A stretch of DNA of 64,000 nucleotides from a candidate division Kazan bacterium RIFCSPLOWO2_01_FULL_48_13 (GTDB lineage: Bacteria; Patescibacteriota; Kazan-3B-28; UBA10110). The position numbers were made by a program, and so were the translations under genes. Under the pieces are notes generated by a model. That model saw nothing but the letters and a program-made list of their open reading frames with translations, was not told the DNA's origin and made no database searches. The stretch spans positions 55,158 to 119,157 of the forward strand of contig METE01000001.1 in the NCBI GenBank assembly GCA_001771275.1, read 5' to 3'. Shown here one piece after another: positions 1 to 64,000 of this stretch. Numbering within the stretch: the first letter of the stretch is position 1; the number at the start of each line of letters is the position of its first letter.

Positions 1-119
1 CAATGGCTATTTTTAAATCCTCCAGTTTCTTCATACTATTTGATTGCTCAGTTGCTGAATTGCTTAATTATGGTTTTACGGATTGCTGAATTGTTGAATT
101 GCTGAATTGTTGAATTATT

Positions 120-1520
120 TTAATATGCTCCCTTGCACATAATCGCCACCCAGACGGTTTTAAATATCAGTTGGATGTCGAGCCATAACGACCAGTGCTC
201 GATGTAATACATATCTAACTTGAGGTACTCGTCAAACGAAGCGTCACTTCTCCCTGACACCTGCCACGGCCCAGTCATCCCCGGCTTAACCAGCAGTCGC
301 TTAAACTGCCGCTGATTGTACTGGGCAACTTCATCCGACAGCGGCGGCCGCGGCCCCACCAGGCTCATCTCCCCGTTTAGAACATTAAACAATTGCGGTA
401 ACTCGTCCAAACTGGTTCGGCGCATAAACCGGCCAAACCGAGTAACCCGAGGATCATCTTTAATTTTAAACAACAAGCCAGATCCTTCGTTCCGTGTTCG
501 CCTTAGCTCCTCCCGCAGCTGTTCCGCCTGCTCACCGCCATATCGGCCACCAGTTGAGAGATGAGTATACATCGATCGGAACTTGTAAAAGTTAAACTCT
601 TTGCCAAACTGCCCCGGCCGTTTCTGAATATACAAAGCGGGGCCAGGCGAACCCAGCCGCACTAAGATGGCAATCAGCCACATGATGGGGGCTAAAACAA
701 TTAGTCCCAACAAAGATAGAACAATATCAAAGGCGCGTTTAATAATCCTCCCCCAACCATCTAAGGGAGTTGGTCGCAGTTCGATCAACGGATGTCCCAT
801 TATTGTGTCGGTTGCCGCGTGAGCAGAATAGAGTTCGGCCAGGCTTGGCACATACCGGAATCGAATACCGTGCCGTTCGCAGAAATTAATTAACGCCAAG
901 TTGCGCTCTAAGGTCAGCCCCACCGCCACGATCACTTCATCGGTACTATGAGCCGGTACCAACTCATTTAGTCGCTCAATGTCTAACTCCCGTTCCGGCA
1001 GCAATCGAACCACCGATAGCTTTCGCAGATAAAACTGCCGCAGCTCCTCGCCAGCGCCGTTTTCGCCAATGATTAGTACTTGGTGCTGGATAACTTTTAG
1101 GCGCTTAAGCCACCGCTGTAATCCCAACAATGCTAACCGGCCGCACCAGACTAAAATAACGGCAAATCCCCAGGCGTAGGCAGCAATCAGGCGGGAGAAG
1201 AAGGCTTCTTTTAGGCCAAACAGGATAATGATAAATATCGCCAAGCTGACAGACACTCCCACGAATGTTCGATTCCAGATTTGTAAGGGGGTGTAATAAG
1301 ATCCGAGACTATACATCCCGGTAAAGGCAAAAATTGCCAGCCAGGCGATTGCCACCGCCAAGGTCAAGTTAAGATAACCCGAGAATGGCATCATATAACC
1401 AGGCTGCGGCGAGAACCAAGCCGCCTCCCTGGCCCAGTAAGCTAAAGAGAACGCCAATAGCACCATCAGAAAATCGATGGGTAGCTGAAGAAAAGTAAAT
1501 AAAAGTTGAAACCTTTTCAC
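120..1520 (-). CDS. Polyprenyl-phosphate sugar phosphotransferase (bacterial sugar transferase, WbaP/CpsE family)
   Basis: C-terminal region (VGPRPPL...[14 protein letters not shown]...[22 protein letters not shown]) matches the bacterial sugar-transferase (Bac_transf) domain. N-terminal TM helices. Start is probably GTG at 1520. Confidence 0.8.
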
Positions 1521-1744
1521 AGGTCAGAATTAATCCCGTTAGAGATCACCTAACGGCAACCCCGTTTCGAGCGGTGTAAATATTAACTTTATCAATAATA
1601 TCTCTATCTGTATCTCCTATAGTACTAAGTGTTACGATAGGTTGCCTATCTCTAACGGGATTAAGCGCTGTTTACATTATAGCCGAATGGTCATAACTAA
1701 AAAATCCCTCGCTACGAGAGATTTTTTAGGCTGTCTGCAAGCTA

Positions 1745-2458
1745 TAAGCCGAGTTCTGTCCCATCTCCAGTTCCTGGAACTGGGGATGGGGACGACTATC
1801 TATCTAGGCCTTATGTTGCCATAAGGCTCAAGCGTTGGGATCCCGGTCAGCCCGCCTTAACCCTCGGCGTTAGTAGCTGACATCAGGCCCACCCCAACTT
1901 GCACCGAATAGGGTTTACCGGGACACTTCGCTCACGCGGAGGCCTCGCGGGTAGCATACGGACACAAACTATCAGATTTAAACCTGATTTTCTGCGACAC
2001 TTAGGCTTTACCCCGCAACTTTTCACCTTTCCCCATCCCCAGTTTTGGACACAACCTCAAGAGAATTTTTTATTCTCTTGCGTATCTCCACGATTCCCGA
2101 TCCGTGGGATTTCAGCTTGGTTTCGCGAATCCGAGCATCATTTTGATCTACATGTAGTTCGGCATAAACCAGCCGTCAATCAGCATATTTATGCTTGGTG
2201 GATTGATTATTGCCCCTGCGATGCTCGGACAACCTGCGCTTGAGGTTGTTGGTCTCACCGGTATAATACTTTCCGGTAGATGGGTTGTATAGCATATAAA
2301 CCCAGTGCATAACCTCATTATAGATGTCCAAAACTGGAGATGGGTAGTATTGTCTCTGTGGCACTTTCCCTATCCATCTCCAGTTCCGAAAAACTGGGGA
2401 TGGACGGTTTCTGTTAGAAACTATCCGGGTTAATTTAAGGTGCTCGGACTTTCCTCCC
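1745..2458 (-). ncRNA. rnpB: Probable RNase P RNA (bacterial type A-like) with a large internal insertion
   Basis: Minus strand reads GGGAGGAAAGTCCGAGCACC (P4 5' strand) at 2455-2436 and TAACAGAAACC at about 2410. Further 3' it reads GGGGAAAGGTGAAAAGTTGCGGGGTAAAGCC (P10/11 region) and CGGTAAACCCTATTCGGTGCAAG. GCTTGAGCC...GGCCTAGATAGATAGTCGTCC[hairpin]GGACAGAACTCGGCTTATAG gives P15-P18 and the P4 3' strand. P4 shows covariation (CCGAG/CTCGG versus E. coli CCGGG/CCCGG). The gene is about 700 nt instead of about 380 because of roughly 350 nt inserted between the ACAGAAA element and P10. Confidence 0.5.
2176..2310 (-). pseudogene. GIY-YIG nuclease remnant (about 44 aa, C-terminally truncated) inside the rnpB insertion
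   Basis: The translation MHWVYMLYNPSTGKYYTGETNNLKRRLSEHRR carries the canonical GIY-YIG motif and then stops after about 44 aa. The upstream 50 aa of the 94-aa ORF-track entry is translated rnpB P4 sequence. Confidence 0.45.
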
Positions 2459-2640
2459 ATCCGTCAGCTGACGGACAGGCAGTCGTCCACTTACAAACAG
2501 CTCTGTTAGTATACGCCAAAATCCACGCCAATTCCAGCCCCTTGTCATCCTGGACCGACTGGCCAAGGGCCAAGTTCGGATTCAGGATCCAGGCCTGGAA
2601 TGACAGAATAAAGACGGGGAATATTATTGATTAAATTAGT
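2455..2640. repeat. Mosaic palindromic repeat modules (TCCGTCAGCTGACGGA hairpin; GTCATCCTGG...CAGGATCCAGGCCTGGAATGACA)
   Basis: The same modules recur at about 14.5 kb, 21.9 kb and 19.0 kb. Confidence 0.7.
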
Positions 2641-2661
2641 GTTTTATGCTATAATGAGAGT

Positions 2662-3303
2662 ATGGATGAACCAATCAAACCGTTTTTAATAGCAGTTGCC
2701 GGAGGCACAGGCTCCGGCAAAACTTATATCGCGCGAAAGCTGCAGGCGATCGACCCGGCCCGGATCTCAATAGTTTCCCACGATAACTACTACAAAGACC
2801 GCAGCTCAGTCCCCATTGGTGATCGGAAAAAACTAAACTACGACGAACCAGCCGCTTTGGATAACGATCTATTTATCGAACAGCTGAAACAGCTCAGAAA
2901 GGGCATCGGGGTAGATATGCCGCAGTATGATTTTTCTACTCATACTCGCAGACAAGATACTACCCCCTTCTCCCCCACGCCGATAATTATCATCGAAGGA
3001 ATTCTGATATTGGAGAATGCCGATATCCGCCACCTGTTCGATCTTAAAATATTTATCGATGTTGATGCAGATATTAGATTAGCCAGAAGGTTAGAGAGGG
3101 ATGTCGGCGAACGCGATAGAACTTTCCAAGAATCAATTAATCAATATTTGGTATCCGCTCAACCGATGTACGATCTGTATGTCGAACCGGGCAAAGACTT
3201 TGCGGACCTAATCGTGCAGAACAATGGGACAGAAGCCGAATTAGCCAATGCCATCGTAACCATCGAAGCCAGAGTTCGCGAAGTACTTGGCACTTGCCAA
3301 TAA
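2662..3303 (+). CDS. udk: Uridine kinase
   Basis: P-loop AVAGGTGSGKT, IIIIEGILIL, DVDADIRLARRLERD; uridine kinase/PRK family, 213 aa. Confidence 0.85.
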   Translation: MDEPIKPFLIAVAGGTGSGKTYIARKLQAIDPARISIVSHDNYYKDRSSVPIGDRKKLNYDEPAALDNDLFIEQLKQLRKGIGVDMPQYDFSTHTRRQDTTPFSPTPIIIIEGILILENADIRHLFDLKIFIDVDADIRLARRLERDVGERDRTFQESINQYLVSAQPMYDLYVEPGKDFADLIVQNNGTEAELANAIVTIEARVREVLGTCQ

Positions 3304-3326
3304 TATCGCTAACATCATAGTTGACC

Positions 3327-3402
3327 GGGCGATTAGCTCAGTTGGTAGAGCGTCCCCTTGACGTGGGGAAGGTCAGAGGTTCGAGACCTCTATCGCCCAC
3401 CA
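3327..3402 (+). tRNA. tRNA-Val (anticodon GAC)
   Basis: A cloverleaf was folded by hand. Acceptor GGGCGAT/ATCGCCC, D-arm GCTC/GAGC, anticodon stem TCCCC/GGGGA with loop TTGACGT, T-arm AGAGG-TTCGAGA-CCTCT, encoded CCA. Confidence 0.9.
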
Positions 3403-4529
3403 GAAATTAACACCCGCGTTTGTGGGTAGTAATTTTTGTGTTGACCCGTCCATATAAATTGATTGTTCCTCAGAATCTCTAAAATATTATCCAGGAATCG
3501 TTTGCCAATTTTCATATCCAAATCCGGGTAGAACCGGGGCGAGATCCGAATAACTCCCATCAGCCCAAGCGCCAGGCTAACTGCTTGACGAATTTCTTGA
3601 TCTCCCGATTTCGCGATATACATATCCAAAAACCTTTCGCCCAACTCTTGAAAATAGGGGTTGCCGGTTTCGTGGTATAGCCAAAGATACTGTGCCAACC
3701 ACACGCCCACATCAATTCCTCGATCACCCCATGGTATACGCGAATAATCGATCACCCAAATCGAATTATCCCGCCGAAAGAATAGATTAGCGCCCCAGAA
3801 ATCGCCATGCAGGGCCACCAACCTATCCTGTCGATCTCTCCACTTTCTAATCAGACTCAGCATTAGATCAATGTATTGTCCGTGCTCGTTGGCCGGCAAC
3901 AGCGGATGGTCGTCGGTAAAATCGTGAAGCAGCGTCACTATCAGCTCCGGATGAGTTAGGATACTTCGCAGGCTGTCGTTGTAAACATACCTTCTCCGTT
4001 CAATGTCGGCGGAAGGATATGGTATCTGGTGTATTTTGATTATGTAGTCGACAATTTGCGCCAATTCGGCCACATCCGTTTCATCAACTTTCACCTTCTG
4101 TCTCTTGCCCTGAAGCAACGACCGATAGCTAACGCCATTTGGTTGAAATTCTTGAATTTGATAAATGGCAGTGCCTTCGTTTATCTCAGGAAGCATTACG
4201 GCTTCACCGCTGTTGTTGAGGATTACACCAATAGGTCGAGGCCCCTGATTGGAACGACGGCCCATTCCAGTGCTAACCAGCAAAGAAGTAATTTGTCGTT
4301 CTGGAAATTCAAAGCCCAAATCGTGCGACTTCACCCGTTTCAAAAAGAAACAGCCGCCGTCTTTGGCAGTCAGCTTGAATCCATCCGAATGATACCCACT
4401 TCCGATCTTGTCGATCTGAATTATCTCAACCGCCCGGGACAGTTTCTGAGAGATGAGGGCAGAGATTGTACCAAGATCTACATCCTCCATAGTTGCATCG
4501 TATAATAAAAACCCAGAGTAAGCGACCAC
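3390..4529 (-). CDS. Phosphotransferase-family kinase (APH / choline kinase-like)
   Basis: Catalytic-loop motif HGDFWGANLFF...VIDYSR is typical of the aminoglycoside/homoserine-kinase-II phosphotransferase fold. 379 aa. Confidence 0.55.
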   Translation of the reverse strand: MVAYSGFLLYDATMEDVDLGTISALISQKLSRAVEIIQIDKIGSGYHSDGFKLTAKDGGCFFLKRVKSHDLGFEFPERQITSLLVSTGMGRRSNQGPRPIGVILNNSGEAVMLPEINEGTAIYQIQEFQPNGVSYRSLLQGKRQKVKVDETDVAELAQIVDYIIKIHQIPYPSADIERRRYVYNDSLRSILTHPELIVTLLHDFTDDHPLLPANEHGQYIDLMLSLIRKWRDRQDRLVALHGDFWGANLFFRRDNSIWVIDYSRIPWGDRGIDVGVWLAQYLWLYHETGNPYFQELGERFLDMYIAKSGDQEIRQAVSLALGLMGVIRISPRFYPDLDMKIGKRFLDNILEILRNNQFIWTGQHKNYYPQTRVLISGGR

Positions 4530-5342
4530 GCCTATTGGCAGGGCTATCTCTGCCTAACCCTCCTATTTGACGAGGCGCTTGACACATTCAGGCGCCTTTT
4601 GTAACATAGAGCTTGTCGCTATGGGACAGGCTAAAACCCGTCCTATCGAGATACTACTTTGAAAAATCTGCTTACCCCCACTCAAACTTCCGCTGGAAAT
4701 ATTTGATTCATTCTATCCCTAATAGCCCAGCAAAGGATGGAGGGGTCGGCCTCGCCTTGAGGTCGGTAAGCAGCATGTCATAATGTACAAGTAGCCGTCA
4801 GGAGGCCATTTATGGTGCAGCAGCTGAAGCTTCCTTGTACTCCCCTTGATTGAAAAATTTTGAAGAATAACTTGTTGCCCTTTAGGTCGTCGCCCTACAT
4901 CAGCTCCCAGGTAGCTGGAGCTAAATAACGGCGGCGATCGTCAAGCAACGATTTAACAGGGTTTGCCTCATCGGCGCAGTGGTCTATCACTTTTAGTGAG
5001 GGTCGCCAAATTTTTCTATTCGGTGGCCTCGACTGGCTGGGCGCTGCGAAAAATGCTCCCGCCCGATGGCGCTATAAACCCCAGCAGTTATTTCTAAGGA
5101 ATTCTCATCAAGGGAAACCAGCCCCCCAAAGCTCAGAATCCAAAAATACCACGACCACATCTACTTCTTGCCACAAGAAAAGGACGGACGGTCATTCGTC
5201 ACATCGACGAGGTAATACGGGTTACTGCGCCGCGGGGGGCGCTTTTTTACCCCGTTAGAAATCCGCCCTGTTCTGCTATCGGCAGAACACGGCTTACAAC
5301 CGCCTCAAGGCGGTTTATTTGTAACGGGGTAAATCTGTTAAT

Positions 5343-5515
5343 ATAAAGATACTTGTCCCGTTAGAAATCACTTATCGGGACAATCGCAATAAACCTAAGG
5401 TTAAATATAGACGCTAAGCAGATTTGGAAGAGACTTGTCCCGTTAGAAATCACTTATCGGGACAATCGCAATAAACCTAAGGTTGAATATAGACGCTAAG
5501 CAGATTTCTAACGGG
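5343..5515 (+). promoter_or_regulatory. Tandem duplicated ~84-nt leader element ending ...AGATTTCTAACGGG|ATG at the thrS start
   Basis: Two near-identical units: ACTTGTCCCGTTAGAAATCACTTATCGGGACAATCGCAATAAACCTAAGGTT(A/G)AATATAGACGCTAAGCAGATTT. Each contains the hairpin GTCCCG-N15-CGGGAC and the long-range inverted repeat CCCGTTAGAAATC/GATTTCTAACGGG. Confidence 0.6.
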
Positions 5516-7294
5516 ATGGCTAAAGTACAACGCACTAAGAAAACCGATAAGACAAGTGGACTCTCGACCATCCGACATTCGGCCAGTCACATCATGGCCG
5601 AGGCTATTCTTAATTTATATCCTGAGACCAAGTTGGGATTTGGCCCGGCCACCGAGGACGGTTTTTACTATGATTTTGATTTTAAGACGCCTATCACTGA
5701 CGAAGATCTAACTAAGATCGAAGCCGAGATGATCCAGCTGATCGGCCTTGGCCGCACCTTTGAGCGAAGTGAAAAAACTATTACCGAAGCCCTCAAGTGG
5801 GCCGATAAAAATAATCAATCATATAAGGCAGATCTAATTGGTCGGTTAAAAGAGAGGGGCGAAAAAAAAGTTTCTTTCTACACATCGGGTAAATTTACAG
5901 ATCTATGCGAAGGACCGCATATTAAATCGACTAAGGCGATCGGTGCTTTTAAGCTGCTAAGTTTAGCGGGCGCTTATTGGCATGGCAACGAAAAAAATCC
6001 CCAGCTAACTCGTATCTATGGTACCGCTTTTGCAACTCAAAAAGAATTAGACGAATACTTGGTACTGCTCGAAGAGTCCAAAAAAAGAGATCATCGTAAA
6101 TTAGGAAAGGAACTGGAGCTGTTTGCTTTTGATGATGATGTGGGACCCGGCCTGCCATTGTGGCTGCCCAAAGGCACCGTAATAGTCGAAGAACTGGAAA
6201 AATTGGCTAAAGTTACTGAATCCGCCAATAACTATCTGCGCGTGCGCACCCCGCACATCGCCAAGGAATCGATGTATAGGACATCCGGCCATCTGCCCTA
6301 TTACGAGGATACGATGTATCCGCCGATGGAGATGGAGGGCACCAAGTACTACCTTAAGGCGATGAACTGTCCGCATCACCATAAGATATTTGCGGCTATG
6401 CCCAGGAGCTACCGAGATCTGCCGCTGCGGTTGGCTGAATATGGCACCTGTTATCGCTACGAAAAATCGGGCGAGCTGATGGGTTTAATGCGCGTACGGA
6501 TGCTGTCGATGAACGATGCCCACATCTACTGTACTAAAGTGCAGTTCGCCGCCGAGTTTGAGGCGGTAAACCAGATGTATATAAAATATTTTAAATTGTT
6601 TGGCATCGATAAGTATGTGATGCGCTTCTCCACCCATGATCCAGAAAAATTGGGCCAGAAATATGTGGACGAGCCCAAGCTGTGGCAAGAGACCGAGGCA
6701 TTAGTGAGGAAGGTGCTCAAAGAATCTAAAATCCCGTATGTGGAGGTGCCTAACGAAGCCGCTTTTTACGGCCCCAAGATTGATGTGGAAGTCTGGAACA
6801 CCATCGGCCGCGAATTTACCCTGGCTACCAATCAGGTTGATTTTGCCCAGCCCCGCCGATTTGGCCTTACCTACACCAACGAAAAAGGCGAACCCGAAAT
6901 CCCCTTGTGTATCCACCGGGCGCCCCTGGGCACTCACGAGCGATTTATCGGATTCTTGATCGAACACTATGCTGGCGCGTTTCCATTTTGGTTGGCGCCG
7001 GTACAGGCGATGATCACTCCAATCAGCGACAAACAGAATAAATATGCAACCCAACTACTGCAACGATTAAAAACCGCTGGGGTAAGAGCGGAATTAGATG
7101 ATAGAAATGAATCGTTAGGTCGAAAAATTCGTGACGCAGAGGTCCAAAAAGTCCCGCTGGTATTAGTTATCGGTCCAAAAGAAGTTGAATCAAAATCGGT
7201 CACTCTACGCGACCGAGACAAAGGCGATTTGGGTAGTTTGCCGATCGAAGACGCTATCACACGCCTACAACAGGCGGCTGATCAGGTCCGTTGA
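5516..7294 (+). CDS. thrS: Threonine--tRNA ligase
   Basis: Class II aaRS with TGS/second-additional-domain N-terminus, HRKLGKELELF, YGTCYRYE and an anticodon-binding C-terminus. The ORF track starts at 5483, but its first 11 codons are the upstream repeat, so 5516 (MAKVQR...) is the likely start. Confidence 0.9.
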   Translation: MAKVQRTKKTDKTSGLSTIRHSASHIMAEAILNLYPETKLGFGPATEDGFYYDFDFKTPITDEDLTKIEAEMIQLIGLGRTFERSEKTITEALKWADKNNQSYKADLIGRLKERGEKKVSFYTSGKFTDLCEGPHIKSTKAIGAFKLLSLAGAYWHGNEKNPQLTRIYGTAFATQKELDEYLVLLEESKKRDHRKLGKELELFAFDDDVGPGLPLWLPKGTVIVEELEKLAKVTESANNYLRVRTPHIAKESMYRTSGHLPYYEDTMYPPMEMEGTKYYLKAMNCPHHHKIFAAMPRSYRDLPLRLAEYGTCYRYEKSGELMGLMRVRMLSMNDAHIYCTKVQFAAEFEAVNQMYIKYFKLFGIDKYVMRFSTHDPEKLGQKYVDEPKLWQETEALVRKVLKESKIPYVEVPNEAAFYGPKIDVEVWNTIGREFTLATNQVDFAQPRRFGLTYTNEKGEPEIPLCIHRAPLGTHERFIGFLIEHYAGAFPFWLAPVQAMITPISDKQNKYATQLLQRLKTAGVRAELDDRNESLGRKIRDAEVQKVPLVLVIGPKEVESKSVTLRDRDKGDLGSLPIEDAITRLQQAADQVR

Positions 7295-7790
7295 TCCGGC
7301 CAATGCCTAATTGATGATTACCCTGGCCAACCGCCAAGATCTCTCCTGGCTTGTATCGAGGTACGCCAAAATTGGTTCGGGCCGATGGGGATTGGAACTC
7401 AAAGTCCCTCATCAATCGTTTAATGTCATCAAGATCTAACTGAGATATTCTCGGATCGTCAGACAATCCAAACCGCACCTGGCCATCTTCATCCAGCAGG
7501 TCCGACAAGGCCTGATAGCGCTGCTCCCATGCCCCATAAGCCGTTGAATCGTCACCCGATAGATATTTGGCTGCTTCTACCCGGCAGATTATCTCGCTAA
7601 TCAGATCACCGTCCGGATTTTGGCTGACTGCTGCCTGTCGCTCATAAGCATCAGCTAATCTAACTAAGGTCGGGCCCTTCATCTCCGGCACACCCCGGAT
7701 ATCGTAACTCTTCAGATCCATCCGAATAGCATCAATCTCAGCCGAGATAGCAGCGGCACTCTTAAGTTCATTCTCCATCCTCTCGTTCAT
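7257..7790 (-). CDS. Hypothetical protein
   Basis: 177-aa ORF, acidic, no recognisable motif. Its 3' end overlaps thrS by about 38 nt. Confidence 0.3.
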   Translation of the reverse strand: MNERMENELKSAAAISAEIDAIRMDLKSYDIRGVPEMKGPTLVRLADAYERQAAVSQNPDGDLISEIICRVEAAKYLSGDDSTAYGAWEQRYQALSDLLDEDGQVRFGLSDDPRISQLDLDDIKRLMRDFEFQSPSARTNFGVPRYKPGEILAVGQGNHQLGIGRINGPDQPPVVGV

Positions 7791-7956
7791 AACTTATAAT
7801 GATACTATAAGTTAACCAAATGAAAAAATACGGCGAAGACAATATCGACAAGCATGCTAAGGTCCGGGACAAGAAGGTCGATCGGCGCAATCGGCCAACC
7901 GATAATCGAAGCAGTATTAGATTACTGGAAAAATTATCCTCTCGCCCCAAAGCCAA

Positions 7957-8167
7957 ATAACCCCACTGTCATCCTAAAAACACTCATGCCAATAAAAAAT
8001 ATCAAATATAAAATAAAAAACTACCCCCTCTTGTCATCCTGAAAACACCTTACTGGGCCAAAGGCTCCACTTTGGGGCCGTAGGCTCTATAAAATAACTT
8101 ATTCAGGATCTAGGCCTGGATTCCCAATGTCGAGTTGCCTGCAGCACTCGGCTCTGGAATGACAGGA
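7957..8167. repeat. Mosaic palindromic repeat cluster
   Basis: GTCATCCTGAAAACACCTTACTGGGCCAAAGGC...GGGGCCGTAGGC...ATAACTTATTCAGGATCTAGGCCTGGATTCC...GGAATGACAGG. Confidence 0.7.
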
Positions 8168-8195
8168 AGGGCAGTAGCAAAGTAAAGTAAACTTT

Positions 8196-9098
8196 ATGAA
8201 ATCTAAACCCAAAGCGGTAGTTATCTTAGGACCAACTTCGTCTGGTAAAACCGAGATGTCAATTAAGTTGGCCAAACAATTTAATGGCGTTATTATCTCG
8301 GCCGATTCCCGCCAGTTTTATAAAGGGTTAGATATTGCTACAGCTAAAACCACAAAGGATCAGCAAGGTGGCATCCCCCACTATATGATCGACATCGCCA
8401 CTCCCGAGCAAGATTTTAGCCTTAGCCTATACCAAACTACGGTTTACAATCTACTCAACACCATTAATCGGTGGAATTGGATTAGACCTAAAAAAACCCT
8501 GCCCTTTATTGTTGGTGGCACTGGGTTATATATCCAAGCCATCGTGGACGGCTATCAGTTGCCCCGGGTGGCCCCCAACCCCAAACTGCGAGATGAGCTC
8601 AATCAACTGCCGCTGACAGATTTAATTAAAAAGTTAGAAAAGCTCGATCAAAAATCGACAGTGGATTTTAAAAATAAACGCCGCGTAGTGAGAGCAATCG
8701 AGATATTAACTTCTTCGGGTGAATTTGAGCGAAAAGCTAAGCCACCAGATTTTAATTTTTTACAGATTGGCATTAAAAAAGATCCGGCAGAACTTAACCG
8801 CCGCATTCATCAAAAGATTTTAGCGATGCATGATGCTGGCATCGTTAAAGAAACTAAAGCGCTCATCGATCAAGGAGTGGATTTTAGCCAACCCGCTTTC
8901 TCGGCTTTGGGGTATCATCATCTGCGAGATTATCTTAAGGGTAAACTAACCCTCAAACAAGCTTTAGAAAAAATGGAGTCTGATACTAAAAAATTTGCCA
9001 AGCGGCAGATGACCTGGTTTAAACGCGACCAACGCATCCATTGGATTAGTCGCCTGAGTGAAGCCGAAGAATTAATTAAAACTTTCCTAAAAAGTTAG
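8196..9098 (+). CDS. miaA: tRNA dimethylallyltransferase
   Basis: ILGPTSSGKTEMSIKLA...ISADSRQFYKGLDIATAK; IPP transferase family, 300 aa. Confidence 0.85.
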   Translation: MKSKPKAVVILGPTSSGKTEMSIKLAKQFNGVIISADSRQFYKGLDIATAKTTKDQQGGIPHYMIDIATPEQDFSLSLYQTTVYNLLNTINRWNWIRPKKTLPFIVGGTGLYIQAIVDGYQLPRVAPNPKLRDELNQLPLTDLIKKLEKLDQKSTVDFKNKRRVVRAIEILTSSGEFERKAKPPDFNFLQIGIKKDPAELNRRIHQKILAMHDAGIVKETKALIDQGVDFSQPAFSALGYHHLRDYLKGKLTLKQALEKMESDTKKFAKRQMTWFKRDQRIHWISRLSEAEELIKTFLKS

Positions 9099-9099
9099 G

Positions 9100-9860
9100 G
9101 CGCATTCTTTTGTCATCCTAAGGAACTCACCTATCGTCCTTCTGGCAAGTCCGATGCGTCGGACCGCTCCGCCAGCTGGCGGACAGAATCTTATAATTGA
9201 CGACGTTTACCCTGCGTCGTCATCCTCGCCTCGTCGGGGATCGTATACAAGATTCTGGAGTCGCTTCACTCCCCAGAATGACGACATGGAGATTGCGGAG
9301 CCTGTCCCGAGCGAAACGAGGGATCTCTGTCTTCTCGCAATGACAAAAAAGAAGTCATCCTGAAAACCCTCATGCCAATAAAAAATATCAAATATAAATA
9401 ACCCCCAACCGTCATCCTGAAAACACTTTACTGGGCCAAAGGCCCCCCTTTGGGGCCGTAGGCTATATAAAATACCCCCAACCGTCATCCTGAAAACACT
9501 TTACTGGGCCAAAGGCCCCCCTTTGGGGCCGTAGGCTATATAAAATAACCCCCAACCGTCATCCTGAAAACACTTTACTGGGCCAAAGGCCCCCCTTTGG
9601 GGCCGTAGGCCTATATAGATAACTTATTCAGGATCCAGGCCTGGATTCTCGGGTCAAGCCCGAGGATGACAAAAAATAGCCCGGGGATGACAAAGAAGTG
9701 GCCCAATGATACCCCTCGCACTGTCATCCTGAAAACACTTTACTGGGCCAAAGGCCCCCCTTTGGGGCCGTAGGCTTATATAGATAACTTATTCAGGATC
9801 CAGGCCTGGATTCCAGATCGAGTCTGGAATGACAAAATAGCAGCCTCAGAATGACAACAG
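9100..9860. repeat. Large mosaic repeat cluster including a 3x tandem ~70-bp unit (9401-9625)
   Basis: Unit CCCCCAACCGTCATCCTGAAAACACTTTACTGGGCCAAAGGCCCCCCTTTGGGGCCGTAGGCTATATAAAATA is repeated three times head-to-tail with no spacers. Region 9640-9800 is nearly identical to 29860-30060. Confidence 0.8.
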
Positions 9861-9879
9861 AAGTTGTTAATAAGCATCA

Positions 9880-11583
9880 TTAGGGTAAGCGATAGCCTAA
9901 ATTATTATCGTCGGAGTATTGTAATACATACCCTACCCCTTTTAAATACTGCTCATAAATCGTCACGGAATTATTCGTGAGATATTTTTTATGTATTACT
10001 ACCCAATCAGTTTTCCATTTAGTTGGAAAATCATTAGACAATAAGTTAAAACTATTGGCGGAGTTAGCATCCGCTAACGGCAACTGGTCATCACTATAAA
10101 AATCAAAGGTAGAACGCTGGGTGCGCGAAACGCTGCCGATTGCCAGCTTTTTCTGGTGGTAAGTGCCGTAGTAGGCAAACAACGAGATAAATTTGCCTTT
10201 GTCCCAATAGCCCGAATTAATCCCCCACGGGATATCCAGCACCGAAGAAGCTTTGGCATCATTCTTAATTGTTTGATACACCGGCGGAATAGATAGATCG
10301 ATCAGCGGATAAGGAATCGGTAGGAATTCGATCAGGATAAGCACCACCGCTGCCCCGCCCAACCAGCGGCGGCGTTGGGGTAGACGACTAATTGCCATCC
10401 CGATTAGAATGGCCAGACAGAACATCACCATTACCGAGAAGCGCGCCGGCACTCGCCAGCTGCCCCACCCTTCCCACCAGCTGTAAAGCCACAGATATGG
10501 GAGGGAGATGCCGGTAACATGATCTAATCCCTTGAGATGCGGACCAAACGAAAGTATCCCAAACACCGCTCCCAGCACTACCCAGAACCACGGGCTGACA
10601 GAAAAATTTAGTTTAACTCGGCGGCAAATCAGACTGATCAGAAAAATTAAGCCGATCAGCAGGGCGGTCCAGCTCAAGAAGATGGTGTTCTCCACCCCGC
10701 CGGCAAAGGGCCCCGGGATCTTAGCGGCCAAGCTTCCCCACCACGGATGGAGCTGGCTGGGAACAAAATAACGCGCCAAGTCGGCCGAATAAAAATCAAT
10801 TGCCTGAGCGCTTAAAACTTCCGGCGATCCGACTGCGCTGTTTTCTTTGAAGGCCGGGATCAGCCAGATCGACCAGACCGCTATCCAGACCAGGGCCATC
10901 ACCAATCCGCGGCTTAGTAATCTAATGCGATCCGCTACTGAACGAGTAGCGATCAGCTGCCAAATCGCCCAAACAATAATAAAAACAAACAGAAAAATAA
11001 AATTATAGATATCATTTACTGATGCCAGACCGGCCACCAAGCCGGCTGTGATTGGTATCCACCACTGCCGATTCTTAGGCAGTTTTAATACCAGCCAAAC
11101 ACATAACGGGATAAACCATAGGGTGATCAGGTTATAGTGGCCGTAGGCGTGCCTCATAATGTATGGGCTAAACCCAAACAGCACCCCAGCCACCCAGCCA
11201 CCCAAATTTGAACGGGTAATATCTCTAACCACTATGAACATCAGCCAAGCGGTTAACGCGAGCGATAACAGGAAATGGAGATTAAAAGCCATAATGGTAT
11301 TGATCAGCAAAGACAGTCCGGCGATGATCGCCGAATTAACCAATGTCAGCGTATGAAAAACCAAGCTAACGGTCTGCGGATAAAAGATTTGGTCGGTCGA
11401 AAACAGCGAGGCAGAATTAAACCAAACTTGCTTGAGCCACCAAACATCCCACAAAAATAGTGGCGCATCGCCGCCGACTCCCAGAATATGCGAAGGCAAA
11501 TGCAAAATTAGTGGCCAGGTCATCGCCACAACCAAAATTAGATAACCAACAAAGGTCCAAAAAAATAATTTACGCCTATTCAT
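9880..11583 (-). CDS. Polytopic membrane protein, putative GT-C-fold glycosyltransferase
   Basis: 567 aa, more than 10 predicted TM helices plus a C-terminal soluble domain; the N-terminal WPL...GGDAPLFLWDVWW loop resembles PMT/ArnT-like families. Confidence 0.45.
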   Translation of the reverse strand: MNRRKLFFWTFVGYLILVVAMTWPLILHLPSHILGVGGDAPLFLWDVWWLKQVWFNSASLFSTDQIFYPQTVSLVFHTLTLVNSAIIAGLSLLINTIMAFNLHFLLSLALTAWLMFIVVRDITRSNLGGWVAGVLFGFSPYIMRHAYGHYNLITLWFIPLCVWLVLKLPKNRQWWIPITAGLVAGLASVNDIYNFIFLFVFIIVWAIWQLIATRSVADRIRLLSRGLVMALVWIAVWSIWLIPAFKENSAVGSPEVLSAQAIDFYSADLARYFVPSQLHPWWGSLAAKIPGPFAGGVENTIFLSWTALLIGLIFLISLICRRVKLNFSVSPWFWVVLGAVFGILSFGPHLKGLDHVTGISLPYLWLYSWWEGWGSWRVPARFSVMVMFCLAILIGMAISRLPQRRRWLGGAAVVLILIEFLPIPYPLIDLSIPPVYQTIKNDAKASSVLDIPWGINSGYWDKGKFISLFAYYGTYHQKKLAIGSVSRTQRSTFDFYSDDQLPLADANSANSFNLLSNDFPTKWKTDWVVIHKKYLTNNSVTIYEQYLKGVGYVLQYSDDNNLGYRLP

Positions 11584-12350
11584 CGGCTAATTCTATCGTG
11601 GCGCGATACTACTACCGAAGATGAATTATATCTGCCCCGCAGCAGATTTAATTTGACGCGCAGCAGATCGCGCAGCGTTCTTAATGCCTCCCGGCCAGTG
11701 CGGACCTTGCTCTCCATATCGTTGTACCAATCAATCCCTACTTCTTTAAAAGCATAACCTAAATGCCGCGCTATCACTAACACTTCGAAATCAAATCCAA
11801 ATCGATCCAACTTAACATTGGCAAAGATGTTCTTGCCGGCCCGCTGCTCAAATAATTTAAAGCCACATTGAGTATCGTAAATGCCCGGCACAGCCAAAAT
11901 GCGAATCAGCAGGTTGCTGGCTCGGGAGAGCAAAATTCGATGCCGAGACTGAGGAATATGCACATGGGCGCCACGACAGTACCTCGAACCGATTACTACT
12001 GGATATTGAGTAACATAAGGCAGTAATTTATCGACCTGTTCGATCGGAGTGGCATTATCCGCATCAGAAAATAGAATATACTGACCTTTGGCCCCCAATA
12101 CTCCCTGCTTAACCACCGCCCCTTTGCCTTGGTTCACGGAATTAGAAATAAATTTAAGTTCCGGCCAACCTTCGGCGATAATCGATACCACTGCGTCAGT
12201 GGTATCTTTGCTCCCATCGTTGACCACAATAACTTCGTAAACATACGATTGTCTATCCAAAAACTGACGCATCGCCGCTAAGGTTTTACCAATGCGACGC
12301 TCCTCGTTATAAGCCGGCACCACCACTGATAAATAAATACTCTCACCCAT
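11580..12350 (-). CDS. Family 2 glycosyltransferase (polyprenyl-phosphate glycosyltransferase, DPM1/ArnC/GtrB-like)
   Basis: VVVPAYNEERRIGKTL...VVNDGSKDTT...DADN. Start overlaps the stop of the upstream gene. Confidence 0.8.
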   Translation of the reverse strand: MGESIYLSVVVPAYNEERRIGKTLAAMRQFLDRQSYVYEVIVVNDGSKDTTDAVVSIIAEGWPELKFISNSVNQGKGAVVKQGVLGAKGQYILFSDADNATPIEQVDKLLPYVTQYPVVIGSRYCRGAHVHIPQSRHRILLSRASNLLIRILAVPGIYDTQCGFKLFEQRAGKNIFANVKLDRFGFDFEVLVIARHLGYAFKEVGIDWYNDMESKVRTGREALRTLRDLLRVKLNLLRGRYNSSSVVVSRHDRISR

Positions 12351-12364
12351 AATTGTTATATTTT

Positions 12365-12735
12365 ATCTGTCATCTTGAGTTTTACTGCGTCATACCCTCT
12401 TTTTTATTCGTCATTCCCGCCCCCGATCGTAGTCGAGAGTAAACTCCGGCGGCTTCCGGCTCTGAGAGCCTCCAGCTCGGAGAGGAATCCAGACATTAAA
12501 CTAAATAAATTATCATCCTGAGTTTTTGCTGTCATTTTAAGTTTTTTCTTGTCATCCTGAGTTTTTTAGCCACTCCCACATATCCCCTCTCGTCATCCTG
12601 AAAACACTTTACTGCTGTAGGCTATTATATAGATAACTTATTCAGGATCCAGGCCTGGATCCTCGGGTCCCCAGTAGTCGCGGGGCAGGCAAGCCCGAGG
12701 ATGACAAAAAAGGGCGAGAATGACGATGGGGGCGG
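12365..12735. repeat. Mosaic palindromic repeat cluster
   Basis: Multiple GTCATCCTGA / GGATGACA / GAATGACG modules plus the CAGGATCCAGGCCTGGATCCTCGGG module. Confidence 0.7.
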
Positions 12736-12750
12736 AAAGGACAAATTTAA

Positions 12751-13446
12751 TTATTTATAAGCGACAAAAAAGATGTTGGTAAATACCGGATACAGCTTAA
12801 TCGTAGCGAATTTAGTCGTTAACAGCTCTTGGATGTCCTTGGCTACCATCTCATTATGAAACGGTTCTTTAACCTGGTAGTGCCGGCTATTGGAGTGCAA
12901 GGTGATACTTAAAAACCTTAGTTTCCAGAACAGCGACCGCATCGGCACCGAACCGATTAAAACTCCGCCCGGTTTAAGCACCCGGTAGGCCTCAGCCACC
13001 ACCTTCTCTGGATAGATCAGATGTTCCAACACTTCAGCCGCGACTATTAGATCAAAGGTGGCGTCCGGGTAAGGAATGCCCGCCTCCAAATCACACAGTC
13101 GCCCCACCGCCTGTGGCACATATTTTTTCAGCCGCTCTAAGTTGCGCGGGTTAAGATCCAACCCCACCGACCCGACCGGTAAGTGCCTTAAGATCAGACC
13201 GGTCCCACAACCCAGCTCCAATGCCTTGGGGTTAGCAGCCAAACGGGGGCGCAACAGGCGGACTATCCGCCACTCGCGATAGCGATGAAACCAACTTTCG
13301 GGTAGCCACCAGCGATTAACCGTATCAGTCCAATCATAAGTTTCAACCTCTTGATAGTATCGATTGGTCAGCGCTTTATACTCCGGCCAATTTAAATCGG
13401 CCGGCTTGCTTTCGGCGATGCGGCGTTTGTAATCAGGTTCTATCAC
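12751..13446 (-). CDS. Class I SAM-dependent methyltransferase
   Basis: Motif I LELGCGTGLILRHL; post-I VLKPGGVLIGSVP. Confidence 0.7.
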   Translation of the reverse strand: MIEPDYKRRIAESKPADLNWPEYKALTNRYYQEVETYDWTDTVNRWWLPESWFHRYREWRIVRLLRPRLAANPKALELGCGTGLILRHLPVGSVGLDLNPRNLERLKKYVPQAVGRLCDLEAGIPYPDATFDLIVAAEVLEHLIYPEKVVAEAYRVLKPGGVLIGSVPMRSLFWKLRFLSITLHSNSRHYQVKEPFHNEMVAKDIQELLTTKFATIKLYPVFTNIFFVAYK

Positions 13447-13846
13447 TCTGGCGAAAGATAATAAATTTATAAGTTAAGTAGTTGCAGACGGTAAAGATAA
13501 TCGCCGAGACTATTTTGGCTAAATTGTACTGCCACCAGTACGGCCAGCCGGGAAACTGGCCTATTAGCATCTGGGTGCCAAAATGAACCAACACATCATA
13601 AATAACTATCCAGATCAGGTTGACGGTAACAAACAGTGGCAACTGCCGAAGATGATTAGGTCGCTTATCGCCAAAGGTCCAGTATTTATGCCAGATGTAA
13701 CCATTAGTAATGGCCAGCGCTGCCGAAAGAGTGTTGGCTGGAATTAACTGCCAATGAAACACCTGCACCAACAAATTAAGCATCCCGATATCGATCGCAG
13801 CGTTGCTGGTTCCGACTATCGAATATCTAATTAACTGTTTGATCAT
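13433..13846 (-). CDS. GtrA-family membrane protein
   Basis: 137 aa, 4 TM; N-terminal IRYSIVGTSNAAIDIGMLNLL is typical of GtrA. Confidence 0.65.
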   Translation of the reverse strand: MIKQLIRYSIVGTSNAAIDIGMLNLLVQVFHWQLIPANTLSAALAITNGYIWHKYWTFGDKRPNHLRQLPLFVTVNLIWIVIYDVLVHFGTQMLIGQFPGWPYWWQYNLAKIVSAIIFTVCNYLTYKFIIFRQSDRT

Positions 13847-14766
13847 ATCTTTTTAGCCAAAATAAATACGCTACTGCCAAATGGCAGGCTGATATATCTA
13901 ATCAGCCACGCTTCTATCCAGCCTAAACCGATCAATAACCGGCTGATGGGATGGGGCGCAGCATTATACCCGGCTCCCCGGCCTAAACTTTTGGCCAGCA
14001 GCCGCTGGGCTACGAAGATCGGGAAGGTAAACATAAATACATACGAAGAAAATATCGGTTTAAATCCAGCTTGGGAAAGTTTAGCTGCTAACTTGCTTAA
14101 GGTATAGCGGCGCTGATGCAACAAGGCTTTATCATGCGGGCCATACAGCCACTGATACGCCGGTACGGAGATCGCCACACACCCACCAATGGTTAGAACA
14201 CGATGCCACTCTTTAAGCGCCGCTTCATCATCTAACAGATGTTCCAATACATCGAAAGCGGTGATCAGATCGATCGATTCATCCGGCCGAGGCAATTGCA
14301 GAGCATCGCCCTGTTCCGCTTCCCCGTGCTGCTTGGCCGAAACCAGCGCCACCTCGCTTTGATCAATGCCAGTAACCTTTCCCCACCGCCGCAAGAACTC
14401 TAAATTAAAACCCCCGCCGCACCCCACATCCAATATCTCCATTCCTTTTGTTGAAGCGTCATTGCGAGTAATCTCCCCCCATTTTGTCATTCCAGACTCG
14501 ATCTGGAATCCAGGCCTGGATCCTGAATCCGAACTTGGCCCTTGGCCAGTCGGTCCAGGATGACACATCAAGTCGTTATTCTGGGTAGGCCGTTCTCCAT
14601 CGTCATTCTGGGGAGTCCGTCGGCTGACGGACGACTCCAGAATCTTAGGATTATCAGATTCTAATAGCCACTTGTCTAATATCGAACGCCAGACCAGCCT
14701 CCGGCAGATATGCCACCAGTAAAACTGCTCCTGTTCGCCCATTTCGGCTACATCGCTTTCTTGCAT
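13843..14766 (-). CDS. Class I SAM-dependent methyltransferase (N-terminal region contains translated repeat element)
   Basis: ILDVGCGGGFNLEFL, ITAFDVLEHL. Residues ...MCHPGPTGQGPSSDSGSRPGFQIESGMTK... are encoded by the palindromic repeat at 14441-14700, so the true start may be a downstream Met such as MEILDVG. Confidence 0.55.
   Translation of the reverse strand: MQESDVAEMGEQEQFYWWHICRRLVWRSILDKWLLESDNPKILESSVSRRTPQNDDGERPTQNNDLMCHPGPTGQGPSSDSGSRPGFQIESGMTKWGEITRNDASTKGMEILDVGCGGGFNLEFLRRWGKVTGIDQSEVALVSAKQHGEAEQGDALQLPRPDESIDLITAFDVLEHLLDDEAALKEWHRVLTIGGCVAISVPAYQWLYGPHDKALLHQRRYTLSKLAAKLSQAGFKPIFSSYVFMFTFPIFVAQRLLAKSLGRGAGYNAAPHPISRLLIGLGWIEAWLIRYISLPFGSSVFILAKKI
14441..14700. repeat. 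Palindromic repeat modules lying in-frame in the 5' part of the methyltransferase ORF
   Basis: GTCATTCCAGACTCGATCTGGAATCCAGGCCTGGATCCTGAATCCGAACTTGGCCCTTGGCCAGTCGGTCCAGGATGACA followed by GTCATTCTGGGGAGTCCGTCGGCTGACGGACGACTCCAGAATC. Confidence 0.75.
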
Positions 14767-14929
14767 ACCCCTATTCTACCCTGATAGTAGAAATTGTCAT
14801 GGCTTCGCCCCTCCCTCGTCATTCTGGTAAGTCCGTCAGCTGACGGACGCATCCAGAATCTCAGGATTAATAAGATCCTGGACAAGCCAGGATGACGAGA
14901 GGGGGTTCAAGAGAGGTTTGAATTATAGG

Positions 14930-17356
14930 TTAGGCGATGGTGAAGGTGAGGGTGCCAGTGTAGTTTTCTACCTCTGCTCCAGCAGGGATGTCTATTTGAA
15001 TGGTTGGCCGGACATTAGTTTCATCCCCAACTGACCCGCTACTTCGCGTCCCGACAGTCTGGGGGGTGTCCAATGCGTAAGTATTAGCGGCTGGCTCTGT
15101 CACATTAGAAGTTGTGCCAGACCAAATGGTTTTTGTATCACCACCACCCCCGACCGTACCATCGGTTCGGAGTTTCACATTAGCGGCGGAGATAACATAA
15201 GTAGTCGGAGCTCCAGTAATTGCAGAAGATGATACAGTCAAACTCCACCCCGCACCAGCATCAGTTGCGGTAACCAATTCATCAGCCGCGAAGGTGGTTT
15301 CTACCGTAAATCCTCTGTTGCCATCATTCAATACTATATCAGCTGGCGCAGTTAAACCCAGTTGCGGCCCCTGAATTTCCACTGCCGCAGTTTTGGTATA
15401 GGCTGTAAACGCAGTAGTAGAAGCGTACGCCCTAAGATAATAGGTGTTAACTGTTGCGCTATATATAGACCACTCGTATTCGGTAAAAGACCACGCCGTC
15501 AACGCAACCAAGCTGGTAGCTATATCGGAGGTTTCCACCACCCTACCTACAGCAAAATCCCATCCATTGGCGGTCTCATCAGTTAATTGCCTGGTAGTGG
15601 CTTCGTTGTGAGTAACCAGTGCTGAGGTTACTATTTTTACATCTGTAGTGGTATTAGTTACTTGTGTATAAGTACCGCCCTCAGAGGTACTATAATACAG
15701 CAGGGGCGAGAAGGTGCCAGTTTCTCCCCCATCATTCCTAAACTGAATCCGAACGCGATAATTAGTGCTGACATCGTAAAGCACGGTAGTATCATCCTCA
15801 GTAGTGGCGCCAGCTTTATCGGTCCAAGCAATATGGGTTTCGTCGTCATCATCGGTATCAAATTGAAAATGAGTCTGTTGATATGACACCGCTTGATACT
15901 GCAGTGGCGTGGGGGTGGAGGCAGAGTCCATCGGCGGGATGATAGCGCTATCGTAAGTGGTGGTTGAGGGGGCAGTGGCCGAACCAAACCGAAAAATAAC
16001 ATTACTGGCAGTGATGGCAGCTAAACTAACCAATTCCACATCCAGACATACTCGCTCACCAGCAGTGATCGTGGCCGCAGAGCCCGCCAACACAGCTTCC
16101 AATTGATTATCGGTAGTGGTGCTATTGAACTCGTTACCATTAGCGCGGGCATAAATAGTATCTCCAATAGTATCATCCGCGTCCCAAGTGTATATCATAG
16201 TTCGCGGAGCGGCGTTGTTGCCCAAAGTTGATTCATTCCCGTGAAGGTGAAATATCCAGTTGCCAGCCGGGATGGTTTGGGCGGCCAATGGTGGAGAACA
16301 CCAGATATTCATTTGATAGTAATAGGGATTTCCGGTAGTTTCTACGGCTTGGGTGTTAGATTCGGCGCCCGCTCCGGCCACCGTGCTCATTCGTCGGCTA
16401 TCCATAGTACTCGATCGAAAACTGTCGGCCCCCTGATGAGCATTGGGAATGGGAGCACGATCCGTGCTGGTCGGTTGCAGATAGATCGGATCAAAGGTAT
16501 CTACCGTGGTCGTGTTAACTGTAATATAACTGGCCGCATTACCAGCGTTAGTGATAGATCGGTCCGTGATAGCCCCATTACCCCCCCAGCACAGCGTGAC
16601 GGTGCGGGCGTTAGAGGTTCGGGTAGTGGCATCTACCCAAAACTCCACCGCCAGATAATCGTAGTTATTACTGCTATAACTACTGCCACCGACAGCATTA
16701 GTTACCGGCCAAACATATCCGGTTAACGAAGTGGTCAGCTCGTTAGTGGGGTGTGAGGTTGGCCCGGCTAAGACTTTAGCACTATTATTATCATTAGAAT
16801 CGTAAACATAAACATAAGCCCGCAGATAACCGTTGAGGGCACCGTGGCTCTCGCTGGCCGACATCCCAACCGTAAAACTGGTATCACTGGTAAAGGTAGT
16901 GTTGTTACCCAATGGCATAATAAAGGTTCTAAACCATGCCATATCCACATCTGGAGTGTTAGTAAAAGCGGCGCTGGTTACCCGGTAAGCATTTATCGAT
17001 AACGAGGTGGCGTTAGGCTGGATTGGTCCCGCGATCGGAATCATCCCCAACGCAGTGGCCTGACCAGACACCACCATGCCAGAAGCATCGCTACTATTTT
17101 CCACGGTCGGACCAGCCACCCCAAAATAGTTGTTAGCAGTGCGGGTGGGTGTAACGACACTATCGGCTTTAAAATAGAAAGTGCTTTGCGTGGCGGCCTG
17201 CGCTTCGGCTTTCGGAATCGAGTTTGGGATAAAGCTAAAATCGATAAAATCCCAGTGGAGATAGTTAATTAATATCGATAAAGCTAACAGCCAGCTAATG
17301 CGGGCCAAAATTAAGCGACGGCGTGAACTGATTAAACTATCTCCCCTATGGTGCAT
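14930..17356 (-). CDS. Large secreted surface protein with WxL-like C-terminal domain (csc 'C'-like)
   Basis: N-terminal signal/anchor; Thr/Ser/Asn-rich beta-type composition; C-terminal GAGWSLTV... and terminal ...NYTGTLTFTIA shared with the 46502 paralog (TVGTRSSGSVGDETNVRPTIQIDIP vs TVGTRSSGTSGDSTTTRPSIQVVIP). Confidence 0.5.
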   Translation of the reverse strand: MHHRGDSLISSRRRLILARISWLLALSILINYLHWDFIDFSFIPNSIPKAEAQAATQSTFYFKADSVVTPTRTANNYFGVAGPTVENSSDASGMVVSGQATALGMIPIAGPIQPNATSLSINAYRVTSAAFTNTPDVDMAWFRTFIMPLGNNTTFTSDTSFTVGMSASESHGALNGYLRAYVYVYDSNDNNSAKVLAGPTSHPTNELTTSLTGYVWPVTNAVGGSSYSSNNYDYLAVEFWVDATTRTSNARTVTLCWGGNGAITDRSITNAGNAASYITVNTTTVDTFDPIYLQPTSTDRAPIPNAHQGADSFRSSTMDSRRMSTVAGAGAESNTQAVETTGNPYYYQMNIWCSPPLAAQTIPAGNWIFHLHGNESTLGNNAAPRTMIYTWDADDTIGDTIYARANGNEFNSTTTDNQLEAVLAGSAATITAGERVCLDVELVSLAAITASNVIFRFGSATAPSTTTYDSAIIPPMDSASTPTPLQYQAVSYQQTHFQFDTDDDDETHIAWTDKAGATTEDDTTVLYDVSTNYRVRIQFRNDGGETGTFSPLLYYSTSEGGTYTQVTNTTTDVKIVTSALVTHNEATTRQLTDETANGWDFAVGRVVETSDIATSLVALTAWSFTEYEWSIYSATVNTYYLRAYASTTAFTAYTKTAAVEIQGPQLGLTAPADIVLNDGNRGFTVETTFAADELVTATDAGAGWSLTVSSSAITGAPTTYVISAANVKLRTDGTVGGGGDTKTIWSGTTSNVTEPAANTYALDTPQTVGTRSSGSVGDETNVRPTIQIDIPAGAEVENYTGTLTFTIA

Positions 17357-17418
17357 ACAAAAACATCGTCCTTAAAGTTACTTATATTTTACAATAAATT
17401 TTATGGTCGGCCTATCTT

Positions 17419-18963
17419 TTGCTCGGATCATATTGCTATACTAAAACTATGGTGCGAATTGGGCAGATTGGTCAGCGAATAAAAAAATGGTGGAAAATTA
17501 CTGATCCAGTTAATTGGTTGCTTTTGGTGGTGGCGGTGGGGTTCTGTGCCTATCCGTTAACTGACCCTGACTTCGGTTGGCAGTTACGCTCAGGTCTGGA
17601 TTTGCTAAAAACTCATCAATTACCCCAGTTTGACCCCTATTCTCACACTCTGCCCAACTGGCATTGGGTTAATTTAGAGTGGTTGAGTGAAGGAACGATA
17701 GCATTTATTTACCAGCATTTAGGGGCAGCATCGCTAATCTTTGCTTTTGCGCTAATGGCCGTCGCTATGTTAATAATTGCGGCATCGTGGTCAACAGGAG
17801 TTAGCCTAAAAGCCAAATTAGCAGTTGCTGTCTTGGCAGTTCTGGCCAATGTGGGGCGTTGGGGTGTACGGCTACAACTTATTACCCAACTGGGATTAGC
17901 AATCGTGCTGTGGTTATTTTCTCGCTATCGAATCGGCGCTATTAAGCATCTGTGGTGGTATATTCCGCTATTTTGGCTGTGGGCTAATCTCCATGGCGGG
18001 TTTTTTAGCGGGTTAGCAGTCTTAGGGTTGCTCTGGGTAGTAGAAGGGATTAAATGGCTCAATCGGCCTCGCCATCGTCACACTGTTTCATCAAGGATAA
18101 CCGAGCCCACCCTGCAACTGCCACAGCTAAGGCATTTGATGGTCGTTGGCTTATTGTCGGGCGCGGCGACCTTGATTAATCCATATGGCTGGCGGATATA
18201 TGAGGATATTTACCGGCTATTCTCTACCTCTTTCGTGTTGAAAGCCATCGCGGAGTGGAAACCGTTCTCGATCAGCGAATCCGGCAACTATTTTCTGTGG
18301 CTTTACTTTTGCTTGCTGATCATCGCTATGATATTTACCTACCGCAAAGTTGAACCTACTCGCTGGGTAGTGACCATATTTTTCTTTATTATGATGATTA
18401 CTGCCAACCGCAACTTGGCGTTATTCCTACTGATCAGCTCTGGATTTTTTGCCGAGGCGATCAACGGGCCGATGAAGTGGCTGACCTACCGTCTAATCCG
18501 ACTGCGGTGGTTGGCTGTCGCCATTACTGTTGGTGGATTCTATTGGGTAACCCCCAGCATACTGCGGTTTACTGAGACGGCGGATGATATTAAAACCATT
18601 TCCCAGATCGGACGCTACCCTCTATCTGCCATCGAGTGGGCTAAGGCCCACCCAGACCAGATTGGAGACCGGCTGTTCAATATGTACGGCCAGGGCGGGT
18701 TTTTGCTGTGGCAACTGCCAGAGAAAAAGATCTTTATTGATGGGCGGATGTCGTATTGGCAGATAGATAATCGGTGGGTTTTTCGAGATAGCATTGCAAT
18801 TAATGGAGCCTACCCCGGCGCGGTGCAGATGATGGAGGAAAAATATCAGGTCGACTGGGTGTTAGTTGACCCGCGAATAAAGTTGGCACTGGAACTGAGC
18901 CAACGACCCGACTGGCAGTTGGTCTATCAAGATTCGTTGGCGGTTATTTATACCAAAAAATAA
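17419..18963 (+). CDS. Polytopic membrane protein, 'DPDFGWQLRSG' family (putative GT-C-like), paralog of 21029 and 43514
   Basis: 514 aa; about 10 TM plus a C-terminal domain with FNMYGQGGFLLWQLPEKKIFIDGRM, conserved in all three paralogs. Confidence 0.55.
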   Translation: MLGSYCYTKTMVRIGQIGQRIKKWWKITDPVNWLLLVVAVGFCAYPLTDPDFGWQLRSGLDLLKTHQLPQFDPYSHTLPNWHWVNLEWLSEGTIAFIYQHLGAASLIFAFALMAVAMLIIAASWSTGVSLKAKLAVAVLAVLANVGRWGVRLQLITQLGLAIVLWLFSRYRIGAIKHLWWYIPLFWLWANLHGGFFSGLAVLGLLWVVEGIKWLNRPRHRHTVSSRITEPTLQLPQLRHLMVVGLLSGAATLINPYGWRIYEDIYRLFSTSFVLKAIAEWKPFSISESGNYFLWLYFCLLIIAMIFTYRKVEPTRWVVTIFFFIMMITANRNLALFLLISSGFFAEAINGPMKWLTYRLIRLRWLAVAITVGGFYWVTPSILRFTETADDIKTISQIGRYPLSAIEWAKAHPDQIGDRLFNMYGQGGFLLWQLPEKKIFIDGRMSYWQIDNRWVFRDSIAINGAYPGAVQMMEEKYQVDWVLVDPRIKLALELSQRPDWQLVYQDSLAVIYTKK

Positions 18964-18965
18964 CC

Positions 18966-19320
18966 CCACCCGCGCCAATAAAAAATATCAAATATAAAAT
19001 AAAAAATCACCCCCTTTTTGTCATTCCCGAGCCGAGTGCCGTAGGCAACTCGACATCGGGAATCCAGGCCTGGATCCTGAATCCGAACTTGGCCTTTGGC
19101 CAGTCGGTCCAGGATGACACCTCTTTTGTTATTCCTGTCCACTTCGTCATTCTGGGGAGTCCGTCGGCTGACGGACGACTCCAGAATCTTGTATACGATC
19201 CCCGACGAGGCGAGGATGACGACGCAGGGTAAACGTCGTCAATTATAAGATTCTGGGCGCATTTGCCATGGGCAAATTTGCCGGAATGACGGAAGGTGAG
19301 TCGGGCAGGATGACAGCAGG
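18966..19320. repeat. Mosaic palindromic repeat cluster
   Basis: CATGCCAATAAAAAATATCAAATATAAA module; GTCATTCCCGAG...GGAATCCAGGCCTGGATCCTGAATCCGAACTTGGCC...CCAGGATGACA; GTCATTCTGGGGAGTCCGTCGGCTGACGGACGACTCCAGAATC; GGGTAAACGTCGTCAATTATAAGATTCTGG. Confidence 0.75.
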
Positions 19321-19329
19321 TAGAACACC

Positions 19330-20982
19330 TTACTTACTGCGTTTCTTTTTGTTGGATTTTGGCTTAGCTACCGATTTGGTTGATGGAGCAGCCTTTTTAG
19401 TCACCCGTTTAGGTTTAACGGTTGTCTTATGCGCAATTGGCACTAATATCTCTTGGCCAGCCCGCAAGCGATATGGCGGCCGAAGATTATTTAACCGAAC
19501 AATTTCTTGAATGCTAATACCAGCAAACTCGGAAATATCGTAGATGGTGTCACCCTTTTCGGCCACCAACGCCTCCATTGCCACCGTCGGCACTCCCCCT
19601 TTCGTCATTCTGGGGAGTGAAGCGACTCCAGAATCTTGAGATTCTGGATGCGGTCCGATGAGTCGGACCTTACCAGAATGACGAGCGGTGGAGACAACAC
19701 CCATGTTACGGCGGCGGAAGCGAATCTTACCCAACAACGCACCAACAAACTTCAAATCGGTTAGCCATACCTTGCGCTGTTCGGCCTTATAGTAAGCGTT
19801 CCAGTCATCACCCATTGTCAGACGCTCACCCCTACTCATCTGGCCTTGGGGAATTAATAACACATCATCCACATTTAATTCGTACGGCCAGCGAAGCAGA
19901 TTAAACTTAGCTAACTTTTTAGGATGCACGCCATAAAGCTGGGCTACCGACATTAGCGTTTCGCCCTTTTTAACTTTATGTTTTTTGGTGCGGGTATTTA
20001 ACCTGCTTTGGATTAACAACCACAACCAGAGATTACGAATTAACAGCAACAGAATAATCCCGCCGATAAACCATAGAATCTTAATCCACTGAATTATCCA
20101 AAACACATATCGCACATCGATGTACTCATCCTTAACATATTCACCTTTAAAATCCTTTTCACCGTAGTGCAGCCGGAAATCCGCCACAAATCGGCCAAAG
20201 GCTGGCGGGTTTTTCTGCCAGGGCAGCTGAGCGGTAATTTCAGATCCCCTCAGCAACATTCCGATCTCTGCACCACTCTGCGACCCTACCTTGCCAAACA
20301 ATCCTCGCAAAGTTACATCGGCAATAGCATTAAGTTGCACATTGCCGTTATTCTTTAACCGAAGAAAGAAATAGAGTAGGCCGTTGCCAATAGAGTGCCT
20401 GATCTGCTTAACCTCCAACCGCCTTTGGATCTCACCCGGTACTGTTAAATACATCCGCGCCGCTATCCGAGTTACGACTGTCAACTGGCTGCTATTCTTT
20501 TTCTTAGCTCCCAAGGTGCTCGCCTCAGCCGGTTTTTCCAAAACGACTATCCCACCAGGGTGACTACCAACATCAGCATTGTCCGGTACTGTTACTGTAA
20601 AATTCAGAATTTGATTAGATTTAGGTGGTAGAGTCACTTCTGTTTTCTCCAACTCTACCCAAGTGCCAATGTCCTTGTTATCGGCCATGCTACCGATTAA
20701 GGTATAGCCGCCATTTTGAGACACTGCGCCATCTAAGGCCGCTACTATTAAATTAACGGACTTGTTGCCCCGATTTATTACATTGACCCGATCTTTAATT
20801 ACGGTCTTGGCTTCAGCCTCATAAACAAACCAGGACCGATTGGCCGGATAATCTTTGGTGGCTGCCGGCATTACGCCGATACCTCCAGTTTCAACCGCAT
20901 AAGCCATTGGTTGGCCGGACAACAAAAATACCGCTACCAATAGCAGCCAAACAACTACAAAAAGGATTTTTGTTTTTTTCAT
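19330..20982 (-). CDS. DUF916/DUF3324-like (CscA-like) surface protein with TM segment, two LysM domains and a Lys-rich tail; an in-frame repeat insertion lies between the LysM domains
   Basis: Signal peptide; NRSWFVYEAEAKTV...DIGTWVELEKTEVTLPPKSNQILNFTVTVPDNADVGSHPGGIVVLE (DUF916-like); TM FWIIQWIKILWFIGGIILLLLI; LysM 1 HKVKKGETLMSVAQLYGV...LLIPQ; LysM 2 VAEKGDTIYDISEFAGISIQEIVRLNNL...ILVP. Residues RLIGPHPESQDSGVASLPRMTKGG are encoded by the repeat at 19603-19685. Confidence 0.6.
   Translation of the reverse strand: MKKTKILFVVVWLLLVAVFLLSGQPMAYAVETGGIGVMPAATKDYPANRSWFVYEAEAKTVIKDRVNVINRGNKSVNLIVAALDGAVSQNGGYTLIGSMADNKDIGTWVELEKTEVTLPPKSNQILNFTVTVPDNADVGSHPGGIVVLEKPAEASTLGAKKKNSSQLTVVTRIAARMYLTVPGEIQRRLEVKQIRHSIGNGLLYFFLRLKNNGNVQLNAIADVTLRGLFGKVGSQSGAEIGMLLRGSEITAQLPWQKNPPAFGRFVADFRLHYGEKDFKGEYVKDEYIDVRYVFWIIQWIKILWFIGGIILLLLIRNLWLWLLIQSRLNTRTKKHKVKKGETLMSVAQLYGVHPKKLAKFNLLRWPYELNVDDVLLIPQGQMSRGERLTMGDDWNAYYKAEQRKVWLTDLKFVGALLGKIRFRRRNMGVVSTARHSGKVRLIGPHPESQDSGVASLPRMTKGGVPTVAMEALVAEKGDTIYDISEFAGISIQEIVRLNNLRPPYRLRAGQEILVPIAHKTTVKPKRVTKKAAPSTKSVAKPKSNKKKRSK
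19603..19685. repeat. Palindromic repeat element inserted in-frame inside the CDS 19330..20982
   Basis: CGTCATTCTGGGGAGTGAAGCGACTCCAGAATCTTGAGATTCTGGATGCGGTCCGATGAGTCGGACCTTACCAGAATGACGAG. Confidence 0.75.
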
Positions 20983-21028
20983 TCTAAAAATCTGTTCTAC
21001 TGTGTTTTATTATACCATTCCCCTCTGA

Positions 21029-22642
21029 TTAGTTAAGCTTAGTTGTGAGAACTCGACCAAATAGCCAGCAATTATTGTCTTGATATAGTGCTTCCCAGCC
21101 ATCGGAGTTACGCAGAAAATACTGCGCAAATTGACTTTGTTTTTTAATCAAGATTAAATCGGCCTTATATTTATTTAAGATGGCTGTGGTCGGCTCATCC
21201 TCTACCGATAACGAGGTGTACTCCTTGAATAGATTTTGAGTGGGAGTCTGCCAGATTGCCATCCGCCCATCAATAAATACCGGTTTTTCGGGCAGCTGCC
21301 AGATTAGATAACCACCCCAGCCATACTCGTTAAACAAGTTACCAGGCAGGTGATGCTCTTTTATATACTGCACTGCGCCCACTGGATAGCCGGCGGCCCT
21401 GAACAATGATTCTTGATTGGTCGATAGGGGCACCACGCTGAGAGATTGAACATAACCGTAGTATCCCACCCCAATCAATAAGGCAAATCCTATCCAGACC
21501 GATCGAGTATAGTAGCTAATGCCGGCTGGTAGCAATACGGCAACGGCATCGGCTAAGAGTGGTAAAGTAACTAATGGGAATAACGGCATATTTCGCCAGC
21601 TGCTGATAGAAATTACAAAAAATACTATCCCAATAAATATTTTAGTGCCATCCATTTTACGCCAACTCATCAGCACAAATATCGCTAACAAGATTGCATA
21701 GATCAGTAGATTAAAGCCATTAACGCTGCCTAAATCCACCGGTAGCCATTCCGAGATATTAGATTTAACTAAATCGTTAAAGACCGTTCTAACAAATTCC
21801 TCATACACTCGCCAAGTGTATGGATTAACCAGAGTCACCGCACCCGACAACAGACCCACCCAGACTAACTGCCACAACTCTTTAGCCGATAGAAATCCAG
21901 CTCCTTTTGTCATTCCAGACTCGATCTGGAATCCAGGCCTGGATCCTGAATCCGAACTTGGCCCTTGGCCAGTCGATCCAGGATGACAGTTTTGTAATTT
22001 AGGATGACGCCCAGACCGCTTCCATATATACTTAGCCAACTCAAACACTCCAAACGCGCCCATTAAAATTAGCCCAGCCATAAATCCACCATGCAGATTT
22101 ACCCAGATCAGCATCAAGGGGATCAGCCAAAATATTAATTTGTTTTCTGGCTTTTCTCGCCATCGAAATAGAATCCACAAGATAGCCGCCAACCCTAATA
22201 ATGTAATCAGCTGAGGCCGGACTCCCACGATTGGGTAAGCTACTAATATGGCAATCAGTGTGGTCAACACGGTCGCTGGCCAACTAACCCGGGATACCCG
22301 AGAGGCCAATAGATAGGCGGCGACGGCGATCAAGGCAAATAAAACTACTAAAAATAATAGGCCCCAATAATGTGACCCAAGATATAGTAGCACATCAGTT
22401 AGCCACTCGTGCGATATCCACGGATAGCCCGGCATAGTATACGAGTAGCTGTCGCCCCGCGGGACTCCAAATTTTAAGATATCTTCCCCGTTTCTAAGAT
22501 GCCAGCCCAAATCCGGATCACGAGGTGAACGCAAGGTTAATAAAAAAGCCAATGTTAAAGTGAGTGCTATAAACGATCGATCACGCAGAATCGCCACTTT
22601 TGACGAGAATCTATTCATTGCCTGTATTAATAAATTTAACAT
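21029..22642 (-). CDS. Polytopic membrane protein, 'DPDLGWHLRNG' family (putative GT-C-like), with in-frame repeat insertion
   Basis: 537 aa; paralog of 17419 and 43514 (conserved FNEYGWGGYLIWQLPEKPVFIDGRM). The segment ...LQNCHPGSTGQGPSSDSGSRPGFQIESGMTKGAGF... is absent from the paralogs and is encoded by the repeat at 21908-22010. Confidence 0.55.
   Translation of the reverse strand: MLNLLIQAMNRFSSKVAILRDRSFIALTLTLAFLLTLRSPRDPDLGWHLRNGEDILKFGVPRGDSYSYTMPGYPWISHEWLTDVLLYLGSHYWGLLFLVVLFALIAVAAYLLASRVSRVSWPATVLTTLIAILVAYPIVGVRPQLITLLGLAAILWILFRWREKPENKLIFWLIPLMLIWVNLHGGFMAGLILMGAFGVFELAKYIWKRSGRHPKLQNCHPGSTGQGPSSDSGSRPGFQIESGMTKGAGFLSAKELWQLVWVGLLSGAVTLVNPYTWRVYEEFVRTVFNDLVKSNISEWLPVDLGSVNGFNLLIYAILLAIFVLMSWRKMDGTKIFIGIVFFVISISSWRNMPLFPLVTLPLLADAVAVLLPAGISYYTRSVWIGFALLIGVGYYGYVQSLSVVPLSTNQESLFRAAGYPVGAVQYIKEHHLPGNLFNEYGWGGYLIWQLPEKPVFIDGRMAIWQTPTQNLFKEYTSLSVEDEPTTAILNKYKADLILIKKQSQFAQYFLRNSDGWEALYQDNNCWLFGRVLTTKLN
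21908..22010. repeat. Palindromic repeat element inserted in-frame inside the CDS 21029..22642
   Basis: GTCATTCCAGACTCGATCTGGAATCCAGGCCTGGATCCTGAATCCGAACTTGGCCCTTGGCCAGTCGATCCAGGATGACAG...AGGATGACG; same module as 14468-14570. Confidence 0.8.
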
Positions 22643-24281
22643 GATCAGCCTGGGCTAAAAATTCTCTAACGGAAGGTAGAGAGAGGTCATAGTAGGTAAT
22701 ATGACCGATCCGCTCAGGCAATGTAATCGCTGATAATTTATTAGCAACTGGATCATTCCAGTTTTCCCTCACCACCACCATCCAATTATCTCCAGGCGCT
22801 AATTCCAGATCATCCACTAACTCATATCTTTGGCCATAAGCTCTATACCAGTTTTTATGCTCGGGATTAGCTATTCCCCACGCTATCCGCTGGTAGGTAA
22901 CATGGTTCGGAAAATAGTATTGAAAATGCTCTAAGCCCCAATGTATAAATGGTTGATCAATGGCTATAACCGTATTTTGAGGATTAAATTCTTGGTTAAT
23001 AGTCGGTATAAGATTATTCCACAGCCGATCTATCGTATAGATGGTGTAATGAGTTGGTACATTGGGCTCAATAATCTGGCGCCCAGACCTTAAATAAATC
23101 CAGGTGTTGCCGGCGATCAATAATGATATGACACTAATCAGATAGGCAGTTGGCCAAAATCGTTGTGCCGATGGTAGATGAGCTAATAATTGAACCGTTA
23201 CATCAACTAAGATGGTAATTGTTCTGGCAATCAAGATCGTTAGCCCAGGGATGAGTACTAACAAATAACCCGGAAGAGTATAGACACCGAAGATATAGAA
23301 CAAACTGGCCGGCAAAACTAATACTAACCAAAAGTATAAATTGAATAAATTAATCTTGTTGGTGTTAGTTCGCGGGACAGCCAGTAGCGCTAAGAATAGC
23401 ACCAAAGCCGCGCTGGAAAAATTGAAATTGATCAATAAGCCCTTGAATATCATATTAAACTGATCCCACGCAGCGCTTAAGCCATGGTTAAGCGACACGA
23501 ATTTGTCCATCCCGGGCGCTAACAACAGCGCACTAACTGCTGCCCAAAATTTTAACCATCCGCCACTAAGAGCTGCCGCTGGCCAGACCCAACTTAAAGT
23601 AATTAGCCCAATAACCCCCACATTCAAAAGCGCCACTCGCCAACTGCGTTGTCGCCAAATCATCCATAGCCACAACGGCGCCATAAACAATACCGAAGTG
23701 GGCCTAAACCCACCACTAATGGCTAATACCACACTCGCCCACAACGCTAATCGTGGGTTAGCCTTTTTGGTCGATAGAATCTGATACGCTAAATAACCAA
23801 ACCAAGACATAAACAACGCATCGGATAAATAGTTGAGTGCTACTTGGCCGTAGAACCAAACTACTGGCGCTGATATAAACATCGACACCGCCACCCACGC
23901 CGTTGGCTGGCCATATATTTTTTTGGCTAAATAATAGAGGGTATACAGCGCCCCAATTGAGAAGATGATGCTAACAATAATGAGAGCAGTATTAGCATCT
24001 CCCATTAACCAATAGATTGGTTTAGTAAACAGAATGTACAACGCGTAGCCCATTGGATGAGGCCGGTGGATTGACACATCGTATTTATCTAAGGCTAAAG
24101 CGTATTTGACCGCATCGACCGAATAGAGAAACTGGCTATGACCAACCCAACGGGTAACAATTATGGTAATAGCTAAAATCCCTAACCATAACTGCTCAGG
24201 CTGATTTGCAAACCATTTGTATATAAGTTTTATTGACAGCCGCTGGTTGGCCAATCGTTTTTTACTTAAACCTAACTTCAT
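22611..24281 (-). CDS. Polytopic membrane glycosyltransferase-like protein (GT-C, ArnT/PMT-like)
   Basis: 556 aa, about 12 TM, N-terminal loop with YSVDAVKYALAL; start overlaps the downstream gene by 32 nt. Confidence 0.45.
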   Translation of the reverse strand: MKLGLSKKRLANQRLSIKLIYKWFANQPEQLWLGILAITIIVTRWVGHSQFLYSVDAVKYALALDKYDVSIHRPHPMGYALYILFTKPIYWLMGDANTALIIVSIIFSIGALYTLYYLAKKIYGQPTAWVAVSMFISAPVVWFYGQVALNYLSDALFMSWFGYLAYQILSTKKANPRLALWASVVLAISGGFRPTSVLFMAPLWLWMIWRQRSWRVALLNVGVIGLITLSWVWPAAALSGGWLKFWAAVSALLLAPGMDKFVSLNHGLSAAWDQFNMIFKGLLINFNFSSAALVLFLALLAVPRTNTNKINLFNLYFWLVLVLPASLFYIFGVYTLPGYLLVLIPGLTILIARTITILVDVTVQLLAHLPSAQRFWPTAYLISVISLLIAGNTWIYLRSGRQIIEPNVPTHYTIYTIDRLWNNLIPTINQEFNPQNTVIAIDQPFIHWGLEHFQYYFPNHVTYQRIAWGIANPEHKNWYRAYGQRYELVDDLELAPGDNWMVVVRENWNDPVANKLSAITLPERIGHITYYDLSLPSVREFLAQADHVKFINTGNE

Positions 24282-24493
24282 ATATCTATTCTATCGGTAA
24301 GCGGTGATTTAAAAAAGCGCCCAGCATGATAGTAGGACGCTCGACCGATTGATTCTTACACTGCCCTAATTAGCTCAGAGTGTAAGTAAGTTCCCATAAC
24401 TTTAGGGCGACAGACAAATTGTCTGCCGCCCATTTTTTATATAAAAACAGCCGCTCAGAGATAGCGGCGCTTAGTAAGTCCGATGAGTAATAT

Positions 24494-25081
24494 TTAAGTA
24501 AGGGTAAAGGTAGCTATGCCAGTATAAACACCGGCTGCGTCGGTGCCGGTAACATTCAATAGAAACTCTGAGTTATCATAACCAAACGCGCCACTCGCCT
24601 GAGTAGAGCCATTAAGAATGGTGCTGCCGCCGTCGTTAAGCGGGCCGTCTCCCGACATCAGGGCAACTCGGTTGGTATCTCCCGCTGAGATATTGCGGAT
24701 AGTACCATTATTAGTGATCTTTAGCCGACTGGCCGAGATGATATTGGTACCAGCCTGCATATTATTAGCACTAACGGTCACATTCCATTCAGTGCCGCTA
24801 CCGCGCAAATCAGTAATTTCGACTCCATCTGTTTCTGTGTCACCGACATGAGCCGAGTTACTCTCGCCATAGTTCATCATCGGGAAATTGACGCCTTCTG
24901 GCGCGTTAACAATAGTAAAAGCCCCAGCGTTAACATTAAATGAGACATTAGTTAAATCAGTGTCTGCCCACACCACTCCCAAAGTGTTGCCGATCATCAG
25001 AGCGGCTACCAAAAGGGCAAGACCGCCAAATAGTTGCTGTCTGACCTGATTTTCCGCCTTTTTGAGAATAGTGTTATCCAT
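24494..25081 (-). CDS. Small secreted WxL-like surface protein (csc 'B'-like)
   Basis: N-terminal TM/signal; GTEWNVTVS (WxL-like); extreme C-terminus ...YTGIATFTLT matches the C-terminal motif of 42790, 46502 and 14930. Confidence 0.45.
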   Translation of the reverse strand: MDNTILKKAENQVRQQLFGGLALLVAALMIGNTLGVVWADTDLTNVSFNVNAGAFTIVNAPEGVNFPMMNYGESNSAHVGDTETDGVEITDLRGSGTEWNVTVSANNMQAGTNIISASRLKITNNGTIRNISAGDTNRVALMSGDGPLNDGGSTILNGSTQASGAFGYDNSEFLLNVTGTDAAGVYTGIATFTLT

Positions 25082-25428
25082 TGCTTTTTAGGGGTTGTTT
25101 TTAACCTGTTATCTTATTATATCACTATATAAACAACCTGTCAAGAGATATATTCTACCCTCTCGACCGGTTCAGTGATCGCCCAAAATGAGACCCCTCC
25201 TTGATGATGTCCACCCATGACATTTAAACTGCTCTCATTAAAACATAAATAGTTTTTTGCTGTCAAACATTTTGTAAAAAATAATGTGGATAATTATTAG
25301 GTTTAACACACTTCATAAATATTTCCGCTATACTTGATTGGGAATAAGTTTGATAATCCACCATCGGGGCGTGGCCTATCCCCAAAGGGGCCCCTTCGGG
25401 GTAGCATTATTCGATGGAGGGTTATGGC

Positions 25429-25503
25429 CGGGGCGTAGCGCAGTGGTAGCGCGCCGCGTTTGGGACGCGGAGGTCGCAGGTTCGACTCCTGTCGCCCCGA
25501 CCA
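25429..25503 (+). tRNA. tRNA-Pro (anticodon TGG)
   Basis: Hand fold: acceptor CGGGGCG/CGCCCCG, anticodon stem CCGCG/CGCGG with loop TTTGGGA, T-arm GCAGG-TTCGACT-CCTGT, encoded CCA. Confidence 0.85.
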
Positions 25504-25589
25504 TAACTCTTTCATCTGGCGGTCCGACTGGTCGGACAGGCTCGCCCCGAAGCACATCGGGGCGCACCCCGACCATAAAAATATCATCA

Positions 25590-25660
25590 CCCCTCCACTT
25601 CATTCCGTCATTCTGGCAAATCCGTCAGCTGACGGATGCGTCCAGAATCTTTACAATGAA
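25590..25660. repeat. Palindromic repeat module (GTCATTCTGGCAAATCCGTCAGCTGACGGATGCGTCCAGAATC) immediately upstream of the GIY-YIG gene
   Basis: Same hairpin module as at 14800-14850, 19140-19190 and 26090-26140. Confidence 0.75.
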
Positions 25661-25663
25661 CTC

Positions 25664-25975
25664 ATGATTAAGGGAGGGTTTGTTTATATTATGGGGAGTT
25701 ATAAATTAACTCTGTACACAGGGGTAACCAATAATTTAATTCGTAGGGTATACGAACATAAATACAGCTTGGTTCCTGGATTTACAGCTAAATACAAATG
25801 CCACAATTTACTTTATTACGAGACCTCTGATTTTATAGAGCCTGCTATTATTCGAGAAAAGCAAATTAAGGATTTAAATCGAATCGATAAGATTAAACTA
25901 ATTAAAACCATCAACCCCAACTTAGAGGATTTGTACTCACAGATTCTGGGCGCGTCTGCTGACTTGCCAGAATGA
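25664..25975 (+). CDS. GIY-YIG nuclease family protein (small, YhbQ/COG2827-like)
   Basis: FVYIMGSYKLTLYTGVTNNLIRRVYEHK...LLYYE...AIIREKQIK; start taken at Met69 of the ORF-track entry. The stop codon lies inside a 60-bp unit that is tandemly duplicated downstream. Confidence 0.75.
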   Translation: MIKGGFVYIMGSYKLTLYTGVTNNLIRRVYEHKYSLVPGFTAKYKCHNLLYYETSDFIEPAIIREKQIKDLNRIDKIKLIKTINPNLEDLYSQILGASADLPE

Positions 25976-26420
25976 CGATATTAAGAGGATTTGTACTCAC
26001 AGATTCTGGGCGCGTCTGCTGACTTGCCAGAATGACGATAGAGAAATTCGGAATAATAAGACGGCGACTCAGAACGAAAAAATAAACCGTCATTCTGGTA
26101 AGTCCGTCAGCTGACGGACGCATCCAGAATCTTATATACAATTCTGGACAACTTAGAATGACGAGGAGGGTAGGATGACGATATTAAGAGGATTTGTATT
26201 CACAGATTCTGGGCGCGTCTGCTGACTTGCCAGAATGACGATGAAGAAAGATTCTGGATCACCGCTTTCGCGGGGATGACGATGAGAAGTAAACGGCGTC
26301 AATTATACGATCCTGGACGAAGCCAGGATGACGCCACAAGGTAAACGGCGTCAATTATACGATCCTGGACGAAGCCAGGATGACGCCACAAGGTAAACGG
26401 CGTCAATTATCACCTGTGAG
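25921..26420. repeat. Tandem and mosaic repeat array downstream of the GIY-YIG gene
   Basis: 60-bp unit TTAAGAGGATTTGTACTCACAGATTCTGGGCGCGTCTGCTGACTTGCCAGAATGACGATA x2 (25921-26040), with a third copy at about 26183. 54-bp unit GTAAACGGCGTCAATTATACGATCCTGGACGAAGCCAGGATGACGCCACAAG x2.4 (26289-26420). TCCGTCAGCTGACGGA hairpin at 26100. Confidence 0.8.
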
Positions 26421-26508
26421 TATGGGTTTTTGGTATAAAAAGGTTTACGCATCGCCCCCATACTCCTATACTTTTTTTGTTAATAGAGATTTAAATTCTA
26501 AGGAATAA

Positions 26509-27840
26509 ATGGCAGAAGAAAATCAGCCGCCGGGGGAAGACAAGAAGAAATTTTTATTCGTTTCGTACGACGCGTTAATCACCGATATCGCTTGGCAGGT
26601 TACCAAAGAAGGTCACGAAGTTAAATATTACATTGATAACAAAGAAGAAGCCGACATCGCTGACGGTTTTGTTAATAAATCGACCGATTGGAAGACGGAT
26701 GTCGATTGGGCAGATGTAATTGTATTTGACGATGTGTTGGGTTTTGGCACCGAAGCCGACAAGCTGCGCAAACAAGGGAAACTGGTAGTCGGCGGCACGC
26801 CGTACAGCGATAAATTAGAAGACGATCGCAGTTTTGGCCAAGAAGAGTTAAAGAAGCAAGGGATCAATATTATCCCCTACCGCGACTTTACCGATTTTGG
26901 CGAAGCGATCGAATACATTAAACAAAACCCAGACGAATATGTGATCAAGCCCAGCGGTGAGGCCCAGAACTACAAGGGTTTACTTTTTGTTGGTGTAGAA
27001 AAAGACGGCAGCGATGTTATTAGAATGCTCGAAGCCTACAAGCGGGTGTGGTCCGAGGTGATCAAAGTCTTTCAACTGCAGAAGCGGGTGAGCGGCATCG
27101 AGGTAGCGGTCGGCGCGTTCTTCAACGGCCGTAAATTCATCTATCCGATCAATGTCAACTTCGAGCATAAAAAGCTCTTCCCCGGCAACATCGGCCCCTC
27201 CACCGGTGAGATGGGCACCTCGATGTTTTGGAGCGATCCCAATCGGCTATTTAACAGCACCCTATTAAAGATGGAGGCCGCCTTGGCCGCCGATAACTAT
27301 GTTGGCTATATCGACCTCAACTGTATCGTTAATGGCTACGGTATCTACCCGTTAGAGTTCACCTCGCGGTTTGGCTACCCCACTATCAGCATCCAGCAGG
27401 AAGGGATGATTACCCCCATCGGCGAGTTTCTCTACGCGCTGGCGGCTGGCCAGGATGTTCAGCTTAAAACTAAGAAGGGGTTTCAGATCGGCGCTCGAGT
27501 AGTGGTGGCCCCGTTCCCCTTCCGCGACAAAAAGACCTTCGAGCAGGATTCGAAAGGCACCACCATCGTCTTCAAAAATAAGAATGGCAAAGACCCGGAA
27601 GGCATTCACATCGAAGATATCAAACTGGTCAATGGCGAGTGGGTAGTCACCGGTTCATCCGGAACTGCGCTAATCGTGGTCGGTACCGGTCTGTCGATGA
27701 AACAGGCCCAGCAGCAGATGTATAATCGCATCCAGAATATTGTCCTGCCCAATATGTACTACCGCGACGATATCGGCGACCGGTGGCAGGAGGAGGATAG
27801 CGACCGGCTGCACAGCTGGGGCTACCTCCGCGAACAATAA
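26509..27840 (+). CDS. ATP-grasp enzyme, phosphoribosylamine--glycine ligase (PurD)-like
   Basis: PGNIGPSTGEMGTS resembles PurD GPNTGGMG; C-terminal YYRDDIG resembles PurD (F/Y)R(K/D)DIG; 443 aa. Confidence 0.45.
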   Translation: MAEENQPPGEDKKKFLFVSYDALITDIAWQVTKEGHEVKYYIDNKEEADIADGFVNKSTDWKTDVDWADVIVFDDVLGFGTEADKLRKQGKLVVGGTPYSDKLEDDRSFGQEELKKQGINIIPYRDFTDFGEAIEYIKQNPDEYVIKPSGEAQNYKGLLFVGVEKDGSDVIRMLEAYKRVWSEVIKVFQLQKRVSGIEVAVGAFFNGRKFIYPINVNFEHKKLFPGNIGPSTGEMGTSMFWSDPNRLFNSTLLKMEAALAADNYVGYIDLNCIVNGYGIYPLEFTSRFGYPTISIQQEGMITPIGEFLYALAAGQDVQLKTKKGFQIGARVVVAPFPFRDKKTFEQDSKGTTIVFKNKNGKDPEGIHIEDIKLVNGEWVVTGSSGTALIVVGTGLSMKQAQQQMYNRIQNIVLPNMYYRDDIGDRWQEEDSDRLHSWGYLREQ

Positions 27841-28114
27841 CGGGTTACTGCGCCCATCATCGCTCCGTCATGCTGAATTTAGCTCAGCATCTTCCTATTA
27901 TTCTTTTGCTACCATTTTGCTCGTCCAAAACGGTAGCGCCAAAAGGACGGCCAGTCGTCAGAACTATCAATTGGCTAAATCCTTGGGCGCTCTCGCTGAA
28001 CTCGTCGTTACACTCCTCAAACAACAGCTCCACCCAACCAGGATTTAGCTCAATTGAGGACATTCCTCCTCCGATGGCGTAAAAGTCCACAGAAAGAACT
28101 GTTATAATCGGATT

Positions 28115-29419
28115 ATGAGATACACGCAAAGTTTTCTTAAAACTAGCAAGCAAGCGCCGAAGGACGCCGAAACCATCTCACATCAGTTTTTGACCAGAGG
28201 CGGATTTATTCACACGCTGGGAGCTGGTTTTTATTCAATGCTACCAATGGGGTTTCGAGTCCGCGAGAAGGTAATGCAAATTATTAAAGAAGAGCTGAAT
28301 GCTATTGGGGTCGAGGATATGATCATGCCGGTGGTCCATCCAGCCAAGCTGTGGAAGGAGACCGGACGGTTCGAGACTATTGGCCCAGAACTTTGGCGGA
28401 TAAAAAACCGAAGCAAGGAGGATTTTGTGCTGGCGATGACTCATGAGGAGATCGTTACTGATGCGGCCAAGCCGATAATTAATTCATACAAGGATCTGCC
28501 CAAATTAGTTGGCCAAATTCAAATTAAGGTGCGGGACGAAGCGCGGGCGCGGGGTGGGTTACTAAGAACCCGCGAATTCACTATGCAAGATGCTTACTCA
28601 TTCGATCGCGACGAGGCCGGATTAAATAAAAATTACGATAAATTTATCGGTGCTTACAAAAAAATATTTAAACGAGTCGGCGTCGAAACAGTTATGATCA
28701 AGTCAGATACAGGAGCAATGGGAGGGTTGGATGCCGATGAGTTTATGATGGTAGCTGATAACGGAGAAGATAGGATCTTCACCTGTCCCGTATGTGGCTA
28801 CGCCGCTAATGCTGAGTATTTAGAAGCTGTGAGTTTGCACCAAGAGCCAGACGACATACCGCTGACAAAAGACGAAAAAAGTCAGGCTGTATCAAAATCT
28901 TCAGATTGCCCCCGCTGTCTATTGATGGACACCAAACACACAAAAATGGGAATTACACGAGGCATCGAAGTCGGGAACACATTCAAACTTGGCACTAAGT
29001 ACAGCGGACCGTTGAAGTTAAATTACAAAGACGAGAAAAACCAGGAACACTCGGTGGTGATGGGTAGCTACGGTATCGGAGTTGAACGATTGATCGCCTC
29101 GGTGGTCGAGGCGAGCCACGATGATAGTGGTATTATCTGGCCGGTTAATATTGCGCCGTACCGCGTTTATCTCATCAGTATTGGAGAAGATAAAGCAGCC
29201 GATAAGCTTTATCAACGGCTAATTAAGGCTGGGGTTGAAGTATTCTACGACGATAGAGATGTTAGCCCGGGCGAGAAGTTTGCCGACGCCGATCTATTCG
29301 GCATGCCATATCGGGCGGTCGTAGGGGCTAAGGCCAAGGGCAAGGTTGAGTTAAAGAAGCGCGATGCGAAAAAAGTGGAGTTACTATCGGTCACCGAATT
29401 TTTGCGCAAAGTTAAGTAA
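28115..29419 (+). CDS. proS: Proline--tRNA ligase (short form lacking editing insertion)
   Basis: Class II motif 2 RDEARARGGLLRTREFTMQDAYSF; motif 3 region GSYGIGVERL; anticodon-binding C-terminus. tRNA-Pro lies nearby. Confidence 0.75.
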   Translation: MRYTQSFLKTSKQAPKDAETISHQFLTRGGFIHTLGAGFYSMLPMGFRVREKVMQIIKEELNAIGVEDMIMPVVHPAKLWKETGRFETIGPELWRIKNRSKEDFVLAMTHEEIVTDAAKPIINSYKDLPKLVGQIQIKVRDEARARGGLLRTREFTMQDAYSFDRDEAGLNKNYDKFIGAYKKIFKRVGVETVMIKSDTGAMGGLDADEFMMVADNGEDRIFTCPVCGYAANAEYLEAVSLHQEPDDIPLTKDEKSQAVSKSSDCPRCLLMDTKHTKMGITRGIEVGNTFKLGTKYSGPLKLNYKDEKNQEHSVVMGSYGIGVERLIASVVEASHDDSGIIWPVNIAPYRVYLISIGEDKAADKLYQRLIKAGVEVFYDDRDVSPGEKFADADLFGMPYRAVVGAKAKGKVELKKRDAKKVELLSVTEFLRKVK

Positions 29420-29439
29420 GTCGCCTCCGCCATCTCTGA

Positions 29440-29551
29440 CTTTATTCTTGTCATCTATAGCATTCCCCCTCACTGTCATCCTGAGAGTTACCCCTGCTGT
29501 CATCCCAGAGCCGGAGGCGATAGCCATCCGACATCTGGGATCCAGGCGAAA
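29440..29551. repeat. Repeat modules upstream of GIY-YIG gene
   Basis: CTGTCATCCTGAGAGTTACCCCTGCTGTCATCCCAGAGCC...GGGATCCAGG. Confidence 0.6.
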
Positions 29552-29902
29552 ATGAAACAGTACTATGTTTATATCCTTGCCAGTAATCGTAACGGAACCT
29601 TGTATGTCGGGGTAACCTCTGTGTTGATTAAAAGAGTCCACGAACACAAGACGGACATCACAGCAGGGTTCACCAAAGAACACCGCGTACATCGGTTAGT
29701 ATATTACGAAGTAACCAACGACATAGAATCGGCCATTGCCCGAGAAAAACAGCTGAAATCATGGAATAGAAAATGGAAAATCGACCTGATTGAAAATACT
29801 AATCCGCAGTGGGAAGATTTATACCCGAACATTATCGGTCAAGATAGTGGCCTGGATCCTCGGGTCAAGCCCGAGGATGACAAAAGAATAGCCCGAGGAT
29901 GA
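29552..29902 (+). CDS. GIY-YIG nuclease family protein (small, YhbQ/COG2827-like); C-terminus runs into repeat array
   Basis: YYVYILASNRNGTLYVGVTSVLIKRVHEHK...LVYYE...AIAREKQLK; the last ~15 codons and the stop are inside the GGATCCTCGGGTCAAGCCCGAGGATGACAAAA repeat. Confidence 0.7.
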   Translation: MKQYYVYILASNRNGTLYVGVTSVLIKRVHEHKTDITAGFTKEHRVHRLVYYEVTNDIESAIAREKQLKSWNRKWKIDLIENTNPQWEDLYPNIIGQDSGLDPRVKPEDDKRIARG

Positions 29903-30170
29903 CAAAAAATAGCCCGAGGATGACAAAGAAGTGGCCCAATGATACCCCTCGCACTGTCATCCTGAAAACACTTTACTGGGCCAAAGGCCCCCCTTTGGGG
30001 CCGTAGGCCTATATAGATAACTTATTCAGGATCCAGGCCTGGATCCTCGGGTCAAGCCCGAGGATGACAAAAAATAGCCCGAGGATGACAAAAAATAGCC
30101 CGAGGATGACAAAGAAGTGGCCCAATGATACTAAAATGTACAGACTCAGAATGACACCAAGATAATTCAA
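29850..30170. repeat. Mosaic repeat cluster; segmental near-duplicate of 9640-9800
   Basis: AGCCCGAGGATGACAAA x5; CCTCGCACTGTCATCCTGAAAACACTTTACTGGGCCAAAGGCCCCCCTTTGGGGCCGTAGGCCTATATAGATAACTTATTCAGGATCCAGGCCTGGATCCTCGGGTCAAGCCCGAGGATGAC. Confidence 0.8.
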
Positions 30171-30172
30171 TA

Positions 30173-31960
30173 ATGCTAACGCTCGCAGACCTACTCACCG
30201 AAAAGGTTAAGCAAGCGGCCACAAGGTTGTGGCCGGAGATTAAGTTGCCGCCGTTTGATATTGTCGAACCACCCTCGACTGAATTTGGCGATCTCTCCAC
30301 CGCTCTCCCTCTGACTCTGGCGAAACTAACCAGCGAAAAGCCCACCACCATCGCCAAACAACTTAAATCAGCTATTAATGTTTCGGATATCGAGCATATT
30401 AAAGAAATCACTGTTACCGAGCCGGGCTATCTCAACTTTAAAATCGACTATATCGCACTCGGCTCTCATCTAATTACTAAAATTATCGGACAAGGCTCTG
30501 AGTACGGTACGTTTAGAGAGGATCTCGGTAACGCCTCAATCGAGCACACCTCGGTTAATCCCAATAAGGCGGCTCATGTGGGGCATTTGCGTAACGCTTG
30601 TTTGGGCGATACTTTGGCGCGGATTTTAAGCGCTTCGGGTTATCGAGTAGAGGTCCAAAACTACATTGACGATTTAGGGTTGCAAGTAGCTGATAGCGTA
30701 GTGGCTTGGGAGACTTTAGGTAAAGCTCCTAAAAATACTCCGATCGATAAATGGCTCTGGCGAATCTACGCCGAGATCAATACTAAATACAAAGACCAAC
30801 CGAAACTGTTGGAACGCCGTCAGCAAATCTTGGGAGAGATGGAGCAAGGCACTAATCAAACTGCCAAAGATATTGTGGCTGGTATTGTTACGGCTCAACT
30901 TAAAACTTTTGCTAAATTTGATATTAACTACGATTTATTAGTTTACGAACATGATATCGTCGAGAATCATCTGTGGGAGAATCTGTTTGAGGAATTAAAA
31001 CGGAAAAAACTAATTATTAATCCTAAGGATGGTCCTAACGCTGGGGCTTGGATAGTAAAGTTTGGCGAAACGGATAGGGAGGATAAAATTTTAGTAAAAA
31101 GTAACGGCCTGCTCACCTACACTGCCAAAGATTTAGCTTATGCTCTTTGGAAGTTCGGCAAACTACCCGAGATGCCCACTTACGAAAAAAGATTACAGCC
31201 ATTGGCATTACATGTTAATGTTATCGACAACCGCCAGACCTACCCGCAGGAAGTAATTAAACATGTGATGCAACAGCTTGGGTTCGAGTCCGAATCGGAG
31301 CACTACCAGCATTTGGCCTATGGGGTAGTTAAACTATCAGATAAGGCCATGAAGGTGTTGGGGCACAAGGTAGAAGCTGGCTCCACTCACTCGATGTCGG
31401 GACGAACTGGGGTTGGGGTAATGGTGGATGATTTATTGAATTTAGCTATTAAAAAACAGATAGCCGAACACCAGACCGAACCTGAAACAGCGCAGGCAAT
31501 TGCAACTGGGAGTATCCGCTACTATATGCTCCACAATCGACCAGAGAAAGATATTATCTTCGATTTTGACGAAGCGCTAAAAAATGATGGGAACACCGGC
31601 GTCTATCTGCAATATGCCTATGCTCGCTGCTGCAATATTTTGAACAAAGTCCCTGATTGGCGGCCGCAGACAGAGCGACTAACTGTTCCCGAGCTAACCC
31701 CCGAAACCACCGCGGTGATCAAATTATTAGAAAGCTACCCGATGCATATTAAGACAGCCGCCGAGGAGCTGGATCCATCGCTGCTCACCGACTTTGCCTT
31801 TGAGTTGGCTAACCGGTTTGCCAGTTTTTACGAGAAGAATCCGGTACTCAAAGCCGATGAGGAAGTTAAAAACTTCCGCCTACATTTGATCGTTAGCGTT
31901 AAACAAATTTTAGAGAACACCCTAAAACTATTGGGCATACCCGCGCTAACCAAGATCTAA
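30173..31960 (+). CDS. argS: Arginine--tRNA ligase
   Basis: SVNPNKAAHVGHLRNACLGD (HIGH region), DALR anticodon-binding C-terminus; 595 aa. Confidence 0.9.
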   Translation: MLTLADLLTEKVKQAATRLWPEIKLPPFDIVEPPSTEFGDLSTALPLTLAKLTSEKPTTIAKQLKSAINVSDIEHIKEITVTEPGYLNFKIDYIALGSHLITKIIGQGSEYGTFREDLGNASIEHTSVNPNKAAHVGHLRNACLGDTLARILSASGYRVEVQNYIDDLGLQVADSVVAWETLGKAPKNTPIDKWLWRIYAEINTKYKDQPKLLERRQQILGEMEQGTNQTAKDIVAGIVTAQLKTFAKFDINYDLLVYEHDIVENHLWENLFEELKRKKLIINPKDGPNAGAWIVKFGETDREDKILVKSNGLLTYTAKDLAYALWKFGKLPEMPTYEKRLQPLALHVNVIDNRQTYPQEVIKHVMQQLGFESESEHYQHLAYGVVKLSDKAMKVLGHKVEAGSTHSMSGRTGVGVMVDDLLNLAIKKQIAEHQTEPETAQAIATGSIRYYMLHNRPEKDIIFDFDEALKNDGNTGVYLQYAYARCCNILNKVPDWRPQTERLTVPELTPETTAVIKLLESYPMHIKTAAEELDPSLLTDFAFELANRFASFYEKNPVLKADEEVKNFRLHLIVSVKQILENTLKLLGIPALTKI

Positions 31961-33001
31961 ATGAAACCAAAAACAACCGACGACCAGGCGATTATGTATT
32001 GGGCGTTAGCTATTATTGTTATCGGCCTGGGGCTGTGGGGCTGGCTGGGACGATCACCTAAGGCCGACCTATCTGTTAATACCCCGTCGGCTATCAATCT
32101 ATTGGCGGTGGGCGATATTAATATGGGCCGGCAAACTGGCCAAAAGATCCTGGCTGGCGATACTAATTATGCCTTTAAATATATCAGCAGTGAACTGCAA
32201 AAGCCGGATATCACCTTCGGCAACTTAGAAAGCCAGCTGGCCGATTTAGGTGGTGAAACCCAATCCCCCACCAATGAATATCGATTTGCCGGCCCGCCTA
32301 CGAGCGCCGATGGGATAAAAAACGCCGGGTTTGATATTGTGTCGATCGCCAATAATCATATGTGGGACTATGGCCGTGACCGGCTATTTGAAACAATCGA
32401 TAATTTGGAGCGGGTCGGAGTAAAATATGTCGGCGCCAGCCAGGATCCGGCGAAGGTGTACGAACCGACAATCTTGGAGGTTAACCGGCAAAAGATAGCT
32501 TTCTTCGCTGTAACTGATATCTTAAACGGCTACGAAAAATCTGGCGCCACCGAATATGTGGCCTGGGCCGATCCCGATAAGCTGATCCCAGCTATCATTG
32601 CCATCAAGGATACCGTGGACTGGATCGTGGTCTCGATTCACTGGGGTTCTGAGTATATGGCTCAGCCAAGTAAAGCTCGGGTTGAATTAGGCCACCGATT
32701 AATTGACGCCGGCGTTGCTGTAGTAATTGGGCACCATCCCCATGTACCGCAGGGCGTCGAAGAATACAACGGCGGAGTGATCTTCTATTCGCTGGGAAAT
32801 TTTGCCTTCTGGCAGCCAATGACCTACTGGACCCAGCACAGCTTTATGGCCGACATTCAATTGCGCCCTACCGGCCGAGTCGAATATAATCCTGTTGCCA
32901 TTGCTGCCGGCTGGCAGCCCCGGCTGGCTCCTGATACAGCTACCGAGGAAAAGATCCTCAAATACATCGCCCAACTCTCCGAGCCCTTCACAAAAAAATA
33001 G
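31961..33001 (+). CDS. CapA-family (poly-gamma-glutamate capsule / metallophosphatase) protein
   Basis: N-terminal TM; VGDINMGRQ, IANNHMWDYG, VVIGHHPHVPQG, YSLGNFAF. Confidence 0.75.
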   Translation: MKPKTTDDQAIMYWALAIIVIGLGLWGWLGRSPKADLSVNTPSAINLLAVGDINMGRQTGQKILAGDTNYAFKYISSELQKPDITFGNLESQLADLGGETQSPTNEYRFAGPPTSADGIKNAGFDIVSIANNHMWDYGRDRLFETIDNLERVGVKYVGASQDPAKVYEPTILEVNRQKIAFFAVTDILNGYEKSGATEYVAWADPDKLIPAIIAIKDTVDWIVVSIHWGSEYMAQPSKARVELGHRLIDAGVAVVIGHHPHVPQGVEEYNGGVIFYSLGNFAFWQPMTYWTQHSFMADIQLRPTGRVEYNPVAIAAGWQPRLAPDTATEEKILKYIAQLSEPFTKK

Positions 33002-33026
33002 CCCAGCGTTTCAGTTTTAGACGATT

Positions 33027-33686
33027 ATGAGCGTTAAAAAACATGCTTTCAAAATTCCGACGAGCAGATTGAAAGGTATTCGCGGAATTTTATTAGATTT
33101 GGACAATACGCTCTATCGCTATGAGCCTTGCCAGCAAGCAGCTTTAAAATCAGCTTACATGCTGATACGACGCAAAGCCCCAATGGATTTTAGCGAGCTT
33201 AAACTCCGATACGAGGAAGCCCGCAATAATATAAAGAAGCCACTTATCGGCAAGGCGGCTTCACACTCACGGCTACTTTATTTTCAAAATCTTTTGGAGG
33301 CCTGTTTAAGGGGCACCGATGCTAAATTTGCGCTCGAGGTGGAGAGCGCTTATTGGGCCGGTTACTTCACGCGGATGAAGCTGCGTCCGGGGGTACTAGA
33401 TTTCTTGACCTGGTGCAGAAAAAATGGTATTGTGACTTGTATATTAACCGACCTCACGGCCGATATCCAGTTTAAAAAAATGATCCACCTCAAGATCGAT
33501 AAATTAATCGACTGGGTGGTCTCTTCTGAAGAGGCCGGAGCGGACAAACCACACAAAAGTATGTTCAGGCTGGCTCTAAAAAAAATGGGGCTAAGCCGAA
33601 GTGATGTTCTAATGATAGGCGACAACTACCACAAGGACATTCTCGGCGCTAAAGCTTTGGGTATTCGCACAGTACTCTCTAAGTAA
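33027..33686 (+). CDS. HAD-superfamily hydrolase
   Basis: LLDLDNTLY (motif I), ILTDLT, MIGDNYHKDILGAKALGIRTV (motif IV). Confidence 0.7.
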   Translation: MSVKKHAFKIPTSRLKGIRGILLDLDNTLYRYEPCQQAALKSAYMLIRRKAPMDFSELKLRYEEARNNIKKPLIGKAASHSRLLYFQNLLEACLRGTDAKFALEVESAYWAGYFTRMKLRPGVLDFLTWCRKNGIVTCILTDLTADIQFKKMIHLKIDKLIDWVVSSEEAGADKPHKSMFRLALKKMGLSRSDVLMIGDNYHKDILGAKALGIRTVLSK

Positions 33687-33713
33687 AATCAGGCGGGGCT
33701 TCAGCATATCTTT

Positions 33714-35882
33714 ATGATGCAACTCATAAAAACATACTTATACGATAGGAACGGTGATTTTAAGATACGCGTATTCAAAGATTCGCTATTCTGGAGTATC
33801 TTGGCTCTGAAGTTGGTGGCGTCTTGGTTTTTGGCCTCCCACCATCTCACCGATCTCTTCGCCAGATTTGTTAACTACTTTGTTGTCAGCGGACTAAAGA
33901 ATCCGTACGATTTTTTTGCCCAGTCCGGCGCTATCGATAGCTTCCCCTATCCTGGCTTGATGCTTTGGCTGCTAGCGATCCCGCGCGCCATCTTTAATTT
34001 TTTACTGGGCGCCGACTACACCGCCGTCTTTCATCTGCACATATTTCTCTACCGCCTCCCGGTTCTGTTGGCCGATATCGCCATTTTGGCAGTGCTGGCC
34101 CTCTGGCTCAAGGACAAGCCCCGCAGTGTGCTGAAATACTACTGGTGCTCTCCGATCCTGTTCTACATCAGCTACATCCACGGCCAACTGGATGCTATCC
34201 CCATCGCCCTTCTATTTGTCTCGCTGTATCTGCTGTTTAAAGAACGGCTCTTCTCGGCCATGACAATGCTGGGCCTGGCCATCTCCGCCAAGCTCGGGAT
34301 GCTAATCGTGTGGCCATTTATGATCTCCTATCTATTTCTCAAGCGAGTGGGATTAAAAAAGATCCTGCTGCTTTCGCTGGTTCCGTTAGCGCTGTTTGCG
34401 CTGTTTAATGCCGGCTATCTTTTCTCGGACGGTTTTAGGCAGCTGGTTTTGGCCACGCCCCAGCAGTTTAAGATCTTTGATTTTAAAATTAACTTCGGCG
34501 GTAATTTTGTTATCTACCTTGTGCCGTTTGCCTATCTGCTGCTGTTTATCAACAGCCTCAGCTATAAGACCTACAACCGCGATATATTCCTGATGTTCCT
34601 GGGCTTTAGTTTTGGCATCCTGACGTTTTTTATCCCGCCCATGCCAGGTTGGTACTACTGGATAGTGCCTTTCTTTGTTTATTTTTATATCAAACAAAAC
34701 CGCGCTCCGGTTATCAGCTGGGTCGCCCTCAACGCGCTTTACTTCCTTTATTTCTTGGTTATTCCTACCTCCGACCTATTTGCGGTTTTTGGCCCCACCT
34801 CGCCCACTATCGCTCAACTGCCTAACCTATACACCCTACTCTCCGCCTACGGGATCAACGCGCCGATCGTGGTTAATTCCATCTTCAGCCTGCTGCAAGC
34901 CGCACTACTTTTAAACGTATTTTGGATCTATCGCAAAGGCATCGAGAGCACCATGCGTTGCAAGCTGAGCTACGAACCGTACCTCATTGGCTTATCGGGA
35001 GATTCGGGCAGCGGCAAGAGCACCACCGCCTCGTTATTGCAGGATGTGTTCGGCGCTAAAAACATCGCCCTGCTCGCAGGCGACGATATGCATAAGTGGG
35101 AACGCGGCAGCGAGATGTGGAAAACATTTACCCACTTAGACCCCCGCGCCAACAACCTACATACCGATCTGTTCCAGGCGATCCGACTTAAAGAAGGGTC
35201 GGGGGTTTACCGCAAGCACTACGACCACTCAATTGGCCGGTTTACCCTGCCCAGAAAGTTAGAATCAAAAAAGGTGATCATCTTTGAAGGGCTACACTCC
35301 CTGTTTTTGACCAGGATGCGCGATATGCTCAATCTAAAAGTTTTTCTCAAGCCCGACGAACGCTTGCGGATACATTGGAAGATAGTCCGCGATACTTTGG
35401 AGCGCGGCCACGACAAAGACCGGGTACTGGCGCAGGAACAATCCCGTTTTGAGGATGCCGAGCAGTATATCCGCACTCAGGAGAAATACTCGGACATAAC
35501 TATCTCGCTTATCAGCGACGCGCAGCTGGACGATAACCTAGGGAATACCAATATCACTCCCCCGATTCACCTATCGCTCAAATGTCCTAACCACCTCAAC
35601 ATGGATCCGTTGCTTTCGAGATTAGCCGAGGAGCCTGGCGTTGGCCAGCTTGAGCATTCGTTCTCCGAAGAATTTCAAACTATTACTATGGCGGGCGATA
35701 TTAGCGCCGAACAGATCGATCGAGTGGCCCACTCGCTTTTCCCCGAACTATGGGACGTGATCACCCATGAGCCAAAATGGGCGGACGATTATCGGGGATT
35801 GATCCAGCTAAATATCTGTTACCGCATCTTCGAGCAGCTCAAGTTAGAAGACTATGAAAAAGGAATTACGCGATCTTATTAA
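33714..35882 (+). CDS. Fusion protein: N-terminal polytopic membrane domain (about 400 aa) + C-terminal phosphoribulokinase/uridine-kinase-family P-loop kinase domain
   Basis: About 10 TM helices, then YLIGLSGDSGSGKSTTASLL...VIIFEGLHSLF...KPDERLRIHWKIVRD (PRK/Udk family). Confidence 0.55.
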   Translation: MMQLIKTYLYDRNGDFKIRVFKDSLFWSILALKLVASWFLASHHLTDLFARFVNYFVVSGLKNPYDFFAQSGAIDSFPYPGLMLWLLAIPRAIFNFLLGADYTAVFHLHIFLYRLPVLLADIAILAVLALWLKDKPRSVLKYYWCSPILFYISYIHGQLDAIPIALLFVSLYLLFKERLFSAMTMLGLAISAKLGMLIVWPFMISYLFLKRVGLKKILLLSLVPLALFALFNAGYLFSDGFRQLVLATPQQFKIFDFKINFGGNFVIYLVPFAYLLLFINSLSYKTYNRDIFLMFLGFSFGILTFFIPPMPGWYYWIVPFFVYFYIKQNRAPVISWVALNALYFLYFLVIPTSDLFAVFGPTSPTIAQLPNLYTLLSAYGINAPIVVNSIFSLLQAALLLNVFWIYRKGIESTMRCKLSYEPYLIGLSGDSGSGKSTTASLLQDVFGAKNIALLAGDDMHKWERGSEMWKTFTHLDPRANNLHTDLFQAIRLKEGSGVYRKHYDHSIGRFTLPRKLESKKVIIFEGLHSLFLTRMRDMLNLKVFLKPDERLRIHWKIVRDTLERGHDKDRVLAQEQSRFEDAEQYIRTQEKYSDITISLISDAQLDDNLGNTNITPPIHLSLKCPNHLNMDPLLSRLAEEPGVGQLEHSFSEEFQTITMAGDISAEQIDRVAHSLFPELWDVITHEPKWADDYRGLIQLNICYRIFEQLKLEDYEKGITRSY

Positions 35883-36813
35883 GATAGCCCAGCAGTTCCG
35901 CGGCCGCCCTGACTTGGTTCAGGGCGCTGGGGGAAATCTGTCAGTTAAACTTAACCCCACCACGATGCTGATCAAGGCTTCTGGCTTGAGATTTAGCGAA
36001 CTTAAGGATCAGCGCGGATTTGTGGCGGTTAACTATGCTATGCTTCGCGCGCGCTACGCTAAAAATCGAAGGTTTGATGAGAAACAGGAGTCCCAGTTTC
36101 TTTTGCGTTGCGCTAATAGTTCTAGCGGAAAAAACGCTCCGCGGCCATCGATGGAGGCTGGCTTTCACGCGTTTTTGGGCCGATATGTGCTCCATACTCA
36201 TTCGGTCTATGCCAATACGCTCAACTGCTCTAGGGGCGGCCGAAAGATCGCGTTGGCACTCTGCCGCGACCTGGGAATTGATGCGGCGGCTTTAAACTAC
36301 TACCACCCCGGCCCCGATCTGGCCGCAGCGGTTCATCAGCTGGCAGATGAGCGCGCCACCTTACCGACCGTGATCTTTCTGGGCAATCATGGCCTGGTTA
36401 TCTCCGGTGATACCGCTAAAGAGGTGGTAGCCTTACATCAAAAAGTAAACACCGGCATTAAGCGCGCGCTTAAGCTGGATAAATATCCGCTCGTAGGCAT
36501 CCGGGCGGGATCTTTGGGGTTTACGTCCAAACACTTACGCGGGGTTAATAGTGCCAAATTAAAAAAATTGGTCTTGTTCCCCGATCAGGCGGTTTTTTGC
36601 GCCAATGAGATCAAGCGGCATAAAACTGGCCGGCCAACCTACGCCACCAAACGTGGCGAGGCCATGGTAATGGAAGAGATAATAAATGCGTGGAGTTATA
36701 TCCTCCGCTCCATCACCCGCCACAAGTGGTCACCGCTAATCCTGGATCGATCGGCCATACAGTATCTAACTAATATGGAAGCGGAGAAACATCGCAAAAA
36801 AATAGCTAGCTAA
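35854..36813 (+). CDS. Class II aldolase/adducin-family protein
   Basis: PSMEAGFHAFL...VLHTHSVYAN...FLGNHGLVISGDT (class II aldolase metal-binding His pattern). Overlaps the upstream gene by 29 nt. Confidence 0.5.
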   Translation: MKKELRDLIKIAQQFRGRPDLVQGAGGNLSVKLNPTTMLIKASGLRFSELKDQRGFVAVNYAMLRARYAKNRRFDEKQESQFLLRCANSSSGKNAPRPSMEAGFHAFLGRYVLHTHSVYANTLNCSRGGRKIALALCRDLGIDAAALNYYHPGPDLAAAVHQLADERATLPTVIFLGNHGLVISGDTAKEVVALHQKVNTGIKRALKLDKYPLVGIRAGSLGFTSKHLRGVNSAKLKKLVLFPDQAVFCANEIKRHKTGRPTYATKRGEAMVMEEIINAWSYILRSITRHKWSPLILDRSAIQYLTNMEAEKHRKKIAS

Positions 36814-36822
36814 GATAATTAT

Positions 36823-37437
36823 ATGAAACAGCCGATCATAGTTGCCCATCGAATAAATAAGATCTCGGAGCTGACAAACGTTCCATCAAGGTACGGAGTG
36901 GAGATTGATGTGCGTCACGATAAAGCTACCGATTCGCTCTATCTTAGCCACGACATTGGCCAGCCCGGACTCACCTACGACAGCCTGGATGAATATTTAA
37001 AACACTTTAATCATCGGTTCGTTATTTTTAATATTAAAGAAGCTGGGATCGAAGAACGCTGCATCGCTCTGGCAGCTCAATTTGGCATCCCTCGGGCCAA
37101 TTATTTTCTGCTAGATGTCGAGTTCCCCTATCTCTACCGGGCATCTCGCCAGGACAAGATAAGAGAGCTGGCCGCCCGCTATAGCGAGGCGGAACCGATC
37201 GAATTTGCGGAGGCGCAGAGAGGTTTTGTGGATTGGGTCTGGATCGATACCAACACTAGACTATCGCTCGATTTAACTAGCCCCAAAAAACTGGCCGGCT
37301 TTAAAACCGCACTGGTATCACCCGATCGGTGGGGTCGGCCGGAGGATATCCCCGCTTATCGGGCGGCGTTGGAGGCGATCGATTTTAACTTAGATCTAGT
37401 AATGTGCAGCCTGGAACAGGCGCGCTCGTGGGAATAA
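36823..37437 (+). CDS. Glycerophosphodiester phosphodiesterase (GDPD)-like protein
   Basis: N-terminal IIVAHR...VEIDVRHDKATDSLYLSHD resembles GDPD IIAHRG...ExDVxxTKDGxxVxxHD; 204 aa. Confidence 0.4.
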   Translation: MKQPIIVAHRINKISELTNVPSRYGVEIDVRHDKATDSLYLSHDIGQPGLTYDSLDEYLKHFNHRFVIFNIKEAGIEERCIALAAQFGIPRANYFLLDVEFPYLYRASRQDKIRELAARYSEAEPIEFAEAQRGFVDWVWIDTNTRLSLDLTSPKKLAGFKTALVSPDRWGRPEDIPAYRAALEAIDFNLDLVMCSLEQARSWE

Positions 37438-37441
37438 GCCT

Positions 37442-38332
37442 ATGAAAGTAATTATTCCGATGTCCGGCGCCGGCGATCGATTTAAGCGGGCTGGCTACAC
37501 CACCCCCAAGCCCATGATCTTGGTGGACGGTCGCCCGATGATCGATCATGTGGCGGACCTCTTTTCGCCGGATGACGAATTTATTTTTGTCTGTAACCAG
37601 GATCACCTCAACGATGTGTCGCTTAGGCTAGCCGACCATCTAAAAAACCTGCGCCCCAACGTAACGGTGATCGGGCAAGAGCCTAAGAAACTCGGGCCAA
37701 ACTACGCTATCCTGGCAGCCGCCGAATTTCTAAACGATGAGCCGGTGTTGGTAAGCTACTGCGACTATGCCCTGAGGTGGAATCGGGCCGACTTTTTGGA
37801 CAAGGTTCAGGCGCTGCATCCGGATAGCGCGTCGATCTGTTATATCGGTTTTCATCCACACCTGTTAGGCCCTAACCTATATGCCGGCGTACGAGTAGAT
37901 CAAGATGGCCGGGCGCTTGAGGTAAGGGAAAAACATTCCTTTACCGAAGATAAGATGCAGACCTGGCAGCAGGCCGGGTTGTTTTACTTTTCGTCTGGAC
38001 AGCTGCTAAAACGATACTGCGAACGGGCGCTCAAAGAGGGTTGGCTGCTAAATGGCGAATCATATACCAGCCTGCTATTTAACCCAATGCTCCAAGATGG
38101 GCTTAGTTCTTTGGTGTATCCGGCGGATTATTTCTGCCAGCGGGGCACCCCGGAGGATCTAGAGGAGTACGAGGCTTGGTCGCGGTTGTTAGCCCAAGAA
38201 CAGGGCCGAATTAAAGGAGTAACCGATATCCCGGCTAGCCGGTTAGCCAATGTCGGAATAAAATTTAGCCCCAACTCCCCTGAATACCAACGATCATACG
38301 CCTATTGGAAAAGTTATTTCGAGAATAAATAA
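37442..38332 (+). CDS. Sugar-phosphate nucleotidyltransferase (NTP_transferase fold)
   Basis: MKVIIPMSGAGDRFKRAGYTTPKPMILVDGRPMIDHV; stop TAA overlaps the ATG of the downstream paralog (TAATG). Confidence 0.6.
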   Translation: MKVIIPMSGAGDRFKRAGYTTPKPMILVDGRPMIDHVADLFSPDDEFIFVCNQDHLNDVSLRLADHLKNLRPNVTVIGQEPKKLGPNYAILAAAEFLNDEPVLVSYCDYALRWNRADFLDKVQALHPDSASICYIGFHPHLLGPNLYAGVRVDQDGRALEVREKHSFTEDKMQTWQQAGLFYFSSGQLLKRYCERALKEGWLLNGESYTSLLFNPMLQDGLSSLVYPADYFCQRGTPEDLEEYEAWSRLLAQEQGRIKGVTDIPASRLANVGIKFSPNSPEYQRSYAYWKSYFENK

Positions 38333-39159
38333 TGGCAACTAATGTCATACCAATGTCGGGGGCAGGCGCTCGCTTTGCCGAGCAGGGTTATGTGCTACCT
38401 AAGCCGCTGATCCCGGTTTCTGGTCAGCCGATGATAGCACGAGTAATCCAGGCACTCCCGCCGGCCGATAAGTGGATATTTATTGTCCGCCCGGAGCATG
38501 TGGCCAACTACGGGATCGATCAGATCATCCAAAGAATCGTGCCGGGCGCTATCATAGTTCCAGATCCGAACCCGCACGGCCAGGCTACCAGCTGTCTATT
38601 AGCGCTCCCTCATTTAGACCCAGACGAAGACATCTTCATCGCTGCTTGTGATAACAGCTTTCTGTACGATCAACAGCGGCTTTCAAATATCATCGCTCGA
38701 CCCGATGTTGATGCCGCGTTATGGACCTTTACTCAAGACGAGCTGCTCACCGCCCAACCCGAGGCGTGGGGGTGGGCTAAATTGGCTGCTGATGGAGAAA
38801 CTATAGTGGACATGTCAGTTAAAATTCCAATCTCCCCCGATCCATTTAACGATCACGCGGTGGTGGGCGCTTTTTACTTTAAAAAGGCTAATCAGTTCGC
38901 CGAAGCCTGCGCCCTAATGATGAGAGAAGAATACAAGGTAAACGGCGAATACTACATTGACGCCCTCCCCATCTTCTATAATCGGCTGGGCTGGAAGAGC
39001 GTTATCTTCGATGTCGATCTGTATGTGGGCTGGGGCAAGCCTGCCGATCTGCGCCAATACCAGGAGCGGGAGCGGCAGTATCTCTCGGGGGGGCATTTAA
39101 CCGGGGATGATCAAAAAGATCGCCTCTGGGCTAAATTTTTTGACATTAGCGCGAAATAA
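38332..39159 (+). CDS. Sugar-phosphate nucleotidyltransferase (tandem paralog)
   Basis: MATNVIPMSGAGARFAEQGYVLPKPLIPVSGQPMIARV. Confidence 0.6.
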   Translation: MATNVIPMSGAGARFAEQGYVLPKPLIPVSGQPMIARVIQALPPADKWIFIVRPEHVANYGIDQIIQRIVPGAIIVPDPNPHGQATSCLLALPHLDPDEDIFIAACDNSFLYDQQRLSNIIARPDVDAALWTFTQDELLTAQPEAWGWAKLAADGETIVDMSVKIPISPDPFNDHAVVGAFYFKKANQFAEACALMMREEYKVNGEYYIDALPIFYNRLGWKSVIFDVDLYVGWGKPADLRQYQERERQYLSGGHLTGDDQKDRLWAKFFDISAK

Positions 39160-39194
39160 GCGATATGCTCCGAGTGTAATAAAAGAGCGTCTTT

Positions 39195-39950
39195 ATGCTA
39201 GATTCCCCAAACCAACCACCACCTGCCCCAACCCCCGAACGGGCGGGATCAAAAACGTTCAACCTGCTTAAAAACAGCCTGGCGCTGCAAGATATGGTGG
39301 TCGGTTTTGTCACCTCAATCCACCCGGTCGTGATGCACAACCTGGGCAAGATCGAGGTGCTAAAAAAGGCACTATGGCACTGCGAGCTAGAGAATATCCT
39401 GGGCAGCTACTTTGAATTTGGCGTCTTTCAGGGAACTTCGCTGCTGGCGGCGGCTCGAGCATTTAGAAATCTGAAGTCTTCCACCCCTAGGCGATTCTAT
39501 GGCTTTGACGCGTTCGATACTGGATTCAAATATTTTGACAACCGCGATCAGCATCCGTTCTTTCAGGAGGGCGGATTTTCGGTGCCGTACGAACGGGTAG
39601 CCCGCCGCCTACGGAGATACCCGGAGATCGAACTGATTCGCGGTTACTTTGAGCATTCGTTCACCGAACCTCGGGCCGTGGCGTTGCGCGGCCAGGAAAA
39701 ATGCGCAATCGCCTTTATCGATTGCGATCTAATGAACCCGGCCCTGCTCTCGCTGGAATACGTCAAACCGCTATTGCAGGCCGGATCAGTTATCATCCTG
39801 GATGATTACTGGGCGTATAAAGGCGATGCGACGTTAGGCATTGCTGGCGCACTCAAATCATTTTTAGAAAATAATCCCGGCATCCACTTGCGAGAATTTT
39901 ATCGGTACGGATACGGAGGCACCTCTTTCATCGTAGAGCGGGTATCATAA
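39195..39950 (+). CDS. TylF/MycF-like class I SAM-dependent O-methyltransferase
   Basis: GVFQGTSLLAAA...IDCDLMNPALLSLEYVKPLLQAGSVIILDDYW. Confidence 0.45.
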   Translation: MLDSPNQPPPAPTPERAGSKTFNLLKNSLALQDMVVGFVTSIHPVVMHNLGKIEVLKKALWHCELENILGSYFEFGVFQGTSLLAAARAFRNLKSSTPRRFYGFDAFDTGFKYFDNRDQHPFFQEGGFSVPYERVARRLRRYPEIELIRGYFEHSFTEPRAVALRGQEKCAIAFIDCDLMNPALLSLEYVKPLLQAGSVIILDDYWAYKGDATLGIAGALKSFLENNPGIHLREFYRYGYGGTSFIVERVS

Positions 39951-39956
39951 CCTAGC

Positions 39957-41909
39957 TTGGTCAGGTTTTCGGGAGCTAAGAACGAGATGTACAAACTATT
40001 AAAGAAGATCGATTGGGAGAGGAGGGTTTTTGCTTTGCCCACCAACTGGGCAGGAGCACTGACCCTAGTTGCGCTGTGGGCATATGGATTTTTTGGCGCG
40101 CTTTCCTCTGATTCTCATACGCTCAATTTATTCATTTCTCTGATATTGCTGTCCATCTACCTGCTATTTTTGTTCGTTTGGCAAAAGCAGGATCCCCTAT
40201 TCAAAGACAGGTTGGTTATAAAAATGGGTGATGTCTGGGTGGTGGCTATACTGTTTGTCTTTTTATTTATATTTTCTTGGTCCGCATTAGCCATCCCCCT
40301 GGTCAACGACGAACTAGCTCACGCGCAACAAGCCGAACTGCACGGGCTATCGCTCATCTACCTCTTAGTTGGGGGGTGGGGGTGGTTGAATGGACTGACT
40401 TTCGCAGGTGTCCTCTGGGTGATCAACGTAGCCGCCTTAGTCTTAGGAATAGTATCTTATCTGTTTCTCAAACAAAAGGGACTGTGGCTAAAGCTGGTGG
40501 CTTTCTCGTCTGTATTTATTTTATTTCGCCTATTGATCATGGGTTTTGGAGGAAGTGGTGGACAGCACCCGCCATTTCGGCTTTTCCCGCTTTGGCTATC
40601 GGGAACCATTCTATCCCCCTCAGATTTCAGCTTTCGCTTCGCCCAGTTTATTGGGTTGGTAATTTTTGGCTGGTTGATCTGGCGCTTTATTGAAAAACGG
40701 GCTGGACATCTTTTGGCGCTCCTGATCGCTATGACCGCGGTGACCATCCCCGTACTTTGGTATGTCGGTGTTTTGGTTGGGCCATCCATCTGGACAACGA
40801 TGGCCTGGAGTTTGGTTCTGCTGTACATGTATCTGAAACCCAACCTCATCGCCAAGGATTTTCTCCGCCTAGTGGCGATCGTTTCCATCGCCACGCTAAT
40901 GCGGCAGACAGCATTTGTAGCTCTGGTACCGATTTTTTTGCGCCTGGCTTACGATCTATGGAAAAGGGGGTTAACTTTCCGAGAGGTACTGTTGATCTCT
41001 TCTCCTCTGCTGGTGATGGTGCCGTTCTTGCTAATAAGTTTTATCTCCGGCACACCGGCAAGTTATGTGCCAGGAGCAACATCCTATTTCCCCCCAGAGA
41101 CGTCCGGTCTTGGTCGGGTTTGGTTTGCGCTCAGCTCAGGATTAGCTTGGACAGCGATCCGCAACTCGGTTCAGCCGCTCTGGCTGGTATTTGGTGGGGT
41201 GTCGTTGATCTGCCTACTAAAAACTCCGCGGAGGTTTTTAGAAAACATCTTCTTCTTGGCCGGCGGAGTAGGTGTTTTTTATCTAATCAGCCCGTTGCTT
41301 TGGGGCAACGGTCGGTACCAAGCTGAGTACATTATACCTTTCTCAATCCTGGGTTTGATCATGGTAATAATCTTTCTGCGGGAAAAAGTTGGCTGGTTAA
41401 AGTATCACCTGCTTCTCGGCGCATTAGTGATGATCGGCTACAACACTTATTCTTTTATAAAAATCCCCCGACTTAACGCTCCGGTCAATACCTTAATCTC
41501 AACTCGTTACGACCTGATGAAAAAGCTGGGGGAATACAGTATTATCTCTCAGCTCCCCTACGACTACCGTTCGGCAATGACGGCAGCTAAGGATAGCAAT
41601 TATGCCGACTCGCTTTATATCGTTGGATCTACCTACGGAGTTTTCCCCCAGATACTAGACGGTTTTACTATTGGAGAAGCTATTGCCAATAAAAAATTGC
41701 TTGGCAAAGGAGGTTTACTCCGTAACGAAAGTGGCGATTTAACTCCGGCTGATATTAACTCAAACAAGGATATAAAATTGGTATTGGTTTCAGATGTGCC
41801 CAACGCCAATTATTTCTTGGATCAGTTAACGTCCTTGGGTTGGGTAATGTGGGAAGAGTTTAAGGATGAGCGGTTCGGTTCAACTATATTTGGCTTGATT
41901 AGAGAATAA
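39957..41909 (+). CDS. Polytopic membrane protein, putative GT-C-fold glycosyltransferase
   Basis: 650 aa, more than 12 TM helices, C-terminal soluble domain. Confidence 0.45.
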   Translation: MVRFSGAKNEMYKLLKKIDWERRVFALPTNWAGALTLVALWAYGFFGALSSDSHTLNLFISLILLSIYLLFLFVWQKQDPLFKDRLVIKMGDVWVVAILFVFLFIFSWSALAIPLVNDELAHAQQAELHGLSLIYLLVGGWGWLNGLTFAGVLWVINVAALVLGIVSYLFLKQKGLWLKLVAFSSVFILFRLLIMGFGGSGGQHPPFRLFPLWLSGTILSPSDFSFRFAQFIGLVIFGWLIWRFIEKRAGHLLALLIAMTAVTIPVLWYVGVLVGPSIWTTMAWSLVLLYMYLKPNLIAKDFLRLVAIVSIATLMRQTAFVALVPIFLRLAYDLWKRGLTFREVLLISSPLLVMVPFLLISFISGTPASYVPGATSYFPPETSGLGRVWFALSSGLAWTAIRNSVQPLWLVFGGVSLICLLKTPRRFLENIFFLAGGVGVFYLISPLLWGNGRYQAEYIIPFSILGLIMVIIFLREKVGWLKYHLLLGALVMIGYNTYSFIKIPRLNAPVNTLISTRYDLMKKLGEYSIISQLPYDYRSAMTAAKDSNYADSLYIVGSTYGVFPQILDGFTIGEAIANKKLLGKGGLLRNESGDLTPADINSNKDIKLVLVSDVPNANYFLDQLTSLGWVMWEEFKDERFGSTIFGLIRE

Positions 41910-41913
41910 AGCG

Positions 41914-42615
41914 ATGAAATTATCAATTGTGGTTCCATGCTATAACGAAGCACAGAATATCCCACTAATCTTGGAGCGGTTCCAATCAGCGATCCGGCGC
42001 AACGACATAGAAGTTATTTTGGTAGATAACAACTCGGTCGATGGCTCGGATAAGGTGTTGGCCGAGCTGGTACCCAGATACGCTTTCGCGCGCAGTCTAT
42101 CCGAGCCTAGCCCCGGCTACGGCCACGCAGTAGTCGCCGGCCTTAAGATAGCCCACGGAGAATACATCGGCTGGACCCATGCCGATATGCAGACCGATCC
42201 CAAAGATCCTATCCGCGCCTTGGGGATGATCGAAAACCTCGGAAACCCTACAAATATCTATCTGAAGGGTAGACGGTTATCCCGTCCTTGGTTAGACACC
42301 ATATTAACTTGGGGTATGAGCGTGTTCGAAACACTATACCTAGGTCGGGTGCTATTTGACATCAATGCTCAGCCCAATATTTTTCATAAAAACTTTTTTG
42401 CCGCCTGGCAGAACCCACCGGGAGATTTTGCACTTGATCTCTATGCCCTCTATCTAGCCAAAAAGGTAGGGATTCATATCATTCGTTTTGATGTTACTTT
42501 CTTAAAACGAGTTTACGGCGAATCAAGCTGGAACAAGGGCTTAGCTTCAAGGTGGAAATTTATTAAACGGACTATTAAATTTAGTGTGGGATTAAAGAGA
42601 CGGCTGGCACTATAA
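41914..42615 (+). CDS. Family 2 glycosyltransferase
   Basis: MKLSIVVPCYNEAQNIPLIL...VDNNSVDGSDKVL. Confidence 0.75.
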   Translation: MKLSIVVPCYNEAQNIPLILERFQSAIRRNDIEVILVDNNSVDGSDKVLAELVPRYAFARSLSEPSPGYGHAVVAGLKIAHGEYIGWTHADMQTDPKDPIRALGMIENLGNPTNIYLKGRRLSRPWLDTILTWGMSVFETLYLGRVLFDINAQPNIFHKNFFAAWQNPPGDFALDLYALYLAKKVGIHIIRFDVTFLKRVYGESSWNKGLASRWKFIKRTIKFSVGLKRRLAL

Positions 42616-42628
42616 CCGCTACAAAAGT

Positions 42629-42727
42629 ATGGGGGTTACAACTTTAGCTAAGATCAAAAGCGCGGTATCAATTGGCAGCCACCCTTTCACCTTCACGGCC
42701 AGGAGGTCAAATATAAGGTTGACATAA
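42629..42727 (+). pseudogene. Diverged, truncated duplicate of the comM 5' end
   Basis: GTTACAACTTTAGCTAAGATCAAAAGCGCGG (31 bp) is identical to 49288-49318 at the comM start. Translation MGVTTLAKIKSAVSIGSHPFTF... compares with comM MPVTTLAKIKSAASLGLEP, then terminates. Confidence 0.45.
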
Positions 42728-42789
42728 TCAAAAAAGTATGTTATACTAAGATAATTAGGTTCCCAAATAAACCTAACCTAAACAATAAA

Positions 42790-43416
42790 ATGAAAAACAA
42801 ACTTAGTGGATTTTTCCAGACCCAGGCAGAAATAAACCGGCAGATGTTGGTGTTGGGCTCAGTGCTGTTTTTTGCCGGCGTGATGGCCATTGGGACAATT
42901 CAGCTGGCTAATGCCGGGCTGACGGCTGATACAAATGTGGCGCAAAATGTGACAGCTGGCTCTCTGGCGATTACGGCTAATACCCAGTTAAACTTTAACT
43001 CTGGTTCAATCAGCCAAACAACTCTCGCCAACACTGGCGCATCTACTGCTATTGTTCTGCAAGATACTTCCGGCAGCGGCAATGGCTGGTCAGTCACGGG
43101 TTATTTCAACACCAATTTCGTGGCTGCCAATCCTGCTGTTCAGATGGCAATCGACTCGGACATGGCCTGGTACCCAGGCGATATGCAGGTGGCCAACAAT
43201 GGCACCAGCAACAATGCCAGCGTTAATAAAGGTGGTAATGGCGCTTTTGTGGGTATCGCCTCTGGTAATAATAAAACTCTGGCTACATCCAACAACAGTC
43301 ACGGCGATAAAGGGGCTGGCACATATGATGTGTGGAATTTGCCGCTCAACTACACCATTCCATTAAGCGCAACCGCTACCGACTACACAACTAGTTTTCG
43401 ATTGACGATTGCCTAA
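42790..43416 (+). CDS. Small secreted WxL-like surface protein (csc 'B'-like)
   Basis: N-terminal TM/signal; GNGWSVTGYF; C-terminus ...DYTTSFRLTIA. Confidence 0.45.
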   Translation: MKNKLSGFFQTQAEINRQMLVLGSVLFFAGVMAIGTIQLANAGLTADTNVAQNVTAGSLAITANTQLNFNSGSISQTTLANTGASTAIVLQDTSGSGNGWSVTGYFNTNFVAANPAVQMAIDSDMAWYPGDMQVANNGTSNNASVNKGGNGAFVGIASGNNKTLATSNNSHGDKGAGTYDVWNLPLNYTIPLSATATDYTTSFRLTIA

Positions 43417-43513
43417 ATAAAACCTACCAAGCACAATTGCTGAATCTTGGGTTGACCTGCGCGATACCGCAGGTTTTTTGTTATCCAATGGATAGTTTTG
43501 ATAAGATGGGAGG

Positions 43514-45079
43514 GTGGTAAGCAAGAGAAAATCAAAGAAGCAATTAAGCAATTCTAAAATATCTAACTGGTGGCAACGCCTGATGAGTTCTATGACAGCG
43601 TTAGACCGATTGGGCCTGTTATTGTTGGTGGGGTTGGGATTGCGGCCAATATTAGACCCCGACTTTGGTTGGCATTTGCGTTCGGGGACTGATTTACTAA
43701 ACTATCTAGCTGTCCCCAGAACTGACCCATATTCTCATACCCTACCCGACTGGCCGTGGGTAAATCATGAGTGGTTAAGCGATGTAGTAGTGGCCTTTAC
43801 CCATAATCACTTAAGCTCACTGGTGGTGATTATACTCTTTACTATATTGATAACTACGATTTTTCTGTTGGCCGCCTCAGTCGAGCCAGTCGGTTGGCCC
43901 TATAAAATACTGGCTGCTGTAGTTGGGTTACTGGCAGCGCTACCGATACTGGGGGTGAGAATGCAGATGATCACTTTACTTGGGATGGCCTGGCTAATTT
44001 GGATTTTGTACCGACATCGGCGCGGGGACTTAAAAAATTTGTGGTGGCTACCAATTGCCTTTCTACTATGGGCCAACCTGCATGGTGGATTTGTCATCGG
44101 TTTGGTGATTTTGGTGGTTTGGTGGCTGTGCGAAGGGGCGAAGTATCTGATACTACACTGGCGGCCAGTGTGGTATTCCAAACTGCAGATTACCGAACTG
44201 GCATTGGATCGATCACAGTTAAGACATTTGTTTGGCATCAGTTGGCTGGCTGGTATCGCCACTCTGATAAACCCTTACGGTTGGGGCCTGTATGCCGATT
44301 TTTATAAGCTGTTTACCAATCCATTTGCTATTCAACACATTAGCGAGTGGCAACCGGTGTCGTTAGATAACGCCCTATCACTGAACTTCACTCTATATCT
44401 GATCCTGTTCGGGCTGGTACTACTAATGACCTACCGCAAGATTGAACCAACCCGCTGGATAATGTCCGGCTTGTTTTTGTATTTATCGCTGTTGTATTGG
44501 CGCAATATGCCGTTTTTTATGATAATCAGCGTCGGATTTTTAGCGGAGATTCTTCAGCAACATACCCATCTTATAATCAGATCCCTGAGCAAAAATAAAT
44601 GGGTCCTCACCGGTGCCGTAATAATAATTAGCATTATTATTGGCCAGAGAATTGATGATGTAGCGGGCAAGCTGATCAACCCAACAGCCAGTCTTCGCTC
44701 TGGCGGATATCCGATTGATGCCGTCCAGTGGGCAAAAGCCAACCCAGACAAAATTGGCAAGACAATGTTTAACGAATATGATTGGGGCGGATTTCTCATC
44801 TGGCAGTTCCCCGAACAAAAAGTCTTTGTAGACGGCCGAATGCCGTATTGGAAGACCAGCAATCGGTTTCCTTTTCTGGAAGAGCAATACGCTATATCCG
44901 CCCAATCAGGATCCATCGAAATGTTGGAAAATACATATGGGGTTGATTGGATAATGATCAGACCCGGGCGCCAGTTGGCGTTGGTTTTGTCGGGACAAAA
45001 AGATTGGAAATTAGTCTACCATGACACTATCGCAATGATTTATTATAGAATAGATGGTAGTGATAAAAATAACACCTAA
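43514..45079 (+). CDS. Polytopic membrane protein, 'DPDFGWHLRSG' family (putative GT-C-like)
   Basis: 521 aa; paralog of 17419 and 21029; FNEYDWGGFLIWQFPEQKVFVDGRM. Confidence 0.55.
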   Translation: MVSKRKSKKQLSNSKISNWWQRLMSSMTALDRLGLLLLVGLGLRPILDPDFGWHLRSGTDLLNYLAVPRTDPYSHTLPDWPWVNHEWLSDVVVAFTHNHLSSLVVIILFTILITTIFLLAASVEPVGWPYKILAAVVGLLAALPILGVRMQMITLLGMAWLIWILYRHRRGDLKNLWWLPIAFLLWANLHGGFVIGLVILVVWWLCEGAKYLILHWRPVWYSKLQITELALDRSQLRHLFGISWLAGIATLINPYGWGLYADFYKLFTNPFAIQHISEWQPVSLDNALSLNFTLYLILFGLVLLMTYRKIEPTRWIMSGLFLYLSLLYWRNMPFFMIISVGFLAEILQQHTHLIIRSLSKNKWVLTGAVIIISIIIGQRIDDVAGKLINPTASLRSGGYPIDAVQWAKANPDKIGKTMFNEYDWGGFLIWQFPEQKVFVDGRMPYWKTSNRFPFLEEQYAISAQSGSIEMLENTYGVDWIMIRPGRQLALVLSGQKDWKLVYHDTIAMIYYRIDGSDKNNT

Positions 45080-46460
45080 AATCTTCGGTGGCATTGTAGC
45101 GGTAGTCGTGGCGATTAGTTTGTCGCCGCTAACGACCTGGGCCATGTCGGCTGGTGGAATGAGTATTGCCCCGGCTCCCAACCCCACATTCCCCGATCGA
45201 AATAAGGGTTGGTTTATTTATGAACAAGTTGAGCCCGGCACAGTGATCGAAGATGTGGCGCGGGTAATAAATTTGGACAGTAGCACAGCCACCATAACCA
45301 TTGAGACTGTGGATGCGGGGATGAACGAAGATGGCGGTTTTGGTTTAGTGGGAAGCCCGGAGGAAAACATAGATATTGGCAGATGGATAGAGCTATCGAA
45401 AACCGAGGTGACCTTACCAGCCAACCGGGAAGAGATTGTTCCTTTTAAAATAACAGTTCCGGCGGATGCGGAGGTGGGCGACCATATTGGAGCATTGGCG
45501 GTTTATCAAATTAGTCCAGCAACAGATAAGACTGCAAAAATTGGCGGGTCGCAGGTAAGTATCAGTACCCGAGTGGGGGCCAGGATTTATCTGACCGTCA
45601 AGGGAGATATCGTGCGTGGATTAAAATTACTTAAAGGGTCGTTGTATGGTCGAGGGCAGTCTTTGATGTTTGGTTTAAAAGTGAAGAATTTAGGCAATGT
45701 GCGGGCGGATTTGAGGATGACAGCAAAAATATATAGCATTTGGGGGGTGTATGACAAAAAAGAAGCCATCCAAATTGGTCAGGTTTTCCCCAGAAAAACA
45801 ATTAGCATTCAGGCGCCTTGGCCAGGAAAATCTCGTCCGATTTTTGGTTTGTATTGGGCGAGTGTCACCATTGAAGATGCTTTTAAGGGATTAAATCCGA
45901 TTAATAGTCCGCTGCCAGCCAGCCAGCCAATTCATACTTGGGTGGTTACTTTCTTTATTCCGTGGACCCAAACAGCGATTTTGGTATTACTATTGTTTTT
46001 GATTTGGTTCTTTATTCAGCTAAGAAGATGGCGGCAGATGGTAGCTCTTTCCACCACACCGGTGGTGGCTTATAAGATAAAACCGGGCGATCATTTGGCA
46101 AATATCGCGGCTCGATATGGTATCAGTTGGAAACTATTGGCCCACTTAAATGAAATCAAACCACCATACAGTCTGCATGGAGTCGCTCAAATTTATGTAC
46201 CAGACGCTAAGGGTAGCCGGCAGGGCATGAGAGCTCCGCGCTTCCTGGCGTATTTAATTAAGCCACTTCATCGTTTCTGGCGCCGCAGATCACCAGATGT
46301 GATCGTGGTGGAACCAGGCGACACTAAGACAGATGTCGAAAAATTTACTGGCTTATCGTGGAAAAGGTTGGCAGCTTATAATCAGCTATCCCCTACTTCG
46401 GCACTAAAGAGCGGCCAAGAGTTGAGGGTGCCATCGACTTACCGAAGGAATACTCGCTGA
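45054..46460 (+). CDS. DUF916/DUF3324-like (CscA-like) surface protein with TM segment and two LysM domains
   Basis: NKGWFIYEQVEPGTV...DIGRWIELSKTEVTLPANREEIVPFKITVPADAEVGDHIGALAVYQ; TM WVVTFFIPWTQTAILVLLLFLIWFFI; LysM 1 YKIKPGDHLANIAARYGISWKLLAHLN...IYVP; LysM 2 VVEPGDTKTDVEKFTGLSWKRLAAYNQL...LRVP. Confidence 0.6.
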   Translation: MVVIKITPKIFGGIVAVVVAISLSPLTTWAMSAGGMSIAPAPNPTFPDRNKGWFIYEQVEPGTVIEDVARVINLDSSTATITIETVDAGMNEDGGFGLVGSPEENIDIGRWIELSKTEVTLPANREEIVPFKITVPADAEVGDHIGALAVYQISPATDKTAKIGGSQVSISTRVGARIYLTVKGDIVRGLKLLKGSLYGRGQSLMFGLKVKNLGNVRADLRMTAKIYSIWGVYDKKEAIQIGQVFPRKTISIQAPWPGKSRPIFGLYWASVTIEDAFKGLNPINSPLPASQPIHTWVVTFFIPWTQTAILVLLLFLIWFFIQLRRWRQMVALSTTPVVAYKIKPGDHLANIAARYGISWKLLAHLNEIKPPYSLHGVAQIYVPDAKGSRQGMRAPRFLAYLIKPLHRFWRRRSPDVIVVEPGDTKTDVEKFTGLSWKRLAAYNQLSPTSALKSGQELRVPSTYRRNTR

Positions 46461-46501
46461 GAATCCCTATCAGCAAAGGTTAGAACAAGCGAGGTTAGTT
46501 T

Positions 46502-48016
46502 ATGAGCAGATCGAGGCTGCAAAAATTAGTTATTTGGATAATAGTGGGGGGACTATCTCTGGTGAATGCCAGCAGTTTAGTTTTACGGTTTCCCCGACCA
46601 GCCTATGCCGTAACCAAAATGCTACTATTATGGGACGACGGCACCTACGGCGCTGTGCCATCGGGCTGGACAACTGATGCGACCTATAACGACCTGATGT
46701 TACGGGGCAACACGACAGCCGGCGGAACTGGAGGGAGCGATACTCACACCCATACCATTACTAATGCCAATGTTGACACAGTCAACACCGGTAGTAACGC
46801 CCAGCAGAAAAAAGGCTCGGCTACAGTATCGGCCCAAAGCCATACTCATGCGATTACCAGTTCATCGATGTCGAACGAATCTTCCTTGCCGCCATATCGC
46901 GGACTAATGGTAATTGCCAACGATAGCGGTATTCCAACCACCTTGCCGTTAAATATAATCGTGTTGTTTGATACAGCCAGTCTCTCCGGTGATTTTAGCC
47001 GATATTCAGCCCAAGATAACTATTTTGTGCGCGGGGCATCGACAGCCGGAGGCACAGGGGGCTCTTCGGCGCTACACGGACATAGTAGTGTGGCTTTTGG
47101 CACTGGCAACCCGAATTCGACCGAAGCCGCCATGGTGACTGGCGCGGCGGTGACTGCCAACACCAGTACCCACTCTCACTCCTTAACCGGCAGCACTACT
47201 GATACGGATGGTGATATTGCGCCGCCACATGTTAATACGGTGTTAGCCAGAGTAACAACTGACGGCATCGCTATTCCGGCGGAAATGATCTCCATATTTG
47301 ATGCCGCCCCCGGAACTGGTTGGAATTCATTAAGTGGTGTGGGTGGTGATTTTAACCAAAAATACATTGAAGGAACATCAACTTATGCTGCGGCTCAAGG
47401 CAATGCCACCCATAACCACAACAAAACTGGCGGGTATACAACTAATACCGTCTCAACCGGTACCGGTTTGGGTACTGGGACCCCCGCTAAGGGGGTGGCC
47501 ACTAGCCATGCGCATCCGTTGGCAAGTCCAACTTTTAGTGACGGCAACAACGCGCCAGCCTATAAAGATGTGATCGTTGGCAAGAAGTTGGCTGAACTGG
47601 GGGTAACTGCCCCCGCCAATATTACTTTGACGGCTGGTAATCCCAGCCAGACACTGGATACTACTTTTCCTGGTGGCAGTGAGGTGACTGTGACGGATGG
47701 CGGCAATGGGTGGAGTATAACGGTCATTATGCAGACTACTCTGACATCTGGCGGCAACACCATTCCGAATGCCAATGTAAAAATTCGCAAGGATGGATTA
47801 GTTGATAGCGGAAGTTACACTATTTGGGGAGGAACCTACACTAATGTGGCTGAAACAAATGCTACCGAATCACTGGATGTTTCTCGGACTGTAGGCACTC
47901 GAAGTAGCGGGACAAGTGGAGATTCCACGACGACACGACCGAGTATCCAAGTAGTTATCCCCGGGATACAGGCGGCTGGAGATTATGTCGGCGCAATGAG
48001 ATTTACGGTGGCCTAA
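46502..48016 (+). CDS. Large secreted surface protein with WxL-like C-terminal domain (csc 'C'-like)
   Basis: N-terminal signal/anchor; GNGWSITVI; terminal ...DYVGAMRFTVA; C-terminal 130 aa homologous to 14930. Confidence 0.5.
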   Translation: MSRSRLQKLVIWIIVGGLSLVNASSLVLRFPRPAYAVTKMLLLWDDGTYGAVPSGWTTDATYNDLMLRGNTTAGGTGGSDTHTHTITNANVDTVNTGSNAQQKKGSATVSAQSHTHAITSSSMSNESSLPPYRGLMVIANDSGIPTTLPLNIIVLFDTASLSGDFSRYSAQDNYFVRGASTAGGTGGSSALHGHSSVAFGTGNPNSTEAAMVTGAAVTANTSTHSHSLTGSTTDTDGDIAPPHVNTVLARVTTDGIAIPAEMISIFDAAPGTGWNSLSGVGGDFNQKYIEGTSTYAAAQGNATHNHNKTGGYTTNTVSTGTGLGTGTPAKGVATSHAHPLASPTFSDGNNAPAYKDVIVGKKLAELGVTAPANITLTAGNPSQTLDTTFPGGSEVTVTDGGNGWSITVIMQTTLTSGGNTIPNANVKIRKDGLVDSGSYTIWGGTYTNVAETNATESLDVSRTVGTRSSGTSGDSTTTRPSIQVVIPGIQAAGDYVGAMRFTVA

Positions 48017-48064
48017 AACCAAAACCGGTTGGGCAGATAGAGATCTCCCGCTTATAATAGAACT

Positions 48065-49222
48065 ATGAGGTGGCTTTGGAAATTAATTACTGCCGAGTTA
48101 GAAGTAACCCTGGCCCTGTTAATGCTGTTGGGGAGCATGGTGGTGTTGTCTGGGGTTTATGCCAACACTGCAGATATAAATGTTTCCCTCACTGTTCTGG
48201 AAGAGACCGAAGAGGAGAATGGCGACGGAGGGAGTGGGAGTGGTGGTAGTGGCGGGAGTGGAATCTCGTTACCAATCCCATCAACATCCACATCGCCCGT
48301 ACTAACTATGCCGTTACCGGAAAAACCCAAACCGCCAGAGGAGTTTAAATTGGTAGATTATGTGCCCAAAGTGATACCTGTACATCGCGATGCGCTAATC
48401 GTGCTGTACGGCTATGGTTTCCCATCAGATTTTAAAATCGTGATAAAGGCCAAAGATGCGATGTTGGTAGCGGACAGCGCTATGGTGAATAAGAAAACTG
48501 CCATCATCGAGGGGGCTGTGCTCGAGGCCGTGCAGTATGTCATCCCAGCGAAAACATTATCGCCGGGCGAGGCAGTATTGGTGATTCAGGAAGCTAATCA
48601 AGTATTGACCCCACCATTGCGAATACTGGTGTACGATCCCGCCCAAGCAATAAAATTGCGGGCGCAGATCGCTCAACGAACGATCAACATAACCGTTGCC
48701 AGTGGTCAGTCTGCCAATGTCGCCGTTAAATTTAAAAATATCGGATTAACTGAATGGGACTATTTGCTTCAACCATTACATATTGGGACTGACCAACCTC
48801 GTGACCGGCAATCCCGATTTGTTCATCAAGATTGGCCTTATAATAATCGGGTGGCGAAAATAAGTTTGCCAACGAATATAAATACTGGGGAATCATTTGA
48901 TGCCATTTTTTCCATACAAGCTCCAGTGGTAAAACGAACCACCCGATATACCGAGAATTTCGCGCTGGTGGCAGAGGGTATCGCTTGGATCTCAGGTTCT
49001 AATTTCACTGTCCGCATCACCGTTACCGCACCAGTGGCAATAAAGACGGTTAGATCGATTATCAAAACGACTCCCCCGGCGCCGGCCATCAAAAAGCCCG
49101 CCGCCCCCTATAAGACCCCCGGCGCCATACCAACAACTGGTGGTCAAAGTGGTGTCTGGTTGAACGGAATAAAATCATTCTTTACGCGGCTGTTCAGCTT
49201 TCTTATTATCACGCCTCGGTAG
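48065..49222 (+). CDS. Secreted/surface protein with Gly-Ser linker (hypothetical)
   Basis: N-terminal TM, GDGGSGSGGSGGSG linker, beta-rich body, hydrophobic C-terminal tail. Confidence 0.4.
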   Translation: MRWLWKLITAELEVTLALLMLLGSMVVLSGVYANTADINVSLTVLEETEEENGDGGSGSGGSGGSGISLPIPSTSTSPVLTMPLPEKPKPPEEFKLVDYVPKVIPVHRDALIVLYGYGFPSDFKIVIKAKDAMLVADSAMVNKKTAIIEGAVLEAVQYVIPAKTLSPGEAVLVIQEANQVLTPPLRILVYDPAQAIKLRAQIAQRTINITVASGQSANVAVKFKNIGLTEWDYLLQPLHIGTDQPRDRQSRFVHQDWPYNNRVAKISLPTNINTGESFDAIFSIQAPVVKRTTRYTENFALVAEGIAWISGSNFTVRITVTAPVAIKTVRSIIKTTPPAPAIKKPAAPYKTPGAIPTTGGQSGVWLNGIKSFFTRLFSFLIITPR

Positions 49223-49277
49223 TAAATAATTATTGGGTAGATAGACCCGCCGGGGTCGGATTTGTTACAGTAGGGAT

Positions 49278-50804
49278 GTGCCTGTTACAACTTTAGCTAA
49301 GATCAAAAGCGCGGCCTCACTGGGGTTGGAGCCGATCCTGATCGATGTTGAGGTAGATATCAGCAATGGTCTGCCGAATTTTTTAATAGTTGGCTTGCCG
49401 GACAAGGCGGTGGATGAGGCGCGCGAACGAGTGCGGGCCGCCATTAAAAACAGCAATGTCCAGTTCCCTACCCGTCGGATCACGGTTAATTTAGCGCCGG
49501 CGGACATCCGCAAAGAAGGCCCGGCTTACGACTTGCCGATTGCAATCGGATTACTTTTAGCCGGTGAACAGATCTACCCACCAGAAAACAGTCTGTTTTT
49601 AGGCGAACTGGCGCTAAATGGTGAGGTCCGCCCAATTAGTGGCGCAATTTTATTTGCCTCTTTGGCACAAAATCGAGGCGTAAAAACTTTATATGTACCA
49701 GCCGCCAACGCGGCTGAGGCAGCGTTAATATCCGGCATAGAAGTAATCCCGGTAGATAATTTAATCAATTTAATTGCACATTTACGGCGAGAAAAGATTA
49801 TCCCTGCCCTGCCCCCTACCCCCATCGATCCGCAAGCCGCGTTGTTTATCAATAGCGCGTTCGATCTAAAATATGTCGCTGGCCAAGAACACGCCAAAAG
49901 AGCATTGGAGATCGCGGCGGCTGGGCGACATAATATTTTAATGAGCGGCCCACCGGGTAGCGGAAAAACTATGTTGGCCAAAGGCTTAATTACGATTCTG
50001 CCACCACTCAGTGTTAACGAAGCGTTAGAAGTAACTAAAATCCATAGCATCAGCGGTTTAATGGACCCCGGTCAGCCATTAGTATGGCAGCGGCCATTTA
50101 GAAGTCCGCATCACACCGCCTCGGCTGTCGCGATTACTGGTGGCGGTAACTGGCCCAAACCTGGCGAGATCTCGCTCGCCAATCAGGGCGTATTATTTTT
50201 AGATGAACTGCCGGAGTTCCCGAGGAGCGTATTAGATGCCCTAAGACAACCTCTCGAAGATAGAGTAGTCTATATTTCCAGAGCGGCGATGACCACCAGC
50301 TTCCCAGCTAATTTTATGTTGGTAGCCGCCCAAAATCCTTGCCCCTGCGGTTTCTTTGGCGATCCACAAAAACCTTGTAAATGCAGCGCTGGACAAATTT
50401 TAGGTTATCAAAAAAGAGTATCGGGACCATTGTTGGATAGAATTGACTTACATATTAATGTCCCAAGAATTTCTTACGAAAAATTGACCGGCGCGGCTGA
50501 ATCAGAGAATTCAGCGGATATTCGTGCTCGGGTGATGGCCGCTTGGAGTATTCAACAACAAAGATTTTCCGGAACAAAAACCACCAGCAGCTCCGAGATG
50601 AATACTGAACAGACTAAACAATACTGCCAGCTTAGTGAAGATAGCCATCGCCTAATGCAAGCAGCTGTTGATCGAATGAATCTCTCTGGCCGCGGAGTTA
50701 ACCGCACGCTCAAAGTGGCGCGCACCATCGCTGACCTCGCCAAATCGCCGCAAATTACCGCAACCCACATCGCAGAAGCCCTCAGTTACCGCCTCCAAAA
50801 TTAA
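49278..50804 (+). CDS. comM: YifB/ComM-family Mg-chelatase-like AAA+ ATPase
   Basis: Lon-protease-like N-terminal domain; Walker A GPPGSGKTMLAKG; Walker B VLFLDELPEF; Mg-chelatase C-terminal domain. Confidence 0.85.
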   Translation: MPVTTLAKIKSAASLGLEPILIDVEVDISNGLPNFLIVGLPDKAVDEARERVRAAIKNSNVQFPTRRITVNLAPADIRKEGPAYDLPIAIGLLLAGEQIYPPENSLFLGELALNGEVRPISGAILFASLAQNRGVKTLYVPAANAAEAALISGIEVIPVDNLINLIAHLRREKIIPALPPTPIDPQAALFINSAFDLKYVAGQEHAKRALEIAAAGRHNILMSGPPGSGKTMLAKGLITILPPLSVNEALEVTKIHSISGLMDPGQPLVWQRPFRSPHHTASAVAITGGGNWPKPGEISLANQGVLFLDELPEFPRSVLDALRQPLEDRVVYISRAAMTTSFPANFMLVAAQNPCPCGFFGDPQKPCKCSAGQILGYQKRVSGPLLDRIDLHINVPRISYEKLTGAAESENSADIRARVMAAWSIQQQRFSGTKTTSSSEMNTEQTKQYCQLSEDSHRLMQAAVDRMNLSGRGVNRTLKVARTIADLAKSPQITATHIAEALSYRLQN

Positions 50805-50829
50805 CCCCTGCCTCATCTCTCACTTCTCC

Positions 50830-50960
50830 ATTGTCATCCTCAACCGAAGCGAAGCATACCACACATTGTCATCCTGAAAACACCTTACTGCCGTAGGCTA
50901 ATATAAATAACTTATTCAGGATCCAGGCCTGGATTCCGGATCAAGTCCGGAATGACAGAA
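50830..50960. repeat. Mosaic palindromic repeat cluster
   Basis: GTCATCCTCAACC...GTCATCCTGAAAACACCTTACTGCCGTAGGC...ATAACTTATTCAGGATCCAGGCCTGGATTCCGGATCAAGTCCGGAATGACAG. Confidence 0.7.
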
Positions 50961-50969
50961 TGGGTAGGC

Positions 50970-51263
50970 CTAAAATATCTTGCCAACCATACGAGCCAAC
51001 ACCGCGCCAAAGGCGGTGGTTTCGGCTAACAAGTTCAGACCGATCAAAGCGGCTATCATCACCACGATTAAGCCAAGCAATACTAGCAGATCACGCTTAA
51101 CATAGCCATGATGATGCGATACTGTCGCCGTTTGACCATGCGCGACAGCGGGCCGATTAACCACCGACTGCGATACGCCAATGGGCTGACTGGTGTTAGC
51201 AGACTGATACAGGTTCTGCAATCTTTGTAGTTCCCGTGCGGCTTTTTTCGCTTTCTTATTCAT
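50970..51263 (-). CDS. Small hypothetical protein with C-terminal TM helix
   Basis: 97 aa; the start codon directly abuts the ...TCTAACGGG leader element (see 51260-51345). Confidence 0.4.
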   Translation of the reverse strand: MNKKAKKAARELQRLQNLYQSANTSQPIGVSQSVVNRPAVAHGQTATVSHHHGYVKRDLLVLLGLIVVMIAALIGLNLLAETTAFGAVLARMVGKIF

Positions 51264-51345
51264 CCCGTTAGAAATCTGCTTAGCGTATATGTTTGGCTAT
51301 TGGCCTATTTCGAACGTCCCGATAAGTGATTTCTAACGGGACGAG
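51260..51345 (-). promoter_or_regulatory. Copy of the ~85-nt CCCGTTAGAAATC...GATTTCTAACGGG leader element abutting the start codon of 50970..51263
   Basis: Minus strand reads CCCGTTAGAAATCACTTATCGGGACG...AACATATACGCTAAGCAGATTTCTAACGGG|ATGAATAAG; it is the same unit as the tandem pair upstream of thrS. Confidence 0.6.
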
Positions 51346-51382
51346 TACTTCGATTATACCACACCCCGTAATGCGTCGGCGG

Positions 51383-51670
51383 TCACAGTTCGATCCTGAT
51401 GGCTCTACCTCGGACAATCGCCTCCGCTAATTTGGTTTGGGCCGACCGGAGCGTGCGATGAAAGGTGCTTTGGGATACCCTCATCCGACGGGCAGCTTTA
51501 GTTTGGGGTAGTTTTAATAGATATTTTAATCTTAACGCTTCGCTCTCAGCCAAAGTAAGGGCGACTGAATCCAGATTCCTCAATGGTACCCCAGCCGGCT
51601 TAAAATAAACCGACCGAGGCAAAAAACCAATTTTTCTATTTTTTCTTTCGATCATTTTAGCAGAACTCAC
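51383..51670 (-). CDS. DUF134 (UPF0251) family putative DNA-binding protein
   Basis: KIGFLPRSVYFKPAGVP...LTLAESEALRLKYLLKLPQTKAARRMRVSQSTFHRTLRSAQTKLAEAIVRGRAIRI (sigma-70 region-4-like HTH). Confidence 0.55.
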   Translation of the reverse strand: MSSAKMIERKNRKIGFLPRSVYFKPAGVPLRNLDSVALTLAESEALRLKYLLKLPQTKAARRMRVSQSTFHRTLRSAQTKLAEAIVRGRAIRIEL

Positions 51671-51860
51671 CCTTCATCATCGTACCGCACTTTGGGCAAG
51701 TAATCTGTGAACATGGCACTCCCCGTTGAATATGCGGCTCCTGGTTTCCACATTTGGGACAGGTACAGGTACCTGATCCAAGTGGACGTCTTTGGCCTCG
51801 ACCTACCCCCCAGCCTACACCTCGGCCACCCCCCATCACCCCACCATCACGATTAGGCAT
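51657..51860 (-). CDS. Small Gly/Arg-rich double-CxxC protein (DUF5320-like), start overlapping the DUF134 gene end
   Basis: GGGRGVGWGVGRGQRRPLGSGTCTCPKCGNQEPHIQRGVPCSQITCPKCGTMM. Confidence 0.4.
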   Translation of the reverse strand: MPNRDGGVMGGGRGVGWGVGRGQRRPLGSGTCTCPKCGNQEPHIQRGVPCSQITCPKCGTMMKGEFC

Positions 51861-52137
51861 ATTGCCTCCCTTAATTTAACGATATCACTATGAATATATA
51901 TTCATAAGCAATTCCTGTCAACCTCGCCATCAGAGGAGAGGGCACTATTTACGCCCCGTGGAGATAGTTGCCCCCATCACCCATGGAGCCAATTATGTCA
52001 GCCAATAGCAAAACCGCCGTTTGGCGCGGCTGTTGTTTGAGCCCCGAGATATAGGTATCGGGGCGAGTTCAGCCAATTGCGCCAAGTAAGGCAGGTTTTG
52101 GTGTTTGGGTAATAATTGGCGATTGGGGTGTCTTTTG

Positions 52138-52295
52138 GGGCGCCACCCCGTCCGTCAGCCGACGGATGGGGTGGCAAAAAGAATATTAGGTTAAGATCCT
52201 GAAACAAGTTCAGAATGACAGTATTGGGTAAGATTCTGGACCCCAGTAGTAGAGCAAAGCTCACTACGGGGCGCGGCAAGCCAGAATGACGAAAA
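52138..52295. repeat. Palindromic repeat modules
   Basis: CCCGTCCGTCAGCCGACGGATGGG hairpin; CAGAATGACAG; GATTCTGG...CCAGAATGACG. Confidence 0.6.
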
Positions 52296-52333
52296 GAGGT
52301 TCACGCTGGTGGGGAGGGTTGCGATACTCTCCC

Positions 52334-52367
52334 ATAGAAAAAACCGCCCTTTGAGGGGCGGTTTTCC
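52334..52367 (-). terminator. Rho-independent terminator after 5S rRNA
   Basis: Minus strand reads GAAAACCGCCCCTCAAAGGGCGGTTTTTTCTAT, a GC-rich hairpin followed by T6. Confidence 0.7.
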
Positions 52368-52373
52368 CAAAAT

Positions 52374-52484
52374 TTGGCAACGACCTACTTTCACAACCCG
52401 AAAGTTACTATCATCGGCGCTGAAGGGCTTAACTGCTGTGTTCGAGATGGGAACAGGTGTGGCCCCTTCGCGAGAGTCACCAAG
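52374..52484 (-). rRNA. rrf: 5S rRNA
   Basis: The minus strand aligns to bacterial 5S (ACTATCATCGGCGCTGAAGGGCTTAACTGCTGTGTTCGAGATGGGAACAGGTG as the reverse complement of the conserved core). Terminal helix I is TTGGTGAC/GTCGTTGCCAA. Confidence 0.75.
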
Positions 52485-52572
52485 TTCTACTTCTCTGGGG
52501 GAAGAGAAGCAGAACTCGATTACCCTCGTAAGATCCCGGGTAAACCGGGATGCCGCGGCAAGGTAAACCGCG

Positions 52573-52878
52573 TCACTTCTTGTCTAATAGCTCGCGCAGT
52601 TTTTTGAGGTTCTCCTCCATCGAGAGGAAGACCTGCAACAGTTCGGCCGCCGCAAAAAATACAATGCCGTAAAGTACGCCGCCAATCAAAACGACCAGCG
52701 CGGACATCCACGCCGAATCATACGGCGAGGCCATGCCAACCTGGGAGATAACACCGGGGAACGCCAGCCAAATAATGGCTATAAGCAGTCCACCCAATAC
52801 ACTCACCCAAGCGAGTACCCAGAGCAACAGTATGGTAGTCTTCAGCATTTTAAATCTGCTGTTTGTATTCTTTTTCAC
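52573..52878 (-). CDS. Small two-TM membrane protein encoded in the 23S-5S spacer
   Basis: 101-aa ORF with two clear hydrophobic helices and a charged C-terminal tail (EENLKKLRELLDKK); same strand as the rRNAs. Confidence 0.4.
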   Translation of the reverse strand: MKKNTNSRFKMLKTTILLLWVLAWVSVLGGLLIAIIWLAFPGVISQVGMASPYDSAWMSALVVLIGGVLYGIVFFAAAELLQVFLSMEENLKKLRELLDKK

Positions 52879-53119
52879 CCCGTAGAAGAATTTAGAAATT
52901 ATATTCTCTTCTTGTCTTGGGCATTATCGTTTAAAAACTGCCCCATCAATAGTTGTCACAGTTATGCTTATCCGCGGAGAATATAGCTTTCGCCAAAGGC
53001 GTTCTAAATTTCTCTACGGGGCATGACACTCTTAGTTTACCACAAAAAATAACTCCAGATTCCCGCCGGAGTTTATCCCGACTAGTCGGGGCGGGAATGA
53101 CGGGTGGGAAAGAAATGTG

Positions 53120-53161
53120 CGTTTCTTATGATCGCCGATTAAGAGACAAGCTCTTAAGAGT
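53120..53161 (-). other. 3' strand of 23S processing stem (pairs with 59991-60031)
   Basis: The reverse complement of 53120-53159 is TCTTAAGAGCTTGTCTCTTAATCGGCGATCATAAGAAACG. This nearly equals the plus-strand TCTCAAGAGCTTAGTCTTAATCGGCGATCACAAGAAACG at 59993-60031, making a ~39-bp inverted repeat that brackets the mature 23S. Confidence 0.7.
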
Positions 53162-53487
53162 AGAGTCAAGTGATCGGATTATTAGTACAACTCGGCTGAA
53201 TCCCTTACGGGACTTACACCTGTTGCCTATCAACCAAGTAGTCTACTTGGATCCTTATCCCGCCAATTTAAGGTTCGTATGGCATACCGTCAGCCAAAAT
53301 AGCAATGAGCTAAATTAGATGGAGTAAATCACACACCAGCCCTAAATTGGCGGGAGGGAAATTTATCTTGAGGTTGGCTTCACACTTAGATGCTTTCAGC
53401 GTTTATCCAATCCGAACATAGCTACCCAGCACTGCCCTTGGTAGAACAACTGGTATACCAGCGGTCCGTTCGCTTCGGTCCTCTCGT

Positions 53488-54292
53488 CACTTATTCCCCT
53501 ATCACTAGGAGCGTAGACTATATCTTCACCCATTCTGCTTTTGCAACAGAATTAGGGTGGCGGCGTATTACCTATATGTATCTGTCTGCTAAAATCAGCG
53601 GACTTTCCAATGACATATAAGTCCGTTCTGGTGTTTTTGAACAACAGAACAAGTCGTTACGGGGTCAAACCTAAAACTTTGTATAACTCCACTTTAGTCT
53701 TCTTTTTCTTAGTGACATAATTTTCACCCTGAATCACCAAGATCAGATCGATTAAAGTTTTTAGAGTCTTACTCTCCAGCATATTTTTGGCATTGTCAGA
53801 CAAGATTTCGGCTGCCGTATGTAACGCAACAGCTTGAATCTTTTTAAATCGGATAAATGGCAACAGACTCCCGAGAATATCTCGAACCTGTTGATACCCA
53901 TTGATACGAAGCTCGGTCATGCCATCGTTCCTCGTGGAATGATAGCCTATGCCCAAAACTTCGCGAATCCAATGCAGAGCCTTTGCATGGCGTGTGTCCT
54001 GATAGAAACAGATGGTGGTCATAAAACGAATTTTTGATCTTCCATCTTTACGCTTCTTGATTTGAAGCATCAGACTTCCATCTCCATCAAGGAAACCCGC
54101 TATGTACGCTAGATCCGTTTTAGATCGACTTCCCACGGTATTGTCTTATTTCGTTCTGGTCCTCAAGTGAATTGTACCATAATCGCAAGAACCGTTAGCA
54201 ATTATGGCTATCAACGGATACAGAGCTGATAAGATTCCACCGTTATTAGCCGCATTGTCATCGTAGATTACTCTACGAAGTAGCAATTCTTT
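53488..54292 (-). mobile_element. Group I intron 1 in 23S, inserted between ...GCTTCTAGT and ACGAGAGGACCG (immediately 5' of the sarcin-ricin loop core); encodes LAGLIDADG endonuclease
   Basis: The 5' exon ends in U and the intron ends in G (…AATAAGTG|ACGAGAGG). The intron contains the R/S-like core elements (rc of CAAGTCGTTACGGGG and AGACTATATCTTC) and ORF 53657..54136. Confidence 0.65.
53657..54136 (-). CDS. LAGLIDADG homing endonuclease (intron 1)
   Basis: [18 protein letters not shown] (LAGLIDADG motif); 159 aa. Confidence 0.8.
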   Translation of the reverse strand: MGSRSKTDLAYIAGFLDGDGSLMLQIKKRKDGRSKIRFMTTICFYQDTRHAKALHWIREVLGIGYHSTRNDGMTELRINGYQQVRDILGSLLPFIRFKKIQAVALHTAAEILSDNAKNMLESKTLKTLIDLILVIQGENYVTKKKKTKVELYKVLGLTP

Positions 54293-54355
54293 ACTAGAAG
54301 CGACTCCCCTCAAATTTCCTACGTCAACAGCAGATAGAGACCGAACTGTCTCACG

Positions 54356-55099
54356 CATGATCTTCCACTATTACTAATGGCATAGACTATATCTTCTTCC
54401 TTTTAGCCCACCGGCTAAGGAGGAGTTGGCGTGTGATAATCGACATAACAACTATCGACTATCTCATCGATCCACTGGCCTTCAGCGAATCGAATCAGTC
54501 GTTACGGGGAAAGAGATTATGTTCTTGCAGAAATTGTTTAACCGTTGCTCGCGTGGTCGTGCGTTTCTTGGAGTAATTGTACGCTGCGGTTTCATCCACC
54601 AGAGCCGCTCTTTTGAGCAACTCGGTGGGAGAGATTCTTTTGGGTGAAGACTTAATTCCCATTACACATAGGTTGATAACTTTTTGCGCAATGGTCTTTT
54701 TTAGCCGCAGATATGGTAACAATTTGGTTAAAACTTCGTAGACCGACTGATACCCCACAATGGTGTATTCAGCCATATGATCATTACGAACACGAACATA
54801 TCCATACTTCAGTTGGCCCTTGAGCCATTCGAGAAAATATTTTTTGCTTTCTTTTTGATAGAAAACAACACTCACTCGAATCTGATAGCCATGAACATAT
54901 CCACTCCGTTTAACCAGTTGCGCCATAATGCAACCGTCTCCGTCTAAGAATCCCGCAATGTAGGCAAATAACTTTTCTGCCATAACCTCGATCTTCCCTC
55001 GGGGTTGCCCTCTCTTCGTTCGGTATAAAAGAGTAGGGGTTCTCCGATATAAGCCAAATTTATTGTATCGCATTTCTGCGATAGAACGCAATGTAACTT
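54356..55099 (-). mobile_element. Group I intron 2 in 23S at the GGGTTCAGAACGT|CGTGAGACAG site (E. coli about 2593); encodes LAGLIDADG endonuclease
   Basis: Exon junction read directly; the intron ends in G. S-like element (rc of AGACTATATCTTC at 54385) and R-like element (rc of CAGTCGTTACGGGG). Confidence 0.7.
54495..55091 (-). CDS. LAGLIDADG homing endonuclease (intron 2)
   Basis: [18 protein letters not shown]. The ORF-track start at 55091 is a TTG codon; ATG alternatives are MRYNKF (55073) or MAEKLF (54983). Confidence 0.75.
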
Positions 55100-55132
<33 letters not shown>

Positions 55133-55182
55133 TGGCGAACAGCCAAACCCTTCCCACCTGCTTCAGCGGGAGGATGCGACGG

Positions 55183-56078
55183 GCCGACATCGTATGATGA
55201 TGTTCCATTATTACTAATGGCACAGACTATATCTTCACCCTGCGCCCGGATGTGGGTCTTTAGACCTACCATCCTTGGGTTGGTATAGCAGGGGCTGGCG
55301 TATTACCCTTTCATAAATGAAAGAGTTTCCCTTTTCAGGTCAGTCGTTACGGGGTCATACATAGCTTATATCGGAAGCATGGGAGAATGTGCGGCTTAAT
55401 AATTTCCAACATCGTTTTAGTACTGTCTGTACTAACACGAATTCTCCAATACTTCTTATCTCGATTGAGCAAACTTTTTATCCTGAATGTTCTCCACAAT
55501 ATTGTCTGTAAGAGCTGCTGCTCTGCCATACTAAATTGTTGAGTGTTGAGATAAAAAGCCGAACGGATCTTGGAGCCATCATCCATAAACCATACGGCTA
55601 AAGACAATGGATCAAGTTCGAGATTAGACGGCACACTTTTCTTCCCTGACCCATAGAACCAATTATAGTAACTGGTAATGGTAGGAATACTTTGTGTGGT
55701 AAACCGATACGCAACACGGCTCCCGTTACCTGGACGGGTTTTGGGCGGGGTTAGAACATACAATCGAAAATGCTGCCATTTCCAATCCACATATTCTCGA
55801 TACTTAAACGAATGATTCACTTCCAATAGAGCATCTATGCGCGTGCCCTGCCGGCGTAATGTCCCATCGCCAAGCAAAGTCCCAACCAAAATTGCGTGTT
55901 GAGCTGATGATAGACTTCCCACGGTATTGCCCCCGTTCATATTATCCAATCCTGGACAAGGCCAGGATGATGATGTAAAGAATACACCATTATTTTACCA
56001 CTTGATGAACGGTTGGGTTCCACCGTTATAAGCCAAATTTTTGGTACAGAATCACTTCTGTAGCACCCCAATGTCTTA
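55183..56078 (-). mobile_element. Group I intron 3 in 23S within GTTTGGCACCT|CGATGTCGG (E. coli about 2500); encodes LAGLIDADG endonuclease
   Basis: Exon blocks GTTTGGCACCT (56079-56089) and CGATGTCGGCC (55174-55182) are separated by about 0.9 kb. S-like element (rc of AGACTATATCTTCACCC at 55228). Exact junction uncertain by 1-2 nt. Confidence 0.6.
55347..55949 (-). CDS. LAGLIDADG homing endonuclease (intron 3)
   Basis: HAILVGTLLGDGTLRRQG (LAGLIDADG-type motif); 200 aa. Confidence 0.65.
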   Translation of the reverse strand: MDNMNGGNTVGSLSSAQHAILVGTLLGDGTLRRQGTRIDALLEVNHSFKYREYVDWKWQHFRLYVLTPPKTRPGNGSRVAYRFTTQSIPTITSYYNWFYGSGKKSVPSNLELDPLSLAVWFMDDGSKIRSAFYLNTQQFSMAEQQLLQTILWRTFRIKSLLNRDKKYWRIRVSTDSTKTMLEIIKPHILPCFRYKLCMTP

Positions 56079-56626
56079 AGGTGCCAAACCGGGTCGTCGA
56101 TGTGGACTCTTGGACCCGATAAGCCTGTTATCCCCGGGGTAACTTTTATCTGTTGAGCTTCGGCGCACCCATGTGCAACCGTCGGATCACTATATCCTGC
56201 TTTCGCATCTGCTTGACTTATAGGTCTCGCAGTTAAGCTCCCATATACTATTGCGCTATCACACCGGTTTCCATTCGGTGCTAGGGAACCTTTGAACGCC
56301 TCCGTTACTCTTTGGGAGGCAACCGCCCCAGTTAAACTACCCATCAAACACTGTCCCCATACCAGGTAATGGCACAGGTTAGAATCAAGCGAGAGTAAGG
56401 GTGGTATTTCAACGGTGACTCCACCTCGACTAGCGTCGAGGCTTCTAAGTCTCCCACCTATCCTACACACACAAACACTTAATCCAATATCAGATTGTAG
56501 TAAAGCTCCACGGGGTCTTTTTGTCTTGCTGCTGATATCCGGCATCTTCACCGGCAATGTAGTTTCACCGAGTCCCTCGTTGAGACAGTCTTCAGACCGT
56601 TCCGCTATTCGTGCGGGTCGGAACTT

Positions 56627-56928
56627 CACGAACAAAATTATTTTGTGAGTGAACCCCGCACTTTATGCATTGCATGATAGTGCGCGGGTTACCACTAATT
56701 TCGTCATCTCAATTTTTCAATTGGGCGTGGACTATATCTTCCCCGAATGTTCTTCAATACATCGGAGGATGGCGTGTAGTCTCTACGGGGTCAAACCCAA
56801 AACCTGAATATAGTGAAGATTGTTTGGTTTGGGTCGACTTCCCACGGTATCACCATACTGCCCCACACGGACAGGTTAGGCTCCACCGTTACAGCCATCA
56901 GTTTAACGTCGGGCTTGTTTCTCGACTC
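56627..56928 (-). mobile_element. ORF-less group I intron 4 in 23S at CCTTGTCGGGT|AAGTTCCGACC (E. coli about 1931)
   Basis: 302 nt; begins GAGTCGAG and ends ...TGTTCGTG; contains GAAGATATAGTCC (S element) and CCCCGTAGAGACTACACGCC. Confidence 0.65.
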
Positions 56929-56946
56929 ACCCGACAAGGAATTTCG

Positions 56947-57682
56947 CTCGGAGTCTTACTTAATTCACATTAAGTTGCCAACATATTGAGCTGTTGGCAC
57001 TGCATATCGCTATGCAGATGGGACTATATCTTCTCGACCTTTTGTGATCGAGCTTGGCGTGTAGTCTCTGAGGATTCTGATCAGTTTTATCCGAGATTTT
57101 TTATGGTTCATCAGTTGTGTAAGTCTTGCCATCTTTACCATACCCTCAACATTGAGGTGTTCTTTTTTAGACATAGACCTTACACACTGAGCAAACAACG
57201 CAAAGTCATTTCGCTTTGATGTTTGCAATGCACTTTTCTCGAAGAAGGGTATTATCACTTTTAACAAGTCTGCTCTTTTCCCAACTTTATAGCTGAATAA
57301 ATCTTCTTTATGGTTGTCATGCCTACGATTTCTATAAATCTGGCCGACACCGAAGAAAGATTTGATTCTTTCGAGCGCGGCTAAACCGCGCTCACCTTGC
57401 GTCACTGCAAAGTGATGGGAAATTTGGTAACCTGTTTTATACCCCCGGCGGATTCTGGTTTTTTCTTGACGATCAGGTTGTCTCGCAAAATTAATTGAGA
57501 AACATCCTTCTCCGTCAACAAAACCTATAATCCAACCGATCAGCCTTTCCTGCTGATTGTCTGCAGGAGATACATTGTCACTGATTTTCATTCAGACAAG
57601 GAATAGTGTTCACTTGTCTTAATTGTATCTCAGTAGTACTCCATACACCAGAGTTTCCAGCATATAGCCAAGTTTTACTAAG
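56947..57682 (-). mobile_element. Group I intron 5 in 23S at CCTAAGGTAG|CGAAATTCC (E. coli about 1917); encodes LAGLIDADG endonuclease
   Basis: Exon junction read directly; the intron ends in G; contains the rc of GGGACTATATCTTC. Confidence 0.7.
57010..57591 (-). CDS. LAGLIDADG homing endonuclease (intron 5)
   Basis: LIGWIIGFVDGEGCFSINF; 193 aa. Confidence 0.75.
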   Translation of the reverse strand: MKISDNVSPADNQQERLIGWIIGFVDGEGCFSINFARQPDRQEKTRIRRGYKTGYQISHHFAVTQGERGLAALERIKSFFGVGQIYRNRRHDNHKEDLFSYKVGKRADLLKVIIPFFEKSALQTSKRNDFALFAQCVRSMSKKEHLNVEGMVKMARLTQLMNHKKSRIKLIRILRDYTPSSITKGREDIVPSA

Positions 57683-57691
57683 GCAGCTTTC

Positions 57692-57722
<31 letters not shown>

Positions 57723-58728
57723 ATTCACCAGGGCTTAATTTCAAAGCTTTTCCATCTCCAGTTCCAAAGAACTGGGGATGGATAACCTATCCACGTGACC
57801 TTCTGGCATTGGGCAAGCGTCAGTCCCTATACATCCTCTTTCGAGTTAGCAGAGACCTGTGTTTTTGCTAAACAGTCGCCTGAAGTCTTTTGCTGTGGCC
57901 CCGCCATTTTAAAGTTCGTGCGTGGTTATCACCAACCAAACTAACTCAACTGTTAATTGATCGGTAAGCTATCACACTAACCCTAAAATGGCGGGGCAGT
58001 CCTTATCCCTAAGTTACGGACGCTATTTTGCCGAGTTCCTTAACGAGGGTTCTCTCGATCGCCTTGGTCTACTCGACCCACCCACCTGTGTCGGTTTGCG
58101 GTACGAGTGCTGATTGTTCTCGCAGAGAGGGTTTTCCGGTCAGTTTGGCTCAGTTAAATCGCCTGCCGGCAAGCCGGCAAACTTTCCATCACTGATCATG
58201 GTTACCCCTAAAATTAGGGAGATCTCCCGGATTTGCCAAAGAGATCCCACTAGCAGCTTAGACGGGCAAACCTCTACCCGCTCAACCTACCATCCTGCGT
58301 CACCCCATAGCTAGGCGCGGTGCATCTGCAACCAAGTGTCCATCCCGGTAAACCGGAACAACCTCCTTGGCGTAGAACGCAACGAACCTGTGGCGAACAA
58401 ACAGCAGTACAGGAATATTAACCTGTTATCCATCGCCTACGCCTTGCGGCCTCGGCTTAGGTCTGACTAACCCTGAGATGATTAACATAGCCCAGGAAAC
58501 CTTGGGTTTACGGCGCGCAGGTTTTTCACCTGCGTTAATACGTTACTCGTGCCAACATTCTCACTTCTGCCCGCTCCACCACACCTCACGGTGCAACTTC
58601 ACAGCCGAGCAGAACGCTCTCCTACCACCACGCTAAAAGCGTGATTCGCAACTTCGGTGTTAGGCTTGAGCCCCGGTAAATTTTGGGCGCGAACACACAT
58701 CGACCAGTGAGCTGTTACGCTATCTTTA

Positions 58729-58759
<31 letters not shown>

Positions 58760-59336
58760 TTGTCTATGTGCCCTCACTTCCTTTAACACTTAGCCTAAAC
58801 TGAGGGACCTTAGTTGGCGATCTGGGCTTTTCCCCTCTCGACAATGGCGCTTAGCCGTCACTGTCTGACTCCCATGCTATTGACTCACAAGTATTCGGAG
58901 TTTAATTGGACGCGGTACGGTTTCCCGCCCGAATCCATTCAGTAGCTCTACCACTTGGAGGAACACATGAGGCTATACCTCAATATATTTCGGAGAGAAC
59001 CAGCTATCTCCGGGTTCGATTGGAATTTCTCCGCTAATCACAGTTCATCCCCTCACTTTTCAACGTAAGTGGGTGCGGCCCTCCACTGCTTTTTAGGGCA
59101 GCTTCAGCCTGACCATAATTAGATCACCCGGTTTCGGGTCTAATCCCAGCAACTTAAACGCGCTATTCACACTCGCTTTCGCTACGGCTCCGCCCTCTAA
59201 CAGGGCTTAACCTTGCTACTGAGATTAACTCGTTGGCTCATTCTACAAAAGGCACGCCGTCATCCGTCAGCTGACGGACTCCGACTCTTAGACGGGCTAT
59301 TGGTTTCAGGTACTATTTCACTCCCCTCATCGGGGG

Positions 59337-59376
<40 letters not shown>

Positions 59377-60117
59377 GAGAAGTAGTATTTAGCCTTACCA
59401 GATGGTCCTGGCAATTTCCGACAGAATTTCACGGGTTCCGTCGTACTTAAGTTTGGTTACTCGGAGTTATTTTCTTTTCGCGTACAGGACTATCACCTTC
59501 TCTGGTGGCCCTTTCCATGGACCTTCTGCTAAGAAAATAATTTTTTACTCCTGACTTGCTCTACAGATCAAGATGTAACGACTTATAACCCTCTCGTTGC
59601 AAGGCCTGTAGGCTTTAACACAACAAGAGTTTAGGCCATTCCCTTTTCGCTCGCCGCTACTAAGGGAATAAACATTTGTTCTCTTTTCCTCACGGTACTA
59701 AGATGTTTCAGTTCCCGCGGTTCCCTCTCGCAAATCTATGTATTCAATCTGCAAGTATCCGCCCTGTTTCTACGCACAACTTCTACGCCTTTGCTCGTCA
59801 CGACTTCGTCACAAGAGCTTAGGCGCAAAAATAATTTTGCGCAGAAATAGGGCGGATGGATTGCTCCATTCGGACATCCCCGGCTCAAAGGTTGCTTGAC
59901 ACCTCCCCGAGGCTTATCGCAGTCTGCTACGTCCTTCATCGGCTACTTCTCCCAAGGCATTCACCAATAGCCCTTGAGTAACTTGACTCTGTTCTCAAGA
60001 GCTTAGTCTTAATCGGCGATCACAAGAAACGACATTTCTTATGATTTTGTTATTTTTGTGGCTTTACTGCAAATTGTTAAGTTGCACGCAAGTTCAAATA
60101 TAAAAATCTTTTTCCCC

Positions 60118-60228
60118 TTGTCATCCTGAAAACACTTTACTGCCGTAGGCCTACTATAAATAACTTATTCAGGATCCAGGCCCAACCCATCCGGCGTCCG
60201 TCAGCTGACGGACTTTGGAGGGTAACCC
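60118..60228. repeat. Mosaic palindromic repeat cluster upstream of the 23S operon
   Basis: GTCATCCTGAAAACACTTTACTGCCGTAGGCCTACTATAAATAACTTATTCAGGATCCAGGCCC...GTCCGTCAGCTGACGGAC. Confidence 0.7.
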
Positions 60229-60749
60229 TTAAAAGGTAAAAAGGGTTAAAAAATAAGGGCCTCAGCCCTTTGCTTTTTAAAAAGGCGGAGTAAATTTAAC
60301 TCTTAAACCAGACCGATTTTAAATACAACGACACCAAGCTAAAACTCTTAAAATAAGCTTCGATGGTTTGCAATGTGTTCAAGATTGATTTGATCTTAAA
60401 ATCTATTCGTTTTGTTTGCTTTTGCATAATATCAGAGGGGTTTAGGTAATGCAATAGTATTACACCCATTATCTGCCATCTTGTCAATAAAGTAGCCGCC
60501 AGAGCTGAAAAAACCCTTCCAAACACCGTCATTCTGGCTTGCCCAGAATCTTACACTACCCAGATGACTCCCCCTGTATATAGTAGAGTACACTATATAT
60601 ATGGACCCCGTAGAGAAATTTAGAACGCCTTGGGCGCAGGATATAGACTTTGTGGGGTATCATCAGGGTAGTCGATTAATCATGTCCGAGACTAAACGGG
60701 ACAATGCCCAAGTCGACTAAAGGCTATATCTTCTAAATTCTTCTACGGG

Positions 60750-61022
60750 GTGGACGACCTCAAAACTACCCTATCCAAGCACTTCTCAGCCAAGCGGAAT
60801 CCCCACCTTCACTCCGACTTACATTTATTAGTAGATGAGGCCCGGACCTTATTTAAAGAGAAGGCGGTTAAAGGCCCCGGCTCGTTTGCTTTTTATCTGG
60901 GGTTTTTTAAGAGATTAGGAGTACAAAAAGTCCGCCAACTATTGGCGGAAGTAAAAGATAGCAATGCTACCGATTCTGGAAAACTCTTTTGGTGGAAAAT
61001 CAAACAAGAGTTAAAAAAATAA
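60750..61022 (+). CDS. Hypothetical protein
   Basis: 90-aa ORF, Lys-rich, no motif recognised. Confidence 0.3.
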   Translation: MDDLKTTLSKHFSAKRNPHLHSDLHLLVDEARTLFKEKAVKGPGSFAFYLGFFKRLGVQKVRQLLAEVKDSNATDSGKLFWWKIKQELKK

Positions 61023-61330
61023 CTCTTCCTATTACCTTTTGCCACCATTTGGTCCGGCAAACGGTGGCACCAAACCGGCCGCCAGTCGTCGGGCTTGTTC
61101 GTCTAACAAAATTAGCTTTCTTCGCTTTCGCTGAACTCCTCGTTTCACTCCTCAAACAACAGCTTCGCCTGCGCTAATTTTGTTGACTCAATACAGCCCT
61201 CCTCCGATGGCGTAAACAACCACGCTTGACTAGCTACATGACTATTCGTATGATTAACCTGTGCTTGTGGGCGCAAGCCCCGTTCGGCTAAAGAATTTCT
61301 CAAGCCGAAGACAAGCACACCTAAACAGAT

Positions 61331-61849
61331 TTATTCGTCTTCCAGGGCCGCGGTGTTCTCACCAGCGGTTCTTGTCTTATTCTGGCCCTGTTGATTATAT
61401 TTCCATCTGGGAATAACACTCCAAAAATGGAAGTTGCCATCACCAACACGCCGCACTATTACTCGGCACTTAATCCTCTTATCTTTGTCGAGCGACTCAA
61501 AGGCATAGTATTGAACCATACTGGTCTTTCTGAACCCATCATGCCCAACTTTACCTACGGGCTGTAAAACCGTCCTATAGTATTGCAGGGTCCCAGATGC
61601 TCGTATTGTGTCGACAACGTATGTTATCAACAGTTTAAACTTTATGAGTTGCATTATTTTTGGACGCTCAGACCGCGCACCGTCATATCTCAAGTGGTGC
61701 CAACCATCCGAGGTAAAACTGACTGTATTTTGCAAATACGGACAGGTGATTGGGGGCAAACCATTATAATAGCTCTCGGCCTTTTGCTTAATTTTAAGAA
61801 ATGCCGGTCGATCAAATTGAATTTTATTTACCTTGGATGGTACATACAT
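61331..61849 (-). CDS. Hypothetical protein
   Basis: 172-aa ORF, no motif recognised. Confidence 0.35.
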   Translation of the reverse strand: MYVPSKVNKIQFDRPAFLKIKQKAESYYNGLPPITCPYLQNTVSFTSDGWHHLRYDGARSERPKIMQLIKFKLLITYVVDTIRASGTLQYYRTVLQPVGKVGHDGFRKTSMVQYYAFESLDKDKRIKCRVIVRRVGDGNFHFWSVIPRWKYNQQGQNKTRTAGENTAALEDE

Positions 61850-62018
61850 GTCAGATATTGATCTTCAAAATAATTCAAATTTCGGAAGTTATTGGGCCCG
61901 GTCGAGGGGGTTGGTGAAGCGGAGGTAGAAGCCGAAGGGGTCTTTCATGCCCTAAGTATACGCCTTGCCAGAATCCGCCTCCAGAGCTACAATAATGCTT
62001 CCGAGGAGGTGAAGCCGG

Positions 62019-62600
62019 ATGAACACCCTAAGCGTCGTGCTTAGCTGCATCATCCCATTCGTTCACTTCTCCGCGTTCATTATCTACTACAGAGCAGTAG
62101 CGAGAGGCCAATCCACCCTTTACACCGCCATGTGGGTGCTCACCATCGTCAGCTCCATCCTAAATGGAGTAACCTATTTGGCGATGACCAGAAGCCTGGT
62201 AATGAGCGCCACACCAGTCACCAACGCCGTCGCCGTATGCGGCGTGTTAATTATTGGCTGGCGGTATCGGAAGTTCCGACCATTCCAAACGCTAGACTGG
62301 GTGGTACTGGGAATTGGATCGGTAGTAATTGGACTATGGATAACATCTGGCAACGCCAGCTACGCGAATCTATTACTCCAATTAGCATTGATGTTGGCGA
62401 TCATCCCGGCATACGCAGGAGTATGGCAAGGCGAACGAGAAAATCCATGGCCCTGGGCCCTGTGGTCCGTTTCTCACATCATTAACCTATCCATCCTGTT
62501 TATGCTCTGGAACGACAGCTACAATGCGTTCGTATCGCCCATTTTGTACATCATCGCCAATACTGGCATGGTGATGCTGATAATGCGGAGAAGATCATAG
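62019..62600 (+). CDS. Hypothetical 6-TM membrane protein
   Basis: 193 aa with six predicted hydrophobic helices. Confidence 0.4.
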   Translation: MNTLSVVLSCIIPFVHFSAFIIYYRAVARGQSTLYTAMWVLTIVSSILNGVTYLAMTRSLVMSATPVTNAVAVCGVLIIGWRYRKFRPFQTLDWVVLGIGSVVIGLWITSGNASYANLLLQLALMLAIIPAYAGVWQGERENPWPWALWSVSHIINLSILFMLWNDSYNAFVSPILYIIANTGMVMLIMRRRS

Positions 62601-62630
62601 GCCGGCAATGCAAATTGACCGGCCCATTTT

Positions 62631-63233
62631 TTATTTAATACCTTTAATTAGCTCGACAAGTTCGGGGAATTCGGGTTGGGTAAAGTGATCGCCGCCCTGG
62701 ATAGTTACGAGCTTGGCATTGGGCAATTCTTTGAGATATTTTTCGGCATGGCTGTAAGGAACAATCGGGTCTGCGTCGCCGTGGACTATATATATGTTGC
62801 TGCATTGCTGGGCAAGTTGAGCCAAGGGTTTTGTCAGCACAAAATCAGCCAACGGGGGCTCGAGGCCTTCACTATCGTATGGCGGCGAAACCAAAACAAC
62901 GGCTTTGATTTTCTTTGGAAAAATGTTTTCCGAGAGATATTTCGGTAAAAATATTCCGCCCAAAGAGTGGCCAACTAGAATCAAATCGTCATCGAGGAAC
63001 GGAAACATTTTTTCAAACCAAATCTTCCATTCTTCGTAGCGAGCGTTTTCCGAGTTCGGCATCTCGGGCGTAAACACCTGATACCCCTCCCCTAATCGTT
63101 CCGCCAAAGTTCTCTTCCACCGTTTTTTGGGGAGAAACTCCTCGATCTCGGGCTGGTACGCTTTGAGGTTTTTTATATACTCCTCGTACGATCTAAAATC
63201 TTCTCCGCCGTGAATCAATACAACCTGCTGCAT
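62631..63233 (-). CDS. Alpha/beta serine hydrolase, RBBP9/YdeN-like
   Basis: LVGHSLGG nucleophile elbow; VHGDADPIVP; 200 aa. Confidence 0.6.
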   Translation of the reverse strand: MQQVVLIHGGEDFRSYEEYIKNLKAYQPEIEEFLPKKRWKRTLAERLGEGYQVFTPEMPNSENARYEEWKIWFEKMFPFLDDDLILVGHSLGGIFLPKYLSENIFPKKIKAVVLVSPPYDSEGLEPPLADFVLTKPLAQLAQQCSNIYIVHGDADPIVPYSHAEKYLKELPNAKLVTIQGGDHFTQPEFPELVELIKGIK

Positions 63234-63243
63234 ATATTTTGAG

Positions 63244-63765
63244 TTACAAATAATTTAATATTTCTGGGAAAGGAGATTCGCCGAAGTGGCCCTTGTCTGG
63301 CAGAATGATCGGTTTAACTTCCAGCAGGTTGGCCCACTGCCGAGCGTGCTTAACTGGTACATAGGGATCGTCTTCGGAGCCGATGACCGTAAACTCCGTA
63401 TCAATCAGCGCTTGAGCCGGGATACCCCACGACTTCTCCAAGAAATTATTGATATCCGGTATCTCAATTATCTTTTCAAACGGAGCAGCAACTAATATAA
63501 CCTGCCCGGGTTTGCCGCCCGCTTCAACATACCGCATGGCTAAAGTTCCACCAAGACTGTGGCCGATGACGGTTCCTTCACCATTGGTTTTGATGGCCGC
63601 CTGCAGAGTCGCCATCCACTCGTCGAGTTGCGGCGCCTCGGTATGCGGCAGTAACGGGACGATAACTTTACCTCCCAGCTTTTCTAATTCCGCCTTCAGC
63701 CACGGAAACCAGTTTTCTTCGGGATAACCGTTATACCCATGCAAAATGTAATAGATTTTATGCAT
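63244..63765 (-). CDS. Alpha/beta serine hydrolase, RBBP9/YdeN-like (tandem paralog)
   Basis: YILHGYNG...VIGHSLGG...IGSEDDPYVP...DKGHF. Confidence 0.6.
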   Translation of the reverse strand: MHKIYYILHGYNGYPEENWFPWLKAELEKLGGKVIVPLLPHTEAPQLDEWMATLQAAIKTNGEGTVIGHSLGGTLAMRYVEAGGKPGQVILVAAPFEKIIEIPDINNFLEKSWGIPAQALIDTEFTVIGSEDDPYVPVKHARQWANLLEVKPIILPDKGHFGESPFPEILNYL

Positions 63766-64000
63766 TGCGACGGATAAAGAGAACCTTGTTGCCGTCGGGA
63801 TCCAGGAGGCTAAACTCTTTGCCCCACGGCTTTTCGGTTATCTCGGTGTATAGTTTTAGCCCTATATCTTTTATTTTCTGGTAGGTAGTTTCAATTTGAG
63901 AATCGGAGATAAACACTGTCTGGTGTCCCGGTTTCTCCCGTTCCTCAGAGGTAGTTTTAACCCCCAGCCGACCGCCGCCCTGGAATATAAACGAAACGAA

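Follow-up and report, generated by a model that had tools for sequence, protein, structure and literature searches.

Organization of the comM locus

The window analyzed here comprises 64,000 nt of the forward strand of contig METE01000001.1 (positions 55,158 to 119,157; assembly GCA_001771275.1), from an uncultured “Kazan” genome of the Patescibacteria. Between a family 2 glycosyltransferase gene (GT2), which is the last gene of a 9.6-kb glycosylation cluster (33027 to 42615), and an intact comM gene lies a 6.65-kb interval that carries five open reading frames (c1 to c5) and is bounded by two copies of an exact 31-nt direct repeat, GTTACAACTTTAGCTAAGATCAAAAGCGCGG (Table 1). Exactly two copies exist in the window, both on the plus strand and with starts 6649 nt apart; the original prediction had recognized this pair, placing it 3 to 4 nt off (at 42638-42668 and 49288-49318). 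Similarity between the two sites reaches 41 nt at 90% identity. None of 100 shuffles gave any 31-mer match, even with three mismatches allowed, and no repeat of this length is expected by chance.

Both copies belong to the beginning of comM, as originally described: the left copy forms codons 3 to 13 of a 32-codon ORF (MGVTTLAKIKSAVSIG..., 42629-42727), whose start is a displaced 47-nt comM 5′ stub, and the right copy forms codons 3 to 13 of the intact gene. Matches to TIGR00368 (603.2 bits against a cut-off of 362.4; residues 10 to 505 on model positions 2 to 499) and to the Pfam families ChlI, Mg_chelatase, and Mg_chelatase_C assign this target gene as a full-length YifB/ComM Mg-chelatase-like AAA+ ATPase. 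The residual ORF of the stub continues to a TAA at 42725-42727, with resemblance to comM limited to its first 47 nt, of which 41 are identical to the comM starts of L120 and L109 (related loci are designated by L numbers) and 39 to the resident comM. Between the two copies, the 31-nt block contains no mismatches and its flanks mismatch at 4 of 6 and 4 of 10 positions (clustering P of ~7e-4); the stub tail that follows the block, TATCAATTGG, is itself comM-like, matching L120 at 8 of 10 positions. The start codons also sort by neighborhood: ATGGGG is the comM start in all five relative lineages without an adjacent cassette that use such a start (L120, L109, L117/L011, and L118), and GTGCCT (the VPV type) is confined to the window and L111, the single other genome with a cassette abutting comM, where c5 adjoins the gene.

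Table 1. Features of the comM locus, with positions in the 64,000-nt window
Feature	Position	Strand	Basis
GT2, family 2 glycosyltransferase, left flank of the insertion	41914-42615	+	Pfam Glycos_transf_2, E 2.4e-18
comM′ stub, 47 nt, displaced former beginning of comM (ATGGGG start, MGVTTLAKIKSAVSIG)	42629-42675	+	comM-start identity
Left repeat copy	42635-42665	+	31-nt exact match to right copy
Junction segment, 43 nt, between stub and promoter	42676-42718	+	no similarity found
Predicted cassette promoter, TTGACA-N17-TGnTATACT	42719-42747	+	11/12 consensus positions
c1, 208 aa, secreted or membrane-anchored, divergent WxL-like	42790-43416	+	family comparison
Terminator-like hairpin after c1, 8-bp stem then TTTTGTTATC	43454-43475	+	consensus match only
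c2, 521 aa, polytopic membrane protein, DPDFGWH motif	43514-45079	+	AlphaFold2, Foldseek
c3, 468 aa, WxL-interacting peptidoglycan-binding domain, transmembrane segment, two LysM	45054-46460	+	Pfam
c4, 504 aa, Thr/Gly/Ser-rich secreted protein	46502-48016	+	composition, C-terminal conservation
c5, 385 aa, N-terminal hydrophobic segment and Gly-Ser linker	48065-49222	+	sequence
Right-end junction block: hairpin GACCCGCCGGGGTC (49244-49257), GTAGGGAT motif, GTGCCT comM start	49236-49283	+	L111 comparison
Intact comM/yifB, 508 aa, VPV start (GTG CCT GTT)	49278-50804	+	TIGR00368, Pfam
Right repeat copy	49284-49314	+	31-nt exact match to left copy

The five genes are supported as the self-contained cassette first proposed, a transcription unit with its own predicted promoter and hairpin. 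The predicted promoter is the best promoter-like site within 42.4 to 49.6 kb; L111, L119, L114, L112, L002, and L005 carry this motif ahead of c1, and a similar one (TTGACA...TGcTATACT) precedes c1 in L122. The segment between the stub and this promoter has no similarity to comM or to sequence upstream of the promoters in related cassettes. At the opposite end, the junction block is common to L111, differing from it at one position, versus 74 to 80% identity in the surrounding coding DNA; L116, which has no cassette, has only the GTAGGGAT motif in common with this block.

Gene content and native context of the cassette

The assignment of c1, which has a single N-terminal hydrophobic segment and no Pfam match, comes from its family aligning with that of a paralogue in the window (24494-25081; hhalign probability 96%, E 1.9e-9), the paralogue itself scoring 23.6 bits against Pfam WxL (PF13731; E 5.9e-5), below the cut-off of 25. 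The AlphaFold2 model of c2 (mean pLDDT 90.8, pTM 0.88) has STT3, AglB, PglB, DPY19, AftA, and ArnT as its top Foldseek PDB matches (probability 1.0; TM 0.50 to 0.58 for the best); P49, D50, G52, and W53 are invariant in 42 homologues, and the D-P-D-F-G-W motif as a whole is invariant or nearly so. The predicted architecture is that of a GT-C-fold membrane glycosyltransferase whose first extracytoplasmic loop bears an acidic motif. An alternative c2 start lies at 43583, as called in other assemblies. In c3, the WxLIP_PGBD domain (DUF916, PF06030) scores 30.8 bits (cut-off 27.3), and LysM matches in two stretches (E 4.8e-18). Conservation of c4 across relatives is confined to its C-terminal ~140 aa, which are 48% identical to a window ORF at 14930-17356 and 62 to 79% identical to L111 and L112, and c5 is 67% identical to its L111 orthologue. 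The original labels of “WxL-like” for the large protein and “Gly-Ser surface protein” lack a family-model match: c4 matches no family, Pfam WxL included, and Pfam and NCBIfam scans assigned none to c5. A further paralogous surface-protein cluster lies at 14.9 to 25.1 kb, on the minus strand.

The WxL/Csc surface clusters of Firmicutes (Lactobacillus and Enterococcus) combine small and large secreted proteins with a DUF916/WxLIP_PGBD protein, and several paralogous clusters occur per genome. The cassette resembles them in its WxLIP_PGBD protein (c3), its secreted proteins, and the presence of a second paralogous cluster in the window. It differs from them in that the WxL assignment of c1 passes through a paralogue that is itself below threshold, in that neither an LPXTG nor a WxLIP_HBD protein turned up, in the presence of the GT-C glycosyltransferase and LysM, and in its patescibacterial host.

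Homologous cassettes with the same gene order occur in L002, L004, L005, L111, L112 to L115, L119, and L122. Across other Kazan genomes, five-gene cassettes stand near ArgRS, PGA_cap, and comM without flanking repeats, and the usual place of the operon in the clade is after ArgRS. DNA identity to the nearest cassette, that of L111, is only ~80%. Composition, proposed at the outset as a check, does not set the interval apart, with a GC content of 0.476 versus 0.474 for the window and a tetranucleotide distance within the window's spread. By gene order and composition, the cargo is native to the clade and not foreign DNA.

No integrase, recombinase, or transposase domain turned up when the five cassette proteins were scanned against Pfam and NCBIfam and 35 of the ~48 non-overlapping ORFs of ≥120 aa in the window against Pfam, in agreement with the original reading; precomputed Pfam calls for the 30- to 60-kb region of same-strain loci added none. 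Terminal inverted repeats were found neither in the cassette nor elsewhere in the 64 kb, and no circular or excised form was seen. Neither the first 16 loci nor viral contigs contained a match to the 31-mer. A search for the exact ComM protein predicted for an excised state returned nothing, a result that is not decisive.

The empty site

A locus with GT2 directly followed by comM, which had been suggested as a check, exists in one lineage, the closest with the same flank, a sister genome represented by both L001 and L120: its GT2 orthologue (75% amino acid identity) is followed by 16 nt and then by comM (reading ATGGGGGTT in L001), with no cassette between them. L120 is colinear with the window over 31894-42675 (ArgRS to GT2, ~11 kb, all 11 genes); the alignment breaks off precisely where the stub ends and picks up again at 49289, inside comM. 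This is a clean empty site. No second copy of the comM start is present in the eight related comM loci examined besides that of the window strain (L001/L120, L011, L109/110, L111, L116, L117, and L118), and repeated use of the 31-nt site is not apparent: the L111 cassette adjoins comM without a stub, and the seven other comM loci have none.

The 31-nt block differs at 3 to 9 positions between any two distinct lineages, including 4 positions between the window lineage and L120. The flanking DNA is 69 to 80% identical to that of L120, yet all 31 nt of the block in the neutral stub are unchanged, which dates the duplication to long after the lineages had split, and the 6.65-kb interval looks like a young insertion. 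In a ComM tree, the window falls beside L001, with a bootstrap of only 36%. The direction of the event was probably insertion and not loss. What survives of the island originally envisaged is the insertion itself (empty site and stub), and not its status as mobile foreign DNA, given the native cargo, the composition, the lack of an integrase or transposase among the scanned ORFs, and the lack of a stub in any other genome examined. As judged from these comparisons, the cassette at comM is most likely a one-off recombination scar and not a self-mobile island.

Possible origins of the arrangement

To a Campbell-type single crossover with DNA of a related lineage, taking place in the 31-nt block, we assign roughly an even chance of having made this scar. 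The ancestor would have been arranged as L120 is (ArgRS, PGA_cap, the glycosylation cluster, GT2, and comM with an ATGGGG start), and the donor would have been a related Kazan lineage in which, as in L111, the surface-protein operon immediately precedes comM. The donor segment may have comprised the operon promoter, c1 to c5, and the terminator, together with the intergenic block, the GTGCCT start, and ~40 nt of comM; since L116 has the GTAGGGAT motif without a cassette, the imported block extended into the donor's comM region, and since the stub tail is comM-like, the incoming DNA had comM sequence on both sides of the 31-nt block. This segment would have circularized through one illegitimate joint, which we place at what is now 42675/42676, and the circle would then have crossed over once with the resident comM inside the block, the only identical stretch of the two comM 5′ ends. 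Such a crossover would duplicate the block, join the resident start (ATGGGG plus block) to the donor tail to give the 47-nt stub after GT2, and place the donor promoter region and GTGCCT start before the rest of the resident comM, leaving the gene intact. The cargo would be a functional gene set for building a glycosylated cell-surface complex, landing next to a glycosylation cluster.

A donor with an identical block and differing flanks is improbable a priori and calls for a mechanism that selects identity; a crossover confined to the identical block accounts for the sharp edges of the 31-nt identity. The homologous anchor, a 31-nt identical block within 47 nt of comM homology and duplicated at both borders, is about the minimum length that RecA needs, the predicted requirement in RecA-mediated transformation being 25 to 35 bp of identity (PMC6382021). 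RecA rarely produces a crossover on 31 bp, and we infer both that the intermediate was circular and that RecA was required. Also counting against this reading, a test for a donor-derived tract within comM was not significant, and a recombinase encoded outside the 64 kb may have been at work instead. The scar resembles known events that pair a homologous anchor with one illegitimate joint: the anchor belongs to a conserved gene, a circular incoming molecule leads to its duplication, and its length falls within the RecA size range; those cases are experimental, in Acinetobacter, Streptococcus, and Pseudomonas, whereas the present one is deduced from a natural scar in uncultured Patescibacteria.

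Unlikely, in our estimation, is homology-facilitated illegitimate recombination with a linear fragment taken up by transformation, in which the right end recombined by homology in comM beyond +47 and the left end illegitimately at comM +47, such that the stub is wholly recipient and the 5′ end of the resident comM wholly donor. One illegitimate joint suffices here, with no circle, and naturally transformable bacteria provide documented cases (de Vries and Wackernagel 2002 and others, as cited in PMC6382021). The resemblance of the stub (ATGGGG...ASIG) to the L120 start fits as well, as does a weak excess of L111-like sites in the first ~180 nt of comM (20:18, versus 12:28 in the next 180 nt). 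However, no significant mosaic breakpoint was found in comM, and the perfect 31-nt identity would have to be a coincidence despite the variation of the block among lineages and the four differences in the adjacent 10 nt.

Somewhat less credible still is an integrase-dependent, mobilizable island, a non-autonomous integrative element with the 31-nt block as its att core and an attP imitating the 5′ end of comM; a tyrosine or serine recombinase whose gene lies elsewhere would have integrated it and replaced the gene start. The block has sharp edges on both sides, was flanked on both sides by comM-like sequence in the incoming DNA, and carries an 8-bp palindrome visible in the sequence itself (TTAGCTAA), although such a palindrome has a chance expectation of ~9% in 31 nt. 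The architecture also fits the islands and prophages at the dusA 5′ end, which have imperfect direct repeats and their own tyrosine integrase beside att, use a 21-bp semi-conserved site in >200 genomes, carry variable cargo, and excise as detected by PCR (Farrugia et al. 2015, PMC4482086). As at dusA, the insertion point falls within the opening codons of a housekeeping gene that is kept whole by a new 5′ end and upstream (promoter) region brought in with the insert; the old 5′ end is left at the far border, with direct repeats overlapping the gene start. Unlike the dusA islands, the comM cassette has no integrase in its genes or the scanned ORFs, is a native operon with a customary repeat-free location, and occurs once: no second comM start is seen in the other comM loci examined and no 31-mer in viral contigs, and the right end is not discrete, merging into native comM upstream sequence common to L116.

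The comM hotspot to which the original prediction appealed is that of Tn6022/AbaR/AbGRI1 in Acinetobacter baumannii, Tn7-like elements with tnsABC, tniQ, and tnsF, terminal TnsB-binding repeats, a 5-bp target-site duplication, and resistance cargo, which inactivate comM (PMC11014353). The target gene, comM/yifB, is the same, but the analogy does not carry over: the cassette has no transposition genes, its duplication is 31 nt and not 5 bp, and its comM is uninterrupted. Slightly more doubtful than the integrase-dependent island is a non-autonomous patescibacterial integrative element, in which a recombinase encoded elsewhere in the genome or in a co-resident element would recognize the first ~37 nt of comM and insert or excise the operon, swapping start codon and promoter; were it real, it would offer episymbionts a reversible change of surface along with rewired expression of a competence helicase.

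That the duplicated arrangement is ancestral and that L120 lost its cassette through recombination between the repeats seems very improbable. Such a deletion would regenerate GT2, ATGGGG, block, and comM exactly as in L120, and L111 displays cassette-comM adjacency deeper in the group; however, a non-coding stub as old as the L120 split (20 to 31% flank DNA divergence) should have diverged, the orthologous block does differ between the two lineages, and the stub itself presupposes an earlier GT2-comM adjacency. An assembly chimera across the short repeat, which might be suspected from the short contigs L027 and L028 ending at, or 1 nt before, the end of the left repeat (they do so because they come from a k=31 assembly and a fragmented assembly, respectively), can be dismissed as exceedingly improbable, since both the reads and the large k-mers used exceed the repeat in length and since both junctions are spanned in at least four assemblies, made independently from separate samples and sources (L017, L018, L023, and L024; ≥99.9% identical, with ≤12 differences over their full lengths).

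The repeated comM start and the empty site

The 31-mer GTTACAACTTTAGCTAAGATCAAAAGCGCGG occurs in two exact copies in the 64-kb window, which bears out the original prediction of a direct repeat at the start of comM; the repeat itself stands, and its coordinates had been 3 to 4 nt too high. No further match at up to three mismatches was found in the window, nor any in 100 shuffles. Gapless extension lengthens the repeat to 41 nt at 90%, and the homology between the two copies in the comM frame amounts to 47 nt, with mismatches at four of the first 6 nt, none of the 31 nt of the block, and four of the next 10 nt. The right copy opens a complete comM gene (603 bits against TIGR00368; cut-off, 362), and the left copy is a stub. 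Between them lies the cassette, a surface-protein operon of five genes (c1 to c5).

Coordinates of features of the window and of loci in related genomes (L numbers)
Feature	Location	Strand	Remarks
31-mer	42635-42665; 49284-49314	+	
Left copy (stub)	42629-42675	+	ATGGGG, 31-mer, TATCAATTGG, then unrelated sequence; stop at 42725-42727
Right copy	from 49278	+	GTGCCT, 31-mer, CCTCACTGGG; runs on as full-length YifB/ComM gene 49278-50804
c5-comM intergenic block	49236-49283; L111 9959-10006		
Leader before c1	L111 2060-2300; L119 60-260		
c4 homologue	L005 4130-6550		1088 aa
Second surface cluster	14930-25081; plus 17419-18963	-; +	
WxL-like gene of second cluster	24494-25081	-	Pfam WxL E 5.9e-5, below cut-off
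PMT_2/GT-C gene of second cluster	22611-24281	-	
c2 paralogue of second cluster	21029-22642	-	34%
c2 paralogue of second cluster	17419-18963	+	40%
WxLIP_PGBD+LysM gene of second cluster	19330-20982	-	
Large protein of second cluster	14930-17356	-	C-terminus 48% identical to c4's
Hairpin repeat	50866-50929; 60118-60182; 12592-12660; 9767-9838; 30000-30041; L111 11733-11796		
GIY-YIG genes	L011 9520-9990; L109/L110 9677-9985; L117 581-889; window 25460-25975; L002 9503-9597		
RNase P RNA	1729-2498	-	RF00010, 159 bits, model positions 1-367
23S rRNA	52372-59988	-	coordinates of the region; 23S match spans 3960 nt; model 2925 nt
LAGLIDADG ORFs	53657-57591		in or after 23S rRNA

The window derives from candidate division Kazan bacterium RIFCSPLOWO2_01_FULL_48_13, a patescibacterial MAG from the Rifle aquifer, and lies on a contig of 124 kb; the strain was also obtained in dataset RIFCSPHIGHO2_01_FULL_49_10 and in the ANAN16 samples SAMN03842431, SAMN03842437, and SAMN03842439. 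ComM searches yielded no more than seven protein clusters at ≥86% identity, and genomic context was recovered for all seven. Contig L001 and the longer L120 represent one genome (MAG Zod_Metabat.691; ComM, 90% identical), in which the order ArgRS, PGA_cap, HAD, PRK, aldolase, a 205-aa gene, two NTP-transferases, TylF, PMT, and GT2 matches window 30 to 42.6 kb. GT2 is followed there by 16 nt and then by comM, starting ATGGGGGTT, an empty site of the kind that the original prediction had envisaged in relatives. By blastn, L120 8-10765 is colinear with window 31894-42675, a match that stops precisely where the stub does, and L120 10730-11933 aligns with window 49289-50492. Compared with its sister, the window therefore carries one additional segment of 6649 nt, and the stub is the original 5′ end of comM.

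The empty site with its GT2 flank is known from this one lineage, and all relatives compared differ by at least 20% in DNA. A metagenome scan with the GT2 protein gave matches of no more than 64% identity, from unrelated phyla and none with comM downstream. No viral contig contained the 31-mer, and exact look-up of a hypothetical excised-state ComM (MGV start plus window body) gave no match. Synthetic junction strings are CAAAAGTATGGGG + 31-mer + CCTCACTGGGGTTGG for the empty site and GTAGGGATGTGCCT + 31-mer + TATCAATTGGCAGCC for a circle; the degenerate query string for this locus in metagenome contigs is GTNACNACNTTRGCNAARATHAARAGYGCNG.

Origin of the cassette and its right junction

Sequence comparison identifies the cassette as a clade-native operon and not as foreign DNA. 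Homologues of c1 to c5 keep this order in other genomes: they stand between ArgRS, which they follow directly, and PGA_cap in L002, L112/113, L114/115, and L122, directly before PGA_cap in L004 and L005 (whose recovered sequence starts at the cassette), and between PGA_cap and comM in L111. All cassette copies have a TTGACA-N17-TGnTATACT promoter, or a close variant, before c1. Bounding direct repeats are absent from L002, L004, and L005, the loci tested, and no stub-like sequence occurs in L111 or any other locus examined. The GC content (0.476, versus 0.474 for the window) and the tetranucleotide distance (0.184, versus 0.150 ± 0.024 for same-size sliding segments, of which 8/58 are at least as deviant) are ordinary and carry no foreign signature. 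In the collections searched there was no near-identical cassette, the best c2 match being that of L111 at 83%. A leader of about 200 to 240 nt, untranslated, separates the cassette promoter from c1 in L111 and L119, and the window leader is only about 40 nt; the long form could be a regulatory RNA lost from the window copy.

The comM start and the gene upstream of it differ between lineages: ATGGGG follows GT2 in L120 and a small GIY-YIG gene in L109/L110 and L117/L011 (and is also found on the short contig L118), ATGAGA follows PGA_cap in L116, and GTGCCT follows c5 in L111 and in the window. The stub is of the ATGGGG type and the functional comM of the GTGCCT type. Upstream of the window GTG stand a hairpin, GACCCGCCGGGGTC, then GGATTTGTTACA, and then GTAGGGAT. 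The c5-comM intergenic block has a single difference between the window and L111, and the genes adjoining it share 67 to 87% protein and 74 to 80% DNA identity; L116, which lacks the cassette, has in common only the GTAGGGAT motif, just before its comM start. The imported DNA therefore had no discrete element end but continued past the cassette through the region upstream of a donor comM and into its first codons. Within the block there are also a GC hairpin and a possible TAGACC-N17-TACAGT promoter, whose end is only a few nucleotides from the GTG, a position that hints at a very short or absent comM leader.

Mechanism and age of the insertion

The locus is a genuine and fairly recent insertion at the 5′ end of comM, with a textbook empty site; on our best reading, it is the scar of a recombination event by which a surface-glycoprotein operon native to the clade was moved. 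The clustering of mismatches (0/31 between 4/6 and 4/10) has a probability of about 7e-4 (Fisher's exact test for 0/31 versus 4/10, 0.002), and the stub tail is still comM-like, with 8/10 matches to L120; together these imply that the incoming DNA carried a diverged comM 5′ end on either side of an identical block. A circular molecule, closed by one illegitimate joint at 42675/42676, may then have entered the chromosome by one crossover (Campbell type) inside that block, a model to which we give roughly even chances. The 31 nt fit the 25 to 35 bp of identity predicted to be needed in RecA-mediated transformation (PMC6382021), and Campbell-type integration and homology-facilitated illegitimate recombination are the closest mechanistic analogues. 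The donor is no sampled genome. In a neighbor-joining tree of ComM, the window groups with L001, as expected, but at a bootstrap of only 34 to 36%.

A linear fragment, joined illegitimately on the left at +47 and crossing over on the right further inside comM, would dispense with the circle but turns the perfect block into a coincidence; moreover, a mosaic test of comM (L111-like versus L001-like informative sites) placed the best breakpoint near the 3′ end (permutation p = 0.053) and demonstrated no 5′ donor tract, and we consider this route unlikely. Slightly less likely still is a site-specific recombinase acting in trans, as the original prediction had suggested. The anatomy is like that of the dusA 5′-end islands (PMC4482086), the closest architectural analogue, but their defining integrase was not found in the window nor their recurrent att site in related loci, and the right end is not discrete. 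Integrase, recombinase, and transposase domains are absent from the five cassette proteins, from the 35 scanned of the roughly 48 nonoverlapping window ORFs of at least 120 aa, and from precomputed Pfam calls (30- to 60-kb region, same-strain loci). The cassette also lacks terminal inverted repeats. The original interpretation of a genomic island at a comM hotspot is supported in part, the locus being better read as a scar than as a foreign or self-mobile island. The comM islands of Acinetobacter are Tn7-like elements that disrupt the gene with a 5-bp duplication (PMC11014353), and they have nothing in common with this locus but the name of the target gene. A transposon-like 31-nt target duplication was rejected, as the inserted DNA carries comM-like sequence on both sides of the block and there is no transposase or terminal inverted repeat.

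The flanks of the window and L120 differ by 20 to 31% in DNA, and the orthologous 31-nt block differs at four positions between them and at three to nine between any two distinct lineages. The duplication is therefore much younger than the window/L120 split, because a noncoding stub of that age would be expected to have diverged but matches the resident copy at all 31 nt. Insertion in the window lineage is more likely than ancestral duplication followed by loss of the cassette in the sister, which we hold improbable. An assembly artefact has a negligible chance, because both junctions are covered, at ≥99.9% identity, in at least four assemblies that differ in sample and source. Population heterogeneity, considered for two contigs (L027 and L028) that end at the repeat, was rejected in favor of k-mer-sized graph breaks in fragmented assemblies, as was insertion of the glycosylation cluster and stub into an L111-like ancestor, since L120 has that cluster in place without the cassette.

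Patescibacteria (CPR) are uncultured, with small genomes, and gene exchange among them is little known; this locus offers an example resolved to the base pair, with empty site, occupied site, displaced start, and donor-type relative. It shows that recombination can move an entire operon for a glycosylated surface complex within the variable ArgRS-comM interval, through a 31-nt identity block and without detectable mobile-element genes, and that the start codon and upstream region of comM, a natural transformation helicase, can be exchanged without inactivation of the gene. The 31-mer and the two junctions are ready markers for any continuing cassette excision in public Rifle aquifer reads.

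Cassette products and other features nearby

Domains and fold suggest that the most likely product of the cassette is a glycosylated surface complex anchored to peptidoglycan. In c3, a WxLIP_PGBD (DUF916) domain passes the threshold, and LysM occurs twice. The confident AlphaFold2 model of c2 (pLDDT, 90.8) has its best PDB matches among the GT-C enzymes STT3, AglB, PglB, DPY19, AftA, and ArnT (probability, 1.0; TM, 0.50 to 0.58 for the best of these), and its DPDFGWH motif is invariant or nearly so. No Pfam family matches c1, whose family is linked by profile-profile comparison (96%, E 1.9e-9) to that of a window paralogue whose Pfam WxL score falls slightly short of the threshold. Family searches assigned neither c4 nor c5, both of which begin with a signal-like N-terminus. 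The cassette adjoins a sugar-activation and glycosyltransferase cluster, and a second, paralogous surface cluster lies elsewhere in the window. In L005, direct repeats recur about every 1.3 kb inside the c4 homologue (reported 300-nt blocks, 83 to 100% identical), and tandem duplication appears to be how this large surface protein expands.

A dispersed hairpin repeat of about 65 to 90 nt, GTCATCCTGAAAACAC..GTAGGC..ATAACTTATTCAGGATCCAGGCCTGGAT, has one copy close downstream of comM and another close upstream of ArgRS and therefore brackets the whole variable interval; in L111 it is in the same place and 93% conserved. In three related lineages, the gene just ahead of comM is a small GIY-YIG gene with GTCGTCCTGAGCG.AGCGAAGG-type repeats on either side and 20-nt tandem repeats before it; these genes resemble small mobile units and mark the region upstream of comM as a recurrent insertion point. 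The RNase P RNA gene spans 770 nt and seems to carry an insertion of about 400 nt. Several LAGLIDADG homing-endonuclease ORFs accompany the 23S rRNA, and the 5S rRNA lies 3.5 kb past its annotated end, an arrangement suggestive of large introns or spacers in the rRNA.

Follow-up and report, generated by a model that had tools for sequence, protein, structure and literature searches.

In a candidate division Kazan bacterium (CPR/Patescibacteria), the 23S rRNA gene is split between U2656 and A2657 by an 805-nt insert that is very probably a group I intron of IA type. The insert interrupts the sarcin-ricin loop (SRL) and contains the gene for a LAGLIDADG homing endonuclease related to I-CreI. Here we describe the junction, the ribozyme core with its homologues at the same site, and the endonuclease, and weigh other explanations of the insert. 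All positions are those of the window, the whole stretch of 64,000 nt of DNA that was analysed.

Insertion site and exons

The insert lies on the minus strand, at 54292..53488. Reading that strand, the 5' exon (...GAGGGGAGTCGCTTCTAGT / ...GAGGGGAGUCGCUUCUAGU) stops at T 54293, the insert begins with AAAGAATTGC at 54292 and ends ...CTCCTAGTGATAGGGGAATAAGTG at 53488, and the 3' exon opens with ACGAGAGGACCGAAGCGAACGG at 53487. In a BLAST comparison with E. coli 23S rRNA, E. coli 2595-2658 corresponds to 54355..54292 of the window, and 2658-2760 to 53487..53385. The two blocks abut in the E. coli query, so the insert is exactly 805 nt long and its exons are collinear; the preliminary description had placed it at 53488-54292, which is exact to the base. 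The exons were mapped by BLAST, as an alignment to the Rfam LSU model spanned 56029..59988 by force.

The E. coli copy used (2905 nt) is offset in numbering by +2 at helix 69 and by +1 at the SRL, and site numbers were therefore taken from landmark nucleotides of the standard numbering (pseudouridines 1911/1915/1917, U2585, A2602, G2655 and A2660). The junction is U2656|A2657 (site L2656, E. coli numbering), within the series A2654 G2655 U2656 A2657 C2658 G2659 A2660. It thus falls inside the bulged-G motif of the SRL, and not one nucleotide before A2654 as originally proposed. The 5' exon ends with the 5' strand of helix 95, CGCUUC, and UAGU (2653-2656; 54293..54310, minus strand), while the 3' exon start ACGAGAGGACC (53466..53487, minus strand) runs from A2657 onward through the GAGA tetraloop with A2660 to the 3' strand of helix 95, GAAGCG. 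When the intron is removed and the flanks are joined, the helix 95 stem CGCUUC/GAAGCG and the SRL are restored, and the spliced-exon sequence across the junction reads ...CUUCUAGU-ACGAGAGG...

The threonyl-tRNA synthetase encoded in the window shares 100% identity with its counterpart in candidate division Kazan bacterium RIFCSPHIGHO2_01_FULL_49_10, which identifies the host as a CPR/Patescibacteria bacterium. There is one 23S rRNA gene within the window, with five inserts (L1931, L1951, L2500, L2593 and L2656), and LAGLIDADG ORFs are present in three of the four others. At L2500, a contiguous guide sequence forming a 6-bp P1 and a 7-bp P10 fixes the junctions at U2500| and |C2501, and the last nucleotide of the intron is A, not G, as it is in three of eight related introns from other genomes. 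This terminal A is the most unusual observation of the analysis, and lies outside the L2656 intron itself. An intron was also sought in the long RNase P RNA, where no Rfam match was obtained inside the roughly 290-nt P12 insertion.

The abundance of inserts in a sequence taken from metagenome assemblies might suggest a non-functional 23S copy or an assembly chimera, from which the insert is never removed. We consider this extremely improbable, since every exon segment lines up in order with E. coli 23S and retains the functional sites, and since an independently assembled ENA contig contains the same endonuclease-bearing stretch (the 159-aa endonuclease and another protein of the window are both also present on ENA metagenome contigs). 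The identical junction is moreover occupied in at least 76 other genomes, and 23S genes with multiple introns are the norm in CPR bacteria, where 82% have inserts, with up to 16 per gene (PMC11270868).

Homologous introns at the same junction

Homologues of the L2656 intron were sought in species-representative genomes with the exact pattern "G + ACGAGAGGACCG....GRAC", in which a base other than U2656 precedes A2657. At least 120 loci were found; the matches listed comprise 76 23S inserts, two genes with U2656G and no insert, and 42 chance matches, the latter lying in GC-rich genomes. At least 76 other 23S genes, almost all of them from Patescibacteria, thus have a G-ending insert at precisely U2656|A2657; three contigs (L032, L099, L117) bear labels from outside the CPR. 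The whole intron could be delimited in 56 of these 76, giving together with the window copy a set of 57 introns of 296-889 nt. Six blocks are conserved in all 57 (UUGCUACU, GGCUAAUAACGGUG, AAUACCGUGGGAAGU, GACCCCGUAACGACU, UAAUACGCC and AAGAUAUAGUCU), and the introns vary chiefly in the length of a single loop of 17 to 528 nt. The ORF is full in 32 introns, all of which share one GUG start and one UAA stop, decayed in 15 and absent in 10, a mixture that is expected from the life cycle of a homing endonuclease, with gain, degeneration and loss.

Group I ribozyme core

The assignment of the element at 53488..54292 (minus strand) to the group I introns draws on BLAST, the sequence and 51 homologues. 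A full model, including the P3/P7 pseudoknot, was written out, and its pairs were then counted over 51 introns, to which the pairing percentages below refer. All elements are on the minus strand.

The internal guide sequence GCUA (intron nt 9-12; 54281..54284) forms P1 with exon UAGU, placing a U2656·G pair at the 5' splice site. All four P1 pairs occur in 51 of 51 sequences and, being invariant, carry no covariation information; the same P1 is predicted by RNAalifold. P2 is a hairpin, UCGUAGA-GUAA-UCUACGA, with a GNRA loop (54261..54278) and 98.3% of cells paired, with up to six pair types per position. The 5' strand of P3, GCGGC (54253..54249), J3/4 and the 5' strand of P4, ACGGU (54243..54239), together occupy 54239..54253. 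P3 is paired at 96.9%, with alternation between GC, UA, AU and CG, and P4, which is almost invariant, at 98.8%. P5 (UCUUAU/AUAAGA) and its variable extension occupy 54144..54234; P5 is paired at 76.8%, with UA/CG covariation at the closing pairs, and the extension differs between homologues.

The 3' strand of P4, ACCGU (54139..54135), and the 5' strand of P6, GGG-AA-GUC, span 54127..54139, and the corresponding block CCGTGGGAAGT (P4'/P6) is kept in 57 of 57 introns, those without an ORF included. P6 itself is almost invariant, with 98.7% pairing. On the far side of the P6 loop are the 3' strands of P6a and P6, GUUUUAGGUU-U-GAC-CCC, followed by J6/7 and the 5' strand of P7, A-(C bulge)-GACU (53652..53677); here too a block, GACCCCGTAACGACT (P6a/P6 3' to P7 region), is kept in all 57. 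P6a is paired at 86%, with many compensatory types, and P7 at 100%, with a single double change (A-U to G-C) that spans the bulged nucleotide in one homologue (L089).

Between P7 and P3', RNAfold of the segment predicts exactly two hairpins in 56 of the 57 introns, including the window copy, where P7.1 and P7.2 occupy 53571..53651. These P7.1/P7.2 hairpins are the hallmark of subgroup IA and mark the L2656 intron as IA-type. The 3' strand of P3, GCCGC (53564..53560), and the P8 hairpin CACCC...GGGUG follow at 53527..53564; P8 is paired at 95.3%, and compensatory changes are found in both P3 and P8. J8/7 and the 3' strand of P7 (53515..53526) are read directly as AAGAUAUAGUCU, the classical group I 'S' element, whose invariant AGUC (P7 3' strand) pairs with GACU. 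The intron closes with the P9 hairpin CUCCUA-GUGA-UAGGGG, the tail AAUAAGU and a terminal omega-G (53488), spanning 53488..53511. P9 is paired at 99.7%, with CG/UG/AU/UA/GC alternation and compensatory changes at five of its six pairs.

A 16-nt expansion of the SRL, following the second CTCCTAGT, had been considered as another way to read the 3' end of the insert. The sequence on which that idea was based (CTCCTAGTGATAGGGG / CUCCUAGUGAUAGGGG) is P9 with its GNRA loop, and this hairpin is variable and covarying among the homologues. The expansion is accordingly rejected, and the preference for an intron voiced in the preliminary description is borne out by the identity of CTCCTAGTGATAGGGG as P9.

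The group I elements are all present, namely P/Q (ACGGU/ACCGU), R (CCGUAACGACU), S (AAGAUAUAGUCU), the U·G pair at the 5' splice site and the terminal G. This last, G 53488, stands directly before A2657 in the window copy; its presence in the homologues is circular, as the search pattern demanded a G. RNAalifold, applied to 51 ORF-trimmed homologues, recovered P1, P2, P3, P4, P5, P6, P8 and P9. As a control, the 3' partner of each helix was slid by one column, upon which pairing fell to 0-67% (19-67% for the P3-P9 core), compared with 95-100% for P1-P4 and P6-P9. The window copy agrees with the family consensus at every pair counted, and the group I call of the preliminary description was correct. 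A P10 pairing with the 3' exon was sought for the L2656 intron and not found; the exon part of P1 is 4 bp.

The general Rfam model RF00028 matches the window intron weakly, at 53495..53618 with 25.1 bits (E 0.005), under the gathering score of 50, because the ORF and P7.1/P7.2 break the alignment, and a gathering-mode search of the window detected none of the five introns of the 23S gene. ORF-less homologues inserted at this junction reach 30-56 bits against Rfam Intron_gpI (E 1e-11 to 7e-4), and one of them (L083, 55.8 bits) is above gathering.

Bacterial 23S genes also contain IVSs of the RNase III type (e.g. in Salmonella, and in helix 45 of Coxiella), which are excised without ligation and leave a fragmented 23S rRNA. 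In the L2656 insert, a simple terminal stem is replaced by a group I core that is complete and covaries, and the pairing between the two ends by which an IVS is recognized is absent. Known IVS sites are in helices 25 and 45, whereas this insert is in helix 95, where a chain break in the SRL would amount to the lethal lesion made by alpha-sarcin. An IVS is therefore a very improbable explanation, even though some of the short CPR inserts are suspected to be IVSs (PMC11270868).

The LAGLIDADG endonuclease

The P6 terminal loop of the intron holds the gene of a 159-aa single-domain LAGLIDADG homing endonuclease of the I-CreI family (53657..54136, minus strand), identified by Pfam, PDB and AF2 comparisons; the limits given for it in the earlier reading of the DNA are those of the ORF exactly. 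The ORF matches Pfam LAGLIDADG_1 (PF00961) with 35.2 bits against a cut-off of 23.1, and its sequence matches in the PDB are I-CreI, I-MsoI and I-CvuI (E ~1e-9 to 1e-13 for the natural single-domain chains). An AF2 model (pLDDT 89, pTM 0.86) was compared by Foldseek with I-CreI, I-CvuI and I-MsoI (E about 1e-11, TM 0.74-0.85, about 150 aligned columns), the match to I-CreI having a TM of 0.81-0.85 over about 151 columns, essentially full length. The predicted structure fits the alpha-beta-beta-alpha-beta-beta-alpha fold of about 150-170 aa and is superposable on I-CreI.

The protein has a single LAGLIDADG motif, in which D19, the Asp of GDG, aligns with D20 of I-CreI; D17, G18, D19, G20, Q46 and K98 do not vary among 39 homologues. 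The protein shares 44% identity with the L2593-intron enzyme encoded within the same gene. More than 3000 homologues were found, and the best 120 are 69-100% identical and nearly all 159-160 aa in length, with the named ones among these 120 coming from Parcubacteria-type CPR lineages.

The gene is threaded through the ribozyme. The GUG start (54136..54134) spans the boundary between P4' and P6, and the UAA stop (53659..53657) lies within J6/7, both inside conserved core sequence, and the codons of the first and last ~10 residues pair together as P6/P6a. There is no obvious Shine-Dalgarno-like sequence upstream of the GUG, and folding of the ribozyme would leave the GUG itself base-paired.

The putative target is the intron-less DNA ...GTCGCTTCTAGTACGAGAGGACCGAAGCG... 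/ GAGTCGCTTCTAGTACGAGAGGACCGAAGCGAAC. When 22 centres were compared, the symmetry of a 22-bp target peaked precisely where the intron is inserted. With 6 of 11 half-site positions this symmetry is weak and not significant alone, though a homodimeric enzyme would be expected to show such a pattern. The native I-CreI site has, by our own count, symmetry at 7 of 11 half-site positions.

Several features of the intron raise the prospect that it is a decayed relic, either with a ribozyme that has lost self-splicing and depends on a host factor or on the encoded LAGLIDADG protein as a maturase, or with an endonuclease no longer active in homing. P1 is short and P10 absent, the Rfam score of the window copy is sub-threshold, and the ORF is lost or damaged in 25 of the 57 homologous introns, so decay is common in the family; LAGLIDADG maturases are also known (PMC11270868). 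Nevertheless a relic is unlikely, in that none of the core pairs counted in the window copy departs from the family consensus and the ORF is complete, with every invariant residue in place, and the matches listed include relatives that are 81-91% identical, which suggests recent activity.

Proposed splicing and homing mechanism

We infer from known group I introns and I-CreI-type enzymes that the L2656 intron splices in vivo, and that its endonuclease is active on the target proposed above. In the first step, P1 would arise by pairing of exon UAGU in the precursor rRNA with the guide GCUA, U2656·G marking the splice site, and the conserved P3-P9 core would then fold. An external guanosine would attack after U2656, the terminal G (53488) would take the G-binding site in P7, and ligation of the exons would recreate the sarcin-ricin loop AGUACGAGAGGACC. 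The 159-aa endonuclease would be translated from the P6 loop and, as a homodimer, would cut intron-less 23S rDNA at the SRL-coding sequence, after which double-strand-break repair would copy the intron in (homing). Inserts in CPR rRNA have been reported to be removed from the transcripts (PMC11270868).

A further proposal, which we make tentatively and with more doubt than confidence, is that the endonuclease has an uncharacterised, SRL-directed specificity, and that the P6-threaded gene makes ribozyme folding and translation mutually exclusive. The latter would follow from the position of the start in P4'/P6 and of the stop in J6/7, and from the pairing of the terminal codons as P6/P6a. If true, a gene threaded through the ribozyme would be a built-in switch between splicing and mobility, and, the SRL being universally conserved, nearly all bacterial 23S rDNA could in principle be open to cleavage by one family of L2656 enzymes. 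To our knowledge, no enzyme that recognises SRL-coding DNA has been characterised, and such an enzyme could interest meganuclease engineers.

Occurrence of the site in CPR bacteria

Inserts in 348 CPR 23S genes were recently surveyed by Tsurumaki, Sato, Saito and Kanai (2024, J Bacteriol, PMC11270868), who found inserts in 82% of the genes and 14 hot spots. LAGLIDADG_1 predominates at 1917, 1931, 1952, 2593, 2604 and 2657 (23IS6-8, 12-14), and in CPR bacteria group I introns with LAGLIDADG_1 genes are frequent at 2657 (23IS14) (PMC11270868). The '2657' of the survey is the U2656|A2657 junction with the numbering off by one, just as its '1952' is L1951. The L2656 intron agrees with the description of 23IS14 in junction, CPR host, group I class and LAGLIDADG_1 ORF. 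The name of the host genome marks it as a MAG from a groundwater metagenome, and surveys of this sort draw on such public CPR genomes; the window copy is not individually described in the part of the survey's text that was available.

In a full-text literature search for L2656, or for 2656/2657 together with intron, this survey was the sole relevant paper, and positions 2655-2657 are not mentioned in the main text of a survey of archaeal group I introns (PMC6125680). The site had been suggested to be new or rare: it is indeed absent from the classical lists of rDNA homing sites, yet it is neither new nor rare, with 23IS14 published, at least 76 more genes occupied and more than 3000 homologues of the endonuclease. 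In short, L2656 is missing from classical rDNA intron catalogues but is published and common in CPR bacteria.

The intron family was thus already known to be widespread in CPR, its insertion site having been published in 2024, and the window copy adds little to this. What goes beyond the catalogue paper is a well-supported IA-type structure for the SRL introns, the placement of the endonuclease gene in the P6 loop with start and stop codons within the conserved core, and the presence within one family of every stage of endonuclease gain, decay and loss. The IA-type core, the ORF in L6 overlapping the core and the ORF decay series are new detail but unsurprising.

Comparison with known introns and endonucleases

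The 23IS14 introns are the same as the L2656 intron in junction, intron class, endonuclease Pfam family and host radiation. Their published treatment is at the level of a catalogue, without secondary structure, subgroup, ORF placement or biochemistry for the 2657-site enzyme (PMC11270868). I-ShaI, the only biochemically characterised LAGLIDADG enzyme from a CPR rRNA intron, cuts its own insertion site and dimerises (PMC11270868), and resembles the 159-aa protein in being a single-domain CPR LAGLIDADG protein. The target oligos of I-ShaI and of a 'Kazan enzyme' in the supplement of that paper are, however, 23S sequences other than the SRL site (PMC11270868).

Group I introns in the 23S genes of other bacteria (Cbu.L1917 and Cbu.L1951 of Coxiella, L1931 of Thermotoga and Simkania, and L1917, L1931 and L2593 of cyanobacteria) are likewise of the self-splicing type and occupy conserved 23S sites, with or without a LAGLIDADG gene. 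Unlike the L2656 intron, none of them lies in helix 95/SRL.

The Cr.LSU intron of the Chlamydomonas reinhardtii chloroplast, with its endonuclease I-CreI (and the related I-MsoI and I-CvuI), shares with the L2656 intron its group I class, a location in the 3' domain of 23S rRNA and a single-motif LAGLIDADG enzyme of roughly 160 aa and homodimer type. The Cr.LSU intron belongs to subgroup IA3, and the P6 loop houses its ORF. I-CreI and the 159-aa protein align at the catalytic Asp, Gln and Lys, and the predicted fold has a TM of 0.81-0.85 to I-CreI. The two introns differ in host (chloroplast versus bacterium) and in site (L2593, within the peptidyl-transferase region, as against L2656, within the SRL), and since the sites are different and the 159-aa protein is only about 24-29% identical to I-CreI, the DNA targets must differ as well. 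Among the known systems, Cr.LSU/I-CreI at L2593 is the closest mechanistic analogue of the L2656 intron.

Inserts of the 23S rRNA gene and organization of the rRNA operon

The 23S rRNA gene of the window (53340..59988, minus strand) contains five inserts, all on the minus strand and named here by E. coli insertion site. In the order of transcription, these are the L1931 insert (about 56949..57686), which encodes a 193-aa LAGLIDADG_1 protein; the L1951 insert (56627..56928), which is 302 nt long and lacks an ORF; the L2500 insert (55193..56078), which encodes a 200-aa LAGLIDADG_2 protein; the L2593 insert (54356..55099), which encodes a 198-aa LAGLIDADG_1 protein; and the L2656 group I intron (53488..54292). 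The L1931 and L1951 introns are separated by a micro-exon of only 20 nt (positions 1932-1951; 56948..56929, minus strand). Since the 5S rRNA gene (52372..52484) comes after the 23S rRNA gene, and the 4 kb upstream of the latter (59989..64000) contain protein ORFs only, with no 16S rRNA gene or tRNA, the operon appears to be split, with 23S-5S unlinked from 16S. Two ORFs in this upstream region are alpha/beta-hydrolase-like, as judged by reading their translations alone.

The window also encodes a class A RNase P RNA (1729..2498, minus strand, 159 bits), with a length of 770 nt versus 367 positions in the model. Most of the excess is an insertion of ∼290 nt in the P12 loop region, followed further along by a second insertion of ∼56 nt, and Rfam searches of these insertions found no family match within them.

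Overlap of the endonuclease gene with the L2656 ribozyme core

The GUG start codon (54134..54136) and UAA stop codon (53657..53659) of the LAGLIDADG endonuclease lie within conserved ribozyme core sequence, which is also retained in ORF-less introns. The P6/P6a stem (54117..54134 paired with 53661..53677) is formed by the N-terminal codons (MGSRSK...) and the C-terminal codons (...LGLTP). Because the terminal codons form this stem and the start codon lies in the core, folding of the ribozyme should occlude the start codon.

Occurrence of the L2656 intron and variation at its insertion site

The L2656 intron is also present on three contigs with non-CPR labels: an Elusimicrobiota MAG (L032), an uncultured Gammaproteobacteria (L099) and a Smithella sp. 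MAG (L117). The 23S exons of L099 are among the closest to those of the Kazan 23S rRNA gene in the window (75.8% similarity), which suggests mis-binning or mislabelling of these contigs rather than spread of the intron beyond CPR.

The 23S rRNA genes of two further loci, L015 (Vicinamibacteria MAG, CAWIMD010000003.1) and L100 (CAWEHU010000015.1), lack the insert. Their SRL region reads ...CUUAGG/CCUAGG-ACGAGAGG, with G replacing U2656 of the bulged-G motif, a residue that is, to our knowledge, universally conserved. As both loci come from one MFD long-read MAG series, a systematic assembly error is possible.

Boundaries of the L2500 intron

The L2500 intron shares a conserved core with the L2656 intron, and its guide sequence is textbook and contiguous. 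P1 (GGGUGC with exon GCACCU, 6 bp) and P10 (GACAUUG with 3' exon CGAUGUC, 7 bp) together fix both junctions, at U2500| and |C2501. The final 12 nt of the intron, AACAUCAUCAUA, end in A and contain no G. Lack of the terminal guanosine would be unusual for a natural group I intron; among eight related L2500 introns in other genomes, five end in G and three (L061, L070 and L115) likewise end in A.
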